From Methanobacteriota archaeon (GTDB lineage: Archaea; Thermoplasmatota; Poseidoniia; Poseidoniales; Thalassarchaeaceae): a stretch of 48,985 nt of DNA. Location of the stretch: assembly GCA_002717835.1 (NCBI GenBank), contig PBBV01000008.1, positions 2,152 to 51,136 of the forward strand, given 5' to 3'. Both the position numbers and the translations under genes were made by a program. Shown here piece by piece: positions 1-48,985 of this stretch. The notes under the pieces were generated by a model that worked only from the letters and a program-made list of their open reading frames with translations, was not told where the DNA came from and ran no database searches. Each line of letters begins with the position of its first letter. Positions within the stretch are counted from its first letter, which is position 1.

Positions 1-3000
1 TTTGCCCCTCGACGGCAAGGTCTATTCTATCTCTCAGGATTGCTACTGAGCCTTCTACTATTTCTCCAACCTGATATCCTTCTGGACGTGCCCATTGCTG
101 GCTGAGTAGTATGTCCACACGGCTTTGAACTAGAATCTCCACGTCTACGAAAGAGCCGTTAATCACAGGGGCCGTCTCGATCTGACACCCTCCCGGAACT
201 GATCGAGTTGGCTCATATGCGATTCTAACTGTCCTGAAGCCCTCGAGCTGATCACCACTTGGATCTACGCCGCGCTGACTTGGATTGTCTTCTTTGTCGC
301 CGGAGAACCACTCTACTGAACCTGTACCGTCATTGGTACGGGCAGTGGCGAATGGTCTCGTATTTGTCTCGGGATCTAGATAGACGTTCAGGCATTTCCC
401 TCCAACAGGGTTACCATTCACCTGAGTTAGTCTGGCATCGAAGTGGAAAGACTCTTTCAGATACAAAATGGGGAATGTGCTGCCATTGGCGAATGTGTAC
501 GTATCAACGTCATTTCTGAAAGGTCCTATCTCAATCATCTGAAGTGTTGAATTGGAGTACACTGGGAACAACATCGTCTTGGTCGCGTTGAGGTATCTGT
601 AACGATCTGCATTCTCCCAAGAATTGTATCTGACTTGGACTTTCGCTTGGCCGGCTTGGACGCCCTCCAAAGAGCACATTATCTCAAAGAAGCCGTTTAT
701 GTCTGTAGTCCCTGGCAGACAAGTTCTGATTCCAAGTTGGCTGCCTAGCATCTCATAATCTACTTTGACGTTCCTAAAGCTCAAGTTACGTCCTAGTTCG
801 TCTACCAGTTGCCCTGTTACTATCATTGGTTTTTGTATCGATTCGCCTGTTAGAGGGTCAGCCTCTGAGGTGTAGACAACTTGCTCGTCGACGCTCAAAG
901 AGGTCTCACCGAGAAGATAGAATCCTTCTTCTTGGAACTGGAGGACCCTGCGATAGTGGTCGTTGTACAGGTCTTGTGTACATTCATCCCACGCACCGGC
1001 AATTTCAAGCGCGTTGGGCCCCAATGGTCCGCAGCCCTCATGGGGTAAATTCTCATTAAATCTGAGAATCACATTAACCGGCCCGAAACCATCGGGAAGG
1101 AAAGATTGAGCATCAGACGTGAGTATCTCAGGATCGAGGGTCATCTGATGGGTTATCGCGCCTGCGCTTGGACAAAGATTGTCAACTATTTTTCTGTGGA
1201 CGCGGTCTTCGAAGTCTAATCCTTCAAGTATGAGGGTCACAATGCCTCCGTTCTCGCCGCATCCATCTAGCGCCTGACCGGAATCCTTCTCAAATGCTGT
1301 ACGATTATCGTCAGTCACCTGAGCGGTGAAATACCAATCTTGCCCACTCATTAGGGGTCCTGAAACACTGGATTGCAGATCGATATACGTGCGAGAGACC
1401 ACCCAGAGGTCTGTTTGGCCCTCTGATGATTGATGCAGCATATCTCCGGAATAGGTGTATGAGAGGGTGAATGCCCCCAGAGGATGGTCCTGACCGATCG
1501 TAAGGTTCACTCTGAATATTCCATTCTTGTCCGTGGAAGTGAGGCCGTTTGATCCGTCTGCGTCCCATGAATAAGTGACTGGCACCTCCCTAAGCGGCTG
1601 TAAGGAGTTGTCGACGAGTCTGACTTCGACTGTCCGATTGACGCCCCTGTATAATCTAGCATCTTCTACAGGCAAGAACTGGCTCGTTCCGATGACTGTG
1701 ACATTCACATAAGCTCCGGTTGATGACAGTATTGAAGATTGATTTCCAGTGAAATAGAAGTTGGAGTTGGTGAAATCCGCTTTCACGCCATAGGTACCAG
1801 CAGCATATTGAGAATACCACGACCAATTATAGTCGAACTGCGCCTTGCCATCTACCATGTTGGGAACTCTTGCAAAGCCGGTTTCTTGGGCTCCTGCGAA
1901 GACGAGGTTCTGATCTAGGTCGACCTGAAGAGCAATGGCATCCTGAGCCCATGGTACAAATGTTCTATTGTACACCTCTCCTACGACTCTTAGAGACTCT
2001 CCTGTGAAGAGTTCAGGTATGATTTCACATCTGATGGGGCTGAATGGATCCGTTGGGTCAGCTGGTCCGCAAGGTGGAGCATTGAAGTCTCCTCCATTCT
2101 GCATTGCCACAGACCAGTGCGTGAGATTTGCCGAAAGGAATGGCCTGAGTTTGGCAGCTTCTCCATCAAGCCCGGAGCTAGTGCCATCCCAGAGTAATGG
2201 ATACGGCTTACCCAAACTGGCTTCTTCGTATGCTATTCCTGCGCTGTTCAAGGAGGGTGCGTGGAACAACGCCCTCCACGCCCCGAATGAAGATCCTGTG
2301 AATTGAGTTGCATCCCAAAAGTAAACCGGTCTTATCGAAGTAGTATACATGACGGCTTCAATGTACATTCTGTGCATTGAGCGAATGTAGAACGTTTCTG
2401 ACTCGCTTCCATTCAGATATGGGAATGGCCATTCAGCACCTAGATCTGGGCGTGAAAAGCCTATGAATTCGTAATCACCGACTGGAAGAGAGGTGTTGGT
2501 GTATGTGTATCTATCAACTACCTCATGTCCCTTGGCGTTGTCATCCCATACAATTTCCTCATAGCCGCCACTTGGTTGGCCTACGCCGTTGTCCATTGTC
2601 GAATTCCAACGAACCTGCTTCCAGAAGCCCTGTGCGCCCTGATCCTGGACGAATGTAAGGGATACCCACCCATTCGAATCAGCTCTGTATCCGAATCCAT
2701 ACCCATCGAACAAAGTGGGCACTGATCTGTTTCCGAATGGGCCTCCAGCTACAGTAAATGAAACTGGGGCGTGTTTGATTCGATTGTCGAAGATTCCTCT
2801 TTCCCAGTCTGCGTGATAGTGAACCTTGTAATCAACAAATAATGGCTGTTCATCGCTTCTGAAATAAGTCCACGAGACGTAATCAACAGTAGTATTTGCC
2901 CTTACCTCGAGCGGTGCGGGTGTGGAAGATGATCCGTCATGAGCAAACATCTCGATAACATCCGCTCGAAGATTATATCGCGTAGAGGGGCCTACCTCAA

Positions 3001-6000
3001 TGTCCTCGGGATAGAGATACTGGCCAACCGTGAAATTTCCTCCCTCATCTGTGAGTACTTCAACAGTCCTGAGCGTCTCTGTGGAGTTTCTCTGGTATTC
3101 GATGACTATTCTCACCGGCAGATCCGAACCGGGGACGAAAGCTCCTGTCTCGAGATCTAGCACATCCACCCTACCGGTGAATACTGCTGGAAACTGTGCG
3201 TCGAGCCAAACAGTCTGAATTGGATTTAACGTAATGCGGGTCGGTGGTTTGTCATCAGCGTCTAGGACGCAATCATTGTCGTTATCCCAGTCGCTGGCAG
3301 GGTACTCGGCCCCGCTGGAGTCCGTGCATGTAGCACCCTCTTCTAGATGGTCCCAATCAACATCGGGAATACCGTCTGTATCATCATCTTCATCGAGGCT
3401 GTCGGGCCCTGTTGATGCGTTCGCTGGATTGTGCAAACCTGCACCAGTGCCGTAGTCATCATGATCCCATGGATTGGTCGAATTCGTTCCGTATCTACTT
3501 GGCCAAAGCATAACTTCGTCTTCATCATTCATTCCATCTTCATCGTCATCGAGATCTATGTCATCACGGAGGCCATCGTTATCGTGGTCCCATGGGGCTA
3601 CAGGATGGGAAGATCCTCCTCCTGCTTGCTCTATCGTGTTGGATATCCCATCTCCATCCCAGTCAGTGTCTGCCCAATCAGGAATTCCGTCATTGTCGTG
3701 ATCCCAGGGGCTTTGTTCTTCGCCCCTGAAGCATATCAACTCTTGATCCGCATCCAATACACCGTTGTTATCATCATCTGGATCTTCGCCGTCGGGTACT
3801 CCATCGTTATCGTTGTCCACGTCATAGTATTGAGGGAATAGGAGGCCTTGACCGAGCCTACCTCTGTCCCAAACGGACTGGTACCAACCATCTCCATCAG
3901 GATCTGTATCTGTACCATCATCATCGTGATCATCGCAATTATATCCTGTGAAGAAGTTCCCCGGCGGCTCTGTGTTAGAATCGTCATCGAGATCGTCATT
4001 TACATCGATCTCAAAGAAATCCCATATGCCATTGTTATCGTCATCGACATCCCAGTGGTCGTAGACTCCATCGAAATCGTCATCTAAATCAGCAGTGTCA
4101 TTCGCCATACAAGACGGATTCAAAGTTCCAGTTACAGGGGCACCACAGTCGTCGTCTGGGTCCACGTTGTTATCTAGGAGGTCTGCTACTTCGTCTGGAA
4201 ACAGGTTTCCGTTGGGGTCTGCAACCCATTGGAAGAATCCGAAGTTGATGCCTACGTAGGCCGTCCAAAGATCTCTGTTATTGATCATCTTATCGAACCC
4301 AACGGCAGCAGAGGGGCCTGCATCTTGATTCCCAAGGAAGTCGAAGTGAAAGCAGTTCTGTTCGCAGGTGAAGTCGTTTATTCCAGCGGAATTCTCACCA
4401 CCATATGGGCCGTCAGTGTAGAGCGGATCTGGCCTTGATGAATAAGGCAGGGTAAATGGGACTCCGTTTACCGAGCTAGCGTCTGCCAGAGGGAATCCAT
4501 ATAGCCATGCGAGGGCGATTCCGCAGGCAGTTGGGCCCGCGGATAGCCCCAACAAGAATGCCATCGAAATATCGCATTCCCCGTCATCAAGAGACCCGCC
4601 ATATGCAGGGTCGTTGACATCATAACGGCCGTCTGATCCCTCATCACGGTCCCACCAATTGGGCACGCCATCTGCATCCATGTCAACATCGACGCCGTTG
4701 ACAAGTGAATCCCCGTCCATATCGATGTCGAAGTAGTTGTTGCCATTCCAAGGGCTCCATTTCATCATCACATGCCAATACATTTCCGGGACATTCCCAT
4801 TAGATACAATCGTAGGCGGGCCTAATGTGAAGTCGTCTTGGTAACCGTTGTACGGGAGGACGAAGCCATGCTCTTCGAAAAATGGACTGAAGTGCCAGAA
4901 CATATCCCAATGAAGAGTGCCTGTTCCGGTGTATAGGCCGCTGTCCGCGGATCCATCTATGGCGTCTCCGTCTTGTTGGGAGTACGAATTGTCGAACTGA
5001 TCGGTGTTGTCGTTGTCAACAATCCCACAATTTCCATCATCGGGGTCATATAAATCGGAAATTCCATCGTTGTCGTCGTCCCAGTCCTCATCATTGGATA
5101 GCCCATCGCCATCGATATCAGTGTCAATATAATTCAAACCGTCGTCCCTGTATCTTGATCCATTTAACAGATGCAGGTCATTATCGTCATCCAAATCGCA
5201 ATTCTCATCGATATCCAACCAATCTAAAACTCCGTCATTGTCGTCGTCTACATCTTCCCAGTTAGAGAAGCCGTCGCCGTCCCAATCATTGTTCCCAGTG
5301 TGTGATTTCCTTTCTGTAAGACAGCGTGGGTCTGGATTTATCGGGTTTGGATTCTGAAGCGTTTCGCAATTCCAGGAATCCAGTGTTGAAGTGGGTACCA
5401 TTGGATATGGATCATCTTGATTTGGGATTCCATCATTGTCTAAATCGTACGGGATATCGGCCAGATCGACTCCGGGATTACCGAGAAGGTTGTCTGCTGG
5501 GTCAGCAGCTCCAAGATCTGTGTCCTTCCAATCCCAGACGAGGTCATAATCTGCGTCTATGGCTCGATATGCGTCGTCATCAGCATCCCGATCATAATCA
5601 ATTTCGCAATCTACGCCTGGAACTTGACCGAACCAGTCATTGAATCCGTCTAGGTACTGGGACAAATCGCTTAGAACGTTTAGACAGTTGTCTGGTATGC
5701 CATCATTATCATCGTCAATGTCCCACATATCCAAGAGTCCGTCATTGTCATCATCTGTATCTGCAGAGTCTGGCGTTCCGTCATTGTCATTGTCTGGATC
5801 GATGAAATTAGGAAGTCCGTCGCCATCTAAGTCCCCGTCTACGATCTCATTAAACGAGGGATTGCGAGGATGCCAAAGGTTCTGTTCCTTAAATGCGAAG
5901 TCAAGCTTGTCTTTTCCGTAGGTGTCAAAGTCTAGATTGAATGCATCGGGGAAAGGTTCGCCAGTGGCAGCGAGGACGGTAATAATTCCATCACCTACTC

Positions 6001-7111
6001 CCCCTAGAACGGTGTCCGAGTATCTCCAAGTCCCTTCGGAATCGAATGTATGGCTGAATGATTGGCCTGTGGTCAATGTTCCGCTGTCGAAGGTTCCATC
6101 GGCTGAAACCGCGGAATGATTTTCTGTATCGTCATTTGTCCATGTGACCGTGTCCCCCACTTCGATCTCAAGGTCTGTATCTGAATATCCTGCAACTGTA
6201 ATAGAAATCTGATGTGTCTTGCTGGAAGCCCATGGGATCGCATCATCCCAAAAAGTAGCTGTTCCGGTGATATTGGACGTCTCGGAAGGATCCCAGGGGT
6301 GAGTGTCCCAAAGATCGATAACTCCATCGTTGTCATCATCTGAATCCCAATAGTCTTGCAGTCCGTCGCCATCGAAATCACATGGCCAAACGAATTGGTC
6401 GATGCGGGCATCGTTATCATCGTCCTCGTCATAGGAACCCTTACCGGAGCCATCGATATCTTCGTCAGTGATTCCATCATTGTCATGGTCCAGCGGGTTC
6501 TGATCGACTAGGTATCCAGACCCGAGTGCGAGACCTGTCCATGGATGCAAGATGCTTGGTTGTACGTACCGATCTGAGGTGACGTTCCACGGGTCTGTAC
6601 CTTGTGAGTAGTCGATCGGTCCCTCGAGAATCCCGTCGTTGTCATCGTCGAAATCAAATTCATCTTGAACTCCATCGTTATCATGGTCGTAAGGATCTGT
6701 TCCGTAGCACCCGTCGAATCGTTCGATTAAATCGGATATGCCGTCGTTGTCATCGTCGAGATCGTCCAAATCGTTGATGCCATCGTTGTCGTGATCTTCG
6801 GTCTCTGTCTCTTCGACCATGAATCGATAACCACCCTCAAGGAACGAAGTATCTGTTATTTGCCCGTAGAGTATGCCGGGATCAGACCAAGACATGTCTT
6901 GGAAGGCGGGATGGTCTGGGAGTAGCATGTGTTCGAGTGCTGGAAATGAAGAAGTGTCAACATCTGATGATTGGATTTGCTGTTGAGTCGGTGTATCCCC
7001 TGTTCCATTATCGAATGGTCCTGACTGGTCTCCGACCGCTATCATCGGCATCTGTACGCTAACCACCATCAAAACCACCAAAAGTAGGGATTTTGTGGTC
7101 CTGTTTCTCAT
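1..7111 (-). CDS. Giant secreted/surface protein (>2370 aa, 3' end beyond the window's left edge) with thrombospondin type 3-like DxDxDG Ca-binding repeats, a cupredoxin-like domain and C-terminal beta-rich Ig-like regions
   Basis: Absent from the ORF track because there is no stop inside the window. Manual translation from ATG 7111 (GGAGA upstream; alternative in-frame ATG at 7129) gives MRNRTTKSLLLVVLMVVSVQMPMIAVG (signal peptide), then many DHDNDGI/DDDNDGI/DLDGDGL repeats. The frame stays open to base 2 (...VAILRDRIDLAVEGQ). Many N-x-S/T sequons. Confidence 0.9.
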   Translation of the reverse strand, partial: MRNRTTKSLLLVVLMVVSVQMPMIAVGDQSGPFDNGTGDTPTQQQIQSSDVDTSSFPALEHMLLPDHPAFQDMSWSDPGILYGQITDTSFLEGGYRFMVEETETEDHDNDGINDLDDLDDDNDGISDLIERFDGCYGTDPYDHDNDGVQDEFDFDDDNDGILEGPIDYSQGTDPWNVTSDRYVQPSILHPWTGLALGSGYLVDQNPLDHDNDGITDEDIDGSGKGSYDEDDDNDARIDQFVWPCDFDGDGLQDYWDSDDDNDGVIDLWDTHPWDPSETSNITGTATFWDDAIPWASSKTHQISITVAGYSDTDLEIEVGDTVTWTNDDTENHSAVSADGTFDSGTLTTGQSFSHTFDSEGTWRYSDTVLGGVGDGIITVLAATGEPFPDAFNLDFDTYGKDKLDFAFKEQNLWHPRNPSFNEIVDGDLDGDGLPNFIDPDNDNDGTPDSADTDDDNDGLLDMWDIDDDNDGIPDNCLNVLSDLSQYLDGFNDWFGQVPGVDCEIDYDRDADDDAYRAIDADYDLVWDWKDTDLGAADPADNLLGNPGVDLADIPYDLDNDGIPNQDDPYPMVPTSTLDSWNCETLQNPNPINPDPRCLTERKSHTGNNDWDGDGFSNWEDVDDDNDGVLDWLDIDENCDLDDDNDLHLLNGSRYRDDGLNYIDTDIDGDGLSNDEDWDDDNDGISDLYDPDDGNCGIVDNDNTDQFDNSYSQQDGDAIDGSADSGLYTGTGTLHWDMFWHFSPFFEEHGFVLPYNGYQDDFTLGPPTIVSNGNVPEMYWHVMMKWSPWNGNNYFDIDMDGDSLVNGVDVDMDADGVPNWWDRDEGSDGRYDVNDPAYGGSLDDGECDISMAFLLGLSAGPTACGIALAWLYGFPLADASSVNGVPFTLPYSSRPDPLYTDGPYGGENSAGINDFTCEQNCFHFDFLGNQDAGPSAAVGFDKMINNRDLWTAYVGINFGFFQWVADPNGNLFPDEVADLLDNNVDPDDDCGAPVTGTLNPSCMANDTADLDDDFDGVYDHWDVDDDNNGIWDFFEIDVNDDLDDDSNTEPPGNFFTGYNCDDHDDDGTDTDPDGDGWYQSVWDRGRLGQGLLFPQYYDVDNDNDGVPDGEDPDDDNNGVLDADQELICFRGEEQSPWDHDNDGIPDWADTDWDGDGISNTIEQAGGGSSHPVAPWDHDNDGLRDDIDLDDDEDGMNDEDEVMLWPSRYGTNSTNPWDHDDYGTGAGLHNPANASTGPDSLDEDDDTDGIPDVDWDHLEEGATCTDSSGAEYPASDWDNDNDCVLDADDKPPTRITLNPIQTVWLDAQFPAVFTGRVDVLDLETGAFVPGSDLPVRIVIEYQRNSTETLRTVEVLTDEGGNFTVGQYLYPEDIEVGPSTRYNLRADVIEMFAHDGSSSTPAPLEVRANTTVDYVSWTYFRSDEQPLFVDYKVHYHADWERGIFDNRIKHAPVSFTVAGGPFGNRSVPTLFDGYGFGYRADSNGWVSLTFVQDQGAQGFWKQVRWNSTMDNGVGQPSGGYEEIVWDDNAKGHEVVDRYTYTNTSLPVGDYEFIGFSRPDLGAEWPFPYLNGSESETFYIRSMHRMYIEAVMYTTSIRPVYFWDATQFTGSSFGAWRALFHAPSLNSAGIAYEEASLGKPYPLLWDGTSSGLDGEAAKLRPFLSANLTHWSVAMQNGGDFNAPPCGPADPTDPFSPIRCEIIPELFTGESLRVVGEVYNRTFVPWAQDAIALQVDLDQNLVFAGAQETGFARVPNMVDGKAQFDYNWSWYSQYAAGTYGVKADFTNSNFYFTGNQSSILSSTGAYVNVTVIGTSQFLPVEDARLYRGVNRTVEVRLVDNSLQPLREVPVTYSWDADGSNGLTSTDKNGIFRVNLTIGQDHPLGAFTLSYTYSGDMLHQSSEGQTDLWVVSRTYIDLQSSVSGPLMSGQDWYFTAQVTDDNRTAFEKDSGQALDGCGENGGIVTLILEGLDFEDRVHRKIVDNLCPSAGAITHQMTLDPEILTSDAQSFLPDGFGPVNVILRFNENLPHEGCGPLGPNALEIAGAWDECTQDLYNDHYRRVLQFQEEGFYLLGETSLSVDEQVVYTSEADPLTGESIQKPMIVTGQLVDELGRNLSFRNVKVDYEMLGSQLGIRTCLPGTTDINGFFEIMCSLEGVQAGQAKVQVRYNSWENADRYRYLNATKTMLFPVYSNSTLQMIEIGPFRNDVDTYTFANGSTFPILYLKESFHFDARLTQVNGNPVGGKCLNVYLDPETNTRPFATARTNDGTGSVEWFSGDKEDNPSQRGVDPSGDQLEGFRTVRIAYEPTRSVPGGCQIETAPVINGSFVDVEILVQSRVDILLSQQWARPEGYQVGEIVEGSVAILRDRIDLAVEGQ

Positions 7112-7267
7112 TGTGAGATCTCCAATCATGCCAACACCGGGTATCGAGTTGACGTGGACACATATTTCAATCGTACCCGAATGGGGGCGAAGCGAGTATC
7201 ATGGATAGCATCAGAGTATCATCTCTGAATGAACGCGTTCATATCTTATCGATGTGGGCATCGTCTC

Positions 7268-7651
7268 GTGTCAGGCGGTAGGAGGACGCTGTTGAATGGC
7301 AAAATTCACCGGGCTACAGTTACACAGGCCGACTTGAATTATGTTGGTTCAATATCAATCGATGAAGATCTTCTGGATGCTTCGGGAATATGTGAATGGG
7401 AGAAAGTTGCAATACTGGATGTTACGAATGGTGCCCGTTTGGAAACTTACGCTATAAAGGCACCAAGAGGGTCGCGAGAGATTTGCATTAATGGTGCTGC
7501 GGCTCATTTGGTACAACCCGGAGACCTAGTCATTATACTGTCATATGTGGAGATCGAAGAGAAGTTTGTTAGCATTCACACCCCGAGAATAGTACTTGTT
7601 GATGGTGGAAATAATATTTCAGAAATCGTATCAGATGAATCAAATTTCTGA
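7268..7651 (+). CDS. panD: Aspartate 1-decarboxylase proenzyme (pyruvoyl-dependent)
   Basis: [12 protein letters not shown]|SISID self-cleavage site, [15 protein letters not shown] motifs. Start uncertain (GTG 7268 versus ATG 7229). Confidence 0.95.
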
Positions 7652-7661
7652 TACGGCTAAC

Positions 7662-8096
7662 TCATGGACGGTGGTAGGGTAAACCTCTGATTATGGTGGA
7701 TGCGCGATACAACTGTTCCAGCAGAACTACCGCTGCAAGCTCATGAGGGAGTGTTATTCTGCCTAATGACAGAGACTCATATTCTATTCCCTCAATACCG
7801 AAACCACCAGGCGGGCCTACAACTAAATGGGTGTCATTCCTTTGCATGGACCATTCGTTGAGACGCTCGGAATATTGCACGCTGTCAAGCTCTTCACCGC
7901 TTTCTTGGAGAAGTATGATGTTATGTCCGGGATACTTTTCTGAGATTTCTTTAAGGTACTTCTTCGGATCTGTTTTACTTCTATGCTCAACGAGCGTCAC
8001 CCCAGAAGAGGATAATCGATTGGCATATTCGGATATGGAAGCCCGAAAAGATGCGTTTTTTGCTCGGCCGTGAAGATGGACAACGACTCGTCCCAT
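7662..8096 (-). CDS. rlmH: 23S rRNA (pseudouridine1915-N3)-methyltransferase, SPOUT family
   Basis: VVGPPGGF, LSLGRITLPHELAAVVLLEQLYRA and C-terminal PYHR motifs. Start trimmed to ATG 8096. Confidence 0.85.
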   Translation of the reverse strand: MGRVVVHLHGRAKNASFRASISEYANRLSSSGVTLVEHRSKTDPKKYLKEISEKYPGHNIILLQESGEELDSVQYSERLNEWSMQRNDTHLVVGPPGGFGIEGIEYESLSLGRITLPHELAAVVLLEQLYRASTIIRGLPYHRP

Positions 8097-8154
8097 GGTG
8101 TATACTTTACAACAAGCGACTATAGCCATTTGTAATGACGGCGGTTCGGGAGAT

Positions 8155-8478
8155 ATGGGTTGGAAGTGGAGGTTCTGGCAAAAATCGAGTGGCAATATCG
8201 GTGATGGGCCCCACATCCTAGGCACCCGAATTTGGCTTCAGGAGTTACGAGAGCTCTGCGAGCGTTGCTTCGATAATCGAGAAGAGGGGCAGAGGCTTGT
8301 TCGAGAATTGCAAGTCGAATGGGGTGATGCTTGGAAGCGCATGGAGGTTGAGGAGTCATTGAAACAGGGGCTTGATCGTCGTGCATTGAGATTGATTAGA
8401 GCTAATGACTCAGAATGGTCGGATTGGCTAGACGATGAGCGTTTTTGGATGCCAGGATGGAAAGGTGAGGGATCATGA
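8155..8478 (+). CDS. Small Trp-rich helical hypothetical protein (107 aa)
   Basis: ATG 8155 preceded by GGGAGA. Stop overlaps the next start (ATGA). Fills the gap between rlmH and the next gene. Confidence 0.7.
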   Translation: MGWKWRFWQKSSGNIGDGPHILGTRIWLQELRELCERCFDNREEGQRLVRELQVEWGDAWKRMEVEESLKQGLDRRALRLIRANDSEWSDWLDDERFWMPGWKGEGS

Positions 8479-9203
8479 TATGGTGGATCTTTCTTTTCTT
8501 AGGAATAGGTGGATCGTGTTTTTGGCTTTCTTGGCACCAGCCTTTCCCTGAAATCTCTAGAAGATTCGCATACTTGGTACTCATGGCGGGCAGTGTTTTG
8601 TTAATTTCAGAACAGGCGCCAAGAGAAACCAGCGAAACTGTTCCGATGTATTTTGCACTCGGGCTCGGAGTTCTCGGGACGTTGAAAGGTTCCTGGGATA
8701 TGACCAGAACGATGCGCGATGTAATTGTTGCTCCCTTCGCGGGAGGAATGCTCTGCGTAGGCAGTGCTGCACTACTAGTTGGATGGTGGGATGAAGGGGG
8801 TACATACGAGCACATCAGTTCATTCATTCTTGTATCAGCATTGATCTTGATGGAAATATATCTCGTTTTCAAAGGATTAATCATTGGTGTGCCTGGTTTG
8901 AGCTGGTCTAAAGCCGGACTCAGACAGATACAACGTGGATTGCTGGATGGGCCATCAGGAGCCATATCATGTTTTGAGAGATCCTGGGACGCTGATGAGG
9001 AATGGCTTGGGGCGATGAGTCATGCGGCCTTAATCCGTATTTACAATCATCTCGACCAAGAAGAATTAGCGAACAACAGCGAGAGGTATCTTGAACAGTT
9101 TGGAGGTTGGGAGGTCGTTGATTCCGCATGGATAGAAGCGATAGACTCTGCATTGAATTCTATCTCAGAATCTGTGTGGTCTGAACCGATTGCTGATATG
9201 TAA
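8475..9203 (+). CDS. Hypothetical membrane protein (about 5 TM) with C-terminal helical, possibly TPR-like, soluble domain
   Basis: Several hydrophobic segments in the first 140 aa. ATGA coupling to the upstream gene. Confidence 0.75.
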   Translation: MIWWIFLFLGIGGSCFWLSWHQPFPEISRRFAYLVLMAGSVLLISEQAPRETSETVPMYFALGLGVLGTLKGSWDMTRTMRDVIVAPFAGGMLCVGSAALLVGWWDEGGTYEHISSFILVSALILMEIYLVFKGLIIGVPGLSWSKAGLRQIQRGLLDGPSGAISCFERSWDADEEWLGAMSHAALIRIYNHLDQEELANNSERYLEQFGGWEVVDSAWIEAIDSALNSISESVWSEPIADM

Positions 9204-9222
9204 GAATTGTTTCGGAAGACAC

Positions 9223-9840
9223 ATGGTTCGTATCACGAAAGTCCACACTGGCGGGGGAGATGGTGGGGAGACCTCACTTGTTGATGGAACTCGGGTTGGA
9301 AAGGAAAATCCCAGAGTGTCGATTTACGGAACGATTGATGAGGCAAATTCCTCCATAGGCGTCGTCCGAATGGAGCTTGACAGGGCTCCAACCCATGCAC
9401 CAGACGGCGGCCTGATGGCCGCACTTGTTCCCGTGTATGAAAGAGCTGATCGAATGCTTGGCAGAATACAACAAGAGTTGTTTGATGTAGGGGCCGAATG
9501 TGCTTGTCCCCCAGGGGGCGTCCCTGCGCAGATGTCGATTATTGGCGCAGATGCAGGTGTTCGACTGGTAGAAGAAATGGACTCAATGTTGGAGGATGTG
9601 GAACCATTACAATCGTTCATTCTCCCAACCGGTAATCCCGCTGTAGCGAATTTACACATGGCTCGTACGATCGTTCGAAGAGCTGAGAGAGAGGCCTGCA
9701 AACTGCGAGAGGAAATCAGATCCGAGGTAATTAGCTACCTCAACAGACTTTCAGATCACTGTTTTGTACTCGGACGGTGGCTCACAGCGAAGATGGGTGA
9801 AGATGAGACCCTCTGGACACCATTGGGAAAGAGGGTTTAA
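9223..9840 (+). CDS. pduO: ATP:cob(I)alamin adenosyltransferase, PduO/MMAB type
   Basis: TKVHTGGGDGGETSL, YGTIDEANS, IQQELFDVGA, FILPTG, ARTIVRRAER, YLNRLSD motifs. Confidence 0.92.
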   Translation: MVRITKVHTGGGDGGETSLVDGTRVGKENPRVSIYGTIDEANSSIGVVRMELDRAPTHAPDGGLMAALVPVYERADRMLGRIQQELFDVGAECACPPGGVPAQMSIIGADAGVRLVEEMDSMLEDVEPLQSFILPTGNPAVANLHMARTIVRRAEREACKLREEIRSEVISYLNRLSDHCFVLGRWLTAKMGEDETLWTPLGKRV

Positions 9841-10244
9841 TCCGCACTCAAACTTTCAATCACCTTTCTGGCGCTTGAAAGTACGTTTTTTTCCTGTTCA
9901 AACGTCAGTTGGTTAACCGCATTTTCGATATCTAGCCACAGAAAATTGGTATGCTCATGTGACAATTTCACCTGAAATTCATCGGTTGTGGCTAGATACC
10001 AATAGACCTGCTTCTGATTCGTAGAGCCCTTCCTGGAATAGGAATATTCAGTTCGATGAGACCATGACGGGATAATTCGTATCTTCTCAATTCCAGTTTC
10101 TTCGAGCAGTTCTCGCCTAGCAGTAGAATGATGATCCTCGCCCCCCTCTACGTGCCCTTTTGGGAAGCTCCAATGTCCTTGCGGGTATTGCAGCAGAAGT
10201 ATACTCCGATGATTGGCGAGTATGAATCCGCAAGATGTCTCCAT
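9837..10244 (-). CDS. Nudix hydrolase, Ap4A hydrolase-like
   Basis: Nudix box GHVEGGEDHHSTARRELLEETG, plus HWSFPKG and LSHEH typical of asymmetrical Ap4A hydrolases. Confidence 0.88.
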   Translation of the reverse strand: METSCGFILANHRSILLLQYPQGHWSFPKGHVEGGEDHHSTARRELLEETGIEKIRIIPSWSHRTEYSYSRKGSTNQKQVYWYLATTDEFQVKLSHEHTNFLWLDIENAVNQLTFEQEKNVLSSARKVIESLSAD

Positions 10245-10320
10245 GTGGACCGGTTGATAGAGGGTGGGAAGAACCCTTGGGAGGCGGAAGCGATACATCA
10301 TGGTGGCTTCAGGAATAGCC

Positions 10321-11292
10321 ATGGCGGATGTCGACGGTTTGGAAATAACAAGGATTCTGACGGACAGTGACCTTGATGGGGTCCTTTCAGGGGCGATTTT
10401 ACTCAGAAGGTGGCCTGAAGCGGAGGTTGTGTTCGGTCATCCCGGCGCCTTGAAAAATGGCCTCTATGACGATTTTATCAACGGCGAAACTGCCATTTGT
10501 GATCTTCCCTATCATTCTAATTGTGGTTTATCCATAGACCATCATCTTTCCAACAAGCCAGATTCTGAAGGCGGGGTGCGTGTCTGGGAATCGGCACCCT
10601 CGGCAGCCAGAGTCGCAGCAAACCTCCTAGGCCACATTATCGACCTGGAGGATCTCTCAGAGGCTTTGAAATGGACCGACCGACTAGATGGAGGAAGGGT
10701 AACGAGAGAGGAATATCTCTCAGAAGAGCCGATGGTATGGATTGGACGATCCATTGGTGTCGGAGAGGAAGTGGCTAGGACAGCCATGCATCTCTTTTCT
10801 TCCGGCCTCACGCCTTACGAGATATCGGAAACGAATGTCATAAAAGATGCTATTGCTCAAAGAAAAAGGGAGAATGAAATATTGAAAATAGAAATACAAG
10901 AACGGTTGGAAATTGTGGATCGTTTGGCAATTGTTCGTATGCATGGTTTAGGAATGCGGTCGAATGGGTATGCTGTGACAGCTTTTGCGGGGGATGCTTG
11001 CGATGCCTGTTTGATAACGCATGGAGACCTGGGGGTTTCCTTCGGGGAAGAAGATGGCTATCCCGTTTCTGCTTCATTCTATACGAATTCGTTTCTCCAC
11101 AAAGATGGAGGGATATTCAACCTAACCACTCTTGCATGTCGATTTGATCCTGATGGTGGAGGGCACAAAGACGCATGCGGATGCCGCATAAAGGCGCTGG
11201 AAGGGTCATCTGTAGTCGATAGAGATGTTACAGTGGAAGACATTGAGTCTAATATCGAAAAATGGATTGATCTTTGGTCCAAACGAATTTGA
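10321..11292 (+). CDS. DHH-family phosphoesterase (nanoRNase/pAp phosphatase/exopolyphosphatase-like)
   Basis: DSDLDG, CDLP, IDHH and C-terminal GGGH motifs. Confidence 0.85.
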   Translation: MADVDGLEITRILTDSDLDGVLSGAILLRRWPEAEVVFGHPGALKNGLYDDFINGETAICDLPYHSNCGLSIDHHLSNKPDSEGGVRVWESAPSAARVAANLLGHIIDLEDLSEALKWTDRLDGGRVTREEYLSEEPMVWIGRSIGVGEEVARTAMHLFSSGLTPYEISETNVIKDAIAQRKRENEILKIEIQERLEIVDRLAIVRMHGLGMRSNGYAVTAFAGDACDACLITHGDLGVSFGEEDGYPVSASFYTNSFLHKDGGIFNLTTLACRFDPDGGGHKDACGCRIKALEGSSVVDRDVTVEDIESNIEKWIDLWSKRI

Positions 11293-11335
11293 TTTTTCTA
11301 CGATGCGTTGATGTACGCTTCCTGACGGGGGATGG

Positions 11336-14300
11336 GTGTCGGAGCACCACACCATGGAGAATCAACTTCTCGAATGTCTCGAAGCAATGTCCGCTGCAGG
11401 GGATGATGAACGTACACGCTTGAGCCGTGTCGCCCGGAATATCGGATATGAAGAGCTCACGAAACCTTGGAAGGGGCTAGCAAAAATTGCCGCCTCCAAA
11501 ATGGCGCCGAAAGGAGTGGAAGATACAGGGGGATCGAATAGATCTGTTCGACGTAGTGGAAGAAGAACCGTGCGCGATAGAAGGGCGCGCAATCCGGTCC
11601 AGGATGTAATCGACAACATGGAAGAAGAGAATGCTGGCTATCGTCTGTGTCGGATTCTCCTAATTGCAAATAACGACTCAGACGTCTCTAAATCCGAAGC
11701 TGAGTCAATCAGAAATGAGTGTGAGAAGGGTCTTCACCCCGTGTGGGAGCGGCTCGCCCGTGAAGCGCCCATATTTGCCGAATTGAGTAGGTTTCCCGTC
11801 AAACAGCAGGAACGAAATACAGGTGATATCAATTTCTGGTCCGAATCAGCGAGATTTGATCCCCTTAATCATATGGAAGTTGGTTCTTGGTTGAATATTG
11901 AGCCTCCATTCTCCCTGTCGAGCGGCCAAAGAAGAGCGTTGAATCTACTAAGAAAGGAATACTCATCGAAGGTCGTCGTAAAGAGGGTCAAAGGGTACCT
12001 CAGCAATATTGAGGGAGGGAACCAATTGGAAGATTTTCTGTACAGCATAATCGGATCTTCGATAGGTGAAAATGTCGTAGAACGGCTTGAAAACGCTGTT
12101 AAAAATGATGGGATCAAAGAAGTCGCAGAGATGCACCTTGTTCTCAACAAAATGAGGTATGGAAATGGATCGAACGTAGCTTCGAACTGGATAGGAAAAG
12201 AAGATGCTGATCCCCTTGTTTCTTCCATAGTTCTCGAGGCTTGGAAACACATTGACTTGGATGAGACTGATTTGGATATCAAGAGTCTTCTATCTGGAGG
12301 TAGCCTGCTAGATGTCCACGGAGAGCTATGGCCAAATGACCTTTCATGCAAAATTGTGAGTCTGCTGATTGAAGCTGAAAGATACGAGGAGGCTGCCAAA
12401 ATATTGATTCAGAAGACAATCGATGCCAAGGAATGCCTCATTCTTGGAGCAAGTATTCCTCTGGAAGACTCTGCCCTTCAATCTGTCATACAAGATTCGG
12501 TCAAACGTTTGAGTTCCGAGGTGTTGAAGGAAATACTTGAGGATAAATCACTGACTGTTGGCGTGAAAATATTAGTTGCACGGGCGCTCATAGAGAGAGA
12601 AGACGTTTCTTACGGTGATAGCAAACTTGCAGACGTCCTAACATTGGGATGTGAAATTGAAATGCTTGCTAAGATACTCGTAGGTAGTGGAGAACTAGGG
12701 TCTCCCTTGAGGGGTTTGCTGGTTTGGCATCTACTTCCTGCTCATCTTGGTGTGAACCATTCTGACGAAATCCTGTCGCTTCGCAGAACATCTCTAACAT
12801 CCCTAAAAATAATTGAAGATGAATGCATAAGCGATGTGTCCATTGCATTGCTGTCTGTGATGAATGGGTTCTCAAAAGATTTAGCTGCCCTTCATGAGTT
12901 GCTCGGAAGCAAAGGTGTGATAGAGTTGAATCAAACCAGGAGAGCTCTGCTTTCGGAAGGGTCTGGAATCGTCAAAGAAAGCGTTCTCGAGCAACTTTCT
13001 AGATCTTCGGAGGCGGCTAATATGAATGAGATCGAAAGAGGTCTGTTCAGATCGTTGATAATGTCCTTGAGGCTGAATCGTGCTCGTGTTGACCTGCACA
13101 TGCAGACTGATGAAAAACGCGAGTCGGCGATATCTTCTCTTTCTTCAATTATGCAAACAAGACCTCCTTCCATGGAGATTCTAATATCGATATCAGAAAT
13201 TGTTGAAGAACACAGCCTTCCAATTCAAGAATTGGATGATTGGTATCGAAAATACGCTCCAGACACAATTTCTGCTCAAATAGCTAGGGCTGGGATTTGG
13301 TTAGGCAAAGGAGACCATCGGAACGCGGGTAGGGCTTTCAGGGAAGCTGCAAATCGCTCCAGTGGTTTCGAAGCTCGAACTGCATTGAATCGTAAGGCAT
13401 TGATTCAGCTCGCGCACGCCAAGGCTTGGAAAGATGCTGTCAACCTGATTGAAAGAAACGAAGAGTTACTAGCTGCCATAACAAAAAAGTTCCAACTGTT
13501 TCTCAGGGTGTGCAATGAATATGAAAATGGAAAGAAAGATTCGGCAACCGGTCTCATAGTGAATTACATCAAAAATTCTACACGTGACATGTCTGATGAA
13601 ATTTCCAATTTAGAGGGGTACTCCTCTGAGTTGGGGCTTCCTAGCGAGCCGTTTGAAGGTAGATTGAAAGCGGCAGTGAAGCGTCTAGAACGTTCTGAGC
13701 GAAGGAGGGGGATTGGTCGGGAAGATGATTGGAAAGAGGCTCTTAATGATGCAAAGACAGTAATCGATGTCGACGATATTGCAACTCAGCAGGCGGAATT
13801 GAAGCCTCTTGCGGGGCTAAGAGTATTCCAATCCGCGATTAGATCCGGATTCTTCGATGATAAAGATGTCAAGAGACTTCGCGGAGTGTTGAGGATTAAA
13901 TTTACAGAGTTAGAGAGGTCAATACCGATAAGAGATCGAAAGATATTCGAGATATCCGGACTGAAACCATTGGTTATAGTAGACACAAATATACTCATAC
14001 AGGCATTCAAAGACGAGCTTCTCAGTAGAGTTTCAACCGATGGATTTGGACAGCTTGTTTGGTCGATGGAACGGGCCTTCCAATGGGAATTGCGGCGAAG
14101 GGGAAATAGTGGTAACATAATGCTACACGTCCCATCCGCCGTAAAGGGAGAATTCGCCAACAGGACCCGGGACGTGAAGTCTGCTAGGAGTTTGTTCGAC
14201 GGGGAATATCAAGATCAGGTCTTGTGGTCCAAAATAGAAGAAGGTGAGTTACAGGATATTCGGAGGAACGTTATCGAACTATTCGACACGGTTTCTCTTT

Positions 14301-14659
14301 CGTTTAAGGGGAATTCGGATTTAGAAATCGGATTGAGTGATTTCCTAATCAAGCACGAGGGGATATTTGAGCGAATTGATGAGAGAAAGCGCATTCTAAG
14401 AGATGACGAGCCTGCGAGATCTGTTATTGGAGGGCGGGCAATATACCCTGAAACAGGGGATCTGAAGATAATGCTCGATGCAGCCAGTCTCGCATCCTAC
14501 ACGAGCGCTACGTCATCTAACCTGAAGAAAATCGGTTCGATACATGTAGCGACTCGTGATTCAGACTTTAGGATGATCAGAAGGTCGTTAGAAGAGACTT
14601 ACGGTTTCAGTGTGGTGAGTGATGCTGGAGAAGTCTCAAAATTAGTGCCGTCTCAATAG
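11336..14659 (+). CDS. Large alpha-helical/TPR-like protein with C-terminal PIN domain
   Basis: 1107-aa ORF. PIN acidic set IVDTN..VKGEF..TGDL..ATRDSDF from about 13970. TPR-like helices at about 13270-13530. Start GTG 11336 or ATG 11354. Confidence 0.8.
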   Translation: MSEHHTMENQLLECLEAMSAAGDDERTRLSRVARNIGYEELTKPWKGLAKIAASKMAPKGVEDTGGSNRSVRRSGRRTVRDRRARNPVQDVIDNMEEENAGYRLCRILLIANNDSDVSKSEAESIRNECEKGLHPVWERLAREAPIFAELSRFPVKQQERNTGDINFWSESARFDPLNHMEVGSWLNIEPPFSLSSGQRRALNLLRKEYSSKVVVKRVKGYLSNIEGGNQLEDFLYSIIGSSIGENVVERLENAVKNDGIKEVAEMHLVLNKMRYGNGSNVASNWIGKEDADPLVSSIVLEAWKHIDLDETDLDIKSLLSGGSLLDVHGELWPNDLSCKIVSLLIEAERYEEAAKILIQKTIDAKECLILGASIPLEDSALQSVIQDSVKRLSSEVLKEILEDKSLTVGVKILVARALIEREDVSYGDSKLADVLTLGCEIEMLAKILVGSGELGSPLRGLLVWHLLPAHLGVNHSDEILSLRRTSLTSLKIIEDECISDVSIALLSVMNGFSKDLAALHELLGSKGVIELNQTRRALLSEGSGIVKESVLEQLSRSSEAANMNEIERGLFRSLIMSLRLNRARVDLHMQTDEKRESAISSLSSIMQTRPPSMEILISISEIVEEHSLPIQELDDWYRKYAPDTISAQIARAGIWLGKGDHRNAGRAFREAANRSSGFEARTALNRKALIQLAHAKAWKDAVNLIERNEELLAAITKKFQLFLRVCNEYENGKKDSATGLIVNYIKNSTRDMSDEISNLEGYSSELGLPSEPFEGRLKAAVKRLERSERRRGIGREDDWKEALNDAKTVIDVDDIATQQAELKPLAGLRVFQSAIRSGFFDDKDVKRLRGVLRIKFTELERSIPIRDRKIFEISGLKPLVIVDTNILIQAFKDELLSRVSTDGFGQLVWSMERAFQWELRRRGNSGNIMLHVPSAVKGEFANRTRDVKSARSLFDGEYQDQVLWSKIEEGELQDIRRNVIELFDTVSLSFKGNSDLEIGLSDFLIKHEGIFERIDERKRILRDDEPARSVIGGRAIYPETGDLKIMLDAASLASYTSATSSNLKKIGSIHVATRDSDFRMIRRSLEETYGFSVVSDAGEVSKLVPSQ

Positions 14660-15309
14660 TCTATTCTTGACCAGGTTGCTCTGTATCGTGTTGTGGAAGG
14701 ATCGTCCTCTGGCAGTGTAGCTTTGATCATGCTCATTTGACCTAGCGGCTGACCTACGCTTTCGATGAATGCCCGCTTTAGAGGCCACGGGGGCCCCTCG
14801 TGTGGTGTGCCGTTTTCATCCAATCTGCCAATACAGACCAGATGCCCGCCATCGGCGACGAACAAGGGAAGTTTGCGTGCTGCTTCACGTCGAATGTTAT
14901 CAGGAATTGCTTGTAAAATGTGGACTTCTAGGACCAATCCAAATTCGTCCTCCCAATCATTAGGAGGGTTGAGCAAATCCGCTACAATCCACTCAATGTT
15001 ACTTTTTTCATATCTTTTTTTTGCCCACTCGACCGCAGATGGTGATATGTCAAACGCAACTACGTCCCATCCTATTTTATCGAGGAAAACAGCGTCTTCG
15101 CCAAGACCACATCCCACAACTAAAGCTCGACCGGGGGGCTTACCAATTGCCCATTCGACCACGAATGGATTAGGATGGCCATCTGACCAAGGTATCCATC
15201 TATCGTTGCCTTGGGCAGAGAAATATAGCTCTTCAAACCACGAGAGGGGGTCATTGGTAGATGCAGCTGCATCAGACATCTGCTTCAGTCTGATTCTTAT
15301 TTCATCCAT
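14653..15309 (-). CDS. Class I SAM-dependent methyltransferase (thiopurine/thiol methyltransferase-like)
   Basis: ALVVGCGLGEDA motif I, AFDISPSAV, IPW and GPPW motifs. Confidence 0.85.
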   Translation of the reverse strand: MDEIRIRLKQMSDAAASTNDPLSWFEELYFSAQGNDRWIPWSDGHPNPFVVEWAIGKPPGRALVVGCGLGEDAVFLDKIGWDVVAFDISPSAVEWAKKRYEKSNIEWIVADLLNPPNDWEDEFGLVLEVHILQAIPDNIRREAARKLPLFVADGGHLVCIGRLDENGTPHEGPPWPLKRAFIESVGQPLGQMSMIKATLPEDDPSTTRYRATWSRIDY

Positions 15310-15393
15310 GCTATGCTCATTGGGTATCCGCTCAAATGTCCTTCCCTGACTCGTGTTAGCATGCTATGAAGCCAAATTGTTTAACCAGGCTCA

Positions 15394-15400
15394 TATAAAA
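15394..15400 (+). promoter_or_regulatory. Putative TATA box of the proteorhodopsin gene
   Basis: TATAAAA about 38 nt upstream of ATG 15438. Confidence 0.5.
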
Positions 15401-15437
15401 CCTAAGTGTTAAAGATGAAGTGCCCGACAGAAGGGCC

Positions 15438-16241
15438 ATGGAGCTTAAACAACGTATTGACAAAAGAAAGACTGCGATCTTTGGCGGTTCTATGGCATTG
15501 GCTCTGTTAGCCTTGCCATCCGTGGCCGCTGAGACTCAGATACTTGCAGAAAATGACTGGGTGGGAATCAGCTTCTGGATAGCAACAGCAATGATGCTAG
15601 CCTCGACTGTATTCTTCCTAGTAGAAAGGCAAAATGTGCCTGACAAGTGGAAGACATCGATGACAGTGGCCGCATTGGTCACTGGTGTTGCATGGTACCA
15701 CTACACATACATGCGCGAAGTCGCAGTTATGGATGGCGGTGGATCACCACTTGTCTACAGATACATCGACTGGCTGATCACCGTGCCACTGCAGGTAGTA
15801 GAGTTCTACCTGATCATGGCAGCTATCGGAGCCGCGACATTTGCAATGTTCAGGAACCTAATGGTTGCATCACTCGTGATGCTAGTAGCAGGGTTCTTCG
15901 GAGAGTCTGGAGCTATGGACTCAGTAGTCGATCTAGGTGCAACAGTATGGTGGATCATTGGAATGGCAGGATGGGGTTACATCCTCTATGCCCTCTGGCA
16001 AGGAGACGTCAAGGAAGCATCTGCTTCTGGTAGCGACGGTGTCCAGTTCGCATTCACATCAATGCGATGGATCGTTACAGTCGGATGGGCAATTTACCCA
16101 ATCGGCTACATGATGGGTAACGACATGATCAGCGGCTTCAATGCCGATGACATGAACATCATCTACAACATCGCCGACTTGGTCAACAAGACCGCGTTCG
16201 GTATGATGGTCTGGTACGCAGCAACAATGGACGCCGAATAA
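15438..16241 (+). CDS. Proteorhodopsin (DTE proton pump, Gln at tuning position 105)
   Basis: Signal peptide, WYHYTYMR (His75), RYIDWLITVPLQVVEF (R94/D97/T101/Q105/E108), WAIYPIGY, NIADLVNK (retinal-binding Lys). Confidence 0.96.
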   Translation: MELKQRIDKRKTAIFGGSMALALLALPSVAAETQILAENDWVGISFWIATAMMLASTVFFLVERQNVPDKWKTSMTVAALVTGVAWYHYTYMREVAVMDGGGSPLVYRYIDWLITVPLQVVEFYLIMAAIGAATFAMFRNLMVASLVMLVAGFFGESGAMDSVVDLGATVWWIIGMAGWGYILYALWQGDVKEASASGSDGVQFAFTSMRWIVTVGWAIYPIGYMMGNDMISGFNADDMNIIYNIADLVNKTAFGMMVWYAATMDAE

Positions 16242-16275
16242 TCGGATAGTCTAGCTGATTACTGACAGACGTAAA

Positions 16276-16318
16276 GGACCGAGGTCGCTGAACGCGGCCT
16301 CGGTCCCCTAATTTTTTT
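16276..16318 (+). terminator. Hairpin plus T-tract terminator between convergent rhodopsin and icd genes
   Basis: GGACCGAGGTCGC-tgaac-GCGGCCTCGGTCC forms a 13-bp stem (one G-U), followed by TTTTTTT at 16312-16318. Confidence 0.75.
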
Positions 16319-16334
16319 CTTTCATGTACATCGA

Positions 16335-17558
16335 TCACATGTGATGTGTGACTGCTTTGCCGAAATCACTGCATGATAATAGAGTGGCGTCGTCCATAAG
16401 TCGTTCGAAATCATAGGTGACTGTCTTTGCAGAGATGGCTCCTTCCATTCCCTTGACAATCAAATCAGCAGCTTCGAACCAACCCATGTGACGTAGCATC
16501 ATCTCTGCTGATAGTATTAGTGACCCTGGATTTACTTTATCTTGTCCTGTATATTTCGGCGCTGTTCCGTGAGTCGCCTCAAAAATGGCTATGCCGGATT
16601 CATAGTTGATATTCGCACCGGGCGCGATTCCTATACCCCCGACTTGAGCAGCGAGAGCGTCAGAAATATAGTCTCCATTGAGATTCATTGTCGTAAGGAC
16701 GCTGTATTCTCGTGGCCTTGTTAGAACCTGCTGAAGCATTGCGTCGGCGATAACATCTTTGATTATAATTTGATTACCATTTTTGGGGTTGTTGAGAATG
16801 CACCAAGGACCGCCATCAAGCTCCTTTGCCCCAAACTCCTCGCGCGCAATTTTGTAGCCCCAATCTCTGAATCCTCCCTCTGTAAATTTCATTATATTTC
16901 CCTTGTGCACGAGTGTTACACTTGGCTTATCCTCAGAAATAGCATGGTTGATTGCTGCTCGAACAATTCTTGCCGTGCCTTCTTTGCTGACTGGTTTGAT
17001 GCCTATACCTGATGTTCCTGGGAATCTAATCTTAGTCACGCCCATCTCAGTCTCAAGAAAATTAATCACCTTCTTTGCTCCCTCGCTTTCGGCTTCCCAT
17101 TCGATTCCTGCGTATACATCTTCACTGTTCTCTCTGAAGATGATCATATCAACTGCGGCTGGATCCCTTACAGGGCTGGGCGTTCCAGAATACCAGCGAA
17201 CGGGCCTTACACAAGCGTACAGATCCAGTTTTTGTCGAAGTGCCACATTCAGACTTCTGATTCCGCCGCCTACAGGAGTGGTCAAAGGTCCCTTTATCGA
17301 AACTAGTCCGTTTCTCATGGAGTTGAGTGTTGCTTCAGGCAGCCACTCTCCTGTTTTGTCAAAGGCTTTCTGCCCGGCTAAAACCTCTTTCCAAGTGATC
17401 TTCCTTTTGTCCGAATATGCCTTTTCTACGGCCTTGTCAACTACCTGCATCATTACTGGACTTATGTCTACGCCTATTCCATCGCCCTCGATGTAGTGGA
17501 TTATCGGGTCTTCAGGCACGAAGATGGTCTGTCCTTTTTTCTCAATTTGTGTCCCCAT
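16335..17558 (-). CDS. icd: Isocitrate dehydrogenase (NADP-dependent, E. coli-type)
   Basis: [55 protein letters not shown]. Confidence 0.97.
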
Positions 17559-17636
17559 GCTCTTCCCTCAATCTCACTGGCCAGTGACTCCCTCATGAAG
17601 CCAACCCTCATGATAGGGCTTCGTTGAGGTTCACAC

Positions 17637-18026
17637 ATGCAGGGCATGGTGCGGTGGAAAGGAGACGGGTTTGAAGGTAAGACTGGGGGAGGTAAAGAGT
17701 TCTCTATCTATGACGATTCTTCGCCTAGCCCTATGGAGATGGTTCTCCATGCACACGCAACATGCTCACTCATTGATGTTATTGGTGGGCTCAAAGAAAG
17801 ACGTGCCGGCCTCAGAGAGGCTCGCATCGATATTGACTCTGTCAGATCTGAAAACTCTCCAAGGGTTTTCGAGAAGGTGCATTTTGTTTATGTAATCAAA
17901 GGAGACGTCCCCAAGACCCTCATTGAGAGGATCATACACCGATCCCATGAGTCCTTGTGTTCTGTCGGAATTATGCTGACTCGTGGTGGTTTAGACCTCA
18001 CTTGGGAGCTTGATTTTGAATCCTAA
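17637..18026 (+). CDS. OsmC/YhfA-family protein
   Basis: PSPMEMVL..ATCS and SLCSV cysteine pair, 129 aa. Confidence 0.85.
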   Translation: MQGMVRWKGDGFEGKTGGGKEFSIYDDSSPSPMEMVLHAHATCSLIDVIGGLKERRAGLREARIDIDSVRSENSPRVFEKVHFVYVIKGDVPKTLIERIIHRSHESLCSVGIMLTRGGLDLTWELDFES

Positions 18027-18178
18027 ATTAGGTAAAGAGGTGTCTGCTGATACTCCAATCATGAGTCGTATTGTCGTATCTTGGAGATTCTCCTAGAGAA
18101 CCATTAAACACCCCCCAGTGTCGATGCTGAATCCCTCGCTCTGAATTTTCGGGGCGAGTGCGAGGAGTAGTTGATACC

Positions 18179-21100
18179 ATGCAAACAAGAACTGAGGAAG
18201 GAGGAGCGCATTCAGACGGGTCAATCGGAACAGGTCTAGTCATAGAACGTCGTTTCACAACGCTCGGCGAGGACCCATTCGATCAATTTGAATGGATTGA
18301 GATGGATGTCGAAATAAGAAATGCAGACGGTTCCCTGGCTCATCGTATAGATGATGTGCGACTGCCATCTGGTTATTCGGGGGTCCCAGGCAAGGTACTA
18401 GCACAAAAGTACCTCCGCAAGGCAGGAGTTCCGGCTATTTTACGAAAGGTAGCAGAAAAAGGCGTACCAGAGTGGCTTCAACGAAGTGAGCCAGATCATG
18501 AAAAGTTGCAGACGCTTGAGCCAAATCAAAGATACATAGGAGAGAGTCATGGGAGAGAATTGTTCCGAAGGTTGGCCGGAACATGGACCTACTGGGGCTG
18601 GAAACACGGATATTTCGAGGCTGAGGCAGATGCTAGGGCTTACTTTGACGAGATGTGCTTCCTAATCGCAAGTCAGCGTTCGGCGCCAAACAGCCCCCAG
18701 TGGTTCAACACCGGCCTTCACTGGGCATATGGTATCGAGGGGCCTGCTCAAGGTCATCGATACATCGATCCAACTTCAGGGGAGCTGATGACCTCAACAA
18801 ACGCATACGAGCATCCCCAACCCCATGCTTGTTTCATTCAGTCCGTGTCCGATTCGTTAGTCGGAGGTAATGATTCTATCATGGGGCTTTGGAATCGCGA
18901 GGCCCTTCTTTTCAAATATGGTTCAGGAACAGGCTCTAACTTCTCAAATATTCGGGGTTCCGGTGAACCTCTTTCCGGAGGAGGAACATCGAGTGGTCTA
19001 CTCTCCTTCCTCAAAATCGGTGACAGGGCTGCGGGTGCTATAAAATCTGGAGGTACGACGCGGAGGGCTGCGAAGATGGTAACGCTCGATCTAGATCACC
19101 CAGATATAGAGGAATACATCGACTGGAAGCTTTCTGAGGAGGAGAAAGTTTCCGCTCTGGTTATTGGTTCCAATCTACTTCAAAGGCATGCGAATGCAAT
19201 AATGGAGGCGATATGGAGCTATGATGGCAAGGGGGATAAATTGGATGTAAATGATAATTCAGCTCTCAAAAAAGCAGCAGCGAAGGCCCTTAGAAACCAT
19301 GTTCCAAATTCACATGTTAAGCGCTTCCTCGATCTCGCTGCTTTGGGTTGGAAATCTATACAATTTGAAACGATGGATACTGATTGGCAAGGAGAAGGGT
19401 ACGGGACCGTTTCTGGACAGAACTCAAACAATTCCGTTCGAGTTCCTAATTCATTCATGGATGCCTTGGAGAACGATGGTACATGGAACCTGTATCACAG
19501 AACCGAGCTGAAGAGCGCAAGTAATGAAGGACGCGAGCCATCTCCTTGCCGGTCTATGCCAGCGAAGGAATTGTGGAACAAGGTAGCGTATACAGCATGG
19601 GCCTGCGCTGATCCAGGTGTTCAATTTGATACAACCATAAACGAATGGCACACCTGCCCTGAAGGCGGGCGGATCAATGGATCTAACCCATGCTCAGAGT
19701 ATATGTTCCTGGATGATACAGCTTGCAACCTTGCCAGCATAAATCTTCTACACTATTTCGATACTGGGGCACAAAAATTCGATATCGCTTCATTCCAGCA
19801 CAGTGTCAGGCTTTGGACCATTACACTCGAAGTAAGCGTATTGATGGCGCAATTCCCCTCTGAACAAATAGCTAGAAAGTCATACGAATATAGGACTCTG
19901 GGACTCGGGTACTGTAACCTTGGCTCTTTGTTGATGCACATGGGTCTCCCTTATGCAGATGAGCGAGCATATGCCGTGTGCGGCGCTCTAACATCGATCA
20001 TGTGTGGAGAGTCGTATGCAACCTCAGCCGAACTCGCAGGCACTCTCGGGCCATTCCCGAATTACGAAGAGAACGCAGAACACATGCTACGTGTGATGCG
20101 AAATCACAGAAGGGCTGCCTACGACAGCAAAGGCAGCGAATATGAAGGGCTCACAATAACCCCCATGGGGATTGATGCAAAGCGTTGCCCGGGCGATCTG
20201 CTAGATGCAGCGAAGTCGGCGTGGGATAGGGCTGTCCAGGGTGGTGAAGAATATGGGTACAGGAACGCTCAGACAACTGTAATTGCTCCTACTGGAACAA
20301 TTGGCCTTGTGATGGCTGCGGACACAACCGGTGTCGAGCCCCAATTCTCACTCGTTCAGTACAAACAGTTAGCGGGTGGCGGCACCCTTCGTATCATCAA
20401 CAAAGGAGTTCCGAGCGCTTTGAAGCGACTTGGTTATTCCGAGGTAGATGTCACCTCCATCGTTGAGCATATCATGGGTACTGGCCGCCTTTCAGGATGC
20501 CCTGGGTTAGATGCTGATCTCTTGCAAAAGAAGGGTTTCACAGAGGAGGTTATCGATAAAATTGAATCCTCGATGCCAGATGTGTTTGATATTCGATCTG
20601 CTTTCTCTCCATCGGTTCTTGGGACGGACTTCTGCACAACAATACTAGGACTCACGAAAGAAGAATGCGGAGATGTTTTCTTCGACACACTATCCCATAT
20701 TGGACTTTCAACGGATGAAATAGAACAGGCAAATGATGTGGTCTTTGGATATGGTAGCATAGAGGGTGCACCTGGTTTAAAGGATGAGCATTTGGCAGTC
20801 TTTGACTGTGCTACGCCTTGTGGTAAACATGGGAAGCGCTCCATTGATTGGCAGGCTCACGTACTCATGATGGCAGCTGCGCAACCATTCATATCAGGAG
20901 CTATTTCAAAGACAATAAACATGTCAGGAGACGCTTCAATCGATGATATACGGGAAGCATATGAGCTCAGTCACAGCACCATGAACAAAGCTTGTGCGGT
21001 GTACAGGGACGGCAGTAAACTCTCACAGCCGCTGATGAGTCAGATCGTAGACACCTCGATTCTAGAGGATGAGGATGAGTCCGGCACTGTCGATGAGATG

Positions 21101-21823
21101 GTTAAGGAGGCTGTAAAAATTATACCGGTACCTGATGACTTAGCTCAGCCAATAGCGGAGAATCTTGTGCAGAGTTTCATCGCAACGAGAAAAGCCATGC
21201 CAGATGTGAGAGATTCACGGACCACAAAGTCGAGAGTTGGTGGACACACAGTATACCTAACTTCAAGCGAATATGAAGATGGCAGGCTCGGAGAGATCAT
21301 GATAACGACCTCGAAGGAAGGGGCGGCATGGAGGTCTATGTTGAATCAATTTGCAATTGCGGTGTCCATTGGTCTTCAGTACGGAGTTCCTCTCGATGCA
21401 TTCGTAAAGTCATTCACATTCCAAAAGTTCGAACCCAGCGGCATGGTTGTTGGTGGATCCGGAAGAGTGAGAATGTCAACGAGTATCGTAGACTATATCT
21501 TCAGAGAGTTGGCAATTGAATATCTTGGAAGAAACGATCTAGCGCATGTTTCTGAAGAAGATCTTGAAGCGACCTCAATAAGTCGGCCTGTTCCAACAGA
21601 TGACGGTCTTCTTCGACATCAAGGAGAGAAGCGCGAAGTTCAGATGACTCTTACATCCTCAACGACCGAGCCATTTGAAGATGAAATAACGAAGACAAGG
21701 AGGTTAGCTCGGGAACGCGGTTTTACAGGAGATATTTGTGATGATTGCGGAAGCAGCCAGATGGTTAGGAACGGAACATGCCTGAAATGCAATGCATGCG
21801 GATCTACGACTGGATGCTCGTGA
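18179..21823 (+). CDS. nrdJ: Class II (adenosylcobalamin-dependent) ribonucleotide reductase with C-terminal TSCPD-like domain and zinc ribbon
   Basis: APNSPQWFN, QPHACFI, GGTTRRAAKM, SNPCSEY, TACNLAS, IAPTGTI, AISKTIN, YRDGSK, and terminal CDDCG..CLKCNACGSTTGCS. GAGGAG precedes ATG 18179. Confidence 0.96.
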   Translation: MQTRTEEGGAHSDGSIGTGLVIERRFTTLGEDPFDQFEWIEMDVEIRNADGSLAHRIDDVRLPSGYSGVPGKVLAQKYLRKAGVPAILRKVAEKGVPEWLQRSEPDHEKLQTLEPNQRYIGESHGRELFRRLAGTWTYWGWKHGYFEAEADARAYFDEMCFLIASQRSAPNSPQWFNTGLHWAYGIEGPAQGHRYIDPTSGELMTSTNAYEHPQPHACFIQSVSDSLVGGNDSIMGLWNREALLFKYGSGTGSNFSNIRGSGEPLSGGGTSSGLLSFLKIGDRAAGAIKSGGTTRRAAKMVTLDLDHPDIEEYIDWKLSEEEKVSALVIGSNLLQRHANAIMEAIWSYDGKGDKLDVNDNSALKKAAAKALRNHVPNSHVKRFLDLAALGWKSIQFETMDTDWQGEGYGTVSGQNSNNSVRVPNSFMDALENDGTWNLYHRTELKSASNEGREPSPCRSMPAKELWNKVAYTAWACADPGVQFDTTINEWHTCPEGGRINGSNPCSEYMFLDDTACNLASINLLHYFDTGAQKFDIASFQHSVRLWTITLEVSVLMAQFPSEQIARKSYEYRTLGLGYCNLGSLLMHMGLPYADERAYAVCGALTSIMCGESYATSAELAGTLGPFPNYEENAEHMLRVMRNHRRAAYDSKGSEYEGLTITPMGIDAKRCPGDLLDAAKSAWDRAVQGGEEYGYRNAQTTVIAPTGTIGLVMAADTTGVEPQFSLVQYKQLAGGGTLRIINKGVPSALKRLGYSEVDVTSIVEHIMGTGRLSGCPGLDADLLQKKGFTEEVIDKIESSMPDVFDIRSAFSPSVLGTDFCTTILGLTKEECGDVFFDTLSHIGLSTDEIEQANDVVFGYGSIEGAPGLKDEHLAVFDCATPCGKHGKRSIDWQAHVLMMAAAQPFISGAISKTINMSGDASIDDIREAYELSHSTMNKACAVYRDGSKLSQPLMSQIVDTSILEDEDESGTVDEMVKEAVKIIPVPDDLAQPIAENLVQSFIATRKAMPDVRDSRTTKSRVGGHTVYLTSSEYEDGRLGEIMITTSKEGAAWRSMLNQFAIAVSIGLQYGVPLDAFVKSFTFQKFEPSGMVVGGSGRVRMSTSIVDYIFRELAIEYLGRNDLAHVSEEDLEATSISRPVPTDDGLLRHQGEKREVQMTLTSSTTEPFEDEITKTRRLARERGFTGDICDDCGSSQMVRNGTCLKCNACGSTTGCS

Positions 21824-21825
21824 AA

Positions 21826-23091
21826 TCATACGCCTTCTCTGTTCATAATCTCTTTCCGTAGCAAACTTGCTTCGCTATCCGATGTTTCGCCAATTCGCCT
21901 TAGTGTAGCTTCAAAAGCCTCCATAGATATCTTTCGCTGCTCAGAAATTAGTCCCATGAGGCGTGTTTTGACGAGATCGCCGCCACTAGTCCATGCATGG
22001 CTCAATAGACCCTGTTCATCTCCTGGGTCACGATCCAGATATGTTCTGAAGCCAGATTCGATCAATCTTCTAATCGTGCGGTCATTTCCAATGGAAATGA
22101 GATAGGCTGCACGAGCAGGATATTCTTCAGGCCTCTGCGCGCATAGGGAAGCGAGAGTATTGGAAAGTATGGTGATCAAAGAAGTGTCATCAGTGACTAC
22201 AAGCTTGTCATGTATCTCTAACGCTAGATATGGCATTCTTCCAGATAAGGAATCAAGGCGATCAGCGAGTAAATGGATTATAGAGCGATTTCCTGATTCA
22301 GAGATGGTCATCAGTGCTAGTCTTGCAGATTCGGGATCATGCGTTGAAATCTGTATCAAGGCGTCCAAGCATCCAGAGCAATTGGATTCTGGATACCGGA
22401 TTATGGCTTCCATTGCCCTCCTAGCTATTTGAAGTCTATATGCGGCCGCGGGATACATTGCCAGAGCGGGAAGCCATGAATTGACAGCTGCCATAGATTG
22501 TGGGTTGTCCATGGATTCCAGAAGAGAATTCACCGCGAGTACCCCTCGCGGATGTGGTATCCTTTCACCGTGATTTGGTATATCCATGCTTCCAAAGACC
22601 ATCGCGAGTATCGAATTAGGCTTCTCAGTCGCTGCGAATGACCCTTGTATAGTCCGGCCGACGAATGAGGTATAACCGAGATACCAGCGATCTGTATCTG
22701 GGTGGATTTCATCCAATGCCGAATTAAGCCAGTCGATGGCCGTCATTATCGATATCTGATCTGCAATCTCATGAGCATTCTTGTGGAGCCATTCTTCCAG
22801 CCTCTCTTCATGATCGAATAAGCCTGGAATAGGACGATACGTCATCTCTATAACATTCTCAAGTCGAATGTCGAAACCCTTTCGATTGGCTGCGTGTAAT
22901 CCTGCTGCCTGTTGAGTCAGTTTGGAGGGGTTTGTCGGCCTAAGGGCAGGGAAATCTGGTAATTCATGTATGGGATCGTGTATGGTAACAGATGACCATG
23001 CGGCCTCAATAGCTTCATGGATCTGATTTCCGACTATCTCAAAGATGAGTGGTCGTGAATCTCTGCGGTGCATCTTAGCACCAGAATTCAT
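21826..23091 (-). CDS. Hypothetical helical (HEAT/ARM-like) protein, 421 aa
   Basis: Long ORF with an ATGA overlap with the tfb stop. Amphipathic helical repeats in the C-terminal half. Confidence 0.75.
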
Positions 23092-24014
23092 ATTTCTAAT
23101 TCGATATTCAGATTCTGGATTAATTCCTTGTATCTATTACGAATTGTGACTTCTGTGACACCAGCGACCTCTGCAACTTCTCGTTGGGTGCGGCGTTTGC
23201 CACAGAGCACGCTTGAGATGTAAATTATAGATGCCGCGATTCCAGTGGGGCCGCGACCACTCGTCAACTCTTTTTCTTGGGCTTTGGCAATGAGTTCGTA
23301 TGCTTTGGACTGAACTTCTGCATCGAGATCTAAGCCTGAACAGAATCTTGGAATATAGTCTTCTGGCTTGGTTGGGGGGATTTTCATTTTTAGTTCGCGG
23401 ACCATGAATCTGTACGTCCTTCCTATCTCCTTTCGGCCAGTTCGGCTAGCTTCGCCAATTTCATCTAATGTTCTCGGGTTGTTACACTGCCGGCATGCTG
23501 CATACAACGACGCTGCAGCGACTCCTTCGATCGAACGTCCGCGGATCAATCTCTTTTCTACGGCTTTCTTGTAATTCACTGCTGCAGTTTCACGAATTGT
23601 TTTCGGCAAATCTAACCTACTGGCCATTCTATCTAGTTCTGCAAGGGCCATCGCAAGATTTCGCTCTGTTGCGTTAGAGACCCGGGATCTCTTTTGCCAC
23701 TTCCTCATTCTGTAAAACTGAGACCTGTATCTGCTAGAAATTGTCTTACCAGAGTAATCCTTGTTTTGCCAGTCAATGTCGGTAGAGAGACCCTTGTCAT
23801 GTAGCATGACGGTCATTGGGGCTCCAGTACGTGCTCGCTGATCCCCTTGTTCAGGGCTGAAAACACGCCACTCTGCGCCTTGGTCGATTACTTTGTCCTC
23901 TAGGACTAGTCCACAATCGTCACATACCACTTCACCACGAGTTTCATCTCGGGTGAGGTTTCGACTGCTGCATTCAGTGCATTTTACGGTATCTTCGACC
24001 AAATAATCAGACAT
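23088..24014 (-). CDS. tfb: Transcription initiation factor IIB
   Basis: CTEC..CDDCG zinc ribbon, IDQGAEWR B-reader, two cyclin repeats (GRSIEG, GRGPTG), [21 protein letters not shown] upstream. Confidence 0.98.
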
Positions 24015-24171
24015 TATGTATCACCTTTCATTACCATCAAAAGAGAAGGTATTATAATCTCCAATAGTCATATTATTAAAATATATCACTTTACGAATAA
24101 ATGCACTGCAATTTACATTTTTGCCGTTGGCATCATAACCTTGGGCCTCCTGATTGGTATTGGGGAGAACG

Positions 24172-26160
24172 ATGGGAGAATGGCCTCCGAGTGAAATAAC
24201 TCTGTCCAAAAATGGGCGTGTTCTATTCCTAACAAAGGATCCTTCACTCATCAAGGCACAGCTGTACGATGGCCTTGATCTCAAAATGAAAGATCTAGAC
24301 GTTGCAGATTTGATGGATGATATCAATACTGATGTAATGACTCCTGCATGGGTTTGTTTCGATCACGAGCCTGCTGTGATTGCGGAGAATGCTTACGCGG
24401 GTTTACTTCATGAGGGTGAGAGAGTATTTCGTCAAGGTGCACTGAAAGAAGGTGGTTTTGAGGTGATTGTGAGCGGTCATAGAAAGGGAACTGGCAGCAG
24501 CCGTGAAACGGCTCCACAATGCGAGAGGTGGTCTGGAATCCGAATAGTGATTGCCGCTTCATTTGCCCCCATACACGAGCGCAATAACATCAATCTTGGC
24601 CAGGTAATGGGTAATCATGCAATGTTGGAAAGATTACAAGGTGGTGAAGTCATACCCCTATCAGAATTTACAGAAAGATATGATCCTGTGACTCGACTTA
24701 TTCTGGAAAATGGAGGGATTCTGCCATTCGCAAAAAAATTGGATGCGGGGGGTGTAGTCCTACCTGCCATATCAACTAATCAAAAGCCTATGACTATGGC
24801 TGAGAAAATCATATCTAACAAATTGATCGGAAGAGGTTCCGCTCCGTGTTACGTATCGCCAGGCGATGCTGTACTCGCAACGGTAGATGGGGGATACAGT
24901 CATGAGTTCACAACAGCTCAAGTCCATAATTTCCTGAAGGATGAATATGGAGAAAATTATTCCTTACCAAACCCCCCAAAATTTGCTGTTTTTGAGGATC
25001 ATTTGCTCTATGCACCAGGTGTTCCAAGATTTGGAGCATTCACTGACAAAATTCAGATCTTACGTGATTTGCAAGTCGTATTTCAACGTCATACGGGAGT
25101 TAGGGACTATTCTGCAAAGAATGGGGTGAGCCCGGGGATATGCCATCAGGTGGCACGAGAAGAATTCATTGATGTTGGAGATTTCATCCAAGCCACTGAC
25201 AGCCATACATGCATGGGCGGAGCGTCTAACGCCCTTACTTATGGTGTAGGATCAACTGAATACGCGAATCTTGTACACAATCAATTTGCATTCGTAAAAG
25301 TTCCAGAAAGTATTCGTTTCGAATTAATCGGTTCGTTGAATCCCGGTTGTACTGCAAAGGATGTTATTTTACACATACTATGGCACTATGCCAAGCACTC
25401 TGATACTCTCGATCGTTCAATGGAATTTGGTGGTGCTGGCCTTGCTTCTTTATCCATGGATGAAAGAGCGACATTATGCAATATGGCGACGGAATGTAGT
25501 GCAAAAACGGGAATATGTGAGCCAGATCAACTGACAATCAATTGGCTGTTGGAACGAAGAGGCGATTTGAATGAGGAAGATATCCGTAATGCGTTTGTAT
25601 TCCCAGATATTGATGCACATTACGATGGAGGCATACATGTAATCGACCTCGACGGGATACGTCCAATGGTCGCCCATCCGGGTAATCCTGATGAGGGCGT
25701 CCCTTCAGATCCTACCAATGGGGCTTACATCGAGGAGATCGGAGATGTTCGAATTGACATAGCATATGCAGGTTCATGTACTGCTGGAAAGGATGACGAT
25801 TTTGCGTATTATGCTATGGTCACTAAAGCTGCCTTAGATAAGGGTATGAAAATTGCAGATGGTGTGGAGTGTTACATCCAATTCGGTTCCAAATCTGTAA
25901 AGGATCTATCCGAAAGAAATGGATGGAGTTCGATGTTCGAGAAAGCAGGTGTAAAATTGATTGATCCCGGTTGTGGGGCATGCATCGGGGCTGGTCCGGG
26001 GGTTTCAAATGATGTTGGTCAAGTTACTGTGTCTGCAATCAATCGAAATTTTCAGGGCCGTTCTGGTCCGGGAAAGCTGTATTTGGCCAGCCCGTTAACA
26101 GTGATGGCTAGTGCTTTTACTGGGAAGATATCTGCATGGGATCCGGGACTTTTCGACTAA
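24172..26160 (+). CDS. Aconitase-family [4Fe-4S] hydratase with N-terminal swivel (LeuD-like) domain fused to the large (LeuC-like) domain
   Basis: N-terminal GTGSSRETA swivel motif, then GICHQ, TDSHT, AGSCT, GCGACIG, NRNFQGR, YLASP. Confidence 0.9.
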   Translation: MGEWPPSEITLSKNGRVLFLTKDPSLIKAQLYDGLDLKMKDLDVADLMDDINTDVMTPAWVCFDHEPAVIAENAYAGLLHEGERVFRQGALKEGGFEVIVSGHRKGTGSSRETAPQCERWSGIRIVIAASFAPIHERNNINLGQVMGNHAMLERLQGGEVIPLSEFTERYDPVTRLILENGGILPFAKKLDAGGVVLPAISTNQKPMTMAEKIISNKLIGRGSAPCYVSPGDAVLATVDGGYSHEFTTAQVHNFLKDEYGENYSLPNPPKFAVFEDHLLYAPGVPRFGAFTDKIQILRDLQVVFQRHTGVRDYSAKNGVSPGICHQVAREEFIDVGDFIQATDSHTCMGGASNALTYGVGSTEYANLVHNQFAFVKVPESIRFELIGSLNPGCTAKDVILHILWHYAKHSDTLDRSMEFGGAGLASLSMDERATLCNMATECSAKTGICEPDQLTINWLLERRGDLNEEDIRNAFVFPDIDAHYDGGIHVIDLDGIRPMVAHPGNPDEGVPSDPTNGAYIEEIGDVRIDIAYAGSCTAGKDDDFAYYAMVTKAALDKGMKIADGVECYIQFGSKSVKDLSERNGWSSMFEKAGVKLIDPGCGACIGAGPGVSNDVGQVTVSAINRNFQGRSGPGKLYLASPLTVMASAFTGKISAWDPGLFD

Positions 26161-26172
26161 TTGCCACATAAG

Positions 26173-26298
26173 GTGGGATTCAACAATATCTCAGGGAAGG
26201 CCATAACGACAATTCTGGTCCTGGTGATTACAAGTTGTTCTTCATTGCTATTTTACCTGCATTATGATGGGGCATGCTCTAAGTGCTATCTGTCATAA
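26173..26298 (+). CDS. Possible small single-TM protein (41 aa) with C-terminal CxxC
   Basis: GTG-start ORF MGFNNISGKAITTILVLVITSCSSLLFYLHYDGACSKCYLS fills the gap between the aconitase-family gene and top6B. Below the ORF-track cutoff. Confidence 0.3.
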   Translation: MGFNNISGKAITTILVLVITSCSSLLFYLHYDGACSKCYLS

Positions 26299-26368
26299 TA
26301 CTACGTCTACCGACAGGAGGCCCCATGTCATCAGGGCATAGGGAGGACCTTGTAGGACGGTGATCAAA

Positions 26369-28432
26369 ATGGACAAAGCGCAGAGGATTGCAAGCAAACA
26401 AAAGCAAATCTCGATAAGCGAATTCTTTGAAAAAAATAAGCATTTTCTTGGATTTGACACTCATCAAAGGGCCATTATAACTGCTGTTAAGGAGGCTGTG
26501 GACAATTCTCTTGATGCTTGTGAAGAAGGACGGATATTGCCTGAAATACATGTTGAAATAAAGCGGCTTGAAGGGGATCGATTGGAGCTTATAACCCAAG
26601 ACAACGGTCCGGGGATACCAAGAGAATCGATAGCCAATGTGTTTGGTAAATTCCTGCTTGGTTCCCGATTCCACGCTATTCGTCAGACCCGTGGTCAACA
26701 AGGTATAGGGATAACAGGAGTCGTAATGTATGCCCAATTAACGACTGGTTCCACTACTACTGTGATGTCAAAGATTGAAACAGAGTCAACAGCTGTCAGA
26801 GTTGATCTTGCATTAGATACCAAGAACAACAGGGCCTTGAAATCTAATGAAGATAGAATCCCCTTGGAAGAATGGTTTGAAGAAAGCGGCATGCAATCAG
26901 CCCATGGCCTAAGAATAAGAACGGTAATGGCTGCTAAGTACCAAAGAGGAAGGCAATCTGTTCATCAGTATCTGAGAATGACTTCCATTGTCAACCCTCA
27001 TGCCACGATCAGACTGAAGGTCATTGGTAAGCAAGGTGAGATTATCGACGAAGGAGAGTGGATAAGGACCACCAAAAAATTGCCAAGGCCTGTTGTTGAA
27101 ATCCGCCCTCATCCCCATGGTATGCAATTTGGAACACTTCAGAGAATGTTAAAAAATACAAAGGAGAGAAATGTAAAATCATTTCTTAGAAAAGAGTTTG
27201 AGAAGGTGTCTCCACTCGTAGCCAAGAAAATTTTAGAACATGCAGAAATAGATGAGAAAAAGAGGCCGTCTGGATTAAATGTAGAGGGAATTCAAAATTT
27301 GCTTTCTGCTTTCATGTCGGTGAAAATACAGGCCCCTCCAACTGATTGCCTCTCACCGATTGAAGACCTTCTGATAAAAAAGGGTCTTGAAAAGGCAATT
27401 GATTCGAGATATGCAGCAACAGTCACTAGAACTCCCACTGTGAGCCAAGGGAATCCGTTCCAAGTAGAGGTTGGGCTAGTCTTTGGTGGAGATCTTCCTT
27501 CAGATGGGGCTGTGGAAGTTCTGAGGTTCGCAAACAGGGTACCCCTGATGTATCAACAAGGAGGATGTTTACTGACGAAGGGGATCGAATCAATAGATTG
27601 GCGGAGATATGGTCTTGAGCAGACAGGTGGAAAGGGAGTGCCCAAGGGCCCAGCTGCAATACTTGTGCATCTGGCTTCAACCAATGTTCAGTTTACTAGC
27701 GAAGCAAAAGAGGCTGTCTCGGAAAATGAAGAAGTTCTCGAAGAGCTGCGAAGGGCGCTCTTCGAAGTGGGGAGGGGGCTTCAAGGACATAGGAAAAGGA
27801 TTGGTCAAAGAGAGAAATCTCGAGAGAAATTTGACTTGATCAATAAGATACTGCCAGAAATCGCTATCAAATCCTCATCCATGCTTGGACGTCCTGAGCC
27901 AGATCTGTCCCCAATAATAACCAAAATCATGAATGCCGTTTTTTGTGAGGAAGATGTGATATGGGATACAAAGAAAAAGTTGGCCAGATGCTCGATAAAA
28001 GTTTACAATTACACAGCAAGAGCAAGGGCGTATACCATTATTGTAAAATGGCCAGAAAGAGATGGGGTTAGGCTGATCGAAAATGAAAGGGGAGGGCGTA
28101 AAGAAACTCGAGGGCTTTGGGCATGGCGATTGGATGCGATAAATCCAGGCAGTATGACTGAAATATCATTCGCAGTGGAGGGTCTGGCGCACGGAGATTG
28201 GAAAGAGGCAGAAGTATTCTTCCGAGGTAATGGGGAAATAATAGGCTCTGAAAAAATAGACGAGTCCTTGTTAGAAGAGATTCGAAAGCAAGAAGGTCTC
28301 AAAGGAGTGGTGGAGGAATTCGTAGAGGTGGCTCCTGTTCAGCGTCAGGTGATTGAGGTAGCGTCAGAGAGAGATTCATTCAACGAGGCGGATGAAAAAA
28401 AGGAGTGGAAAAGCGGTAATACGCTATTCTGA
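26369..28432 (+). CDS. top6B: DNA topoisomerase VI subunit B
   Basis: ISEFFEKN, KEAVDNSLDA, QDNGPGI, RGQQGIG GHKL motifs, RFANRVPL. GGTGAT SD before ATG 26369. Confidence 0.97.
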   Translation: MDKAQRIASKQKQISISEFFEKNKHFLGFDTHQRAIITAVKEAVDNSLDACEEGRILPEIHVEIKRLEGDRLELITQDNGPGIPRESIANVFGKFLLGSRFHAIRQTRGQQGIGITGVVMYAQLTTGSTTTVMSKIETESTAVRVDLALDTKNNRALKSNEDRIPLEEWFEESGMQSAHGLRIRTVMAAKYQRGRQSVHQYLRMTSIVNPHATIRLKVIGKQGEIIDEGEWIRTTKKLPRPVVEIRPHPHGMQFGTLQRMLKNTKERNVKSFLRKEFEKVSPLVAKKILEHAEIDEKKRPSGLNVEGIQNLLSAFMSVKIQAPPTDCLSPIEDLLIKKGLEKAIDSRYAATVTRTPTVSQGNPFQVEVGLVFGGDLPSDGAVEVLRFANRVPLMYQQGGCLLTKGIESIDWRRYGLEQTGGKGVPKGPAAILVHLASTNVQFTSEAKEAVSENEEVLEELRRALFEVGRGLQGHRKRIGQREKSREKFDLINKILPEIAIKSSSMLGRPEPDLSPIITKIMNAVFCEEDVIWDTKKKLARCSIKVYNYTARARAYTIIVKWPERDGVRLIENERGGRKETRGLWAWRLDAINPGSMTEISFAVEGLAHGDWKEAEVFFRGNGEIIGSEKIDESLLEEIRKQEGLKGVVEEFVEVAPVQRQVIEVASERDSFNEADEKKEWKSGNTLF

Positions 28433-29553
28433 TGGTGGTTGTTGTGCAAGATAGAACTCGAAGCAAGGAAGAGACAGTAAATGCGCTTCATGCGGTTGCA
28501 GCGGAAATGCATGATAGAATGATGAGGGGGGAGCCACCAAGAATGACTCTGCCAGTTAGATCAAAGAAAAATATAGCCTTCGACGAGAAGTTGAGTGTGT
28601 ACAAATATGGCAGTAAGAAGACGATTAGAGATGCAACCAGTCTAGGTTCTGCACATCAACTTCTGAGGGCACTGCATGTCACAGAATTCATGGAAGACAT
28701 GATTGAAAGTAAAAAATCATCAACACTAAGGGAGATGTACTACATCTCTGAGGGTTGGGGATATGGAAAATTTAGCTCTCAAAACGAAAGTAACAACCTT
28801 GCTGAAGACTTGGAGATTGTGACAGGATGTCTTAGGGAGGATTTCAAACTAAGGCCGGAAGAGGATGGCGCTAGAATAATCGGAAATCTTACGTTCCAAG
28901 AGAAAAATCGACGTGGAGAGTGGATGAGAATAAACTGCAGAGATGATGTCGGCGATTCGGGTTATGGAGTTCCGTACAACGTGGAATCTGAAAAATTACA
29001 ATTGATAGAACACGATATTGATTTCATGATGGCAATCGAGACGGGGGGGATGTTTGATCGGCTTGTAGAAAATGGATTTGATGAGTTGGCAAGATGTGGT
29101 TTGATTCACTTGAAAGGGCAACCAGCTCGTTCCACTAGACGTGTGATGAAGAGGATTAATGAAGAGTGGGGAATACCCATTGTTGTTTTTACTGATGCTG
29201 ATCCTTGGTCTTTCAGAATATTTGCTTCTATTGCATATGGTGCGATTAAAACAGCTCATATTTCGGAATATTTAGCAACCCCGAGTGCAATATATCTTGG
29301 TATAGAATCTGGGGATATAGAAGCATATGATCTTCCATCTGATGAGTTGACGCCCAGAGATATAGAGGCATTGAAAGCGGAGAAGAGCGACCCTAGATTT
29401 CAAAGTCAGGAGTGGATTGATCAAATTGATTTGATGCTTGATCTTGGAAAGAAAGCTGAACAGCAATCTCTCGCCAAGTATGGTCTTGATTTTGTCACTG
29501 ACACATATCTTCCAGAGAAGTTACAGCAGAAACTAGGACTTGTCATCGGCTAA
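28432..29553 (+). CDS. top6A: DNA topoisomerase VI subunit A
   Basis: STLREMYY (catalytic Tyr), AIETGG, KGQP, FTDADP Toprim motifs, KAEQQ. TGATG overlap with top6B. Confidence 0.97.
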
Positions 29554-29584
29554 ACTCCAAATCAGAGCTTGTTGTGATTGGTGC

Positions 29585-30343
29585 ATGGCGCGTCTGAGCT
29601 ATCCCCTCATTGCCCTCGTGGCTAGTCTTGTTTGTGTAGTCACATTCGCTATATCTTACTCAAATTTTGATGGTTATGGCGATCTTGATCCTGAGCAAAA
29701 TAGCCTTAGTATAGTAGAATCAGGAGAATCATTTTCCATAGTCCTGAATGAATATGATCAGATTTGGGTTTATTCTGAAAATAGTGAATCTTCCAATGCC
29801 AGCGTTACAATAAGAATCAATGGAACGGTTGTGAATGGCACTTCGCCAAAATGGTATGATACCTTTCTAACCAGTGAGGATGGGAAGAGAGTGTATGTGC
29901 CTTTAACTAAACTTGGACCGGGTCCAGAAGGCGATTATGTGTTTGAGAATGATGGTTCATCCTTGTTGTATCTCGTAGATATGGTAGGCATAGGGGAAAA
30001 TCTGTGGAAGGAGTCCTCTGTGCAAATCATGGCCGCCTCATGTTGCCTTTTTCCACTCATGGCAACATTGGGTATAGTTGGTCTATTTAGGTCTTCGAAA
30101 TCTACCAAGAAAGAGCCTAAAATACTGATATTCGATTCTAATGTAGGTATTCCAACGACTGAAGAAGTTTTCAGATCCGTGAATGACATATCAAAGGAAG
30201 AGGTGATTGTAAATTCTACCCCAGATCCGTGGAAGGAAGCGGTTTCTGAGGCTGAGGACATAGTCGAAAAAGTGCGTGATTCTGATGCAGGTTCTCGATT
30301 AGAAGAGGCTGAGGGTGATTGGCAAACCTGGGACGAAGGTTAG
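29585..30343 (+). CDS. Hypothetical membrane protein (N-terminal TM, extracellular beta-rich domain, second TM, acidic tail)
   Basis: Hydrophobic YPLIALVASLVCVVTFAISY and IMAASCCLFPLMATLGIVGLF segments. Confidence 0.7.
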   Translation: MARLSYPLIALVASLVCVVTFAISYSNFDGYGDLDPEQNSLSIVESGESFSIVLNEYDQIWVYSENSESSNASVTIRINGTVVNGTSPKWYDTFLTSEDGKRVYVPLTKLGPGPEGDYVFENDGSSLLYLVDMVGIGENLWKESSVQIMAASCCLFPLMATLGIVGLFRSSKSTKKEPKILIFDSNVGIPTTEEVFRSVNDISKEEVIVNSTPDPWKEAVSEAEDIVEKVRDSDAGSRLEEAEGDWQTWDEG

Positions 30344-30373
30344 ATTTGTCACGCATGGTTTATCCGGGTCGGC

Positions 30374-30398
30374 ACTAACCAACCTTTGGTTGGTAAGT
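30374..30398. promoter_or_regulatory. Palindromic operator upstream of the ArsR/Phr-like regulator
   Basis: ACTaACCAACC-TTT-GGTTGGTaAGT inverted repeat (11-bp arms, one mismatch) between a TTTAT element and ATG 30400. Confidence 0.7.
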
Positions 30399-30399
30399 C

Positions 30400-31137
30400 A
30401 TGCCCGGGTTCGACGATGTCCTCTCAATTCTCGAAAATAAGTCGAGAAGAGAGATACTAGAATTGCTTACAAGAGAGCCGCACTACGCTCTTCAGTTATC
30501 TGACCTGCTTCAAATTAGCCAACAAGCCGTAGTCAAGCACCTTGGAATTCTAGAAGATGCTGGTTTCGTCTCAGTGGATACTGTTCCTTCAGAAAAGGGG
30601 GGGCCGCCCAAGAAAGTGTACAAGGTGACAGAGTCATTCTGTTTGCGTCTGGACCTTGGGCCTAGGCTGTTCAAAGCAAGTGGTAAAATGATGCCTTCTG
30701 GTGGTCCAATACGCCTTTCCTCAAAACTTCCAGAAGGTCTGGAAGATGTAATCGACACCATGGGAACTCGTCGTAAAATACCTATGAATGAAGCTATGTC
30801 AATTCTTTCAAAACTGCAGACGCGCCTTGAAAGGTTGGACGAGCAGCGAGATGCTTTAGTTGCCCTGCATCAACAAGTTATGATGAAAGTGGCGCCGAGT
30901 ATCGAAGAGCTGACAGATAATTATGAAGAGCGCCAATTGGCTCATGCTATGTTAGATCAGCCAAGGCGTCCTGTCGATCTTGATCTCTTCTCGCAGAGTA
31001 TCAGAATTCAGTCCTCACAAGCTGAAGGCATCATGGCGGGCTTACGCGATCGTCTAATCAGAGATCTAGCAAGAAGCAAAGGGAATGTTATCGCTGGAGG
31101 GGAGGGCACTCCTCTTCCCTGGTGGCTAGTACGTTGA
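30400..31137 (+). CDS. ArsR-family winged-HTH regulator, Phr/HSR1 (COG1777)-like
   Basis: ILENKSRREILELLTREPHY..ISQQAVVKHLGILEDAG..GGPPKKVY, followed by a coiled-coil region. Confidence 0.85.
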   Translation: MPGFDDVLSILENKSRREILELLTREPHYALQLSDLLQISQQAVVKHLGILEDAGFVSVDTVPSEKGGPPKKVYKVTESFCLRLDLGPRLFKASGKMMPSGGPIRLSSKLPEGLEDVIDTMGTRRKIPMNEAMSILSKLQTRLERLDEQRDALVALHQQVMMKVAPSIEELTDNYEERQLAHAMLDQPRRPVDLDLFSQSIRIQSSQAEGIMAGLRDRLIRDLARSKGNVIAGGEGTPLPWWLVR

Positions 31138-34100
31138 CTAAAATTCCATATCTTCATCAGTATAGACCATCATACTCCTCTTCTGGGCGTATTCTTTCAT
31201 AGCCTCTATTCTTCGGCCCCAAATGACGACTACAGCAACTCCTCCGAGGGCAATTGTTGCCCCGATGATAATCACAGGAACGGAGTAAGTTGCGACGGCC
31301 TCCAGTAGCGGGTCGAGGAATCGATTATTGGAACCCATCTTATCGGTTAGAGACCAGTAGTTGTTTGATTCATCGGACTCTATGATATTATTGTCTGGGT
31401 CTACATACACTATTACGTCCTGAGAGCCCGCTTCTACAATGTAAAGCAGAGATATTTCCAAGAGTTCTTGATTACTGGACTGAGACACCGGCATAACTGC
31501 CTCGATTAACTGCCTGTAGACGATGTTGTCCTCATCGCAGCCATTCTTTCGAATGTCGGATGGGCTCTGATCGGCACAAAGAATTACGCTGACATCTGTA
31601 GCGTGTATGTTTCCTATATTTTGTAACTTGACTGTCACAGAAATCATTTCGCCAACCGCTGCTCTGGACTGCGGGGCATCTGCTGACAGTATCTTAAGAT
31701 CAGGTGCTCTAAGCATCAATTGGAGGACCTGCTCATTGGAATCGCATGCCGGTGGGTAGTTATCTGGAAGGCCGTCCTTATTCTCGTCAAGGGTGCATGA
31801 ATCGTCCCATTCAGGAGTCTCGTCGAAATCGCCGTCGGTGGCAGCTGAGCCATGTATTGATGTTGCTTTTATTCCAATTAATCTGTCACTTAACTGTGCT
31901 TCGTCATCTATCGATATTATTGCCACAAATTGAATTGTTGTGAATGCATCCATCTCAGGGAATGTTACGGTACTCGTTGTCGAAGTGTAACATGCATCCG
32001 GTTCTGGTGCTATGCTCGGCTCGGGAGGAAGGCATGGCGCCTCTTTTGGAAATTCTGTGTCGAAATCCTCTACCAGTGCGTAAGTGATCATCCATTTAGA
32101 AAGCGTATTCATTCCTGGAGTTGAATCCCAACCTCCCCCTCCACCTAATTTTGTGTGGTTGTGCAGCATCGGTGTATCTGGAACGTTTCCGGCATTTGTG
32201 AGGTTCATCAGGAAGCGGACTGTTCTACCGGGAGCACTGGTCTTTATTTTGGATTCCATGGCAGGATCTAGCGTAATCCTAAGATCGTGAAATTCTGAGA
32301 TTTCCACTTGTAATTCGATGTTCTCTCTAACTTTGGTACCCTCATAGGGTTCTTCGCTAAGTACGTTCAACACAACGCTGTATGTCCCCGCAAGTGTCTT
32401 TTCTGGGACGTTGATGATCAAATCAAATTCTTTTGATTCGTCCCTCAAAAGTTCTCCAAAGTAAACTCTTGGTATCTCTATATCCCAAATGTATGCACCT
32501 TCTGGGCCGGTAACTGACTCGACCGTGATGTCGAAACGGTCAGGCCCGTTGCCGATGTTCGTAATTTCGGTGGACAAAGGATATGCTTGCCCTGGGTAGA
32601 GTTCTAGGACATTAGAGTCGACTTCGGCTTCAAGATCGTAGACTTGGATCACGTTTGTTAGAAGCAACGCAGAGTCCCTCACCTCTGGTGTTCCTTCGAG
32701 GTGTGCTTTGACCACGACGGATTCCCCGAAGCCGGCTGTTGCATTGTAAGGGGAACACATATTCGCAGTGACCACGTATGGATTTCCGACAACTGCCCAA
32801 TATCTTGGAGCGTTTTCTGGTATTCCATTACCACCAGGTGCGCTTGAAAAATCCAAGTCTACGGTCCAATGATCGTACCTCCACACACTCTGAGAGATGT
32901 CTGACGGTCTCTCCGATGGTCCACCTGGCGTGGTGAATATCAAAGACCCTGGAGAGTAATTTTTTGTAACCTCTATGTCGAATTCAGCACAGTCACCGGG
33001 TAGGACGTTCAAGTTCGTACCATCTGGTATCTTGAAAACTATGTTTCCAGATGTCTTCACTGAGACGTTTATCCATAGACCGAGTACATCATATGTGCCA
33101 TGATCGATTTGGAATATCGGTTCTCCAGTGGACCATCCTTTGAGGTATATCACATAAGTTCCAGGGGTCTGTGAAGTTGGTATGGTCACTCTGAGATTCT
33201 TAGTCACTGCCTGGCCTGGATCGAGTGATACTTCCGTGGGGAAATCTACACCCCAACCGAATTGTAGGCCCCACTCCATTTGGCCATCAAGTGTGGATGG
33301 GTCATGGAAAGCAAACGTATCGTAAACGTTGCCTGTATTTCTGACAATTATGGAGAAGGTACCTGAACCACCCTGCTCGACATCGATATTTTTGTTGATT
33401 GTTGATAGATCGATTCCGTGGACTACATCCATCAAGATCACGAGTTGCCTTTCATCGTCGATGGCTGGATCTTTGTATGAAACTGCTCTTACCTTGATCT
33501 CTGCTAATTGGTCACCTTCGGCTTGATATATCGTAGGAGCCCTTACCCTCAAGTAAAGAGGAACTAGGTTTTCTCCGTTAGAGTTACCCTTGAGATGTAT
33601 GGGTGTGGATTCAAAAATCGGTGTGTGATTGGATGCGTAATAGAGAGTAGCGCTCCAATTCATAGGGACGTCCTCTACAGTGAGGCGGAATGTATCTGCC
33701 ACGAGATCGGATGGGCCAGGTGTTGGATTGTCGATAGTTAGATTGTAAATAGTGCTCTCACCCGGTTCAATTACGTGATAATATGTCTCAGAGGGTGCGA
33801 GTGCGACGTCGACAAGCCCTGTTAGAACGTGGACGTAGCACAACGTCTGTTTAGGGCTGTTTGCTTCTCCGCATTTGGTTGAGTCGGACCAAGCAACATG
33901 GGCTCCGCTTCCAAGGTCATTAGAAAATGCCGGAGGGTTCCCAAGTTGTGGGTTTCTAGGAGAATTAGGGCCTAGTTTACCAGATTCCCATGTGGATACC
34001 TCGAATATCTCCCACTCATCTAATACAGCTATAGCGAGATTGTTCAGCGTGGGGAACCCGTTGGGATATTGGTCAGTTGTGCTGTTGAGACGAGTATACA

Positions 34101-36273
34101 TGATCGTCTCACCTTGGGATTTGTTGCTGTTATCGAGCCATGCGATGTGTATGTTGTCGAAGTCATCAACCAATATGCCTGGAAGATATGATGTAGCCTC
34201 ATATGGGCCTCTGTCTGGGTTGTCGTCGAACCAATCCAATCCTTCGACATTGGAAATCGCAGAATCCATGATTTGCTTGATACCAAACGCCGGTAATCCG
34301 TCGCTAGCCCCATCCCACTGTCCTGCACCCTTGAGTTTGAGGCGTGTGTAGAAAATCTCGTAATTGACATCTAATTCGAAGCCATAGGACCTCCCATCCA
34401 TCCAGGCTATGTGCGTGTTACCTTGGCTATCAAGAGCGACTTGTGGGTGAAGGCTGTATGCATCTTGGAGTGTGACGCGCGTGTCGTTTACTACTACGAG
34501 ATGTCCGTATCCTTGGAGATCGAGGGAGGGGCCTACGTCTTCGATGTAATATCTACTCCCGGAGGTCGCTGAACACTGTGGTACGCAACGGGTAGCAGAC
34601 TGACCGGGGGCGAAACCGACCCATGGGTTATCAAGAAGGGCATATGGATCGAGTACTGAAATGAATATTTCACGAGAAGCATTTGTTGCCAAATATATGA
34701 GTGCCTCCACCATGAACTGGAGTTCAGCTGCTGAAGACGATCCTGTTGGGAATGCATAAACTGCTCCCTCGGCATGTGTTGTTCTAGGCGCTCCTCCAGG
34801 GCAATATCTAGCCACTGAAGGTGTTCCGGGCTGATTATTGGGGCATTCAGCAAGGTCTCTCATCTGAGAACCTACGCTACCATCTGCACCGGCCCAGAGG
34901 GGCACTGGAGATATTCCTGCTAGGACACATGCGTCGTGTGCCTCGTTCACGCTTTCGCGATCAGTTGCGTCCTCCGGGGATCCGTCATTAGCATTCTCAT
35001 CAGATATTGGTATGATGATCTTGGTAGCATTTGGATTCCATCGGTGGTCCTCTGTTGTTGGGGGGTTAGCAAGGTTACCGAGTCTTCCTTGCGCGTCTCT
35101 CCATGAGAGGCAGGACCATGTGGATGAGGGGCCCCAAGCTTCCGACCCCTGGCCTCCTCCATCGTAACTTAGTGATATAGCGGCGTTGTTCAGTACCGCG
35201 CCGGTCAGCTTTCGAATGCCTCCAGATGTATCTGCAGGAGTCTGGCCAAGGTGATTCGCGCGAGGCCCCTGGCTTCCTGATCCTCCTGTCTGGTATGCTG
35301 TGGTACAGTAGCCTGAAGTTGCAGCAGCAACCTGTTGTACCCCTCCAATTCCGTATAGTGTTTCGAATACTGTCATGTTAGCTTGCTCCAACATGGGTTT
35401 GAGGCCGATGAAATTGCCGCCAGATGAGAATTGTCCTCCATAGAAGACTGTGCACATGTCTGCCCATTCAGTTCCCATCGATCCAGAGGTGTCGATTGGC
35501 ACGACCATCTCGACTTTGCCTCCCCTCGTGTCGTCCCAAACCACCTGAACGAAATCGTCGTTATCCACAGCGATATCTGGATGGCCCTTCATACCGATTA
35601 TTGGTGTCAGAAGTGTTGCGTCTATCTTTGATTGGGCTTCCCGGCTAGAGGCGTCTATCTCAATCATTTCATAATAAATCTGAGTCTGTGAGTAATAGAG
35701 GTCCAACGGGTCATTGTTATCCTGCCAAACGATGTGTGCATTGTTCAAAGAGTCTACAGCCACAGCAGGCCAATCCCTATCTTGGCTCCCGGTTCTTATT
35801 TCATAATCATCAATTATGGAGATGCCGTTCAATCCATCAATTGCATTCGAACCGTCTTGTTCGTGCATTGCAGGGTCCAACAACTGATACCAGATTGTCC
35901 ATTGTCCAGATCTGTCAGCCCAGACGATATGCACCTTATCCTCAGAATCGACTGCGACGTCTGGGTGCCATGCTTGGTGTGCCCCGGGATTGGAAATTTG
36001 TGTCTCAGAGATCAATGTCTCGCCGGATGGGCCTAACATCTTGTAATACAGGTGCTGGGTGTTCCTGCTCCAAACGAAGTGTACGTTTCCCTCTGAGTCG
36101 GAGTCGACAGCGACCATCGAATCTGAATTTGATCCGCTGTTTACGATGTTAATTGCATCTGTAAGAACAATTTCGCTGGCTTGTACCGGGACTGCAACAC
36201 CCATTGCAGCGACTATACTTGAAAGCATAAGCAAGGTCATCATTATGCTGGAACGCTTCTTTCTATTCTGCAT
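31138..36273 (-). CDS. Large membrane-anchored surface protein: 7 propeller-like repeats with inserted vWA domain, Ig-like (NEW3/CARDB-like) domains, C-terminal TM
   Basis: Signal peptide, VAVDSxxxxHIVW repeats, DTSGS MIDAS, repeated xPGxxxxFxxxxxNxGNxxD, VDPDNNIIESDESNN, and TM VPVIIIGATIALGGVAVVVIW. Confidence 0.9.
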   Translation of the reverse strand: MQNRKKRSSIMMTLLMLSSIVAAMGVAVPVQASEIVLTDAINIVNSGSNSDSMVAVDSDSEGNVHFVWSRNTQHLYYKMLGPSGETLISETQISNPGAHQAWHPDVAVDSEDKVHIVWADRSGQWTIWYQLLDPAMHEQDGSNAIDGLNGISIIDDYEIRTGSQDRDWPAVAVDSLNNAHIVWQDNNDPLDLYYSQTQIYYEMIEIDASSREAQSKIDATLLTPIIGMKGHPDIAVDNDDFVQVVWDDTRGGKVEMVVPIDTSGSMGTEWADMCTVFYGGQFSSGGNFIGLKPMLEQANMTVFETLYGIGGVQQVAAATSGYCTTAYQTGGSGSQGPRANHLGQTPADTSGGIRKLTGAVLNNAAISLSYDGGGQGSEAWGPSSTWSCLSWRDAQGRLGNLANPPTTEDHRWNPNATKIIIPISDENANDGSPEDATDRESVNEAHDACVLAGISPVPLWAGADGSVGSQMRDLAECPNNQPGTPSVARYCPGGAPRTTHAEGAVYAFPTGSSSAAELQFMVEALIYLATNASREIFISVLDPYALLDNPWVGFAPGQSATRCVPQCSATSGSRYYIEDVGPSLDLQGYGHLVVVNDTRVTLQDAYSLHPQVALDSQGNTHIAWMDGRSYGFELDVNYEIFYTRLKLKGAGQWDGASDGLPAFGIKQIMDSAISNVEGLDWFDDNPDRGPYEATSYLPGILVDDFDNIHIAWLDNSNKSQGETIMYTRLNSTTDQYPNGFPTLNNLAIAVLDEWEIFEVSTWESGKLGPNSPRNPQLGNPPAFSNDLGSGAHVAWSDSTKCGEANSPKQTLCYVHVLTGLVDVALAPSETYYHVIEPGESTIYNLTIDNPTPGPSDLVADTFRLTVEDVPMNWSATLYYASNHTPIFESTPIHLKGNSNGENLVPLYLRVRAPTIYQAEGDQLAEIKVRAVSYKDPAIDDERQLVILMDVVHGIDLSTINKNIDVEQGGSGTFSIIVRNTGNVYDTFAFHDPSTLDGQMEWGLQFGWGVDFPTEVSLDPGQAVTKNLRVTIPTSQTPGTYVIYLKGWSTGEPIFQIDHGTYDVLGLWINVSVKTSGNIVFKIPDGTNLNVLPGDCAEFDIEVTKNYSPGSLIFTTPGGPSERPSDISQSVWRYDHWTVDLDFSSAPGGNGIPENAPRYWAVVGNPYVVTANMCSPYNATAGFGESVVVKAHLEGTPEVRDSALLLTNVIQVYDLEAEVDSNVLELYPGQAYPLSTEITNIGNGPDRFDITVESVTGPEGAYIWDIEIPRVYFGELLRDESKEFDLIINVPEKTLAGTYSVVLNVLSEEPYEGTKVRENIELQVEISEFHDLRITLDPAMESKIKTSAPGRTVRFLMNLTNAGNVPDTPMLHNHTKLGGGGGWDSTPGMNTLSKWMITYALVEDFDTEFPKEAPCLPPEPSIAPEPDACYTSTTSTVTFPEMDAFTTIQFVAIISIDDEAQLSDRLIGIKATSIHGSAATDGDFDETPEWDDSCTLDENKDGLPDNYPPACDSNEQVLQLMLRAPDLKILSADAPQSRAAVGEMISVTVKLQNIGNIHATDVSVILCADQSPSDIRKNGCDEDNIVYRQLIEAVMPVSQSSNQELLEISLLYIVEAGSQDVIVYVDPDNNIIESDESNNYWSLTDKMGSNNRFLDPLLEAVATYSVPVIIIGATIALGGVAVVVIWGRRIEAMKEYAQKRSMMVYTDEDMEF

Positions 36274-36342
36274 GGATACCACTCAGTATGCTGAATGCAA
36301 CTCTAACCATACTTAATGTCGACCCACTCGGGTCAGATTTGA

Positions 36343-36975
36343 CTAGACCCACTCACTTGGATCGAAGCTCTGGCCGAATCCGGCTTGCTCATCGAAATCC
36401 ACCTTAGCAGATTTTAGCGCTGAGTTTTGACCAGATCTGGATATTGGTTTCTTACCTTTCCAGTCATCTACCGGCCCGGGTTTACCTATTCCCTTGCCAT
36501 AATCAAATTTTATTTGGTGTATTATGGAGAGTTTTGTCAGCCAGACGCTCCTCATTGTCTGCATAAGTTCATTTTGAGTGAGTCCATCAAACCAAATTGG
36601 ACGTGATATATTGAACGCTTGGAGCGGTCCGGGCTTATTCTGTTCGTCTTCCTTGCCGACATGCAGGACCCAATCTAAAGTTGATCTTGTAAGATGCATT
36701 CTAATCTCATGTAGCCAACCTTTCCATCCGATTAGATCCTCGTCACCATAGGTCACCATCTCGTCTTGTTGTCCCTGATCGACTCGAGTGATCGAGTACA
36801 CCAACACAAGTGATCTCTTCTTTGGTATCACGATGTTGAAAACGTGGCCGTCTTTTGTAGGAGGATATTTGACATGGAGGTGCAATTGTGCTTTTCCGTC
36901 GTCAACAACCCTGTATTCGGAGTTCTCATCATCGAGCCACGTGCGGATAGCCGCAGAGGCATCCTTTGCATCCAC
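36343..36975 (-). CDS. DUF2299-like archaeal protein
   Basis: IRTWLDDE..LHLHVKYPP..IVIPKK..IWFDGLTQNELM pattern resembles DUF2299 (recalled, not searched). Confidence 0.65.
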   Translation of the reverse strand: MDAKDASAAIRTWLDDENSEYRVVDDGKAQLHLHVKYPPTKDGHVFNIVIPKKRSLVLVYSITRVDQGQQDEMVTYGDEDLIGWKGWLHEIRMHLTRSTLDWVLHVGKEDEQNKPGPLQAFNISRPIWFDGLTQNELMQTMRSVWLTKLSIIHQIKFDYGKGIGKPGPVDDWKGKKPISRSGQNSALKSAKVDFDEQAGFGQSFDPSEWV

Positions 36976-36996
36976 GACATGAATTTGTGAATCGTC

Positions 36997-38478
36997 CTAT
37001 TTGAGGGCAACGAGATGCTCGTCCATCATAATGATGCTATCACGAAGAGTCTTGGCTGATGGACTTCGGATTAATGCAGCCCTTCTACGATCTCTTCTGA
37101 AATCATTTACAGAATCGTAACCCAGAGCCATCAAAATGGCTGCCAGGTAGAAAATGGGGAAGAGCACAATGAAGAACAGGGGTATGAATTGGAGTGGGAG
37201 GTTGTAGAATAAAAAGGCCGAAGCAGTCCACAGAATAGCAATCAATGGCCAGAAAAGGGGCAATGAAAACATCGCAGCCATCAGGTGGTATGTTGTTCTC
37301 GCGTCGATTCCTTCGTCCGTCCTATCTCCCAGCCACCATGCAAGTATAGCCTGAGGGAATGTACTCAATGTGAAAACTGGCATTGCTACTAACATGACAG
37401 AAGCCCCGAGAATCAGATAGAGTATGCTGGTTTTTTTCCTTATGATATGACCCTCTGCATTCAAATCACGTGCGTCTAAGTCATGTTCATGTAATATTTT
37501 GGCTGCATTTACTGCCTTCTCTTGCAGTTCTTGGGGAATATTTCCCTCTCGCCATTCTTGTCTTATCTTTCTTGTTTCCAATACCTCCTGGTGGAGATCG
37601 TCAATAGGGGCCTGCGAGTTTCTGTGGGCCAAGAGTATCCATGCACGATGTGTTTCCCAATCAGGAGCGTCAGGAACTGCTTCCTTGAGAATTGAGTATA
37701 CTGAATCACGCATGGCGATAACTTCCGATTTGGGCGGTTCGACCCATTCTCCATTCAACAAAGATTGGGCCTGCTCCTGAGAATATGGATTTGGAATAGG
37801 TATCGGATCGAGGTACTCGACGTGATGGTCTGTTCTAAATTTTGTATGATTTCTCCAGTGGAGACCAGCTGGTTGGAGATGTGGTTGGGGAAGATTTCGA
37901 ATTTCTGCCAACGCAGCAGCTGCGAAAACCGTACGGAATGGCCCAGTTTTGAAACCGTGTAGAATTGGATCCTGATGTGAGGTCCCTTCAGGAAATACAA
38001 CAGCAGAATAACCGTTAGAAATACAATTTGAAACGGTTAACATACTCCTCTTATTTATTTCTCCTGCGAAATCTGAATTAGTTATGCCTTCGTCCATCTC
38101 CGCTTTTCTCAAGATTGGTTGTATACCGAGACCTCGTGTCCACCAACCTAGTATCGGTCTTGTAACCAAATCATGACGCCCCAGCGCTGTAAATCTTCGA
38201 TCTTGGCTGTGTACTATGACTAAAGGGTCCACTAATCCATTAATATGGGTTGATACTGATATTCTGCCGCCGCCTATTTCAGGTACTTCATCAGCCTTGG
38301 AGTTCCTGAAAATAATTCGATGGCCGATGGATATCATTGCTCTGAATAGCCACCACACAATTATCGATCCTGGGTGTTTTCCTGAATGGTCCCATGGAAC
38401 CGATTTGAGCTTGCTAGTATCTATCCGCCTCGCGCTACTGGAAAGTTCCGGAGCCAAGGCCTCGGGCTTGCCGTCCAT
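36997..38478 (-). CDS. Glycerolipid acyltransferase (PlsC/GPAT superfamily) with C-terminal TM helices
   Basis: Motif I THINGLVD, motif III VFPEGTSH, FKTGP, and three hydrophobic C-terminal segments. Confidence 0.85.
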   Translation of the reverse strand: MDGKPEALAPELSSSARRIDTSKLKSVPWDHSGKHPGSIIVWWLFRAMISIGHRIIFRNSKADEVPEIGGGRISVSTHINGLVDPLVIVHSQDRRFTALGRHDLVTRPILGWWTRGLGIQPILRKAEMDEGITNSDFAGEINKRSMLTVSNCISNGYSAVVFPEGTSHQDPILHGFKTGPFRTVFAAAALAEIRNLPQPHLQPAGLHWRNHTKFRTDHHVEYLDPIPIPNPYSQEQAQSLLNGEWVEPPKSEVIAMRDSVYSILKEAVPDAPDWETHRAWILLAHRNSQAPIDDLHQEVLETRKIRQEWREGNIPQELQEKAVNAAKILHEHDLDARDLNAEGHIIRKKTSILYLILGASVMLVAMPVFTLSTFPQAILAWWLGDRTDEGIDARTTYHLMAAMFSLPLFWPLIAILWTASAFLFYNLPLQFIPLFFIVLFPIFYLAAILMALGYDSVNDFRRDRRRAALIRSPSAKTLRDSIIMMDEHLVALK

Positions 38479-38514
38479 GCTAACCCCTCATGTGCCCTCT
38501 GATGTTGTAAGCAT

Positions 38515-38934
38515 TCACTCATTGATATCGAGTTGAATAGCAGCGGCAATGGACTGCCCCTCAAGCGGCTCTAATGATTCTGGTTGCCATGTGAATGAGT
38601 GTTTAGATTCTGCATACTTCGGAATTATATGAAAATGAACATGCGGAACGGTCATGCCAGCTTCCCTCCCGTTATTCTGAATGATGTTGTATGCGATTGC
38701 TCCCGTGGCTTTTTTGATTGCACGGGATAAGATCGGCAATGCTTTCCCGATGGCCGCTGCGGAATCTGGGCTAAGCTGATCAATCGTGGGTGCTGGTTCC
38801 TTAGACACGAGTAGGGTATGTCCTTTTGCAAGTGGATTTATGTCTAAAAAAGCGAACACATGATCATTTTCATACAGTTTGTAGCATGGTATTTCACCTT
38901 CAATTATTCTGGTGAAAAGCGTGTGTTCACTCAT
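38515..38934 (-). CDS. hit: HIT-family nucleotide hydrolase (Hint-like)
   Basis: AFLDINP, GHTLLV, NNG, VPHVHFHIIP histidine triad. Confidence 0.93.
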   Translation of the reverse strand: MSEHTLFTRIIEGEIPCYKLYENDHVFAFLDINPLAKGHTLLVSKEPAPTIDQLSPDSAAAIGKALPILSRAIKKATGAIAYNIIQNNGREAGMTVPHVHFHIIPKYAESKHSFTWQPESLEPLEGQSIAAAIQLDINE

Positions 38935-38938
38935 ACGA

Positions 38939-40345
38939 TCACATTGTGAATGATGCTGCGATAGTGCCAAGATCTTGGACTCTCAAAGCTCCTATAATCT
39001 CCTGATTCATGACTCGCGTATTTGTTGTTGTTTTCACTGTGTTAACAGTTTTCTCTGCGATTTCGATCAAGGACTCAACAGTTGCACTGCCAGTTAAGAA
39101 AGACTTCGCCTGCCCTGTTAATTTTGTCTCGGCGGCGCCAACTGAGTCTCCTGATTCCTTGTATAAATCTTCAATTCTTTTGTTGGCCGAATCTACACTT
39201 TGGAGGATGTCCTTCGAACCTCCAAACTCACAGTTTAATGACCATTTTCCTGCCTCTCCTCCTGCTAATGAACCAGTATAAAGATTCTCTAACATGGTAT
39301 TTCCTGGTAATATCGATGAGGTGTGAAACCCAGTGCTTGCAGATGGACCTGCTGCATAAACGCCTGTTGCCCACATCTTGCCTGACTCGATTGTGACCCT
39401 CCCTTTTTCGTCCACAGGAATCCCGCCGGTGGTTTCCATAACCTGATGTTTTACTGGAATTACATCAATGGAAGTATCCAGTCCTGTGGAGTCCAGAATC
39501 GTCTTTCTAATCGAATCGAACCAAATTGAATGTTGGTTATCAATAAATCTCATATCTACTACCGCATCTTCTTTATGGCTCAATGGGTCAATGTCTTCAC
39601 CAGATTCAGATCTATATCTTCCACCGACATCCAGAATCTCGAAGGGGATTGGAACGTTCGTTCCTCTGATAACCATGGGATGGAGAGGCACCTTCTGCAA
39701 ATTCTGTGGGCTGATGCCCGCTCTTATTGCCAACGCAATCGCATTTCCTGAGCCGATAGAAGGATTGGACCACAGACCTTGGTAGCCCTCATCGGCCAAT
39801 ATTATTGCCTTGCACTGATATGGCTTTACTTTCCCATCAAGTAAGTCTAGCGCAACAATTCCTCGAATCTGGCTGTTGTCCATCACCAATGAGAGTGGAA
39901 TGTGATTCTGTCGTCTTTGAATAGACCTCTTCAGAACCTGTTCATCCAGAATCTGTGTTATGTATCTGTTAGTAGCGTCCCCTGCGCCGGAAAGTCGAGG
40001 TACGGCGTGTCCTGGCACTGATGAAAGGTGGGGTAATCCACCTTTGTCCCTCCGTAGTATCATCCCCCATCGCTCTAGCTCAGAAAGAATCTCCACCGAT
40101 GAAGAGCATGTTCTTCTAACAGCTTGTTCATTCGTACTCTCATCTCCTAGCGCAATCGTGTCTTCGATGTGGGCTTCAGGAGTGGTTTCCCCTAGAGATG
40201 CGGCAAGTCCGGCGGTGGATGGACTTATGATTGGGCCTGGGGATTGGTGAACTAAGACAGTATTGGCACCGGAATCGCTAGACTCAATTGCAGCGCGAAG
40301 TGCTGAAGGTCCGGTTCCTATGACCAATACGTCCCACGACTCCAT
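38939..40345 (-). CDS. Divergent SdhA/FrdA/NadB-family FAD-binding protein
   Basis: DVLVIGTGPSALRAA Rossmann motif, ELERWG, KAIILA, GGIPVD, GVYAAG. Catalytic motifs are degenerate. Confidence 0.8.
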   Translation of the reverse strand: MESWDVLVIGTGPSALRAAIESSDSGANTVLVHQSPGPIISPSTAGLAASLGETTPEAHIEDTIALGDESTNEQAVRRTCSSSVEILSELERWGMILRRDKGGLPHLSSVPGHAVPRLSGAGDATNRYITQILDEQVLKRSIQRRQNHIPLSLVMDNSQIRGIVALDLLDGKVKPYQCKAIILADEGYQGLWSNPSIGSGNAIALAIRAGISPQNLQKVPLHPMVIRGTNVPIPFEILDVGGRYRSESGEDIDPLSHKEDAVVDMRFIDNQHSIWFDSIRKTILDSTGLDTSIDVIPVKHQVMETTGGIPVDEKGRVTIESGKMWATGVYAAGPSASTGFHTSSILPGNTMLENLYTGSLAGGEAGKWSLNCEFGGSKDILQSVDSANKRIEDLYKESGDSVGAAETKLTGQAKSFLTGSATVESLIEIAEKTVNTVKTTTNTRVMNQEIIGALRVQDLGTIAASFTM

Positions 40346-40398
40346 GTTGTTCAGTCAGCTCCAGACAAGTGTTCTGAATGAACATGACGCTTCGTTCG

Positions 40399-41826
40399 TT
40401 ATCGAATGATGGTTCTAGTGATCATAGAATACACTTCTTTGATTGCATTTCTAATTGTACTGAATATGAATCCGTCTCCGTCTTCCATTATCGTCCACAA
40501 TACGAGTGACTTGACTGTAGTTTCATTCTCCGTTAGAAGATTGACTTGAACTGAACGGCCCTCATGTCCTGATTTATTCCACGCCATGCCGATCCAGAGA
40601 ATGTGTGAATTGTCGATAATTTCGTTGAATCTGTTCCAACCATCTGTACCGTCAGTTCTACCAGGCCTTACACTTCGATCGATAGGGGGAAGGCGAATTA
40701 TCTGAATCTCAGGTTCTCCTTCAACGGTGATTATATCGATTTCAAACGGCCTGGAGGAATTCTGATCTGGGCTTGCTAAAACGAAAAGGTCGCTCTCACC
40801 ATGCATTGCCCTCGGTGGAAGGTCCGCATCTAGTATCCATGTATCGGATTTACGGGGTCTTGATTCTCTCTGTATTGTTCTAGACAAGAGTCGGAAAAGC
40901 CCTGGTTTCCTTTCAATGACGTGACTCAATAGCATTTCGAGTTGTTCAAAATTAAAAGGCACGTGTCTTTCTCTTAGACGTTCTACGGATCTGGAATTCA
41001 GGACCTCTGAACAAATCCTATCTTTTTCATTCTGTTCAATCTCTCCGATCATTGAGAGGTAGATGGCTCTCAATACTGTTTCAATCGCATCTTCTGATTG
41101 CTGTTGTCGTCTTACCCCTTTACTTATTCTTTCCATCCAGAGGTTCCATCTGCTAGAAGTTTCAGGGTCAAGGTGCGCATACACTAGATCGACTAGCAGA
41201 GGCTCAGCAAGAGTGTCGTGGAGAGATGGTGTGTGGAGTTTCAACAAGGGAGTGCTTCCAGTATCCATTGTTTTTTGATTTTCAATTGATAGTGTTGCAA
41301 ATAGAATGACTATGGATAAGATGGCGGTCAGACCCAGAAGAGTTAACGAAAGATCTGTTTGAAGAGGAGTGGAAGAGATGGTTGAAGCGAGTACGAAACC
41401 CACTACAGCTGCAGAAACCCTGGTTCTCTCCCTGAGCTTATTCTCTTCGAGTTGATTCAATATTCTATCAACACCGACATATGATTCTCTGAGTGAGAAT
41501 CCCTGTCTCCTAAGCTCTAACCGATCTTTGGCGGCCATTCTTGCATAAGAAGATGCAATCAAGGGGGGGACAAACAAAATGATAGAGATCAACCACATTA
41601 TTCTAGAAGTGTTAAGAAAAGTTGAGTCCAAGAAAGTTGATGAGGCTACGATAGATACTGGAAGAGCGAAAGCGAGCAAGTACCTCATAAAGCGAAGAAC
41701 TGGATTCGTAGTGAGGTTTGTCCATCTTCCTCTCCATTTGTCCCTGGACAATATTCTTCTTTCCATCGCTGAAGAAACCGAAGACTGTTTCTCTTCGGAT
41801 TCGGCGTAAGGTGTTGGCAGATCCAT
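40399..41826 (-). CDS. Hypothetical membrane protein (about 4 TM) with large soluble C-terminal region
   Basis: 475-aa ORF with four hydrophobic segments in the N-terminal 180 aa. Confidence 0.75.
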   Translation of the reverse strand: MDLPTPYAESEEKQSSVSSAMERRILSRDKWRGRWTNLTTNPVLRFMRYLLAFALPVSIVASSTFLDSTFLNTSRIMWLISIILFVPPLIASSYARMAAKDRLELRRQGFSLRESYVGVDRILNQLEENKLRERTRVSAAVVGFVLASTISSTPLQTDLSLTLLGLTAILSIVILFATLSIENQKTMDTGSTPLLKLHTPSLHDTLAEPLLVDLVYAHLDPETSSRWNLWMERISKGVRRQQQSEDAIETVLRAIYLSMIGEIEQNEKDRICSEVLNSRSVERLRERHVPFNFEQLEMLLSHVIERKPGLFRLLSRTIQRESRPRKSDTWILDADLPPRAMHGESDLFVLASPDQNSSRPFEIDIITVEGEPEIQIIRLPPIDRSVRPGRTDGTDGWNRFNEIIDNSHILWIGMAWNKSGHEGRSVQVNLLTENETTVKSLVLWTIMEDGDGFIFSTIRNAIKEVYSMITRTIIR

Positions 41827-41938
41827 ATGTGGTTCGGCCGACCCTTTTGCTGAATGTGTTTGAGGTCATCGCTCGTTGAAGCGAAAATTTGGCTATTCGA
41901 TAGGAGGCTTTCTTGAATGAGGCGGCCTGGGGCGGAAC

Positions 41939-42016
41939 GGGCGTGTAGCATAGCCTGGATAATGCACCGGCCTCCTAAGCCGGGGACCGCGGGTTCGAAT
42001 CCTGCCGCGCCCGCCA
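41939..42016 (+). tRNA. tRNA-Arg (anticodon CCT), CCA encoded
   Basis: Acceptor GGGCGTG/CGCGCCC, anticodon arm CCGGC-CTCCTAA-GCCGG, T-loop GTTCGAAT, 3' GCCA. Confidence 0.95.
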
Positions 42017-43150
42017 TTATGTTGTTATGATGCGGTTACGTCCGATTTCAGCGACGCGGTGTAGAAAATCTTCGAAATGGATCCGTGCATGGGTATGTAA
42101 TTGGATATCTCTGCTGCATTTGGCTAGAGCCTGCAGTATCTCGCTTCTAAGTAAGTCATTCAGTGGGAGCCGTCGGCCGACGAGGGCTGAATGTATCTGA
42201 TCGATGACATCTTCTGGCTCAAGGCCGTGATCATCCAAAAGACGGTCTACTTCAGCAACAGCTCCCGTTCTTACTTTGATTCTTCTACCATTTCTATCTA
42301 ACCATCTTGAGCCGACGACCTTGCCTTGGAGGGCCATCTCTATGATATCCCTGCCCGCCTTCATGGTGATTCCCTGAATTAAATCGTGAATTGATGATCG
42401 ATCGGATAATTTGCCGTGTACCCAAAGCAATTCGAGCATGAATATGGCTCTGCGAATATTGCCTTGGCTGGTATATAGGATATCATCAATAATGCCATCT
42501 TCCAGGTCAACACCTTCAGCATCGATTATTGCTTCTAGTGTTTTCTTGAGCATTTTATTCTCACAAGCAGGCAGTCGAATCATCTGTGTTCTCGATCTTA
42601 GTGCGTCTATGATAGCAGATGGTGCACGAGCTGTAAATATGAATCTGGAGGCGGGGCCCGCAGTTTCTAGCATTCTCCGGAGATAGGCTTGCCGTTTCAT
42701 ACTCATGTGATCTGCGTCTTCCAGGATGATCAGCCGGCTCAGAGGTTGTGCACTTTTTGATTCGGTTTCTTTGCCGGCGGGCGGTGGGTCGTCATTGGAA
42801 CTGTGTTCCCTGCGGCTGGAAAACGCTGCAAGAGACATCCTGCCAGCAAGAGTATCGGATGATTCTTTTCCTTCCGGCCGGAGGAATGTCTCAAACGATT
42901 CCATCGCGCCAGATTTCCTCTTCATGTCTCTAATGTTTCTAACATGAACGGTCGAAGCCCATGTGGGGCCTAATACCTGACGCGCATAAAGACGCCAAAG
43001 GGCGGTCTTACCGCAACCGGGAGGACCTGTTATGAGGAGGTGCGGGGGTTGAGGTAGAAGCGACATTGCAGTTACACGCTCAACAACCCGGGGAGGGGCT
43101 GCAAACTGCTCAAAAGTTCGAGGGGCATGATCGACAAGCCAACCAGACAC
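42017..43150 (-). CDS. Replication factor C small-subunit paralogue (divergent)
   Basis: W...HAPRTF, HLLITGPPGCGKT, LIILEDADHM, RFIF, IIDALRSRT, SQGNIRRAI. Confidence 0.85.
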   Translation of the reverse strand: MSGWLVDHAPRTFEQFAAPPRVVERVTAMSLLPQPPHLLITGPPGCGKTALWRLYARQVLGPTWASTVHVRNIRDMKRKSGAMESFETFLRPEGKESSDTLAGRMSLAAFSSRREHSSNDDPPPAGKETESKSAQPLSRLIILEDADHMSMKRQAYLRRMLETAGPASRFIFTARAPSAIIDALRSRTQMIRLPACENKMLKKTLEAIIDAEGVDLEDGIIDDILYTSQGNIRRAIFMLELLWVHGKLSDRSSIHDLIQGITMKAGRDIIEMALQGKVVGSRWLDRNGRRIKVRTGAVAEVDRLLDDHGLEPEDVIDQIHSALVGRRLPLNDLLRSEILQALAKCSRDIQLHTHARIHFEDFLHRVAEIGRNRIITT

Positions 43151-43186
43151 GTACTGTCTATTGTGGCTGGGGTCTTGAAGTCCGCG

Positions 43187-43492
43187 TTACTCTGCCCGTA
43201 GAGTTTTGATACCGTCGGGACCTTCTTTTCGGGGCTTCACGAAGATTCGATAGCCGCACTTGTGGCAGGATTTGCCTGTGGTGCCTATCTCTATGAACTC
43301 GATATGGCCGCATCGGACGCATCTGTATCTGATATCCAGTGGGTCCATAGGGGATGAGCAGTGATTGCAAGTGGCAGGTCCTTCTGCATCGAAAGGCTTC
43401 CTGTCTGTTCGGTTGCAAGAACGGCACTTGTACAAAGTCATGCGGTTCGTCATAAGATGCGCCGGTTTGGCAGCCTTCTTCAACCTGCCCAT
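43187..43492 (-). CDS. rpoP: RNA polymerase subunit Rpo12 (RpoP) with an additional N-terminal zinc ribbon
   Basis: C-terminal YRCVRCG..SCHKCGYRIFVKPR..TLRAE matches Rpo12. ATG 43492 lies 4 nt after the guaAA stop. Confidence 0.75.
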   Translation of the reverse strand: MGRLKKAAKPAHLMTNRMTLYKCRSCNRTDRKPFDAEGPATCNHCSSPMDPLDIRYRCVRCGHIEFIEIGTTGKSCHKCGYRIFVKPRKEGPDGIKTLRAE

Positions 43493-43496
43493 TGTC

Positions 43497-44090
43497 TTAG
43501 TCGGTCTTCCGGGCTCTATCGCATATGTTAACGAAGTTTCTGAATATTGTCTCGCCAAACTCGGAATCATTGACCTCTGGATGGAATTGGACCCCTAAAC
43601 GATCGCCGGATTCATTCTGCATTGCCTGTACACGACAAGAGTCGCTGGACGCGGTTATCCTGAAATTATCAGGTACATCCACCACCTCATCATTGTGACT
43701 CTCCCATACGATTTGTTCTGAGGGGGTGGATGAGAACAAGGGGCCGGGATCATCTGAAAGTTTCATAGTCGCTGCTCCAAATTCTGGCTCATTGGCTTCT
43801 GCGGCTCTCCCACCGTAGAAACCAGCCATGAATTGGAGGCCTGCACATATTCCAAGAATTGGGACCTCTAATGTTAGATATTCGGCACAACGACCTAGCT
43901 CCCCAGTTAACCCCACTCGTGCTGCTCCACCAGAAAGGATCAAACCATCGACGTCCCTCAATTCATCGAGCGGCGTGTCATTTGGAAATATCTTAGTATC
44001 AACGCCAAGATATCGAAGCATACGCCATTCTCTATGTGTCCATTGACCACCATTATCTATGACATCGATGACGAGGGGGGGCTTCCTCAT
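43497..44090 (-). CDS. guaAA: GMP synthase glutamine amidotransferase subunit A
   Basis: IDNGGQWTHR, ILSGG, LGICAG (nucleophile Cys), VWESHND, GVQFHPE. Confidence 0.93.
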   Translation of the reverse strand: MRKPPLVIDVIDNGGQWTHREWRMLRYLGVDTKIFPNDTPLDELRDVDGLILSGGAARVGLTGELGRCAEYLTLEVPILGICAGLQFMAGFYGGRAAEANEPEFGAATMKLSDDPGPLFSSTPSEQIVWESHNDEVVDVPDNFRITASSDSCRVQAMQNESGDRLGVQFHPEVNDSEFGETIFRNFVNICDRARKTD

Positions 44091-44194
44091 GGTAGAGTTG
44101 TTGTCTAGGCGGGCCATCAATACATTGCACTAGAATCGAAAGGTATGGCCGAGGGGCAGATTGAAAGATAATCCCCAACTCGCTCAAGAAGCAA

Positions 44195-44270
44195 GCCCCG
44201 ATGGTGTAGTGGCCTATCATGCAGCCCTGTCGAGGCTGCGACCCGGGTTCAAATCCCGGTCGGGGCGCCA
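44195..44270 (+). tRNA. tRNA-Asp (anticodon GTC), CCA encoded
   Basis: Acceptor GCCCCGA/TCGGGGC, anticodon arm CAGCC-CTGTCGA-GGCTG, GGTTCAAATCC, 3' GCCA. Confidence 0.96.
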
Positions 44271-44321
44271 AAAAATGACTCTTCGTGGCCTTCTTGCTTT
44301 GCATTGTCGCCGTTTACCAGG

Positions 44322-44972
44322 TCACTGGATTTCAGGCGGTATAATCTCATTTATGACCGCTGACAGCCCAATCTCCTCAGGGCATAACAGAGATCTGACC
44401 CCGAAAGCCTTTGCAGCCTCCATGTCTGAGAGTCTGTCGCCTACCATGACTGAATCTGCCTCGGATGGTCTTTCAATCCAATCACCGGCAAATCTCATCG
44501 ACAACTCGGACCATTTTTTAGCCGATTCTGCATGATTAATCAGCTGACGGGCCGCCTCCAACATGCCAGGATTGGGCTTTCTTGCCCACGCATTCTGATT
44601 TGGGAGATAGGGGCTGTGGAGTATCAAATCTAGAATCGCGTCTTTATCTTCTCGTAAGAGTAGATTCTGTATCCGGTCATGAATAAGTGCTAGATTTTCA
44701 GAATCCCAATACCCCCTGCCAATTGGAGATTGATTCGTTACAACAGCGATTCGTATGCCAGATCTGCGTAATCTTGCGATGCAATTGGCTACATTTGGGA
44801 GCAAAATAACCTCTGAGGGGGAGTTGACATAATTTTCAGACCCGATATTCAGCACCCCATCTCGGTCAAGATATGCAATGGACCCAGACCATGAGGTTGA
44901 ATCTGGAAGAGGGTGGAGCTCCAAGGGATCATCAAGCGGGACTCTGTCTCGGCATGGTAGATGCTGCGACAC
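44322..44972 (-). CDS. HAD subfamily IIIA phosphatase (GmhB/histidinol-phosphatase-like)
   Basis: YLDRDGVL, VVTNQS, RKPNPGM, MVGDRLSD. Confidence 0.88.
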   Translation of the reverse strand: MSQHLPCRDRVPLDDPLELHPLPDSTSWSGSIAYLDRDGVLNIGSENYVNSPSEVILLPNVANCIARLRRSGIRIAVVTNQSPIGRGYWDSENLALIHDRIQNLLLREDKDAILDLILHSPYLPNQNAWARKPNPGMLEAARQLINHAESAKKWSELSMRFAGDWIERPSEADSVMVGDRLSDMEAAKAFGVRSLLCPEEIGLSAVINEIIPPEIQ

Positions 44973-45046
44973 ACTCGTCGACTAGTCTGGTTATACAAAG
45001 CGCCTTCCTAAAAATGATTATTACGAGGGGGCCTCAAAATCTTCCT

Positions 45047-45871
45047 TCAGTTCTCTTTTTGATATTGGAGAGAATATTGTACAGCATTACGGAAAATGGT
45101 AATTGAAGGAGCTCTCCCATGATCAATCTCGTCATCTCTCGTCCAATCAGGCGAGAGCCATGTGCTGTGATATGCCTCTGGGTGTGGCATTAGGCCAAAG
45201 ACGAGTCCGGTTGGGTCGCAAACCCCTGCGATGTTTCTCCAACTTTGGTTCGGAGAAATTGGATATGGTAGTACTTGATCAGTAGCGCCGGGATATTCTG
45301 TAGATGGATCGACATATCTGGCCACGAGTTGCCCTCTTAGCGCCCATCGATCAAGCAGTTCTCGGTCATCCGTGACGAATTTGCCCTCTCCATGACGAAC
45401 GGGTACTCTAATTCTTGTAAGATCTTTAGTCCAAATACAGGGGCTATCTGAATCAAACTCCAGTGTAGCCCATCGATTCTCGTAATGGGCGCTATCATTT
45501 AGTGCAAGTGATGCTGTTTGGGTGAGCGTTACTTCCTCATCACCTGGCAGAAGCCCCATCTTTACTAGAACCTGGAAACCATTGCAGATGCCGATTACTG
45601 GTTTGCCATCCCGCACGAAGCGTCTGACCTGATCACGAAGGCCGAATCTGAGTCTGTTGCCCAACAACCTGCCACTGCCCAGATGATCTCCGAATGAGAA
45701 TCCACCAGGAACCGCCATGATATGATAATCATCTAGATTCAGATCACCTTTGACCAGCCTATTGACATGTACTTTTTCTGGGCTCCCTCCAGCCATCTCA
45801 AATACCGCCATGGTTTCAGTTTCACAATTAATACCGAAGCCGGATAGGACGGCTATACGCACCTGGGTCAT
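45047..45871 (-). CDS. purQ: Phosphoribosylformylglycinamidine synthase glutaminase subunit
   Basis: GINCE, PGGFSFGD, IGICNGFQ, HGEG, GLMPHPE. ATGA overlap with purL. Confidence 0.95.
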   Translation of the reverse strand: MTQVRIAVLSGFGINCETETMAVFEMAGGSPEKVHVNRLVKGDLNLDDYHIMAVPGGFSFGDHLGSGRLLGNRLRFGLRDQVRRFVRDGKPVIGICNGFQVLVKMGLLPGDEEVTLTQTASLALNDSAHYENRWATLEFDSDSPCIWTKDLTRIRVPVRHGEGKFVTDDRELLDRWALRGQLVARYVDPSTEYPGATDQVLPYPISPNQSWRNIAGVCDPTGLVFGLMPHPEAYHSTWLSPDWTRDDEIDHGRAPSITIFRNAVQYSLQYQKEN

Positions 45872-48800
45872 TGTGGGCCACCTCCATCGAGGGTGTCTTT
45901 CCACTCATTTCGTAAAGCGCTCATCGAGGTGGAGATTAGTGCTGTTTCTCCTTGTGTTATTGTGATTATATCCCCTTGTTCAACAACCCCTAAAAGGTAA
46001 CATGCATGGCCTGTCATTATATTTTCAAACATCTTACATTTATCGGGTTTCACACTGACGAGTATGCGGCCCAGCGATTCCCCAAATAACGCTCCCCACG
46101 GCTCTATCTGGTCGCAGTCGGACATGATTGGCGATATGTCCACGCGCGCTCCGGAATCTGAGCCAAAGCAACACTCTGAAATTGCTACTGCTAATCCACC
46201 ATCACTACAATCATGGGCGCTCGCAACAAGTTCCTTCTGCATCGCATCCGTAAGGGCTCTGTACATGGCCATATTTCGAGAGGTGTCTATTTCTGGTACA
46301 CGGCCTCCAATCCCAGATTTTCCTTGGGTCTCTTCTCTAAACATGAATGCGATCTCGCTAGCTCCGAGTTCTTGATGAGTCTCTCCGCACAAATATATCC
46401 TATCTCCAGGGAATTTGAAATCGCTTGACACGGCCTTTCGAACATCCTTATGGTTCCCAATCAGACTGAATAGAATTGTTGGGGGAATGCTGATCTTCTC
46501 ACCATGTATCTTAGCGTCATTTTTCATTGAGTCTTTTCCACTTATGCATGGTAATTTGTAGGCTCTACATACATCGTCTAAAGCACGATTTGCACGGACC
46601 AATTGAGCCAGTTTATACCTGCCATCAGGGGTCTTTTTAGATTGTACTGGATCAGGCCAACAGAAGTTATCCAGACCGGCGATAAGGTCAAGATCGACGC
46701 CGACGCAAACCGCATTACGCAGAGCTTCATCGATACTGGCGGCAGTCATTGCATATGCATCGATATCGGAATATCTTGGAATGATTCCATTGGATATCAC
46801 AGCACCTTGTGTTTGGCCCTGAATTGGAGCGATGACAGCAGCATCACCAGGGGCGTCGTGGTTGACACCACAGAACGGTTTAATGACTGATTGAGCAATG
46901 ACTTCGTGGTCATATGAACGAACCCCCCATTCCTTGCTGGCAATGTTGGGTCTAGCTATGAGTCTCGTGAGTGCTTTCCCCATCTGTGAAACTTCGGGAA
47001 GGATCATTTCGGCGTGTCTCGGTGGGAACCACTCAGACTCTAGTTCTAATTGGGGACAGCCGTCATGGAGAAATGAAATGGGTAGGTGGGCCACTACATC
47101 GTTTCCCATTCGAACGACGAATGCCCCTGAATCAGTAAATTTTCCAACTGCTGTTGCTTCGACCTCGTGAAGCTCGGCGAGAGCCTCGAAGAAATCGCAG
47201 TCCTCTGGTTTTACACCTACAGTCATCCTTTCTTGGGACTCTGAGACCAATATCTCCCATGGGCTCAGGCCAGCCTGCTTGAGAGGCACTACTGCGAGAT
47301 CTAAATCTGCTCCACCAGTCAGTTCAGCCATCTCTCCGACTGAGCTTGAAAGGCCGCCTGCGCCATTATCTGTTATAACTTGTATCAATCCTTCGTCTCT
47401 TGCCTCGATTATCATATCGAGCATTTTCTTTTGGGTAATCGGATCGCCAATTTGAACGGCAGAGCTTGGACTATCTTCTGTTAACTCAAGGCTAGAAAAG
47501 GTAGCACCGTGGATGCCATCGAAGCCGACTCTCCCACCAACCATGTAAACGATGTCGCCAGGAGTGGGAGTTTTGGTGTGTGATTCCCTTCCATCAGAGA
47601 GGTTGCGGGGCATTATGCCTACCGTTCCGCAATATACCAACGGCTTGCCTAAGTATCTCTCATCGAATATAATCGCGCCGTTAACCGTGGGTATTCCAGA
47701 TTCATTTCCACCAGCCCTGACTCCCGCGTGAACGCCGCGAAACACTCTGGAGGGGTGAAACAATCCCTTGGGTATGTTTCCTTTGAAATCGGGTGGGCCA
47801 AAGCAAAATACGTCTGTGTTTGCAATCGGTTTCGCACCCAATCCCGTACCAAGGATGTCTCTATTGACTCCAACGATGCCGGTCATGGCTCCACCGAACG
47901 GATCTAAGGCGCTAGGTGAGTTGTGAGTCTCGGCTTTCATGCAGAGGCTCCAATTTTCATTCCAAGCGATAACTCCTGAATTATCGTGGAAAATCGATAG
48001 TAGCCAATCGACTTCCTTTTGAATGTCCAGAGTGGGTTTCATAATATGTGTCTTGAAAAGAGAATCAATTGTTGATGACTCGCCGGTTTCCATGTCTTTA
48101 TGGTGGATTTTAGCTGCGAATATCTTGTGGGAACAGTGCTCGGACCAAGTCTGTGCTAAGCACTCTAGTTCGGCGTCAGTGGGTGCGTTTGGTGGTAGAT
48201 CCAAATCCTGTCTTTTCTGTTTCACAACAGGATCTCTGTAGTGTGATTGTATTGCCTTCATCTCTCGCAGACTTAGGGCCAAGAGGCCTCTCTCGCTTAT
48301 GTCAATAAGTTCCTCATCCTCAACCTCCAAGTCTATGGTTTCTGGTTTGCGTTTCTTCTGATCGGGGAGTATGGGAAAGGGGATCAAATTGTTCACTCTT
48401 TCATCTGAATCTAAAATGGCACATTGTTCGAGCATTGGATTGTGCAATACTGCAATTATCGGTTCGATATCTGGGATATTGTTTACAAACCAAAAATGAT
48501 ATGATATCGTCGATGCAACACTAGTTTTCTTCCCTGGAAATAAAGTTCTGAGTCCATCTTCCGCGGCCATGGCTCTGTTGTCGGTTACACCTGGTTTGAA
48601 ACCGACTTGAATTGTGATATCTGAAAGACCCATATCTGGAAGAATGCCCGCTGCTATCGTGCCGTCAAGTGAGTAATTTTCTATGATTGGATCTGAAAAA
48701 AGGTCCATTGCTGCGTTACTTCTTTCTTCTTGATTAAAATCACCTTGGATGGTGTAGCCCAAGCTGGTCCTGATAGTCTTCACATGGGCTTCTATTTCTC

Positions 48801-48894
48801 TGGGGATTATTTTCTTCGTTGAAATCGCTCGGCTGTCGGTCAATCCTGACCCTATTCTCGGAAGTACATCCACGCGCAAGACGTTGTTGTTCAT
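45868..48894 (-). CDS. purL: Phosphoribosylformylglycinamidine synthase synthetase subunit with fused N-terminal PurS-like repeats
   Basis: QTWSEHCSHK, KAETHNSP, DNGAGG, SESQERM, DNFCW, HDCSDGG. N-terminal DPIIE and NPMLE PurS-like motifs. Confidence 0.95.
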   Translation of the reverse strand: MNNNVLRVDVLPRIGSGLTDSRAISTKKIIPREIEAHVKTIRTSLGYTIQGDFNQEERSNAAMDLFSDPIIENYSLDGTIAAGILPDMGLSDITIQVGFKPGVTDNRAMAAEDGLRTLFPGKKTSVASTISYHFWFVNNIPDIEPIIAVLHNPMLEQCAILDSDERVNNLIPFPILPDQKKRKPETIDLEVEDEELIDISERGLLALSLREMKAIQSHYRDPVVKQKRQDLDLPPNAPTDAELECLAQTWSEHCSHKIFAAKIHHKDMETGESSTIDSLFKTHIMKPTLDIQKEVDWLLSIFHDNSGVIAWNENWSLCMKAETHNSPSALDPFGGAMTGIVGVNRDILGTGLGAKPIANTDVFCFGPPDFKGNIPKGLFHPSRVFRGVHAGVRAGGNESGIPTVNGAIIFDERYLGKPLVYCGTVGIMPRNLSDGRESHTKTPTPGDIVYMVGGRVGFDGIHGATFSSLELTEDSPSSAVQIGDPITQKKMLDMIIEARDEGLIQVITDNGAGGLSSSVGEMAELTGGADLDLAVVPLKQAGLSPWEILVSESQERMTVGVKPEDCDFFEALAELHEVEATAVGKFTDSGAFVVRMGNDVVAHLPISFLHDGCPQLELESEWFPPRHAEMILPEVSQMGKALTRLIARPNIASKEWGVRSYDHEVIAQSVIKPFCGVNHDAPGDAAVIAPIQGQTQGAVISNGIIPRYSDIDAYAMTAASIDEALRNAVCVGVDLDLIAGLDNFCWPDPVQSKKTPDGRYKLAQLVRANRALDDVCRAYKLPCISGKDSMKNDAKIHGEKISIPPTILFSLIGNHKDVRKAVSSDFKFPGDRIYLCGETHQELGASEIAFMFREETQGKSGIGGRVPEIDTSRNMAMYRALTDAMQKELVASAHDCSDGGLAVAISECCFGSDSGARVDISPIMSDCDQIEPWGALFGESLGRILVSVKPDKCKMFENIMTGHACYLLGVVEQGDIITITQGETALISTSMSALRNEWKDTLDGGGPQ

Positions 48895-48952
48895 CGGTGG
48901 TTCCCGACTAGGGGTCCGGCGGGACGTCCATCAACGATGCGCATGAGTTGCA

Positions 48953-48985
48953 TCAGAAGTCCATGCCGCCCATGCCGCCCATGCC
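48953..48985 (-). CDS. 3' end of a probable chaperonin (thermosome or GroEL), truncated by the window edge
   Basis: The minus strand reads ...GMGGMGGMDF*, the GGM-repeat tail typical of chaperonins. Only 10 codons are visible. Confidence 0.6.
   Translation of the reverse strand, partial: GMGGMGGMDF

Follow-up and report, generated by a model that had tools for sequence, protein, structure and literature searches.

The gene at 11336..14659 of the window (the whole stretch of 48,985 nucleotides that was analysed) encodes a protein that is specific to, and widespread in, the Marine Group II archaea (Poseidoniales), and in which a long helical solenoid is followed by a C-terminal PIN-like domain. 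The protein is probably a lineage-specific housekeeping metal-dependent endoribonuclease, the solenoid of which recruits an RNA substrate or a partner protein. Its distribution and genomic context further suggest that it is neither the toxin of a toxin-antitoxin pair nor a defence effector.

The open reading frame put forward in the initial annotation is real; it is present on the forward strand at 11336..14659 and encodes 1107 aa if counted from its GTG codon, from which residues are numbered here. Close homologues all start at the residue equivalent to Met7 (MENQLL...), and a database protein 100% identical to the product of the open reading frame has 1101 aa. The likely start codon is therefore the ATG at 11354:

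11354..14659, + strand: likely coding sequence, 1101 aa plus stop; the alternative start at GTG 11336 gives 1107 aa.

The open reading frame goes far beyond what chance would give: its dN/dS was 0.080 against locus L001 and 0.097 against locus L003, with values of 0.08-0.10 in the solenoid part and in the PIN part alike. The gene is under purifying selection. All of the motifs quoted from the translation were recovered: the Arg-rich patch spans residues 69-85 and the TPR-like hairpin 645-674, with DTN at 883-885, GEF at 938-940, GDL at 1041-1043 and RDSDF at 1074-1078.

Named members of the family all belong to Poseidoniales or to unresolved Thermoplasmatota/Euryarchaeota MAGs, which bears out the assignment of the host to Marine Group II. 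A total of 193 matching stretches were identified in species-representative genomes, and the 72 loci kept derive from 72 different assemblies, with one locus each. The homologue search returned 86 matches, all between 1030 and 1148 aa, and the architecture is constant at about 1100 aa. A HMMER search with the PIN part (871-1107) against 1.84 billion representatives yielded 59 matches, comprising 25 full-length proteins of the same architecture (1091-1169 aa), 33 shorter pieces and P0140, a TPR-CHAT protein that was matched via its repeats and was discarded as spurious. No Pfam PIN model was detected in the 20 of these 59 matches that were scanned. A profile search for short relatives gave 69 matches, all of which were fragments or shortened members of this family, and reached no outside PIN family. 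Judged by title and abstract, no paper in the literature searched describes the family.

The most constant neighbour of the gene lies immediately upstream in the window:

10264..11292, + strand: DHH-type phosphoesterase (PggH/NrnA-like), 342 aa, with a PDB sequence match to PggH 7d62_A (E 6e-6).

This DHH gene is located at most 800 bp upstream in 43 of the 57 evaluable loci; in the other 14, as seen in one of them (L048), RNase HI, GcvH and NTPase genes stand upstream, and the downstream genes of this locus class encode a nitronate monooxygenase, a thioesterase-like protein and an acyl-CoA dehydrogenase. A convergent methyltransferase gene follows in the window, so the gene indeed lacks an adjacent antitoxin gene, as had been proposed. 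The surroundings in the window are core chromosome (TFB, Topo VI, RFC, RNR, PurL), and the gene is syntenic within clades, among housekeeping genes. The initial annotation had left the choice between an RNA-surveillance or RNA-processing nuclease and a ligand-activated defence RNase, and had suggested the phyletic pattern as a means of choosing. With one copy in each of the 72 assemblies, synteny within clades and housekeeping neighbours, the first branch is favoured and the second disfavoured. VapBC modules, in which a small toxin of one domain has an antitoxin gene next to it in the same orientation, are likewise not what was found here, the protein having 1101-1107 aa.

According to the defence branch, the solenoid would sense a viral or stress ligand and unleash the PIN RNase, shutting down the cell. 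In favour of such a defence or stress effector, prokaryotic immune systems commonly use nucleases fused to TPR-like sensor domains, and the rate of divergence counts the same way. The protein has diverged more rapidly than any of its neighbours, with a median identity to the window's copy of 34% in distant loci versus 48-82% for the flanking genes; such speed would be out of the ordinary for a core enzyme of RNA processing, and it occurs also in conflict genes. A role in defence is nonetheless distinctly unlikely, given a single locus per assembly (n=72) with conserved synteny and housekeeping neighbours, constant length and architecture, low dN/dS throughout, no PADLOC match for the protein and no mobile-element genes in the flanks examined. 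A conserved P-loop is also missing: the central P-loop NTPase that STAND/Avs proteins carry between effector and TPR sensor has no counterpart in the model, which is all-alpha before the PIN domain. Matches to a Walker A regular expression in 61 of 183 members are clade-specific strings in a non-conserved loop and were rejected, the window's protein having no Walker A. The PADLOC matches of two other genes, mad2 for the neighbouring methyltransferase and PDC-S07 for a NUDIX gene, were dismissed as generic domain matches.

The full-length AlphaFold2 (AF2) model (pLDDT 83.5, pTM 0.66) contains only alpha-helical structure as far as about residue 870, in agreement with the roughly 880 aa of helical sequence initially described. 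The following features were delineated in this region:

11336..13945, + strand: all-alpha, irregular TPR-like solenoid of about 50 helices, residues 1-870 (AF2 model, Foldseek).
11513..11587, + strand: Arg-rich loop, predicted to be disordered, residues 60-84, including RRSGRR (pLDDT <50 at 60-84).
11711..11791, + strand: residues 126-152, where the solenoid is most conserved (R126, G132-x-H134-P135-x-W137, A148; invariant columns in alignment A1).
13202..13525, + strand: TPR-like helical hairpins, residues 623-730, containing the TPR-like segment quoted in the initial annotation (sub-threshold TPR-type models).

The composition of residues 1-870 (L 12.1%, E 9.8%, S 9.7%, R 8.0%, A 7.7%) makes the initial description of this region as Leu/Glu/Ala-rich only partly right. 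Within the Arg-rich loop, R72, R73 and R76 reach at least 90% conservation in alignment A1, as do R72 and R73 in A3; an RR..R-type motif occurs within residues 41-130 in 169 of 183 full-length members. Residues 121-150 show the highest conservation among the first 750 residues, with the exact regular expression G.HP.W present in 139 of 183 members. The proposed TPR-like character of the N-terminus is supported by the full-length model, in which the quoted segment forms helices 645-657 and 661-674, and by structural matches. TPR proteins consist of 34-residue helix-turn-helix units in tandem, which TPR profiles pick up; here, no Pfam repeat model reached its cut-off for the solenoid and only sub-threshold matches to TPR-type models were obtained (hairpins 623-730: HrpB1_HrpK, E 0.0084; PrsT TPR, E 0.058). 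The structural matches to TPR/HAT scaffolds are significant, but at a TM of only 0.1-0.2. ESM Atlas leads, all scoring below 0.9, pointed to TPR families for the N-terminus and to PIN_4 and PIN_halo for the C-terminus.

Foldseek searches of the PDB with the full-length model gave 17 matches at E<=0.001, all to helical-repeat scaffolds (Ctr9, IFT-A subunits, Ski3, spliceosome chains I, TTC7B, clathrin and SSU-processome chains) and all with TM of only 0.1-0.2. The best full-length matches were to TPR/HAT scaffolds (Ski3, Ctr9, Syf1/Clf1-type proteins, TTC7B and IFT-A subunits; E 4e-5 to 1e-3), but these TM values amount to generic solenoid similarity and those scaffolds have no nuclease domain. 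Because most of the protein is a solenoid resembling Ski3, Ctr9 and TTC7B, it could be conceived as a non-catalytic scaffold that organises a complex, with its PIN domain serving to bind protein or RNA, in the manner of SMG5 and its PIN-like domain. Such a role is highly improbable, as the full acidic set described below is retained in 190-191 of 191 members across very deep divergence, which would be unexpected for an inactive PIN domain.

The C-terminal region was modelled separately as a domain (pLDDT 85, pTM 0.85), revealing a beta-alpha-beta core of five strands that alternate with helices:

13946..14656, + strand: PIN-like (VapC-type) nuclease domain, residues 871-1107 (AF2 domain model, Foldseek, sub-threshold PF01850).
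14168..14416, + strand: helices inserted into the PIN core over about 85 residues (about 945-1027), where K1018 and R1019 are basic and conserved (model helices).

In the full-length model, the insert is made up of helices 947-952, 961-966, 969-983, 994-1006 and 1008-1021. K1018 is invariant in A1, and R1028, with which strand beta3 begins directly after the insert, occurs in 190 of 191 unique C-termini. A prediction of a PIN-domain homodimer scored 0.00 against a mark of 0.42, a result that speaks neither for nor against dimerisation.

PIN proteins (HARP, VapC, SMG6/EST1A) account for 22 of the 40 listed Foldseek PDB matches of the domain, with a best E of 0.095, and for the top two BFVD matches, with a best E of 0.023; none of the matches to PIN structures in either database is statistically significant at E<=0.001. 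The best target-normalised TM among the listed matches (TMt 0.68, probability 0.90) was obtained for VapC 5ed0. The model shows the three-layer alpha/beta/alpha fold with a parallel sheet that is characteristic of the PIN domain-like superfamily, and the best structural matches are to PIN proteins, so that the initial designation of the C-terminus as PIN-like stands, in both respects with weak statistics. In public sources, relatives go by the names 'PIN domain-containing' and 'LabA/DUF88'. Whole-protein sequence searches of Pfam, NCBIfam and the PDB returned nothing significant, and profiles built from alignments A2 and A3 had 0 matches among PDB sequences. No curated Pfam PIN profile matched the domain at its gathering score, PF01850 reaching 13.3 bits on the window's domain against a cut-off of 23.6, and NCBIfam gave nothing. 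Below threshold, PF01850 was detected in 14 of 27 members (best E 0.0024) and NYN in 4 of 27.

The acidic residues of the domain were located on the model and counted over the 191 unique C-termini of the family:

13982..13990, + strand: D883-T884-N885, first acidic residue, right after strand beta1 (877-882); each residue in 191/191.
14150..14152, + strand: E939, in helix 934-943 after strand beta2 (929-931); 190/191, with one Gln.
14450..14461, + strand: E1039-x-x-D1042 (YPExGD), at the end of strand beta3 (1034-1039) and the start of helix 1040-1054 (model, alignment).
14552..14569, + strand: T1073-R-D1075-S-D1077-F1078, right after strand beta4 (1066-1072) (model, alignment).

D1042 is found in 190 of the 191 C-termini and E1039 in 177, with Gln in 13; D1075 and D1077 are each present in 190 and F1078 in all 191. 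The acidic set DTN/GEF/GDL/RDSDF, reported at the outset as being kept in this protein, is thus conserved in essentially every homologue. In the VapC-like PIN group, as defined by Matelska et al. 2017 (PMC5499597), acidic residues occur after S1, in the post-S2 helix (a Glu), after S3 and after S4, and the protein has D883 after beta1, E939 in the post-beta2 helix, D1042 after beta3 and D1075 after beta4. E939 stands where VapC-type PINs have their catalytic Glu. The secondary-structure positions in the model suggest that these carboxylates would cluster in space. The protein shares with VapC-type PINs (PF01850) the common beta-alpha-beta core, the acidic positions and the T-x-D-x-D-F end motif, and VapC-type PINs are also the best target-normalised structural matches among those listed. 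The Poseidoniales protein differs from VapC in being about eight times larger, with its PIN domain placed C-terminal to an 870-aa solenoid and interrupted by the 85-residue helical insert; in addition, its gene has no antitoxin gene and is single-copy and order-wide, whereas VapC is patchy and multicopy.

Under the preferred reading of the protein as a housekeeping endoribonuclease, D883, E939, D1042 and D1075, aided by D1077 and E1039, would bind Mg2+ or Mn2+, and this acidic set would cleave single-stranded RNA endonucleolytically, as other VapC-type PINs do. Substrate choice would fall to the solenoid together with the Arg-rich loop and the basic helices inserted in the PIN core, either through direct binding of structured RNA or by docking onto a partner complex. 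Distribution and context are consistent with a vertically inherited housekeeping enzyme of RNA processing, decay or surveillance.

Among the listed Foldseek matches of the domain, the lowest E-values belong to structures of HARP, the minimal protein-only RNase P of the PIN_5 cluster (7e8k, 8ssg, 7og5, 8kda). This raises the possibility of a protein-only enzyme of tRNA 5'-end processing, analogous to RNase P and convergent with PRORP or HARP, that would supplement or replace the RNA-based RNase P in Poseidoniales. The solenoid followed by a PIN-like nuclease is the layout of PRORP, and, as far as the published accounts cover HARP, both it and the present domain would add basic helices to a PIN fold and have a paired acidic motif ahead of the final Asp, the D...E-x-x-D...D arrangement resembling D7/D138/D142/D161 of Aq880. 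The helical insert, with its conserved K1018 and R1019, loosely recalls the basic spike-helix (SH) domain that is described in PMC8266387 as critical for the RNase P activity of HARP. However, HARP is a short stand-alone protein that works as a homo-oligomer, a dodecamer, in removing the 5' leaders of pre-tRNA; the listed HARP chains have only 157-199 residues, so that size and architecture differ, and the matches to them, with E of about 0.1 and TM of 0.34-0.49, are non-significant and no better than those to VapC. PRORP is defined by PPR repeats, a zinc-binding central domain and an NYN domain, and here no PPR model was matched even at E<=10 and no CxxC zinc motif was present. Moreover, archaea that have HARP keep their RNA-based RNase P and can do without HARP, according to PMC8266387. 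We regard an RNase P analogue as very unlikely. No RNase P RNA was detected in the window, which spans only 49 kb, and the literature search on RNase P in Poseidoniales/Marine Group II turned up no relevant paper.

The 40 listed Foldseek PDB matches of the domain include four further structures, all EXO1 chains, and XRN and flap-endonuclease entries appear in BFVD. Together with the RNase HI gene found upstream in one locus class, these matches could point to a structure-specific, FEN/EXO1-like DNA nuclease acting in replication or repair. This is the least probable of the readings considered here: the EXO1, XRN and flap-endonuclease matches have probabilities of at most 0.2 and TM of at most 0.3, the Glu in the post-beta2 helix is a signature of the VapC type and not of the FEN type, and neither a helical arch nor an H3TH element is predicted.

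Solenoid-plus-PIN/NYN architectures are known from SMG6, SMG5 and PRORP, in which a long helical-repeat region precedes a C-terminal PIN-like nuclease, which is also the layout predicted here. The SMG6 PIN structures 2hwx, 2hww and 2dok are among the listed Foldseek matches of the domain, with rmsd above 14 A, and no sequence relationship to SMG6, SMG5 or PRORP was detectable, nor was a PPR, 14-3-3-like or zinc module found. The resemblance, drawn as it is by analogy, is an architectural one. A bolder proposal is that the gene is an independently evolved core counterpart of these eukaryotic helical-repeat-plus-PIN RNA enzymes, which might encode a solenoid-guided endonuclease for an essential step of RNA maturation (for instance protein-only tRNA 5'-end processing or rRNA cleavage) or else serve ribosome-linked mRNA surveillance; we consider it unlikely.

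In the plankton, Marine Group II archaea rank with the most abundant archaea; they are uncultured, and their RNA metabolism is known only by genome inference. Curated profile libraries currently miss the family, and a dedicated model would annotate every member. A large, order-wide and strongly constrained protein with an intact predicted PIN active site is a candidate for a lineage-specific step of RNA processing or decay in these organisms. It would exemplify, in a prokaryote, the solenoid-plus-PIN design known elsewhere from RNA surveillance in eukaryotes and from protein-only RNase P and, should a role in maturation or surveillance prove true, it would perform work that is usually assigned to other machinery in archaea.

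The PIN gene and the DHH phosphoesterase gene that abuts it upstream in the window are laid out as follows, and residues of the PIN protein are numbered from the GTG at 11336.

10264..11292, + strand: upstream DHH protein, 342 aa, matching PggH (7d62_A, DHH/DHHA1 pGpG phosphodiesterase) at E 6e-6
11336..14659, + strand: PIN gene ORF, 1107 aa counted from the GTG

The true start of the PIN gene is most likely the ATG at 11354, 62 nt past the stop of the upstream gene, because the residue aligning with Met7 (MENQLL...) is the first residue in every close homologue and a protein of 1101 aa in the database is 100% identical. The gene is under purifying selection, with strong constraint along its whole length: dN/dS is 0.080 and 0.097 against the homologous loci L001 and L003, respectively, and values for the PIN part (0.059 and 0.071) are similar to those for the solenoid part (0.086 and 0.105). 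The motifs quoted in the initial annotation are all present (Arg-rich patch, residues 69-85; TPR-like hairpin, 645-674; DTN, 883-885; GEF, 938-940; GDL, 1041-1043; RDSDF, 1074-1078). Its description of the helical part as Leu/Glu/Ala-rich is only roughly right, since residues 1-870 contain 12.1% L and 9.8% E, followed by 9.7% S, 8.0% R and 7.7% A.

Whole-protein searches returned only sub-threshold matches in Pfam (HrpB1_HrpK, E 0.0084; PAH, E 0.74) and a single sub-threshold TPR model in NCBIfam, and neither single-sequence nor profile searches of PDB sequences gave a match. The architecture was read from two predicted structures, a 250-aa C-terminal model built on a 27-row family alignment (A2; pLDDT 85, pTM 0.85) and a full-length model built on a 48-row alignment (A3; pLDDT 83.5, pTM 0.66). 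The long helical region proposed initially is recovered in the latter, where residues 1 to about 870 are all-alpha with ~50 helices. The remaining features of the full-length model are listed below.

Residues 60-84 and 789-797: disordered stretches, the first being the Arg-rich loop
Residues 877-882: beta1, then two helices
Residues 929-931: beta2, then helix 934-943 bearing E939
Residues 947-1021: five inserted helices
Residues 1028-1039: beta3, then a helix beginning at D1042
Residues 1066-1072: beta4, then two short helices
Residues 1091-1094: beta5, then the final helix

A Foldseek search of the PDB with the whole model yielded 17 matches at E<=0.001, every one a helical-repeat scaffold (Ctr9, IFT-A subunits, Ski3, spliceosome chains, TTC7B, clathrin, SSU-processome chains); with TM values of just 0.1-0.2, these point to generic solenoid similarity. 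Within the solenoid, the most conserved block is R126...G132-x-H-P-x-W137...A148, a candidate interface. In the Arg-rich loop, R72 and R73 are at least 90% conserved in both A3 and a further family alignment (A1), as is R76 in A1. The helical insert carries the basic residues K1018 and R1019, and the invariant R1028 follows directly after it.

Assignment of the C-terminal part to the PIN fold rests on several concordant lines, each of them weak and none significant alone. The protein falls short of curated PIN profile cut-offs; when A2 members were scanned singly, PF01850 appeared below threshold in 14 of 27 (best E 0.0024) and NYN, likewise below threshold, in 4 of 27. Database names include 'PIN domain-containing protein' in UniRef for a 78% identical relative (P0008) and 'LabA/DUF88 family' for relatives at JGI. 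The C-terminal model found nothing in the PDB at E<=0.001 (lowest E 0.095), and PIN-domain proteins make up 22 of the 40 Foldseek matches listed. Among these are HARP, the minimal protein-only RNase P (7e8k, 8ssg, 7og5, 8kda, 8kd9, 8ssf, 7f3e, 7e8o), VapC (3zvk, 5ed0, 5ecw, 5ecd, 5x3t, 4chg, 6a7v, 6nkl) and SMG6/EST1A (2hwx, 2hww, 2dok), and EXO1 accounts for four further rows. The highest target-normalised TM, 0.68, belongs to VapC 5ed0 (probability 0.90), and the top two matches among viral models are likewise PIN-domain proteins (E 0.023 and 0.052).

Conservation of the active site was assessed by aligning 191 unique C-termini of the family with MAFFT; at 60% identity the family splits into 36 clusters, and its branches are long. 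D883, T884, N885 and F1078 are present in all 191, E939 in 190 (Gln in one), and D1042, D1075 and D1077 in 190 each, the one sequence lacking them being the short P0070, which is gapped there. E1039 is retained in 177, with Gln in 13. Such an invariant acidic set speaks against a non-catalytic scaffold, a very unlikely reading. In the model the acidic positions follow beta1, sit on the helix behind beta2, span the junction of beta3 with its succeeding helix, and follow beta4, an arrangement in which their carboxylates would be expected to converge in space. The VapC-like structural group is defined by these same positions, with a Glu on the post-S2 helix in place of the FEN-type Asp (PMC5499597). 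A DNA flap nuclease is most improbable, since the Glu is of the VapC type and neither an arch nor an H3TH element is predicted. The lowest Foldseek E-values do belong to HARP structures, and the basic helical insert loosely resembles the SH domain of HARP, as the E-x-x-D pair does D138/D142 of the HARP protein Aq880 (PMC8266387); a protein-only RNase P analogue is nevertheless distinctly unlikely, as HARP is matched no better than VapC is and the same paper describes HARP as dispensable in archaea with RNA-based RNase P. Within the 49-kb window, no RNase P RNA was found, and there are two tRNA genes. By fold and active-site layout, the protein would work like a VapC-type PIN nuclease.

The architecture of the family is constant. 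All 86 matches of a whole-protein search are 1030-1148 aa long and cover 91-100% of the query, and a second search, seeded with P0110 of the most divergent clade, returned 84 matches, some labelled 'Candidatus Poseidoniaceae' or 'Candidatus Poseidoniales'. When residues 871-1107, the PIN part, were used by themselves, HMMER retrieved only 59 proteins from 1.84 billion representatives: 25 full-length proteins (1091-1169 aa) matching at their C-terminus, 33 shorter pieces and a TPR-CHAT protein, rejected as spurious. Outside the family, neither these searches nor a profile search for short relatives detected any relative made up of the PIN part or the solenoid alone. Six short PIN-part forms of 129-388 aa (P0234, P0261, P0280, P0281, P0283, P0285) lie on long contigs (155 kb to 2 Mb); these may be genes that were split or frameshifted, or genuine stand-alone versions.

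Relatives are encoded on 193 stretches of species-representative genomes, the best 80 of which gave 72 loci from 72 different assemblies, judged by accession prefixes. Their labels are Poseidoniales, Thalassarchaeaceae or unresolved Euryarchaeota/Methanobacteriota/Thermoplasmatota MAGs, except for L053 (contig PANV01000003.1), from a 'Candidatus Neomarinimicrobiota bacterium' MAG. This contig carries the archaeal PIN gene with the downstream genes of the archaeal loci, the methyltransferase included; mis-binning of a Poseidoniales contig is the most likely explanation. Synteny was evaluable in 57 of the 72 loci (intact 5' end, >1.5 kb of upstream sequence), with 8 set aside for short flanks and 7 for a 5'-truncated best match. 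The DHH gene is the most constant neighbour, lying <=800 bp upstream in 43 of the 57, within 150 bp in 7 of these, as in the window, and at 150-800 bp in 36. In the one locus of the latter kind examined, L033, the gap contains a small opposite-strand ORF. Such an ORF, of 185-225 aa with a weak DUF4079 membrane-protein match, lies directly upstream of the PIN gene in both distant loci that were examined, L033 (7417..8094, - strand) and L048 (7423..7980, - strand), and is missing from the window. The neighbourhood of the other 14 loci is also housekeeping, as checked in one of them, L048 (upstream, NTPase, GcvH and RNase HI; downstream, nitronate monooxygenase, DUF4442 thioesterase-like and acyl-CoA dehydrogenase). 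The window itself is core chromosome, encoding an RlmH-type methyltransferase, cobalamin adenosyltransferase, NUDIX, proteorhodopsin, isocitrate dehydrogenase, class II RNR, TFB, aconitase, Topo VI, RFC and PurL/PurQ. The 342-aa DHH protein has no Pfam match at E<=0.001; a functional link between an oligoribonuclease (DHH) and an endonuclease (PIN) is possible.

Across the 72 loci kept, distribution is order-wide, single-locus and syntenic. The initial annotation had proposed phyletic pattern as the test between housekeeping and defence, and one locus per assembly among housekeeping neighbours favours the former over a patchy defence gene. One observation would favour a defence or stress effector: the PIN protein has diverged more rapidly than any of its neighbours (in 58 distant loci, a median of 34% identity with the window copy vs 48-82% for flanking genes). 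Such an effector is nonetheless unlikely in view of distribution and context, the lack of a PADLOC match for the protein and of a conserved P-loop in the family, and the absence of any antitoxin-sized neighbour, the last as originally noted.

Other features of the region were also recorded. The proteorhodopsin slot beside the PIN locus (15420..16241, + strand) is conserved in comparison with L003, L005, L006, L008 and L009, and its occupant is 33-35% identical in some close relatives vs 88-96% in others, which suggests that one rhodopsin has been exchanged for another while the site stayed the same. An ORF of giant size (at least 2376 aa) runs off the left edge (2..7129, - strand); its sole Pfam signal is a weak Big_1 match (E 1e-4), and it probably encodes a very large surface or adhesin-like protein. 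A 1714-aa ORF (31138..36282, - strand) has a C-terminal CARDB domain and otherwise no Pfam match, and at the thresholds applied Pfam matched none of four further sizeable ORFs, 21826..23091 (- strand, 421 aa), 29540..30343 (+ strand, 267 aa), 40399..41826 (- strand, 475 aa) and 8475..9203 (+ strand, 242 aa).

Several known identities were excluded: a VapBC toxin by size, lack of an antitoxin and distribution, PRORP by the lack of PPR repeats and zinc motif, and a STAND defence protein by the lack of an NTPase. The layout parallels those of SMG6 and PRORP by analogy only. Taken together, the protein is probably an active endoribonuclease with a housekeeping role and a targeting module that acts through the solenoid. 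D883, E939, D1042 and D1075, with D1077 and E1039, would hold a divalent metal, and this acidic set would make endonucleolytic cuts in RNA, as in other VapC-type PINs; the solenoid, the disordered Arg-rich loop and the basic helical insert would choose the substrate, directly or via a partner complex. No description of the family was found in the literature searched. The PIN nuclease itself is of a known kind and its mechanism holds no surprise so far; what is new is its place in a lineage-specific, solenoid-fused housekeeping architecture, and the family offers a sound candidate, open to testing, from an uncultured group of importance.
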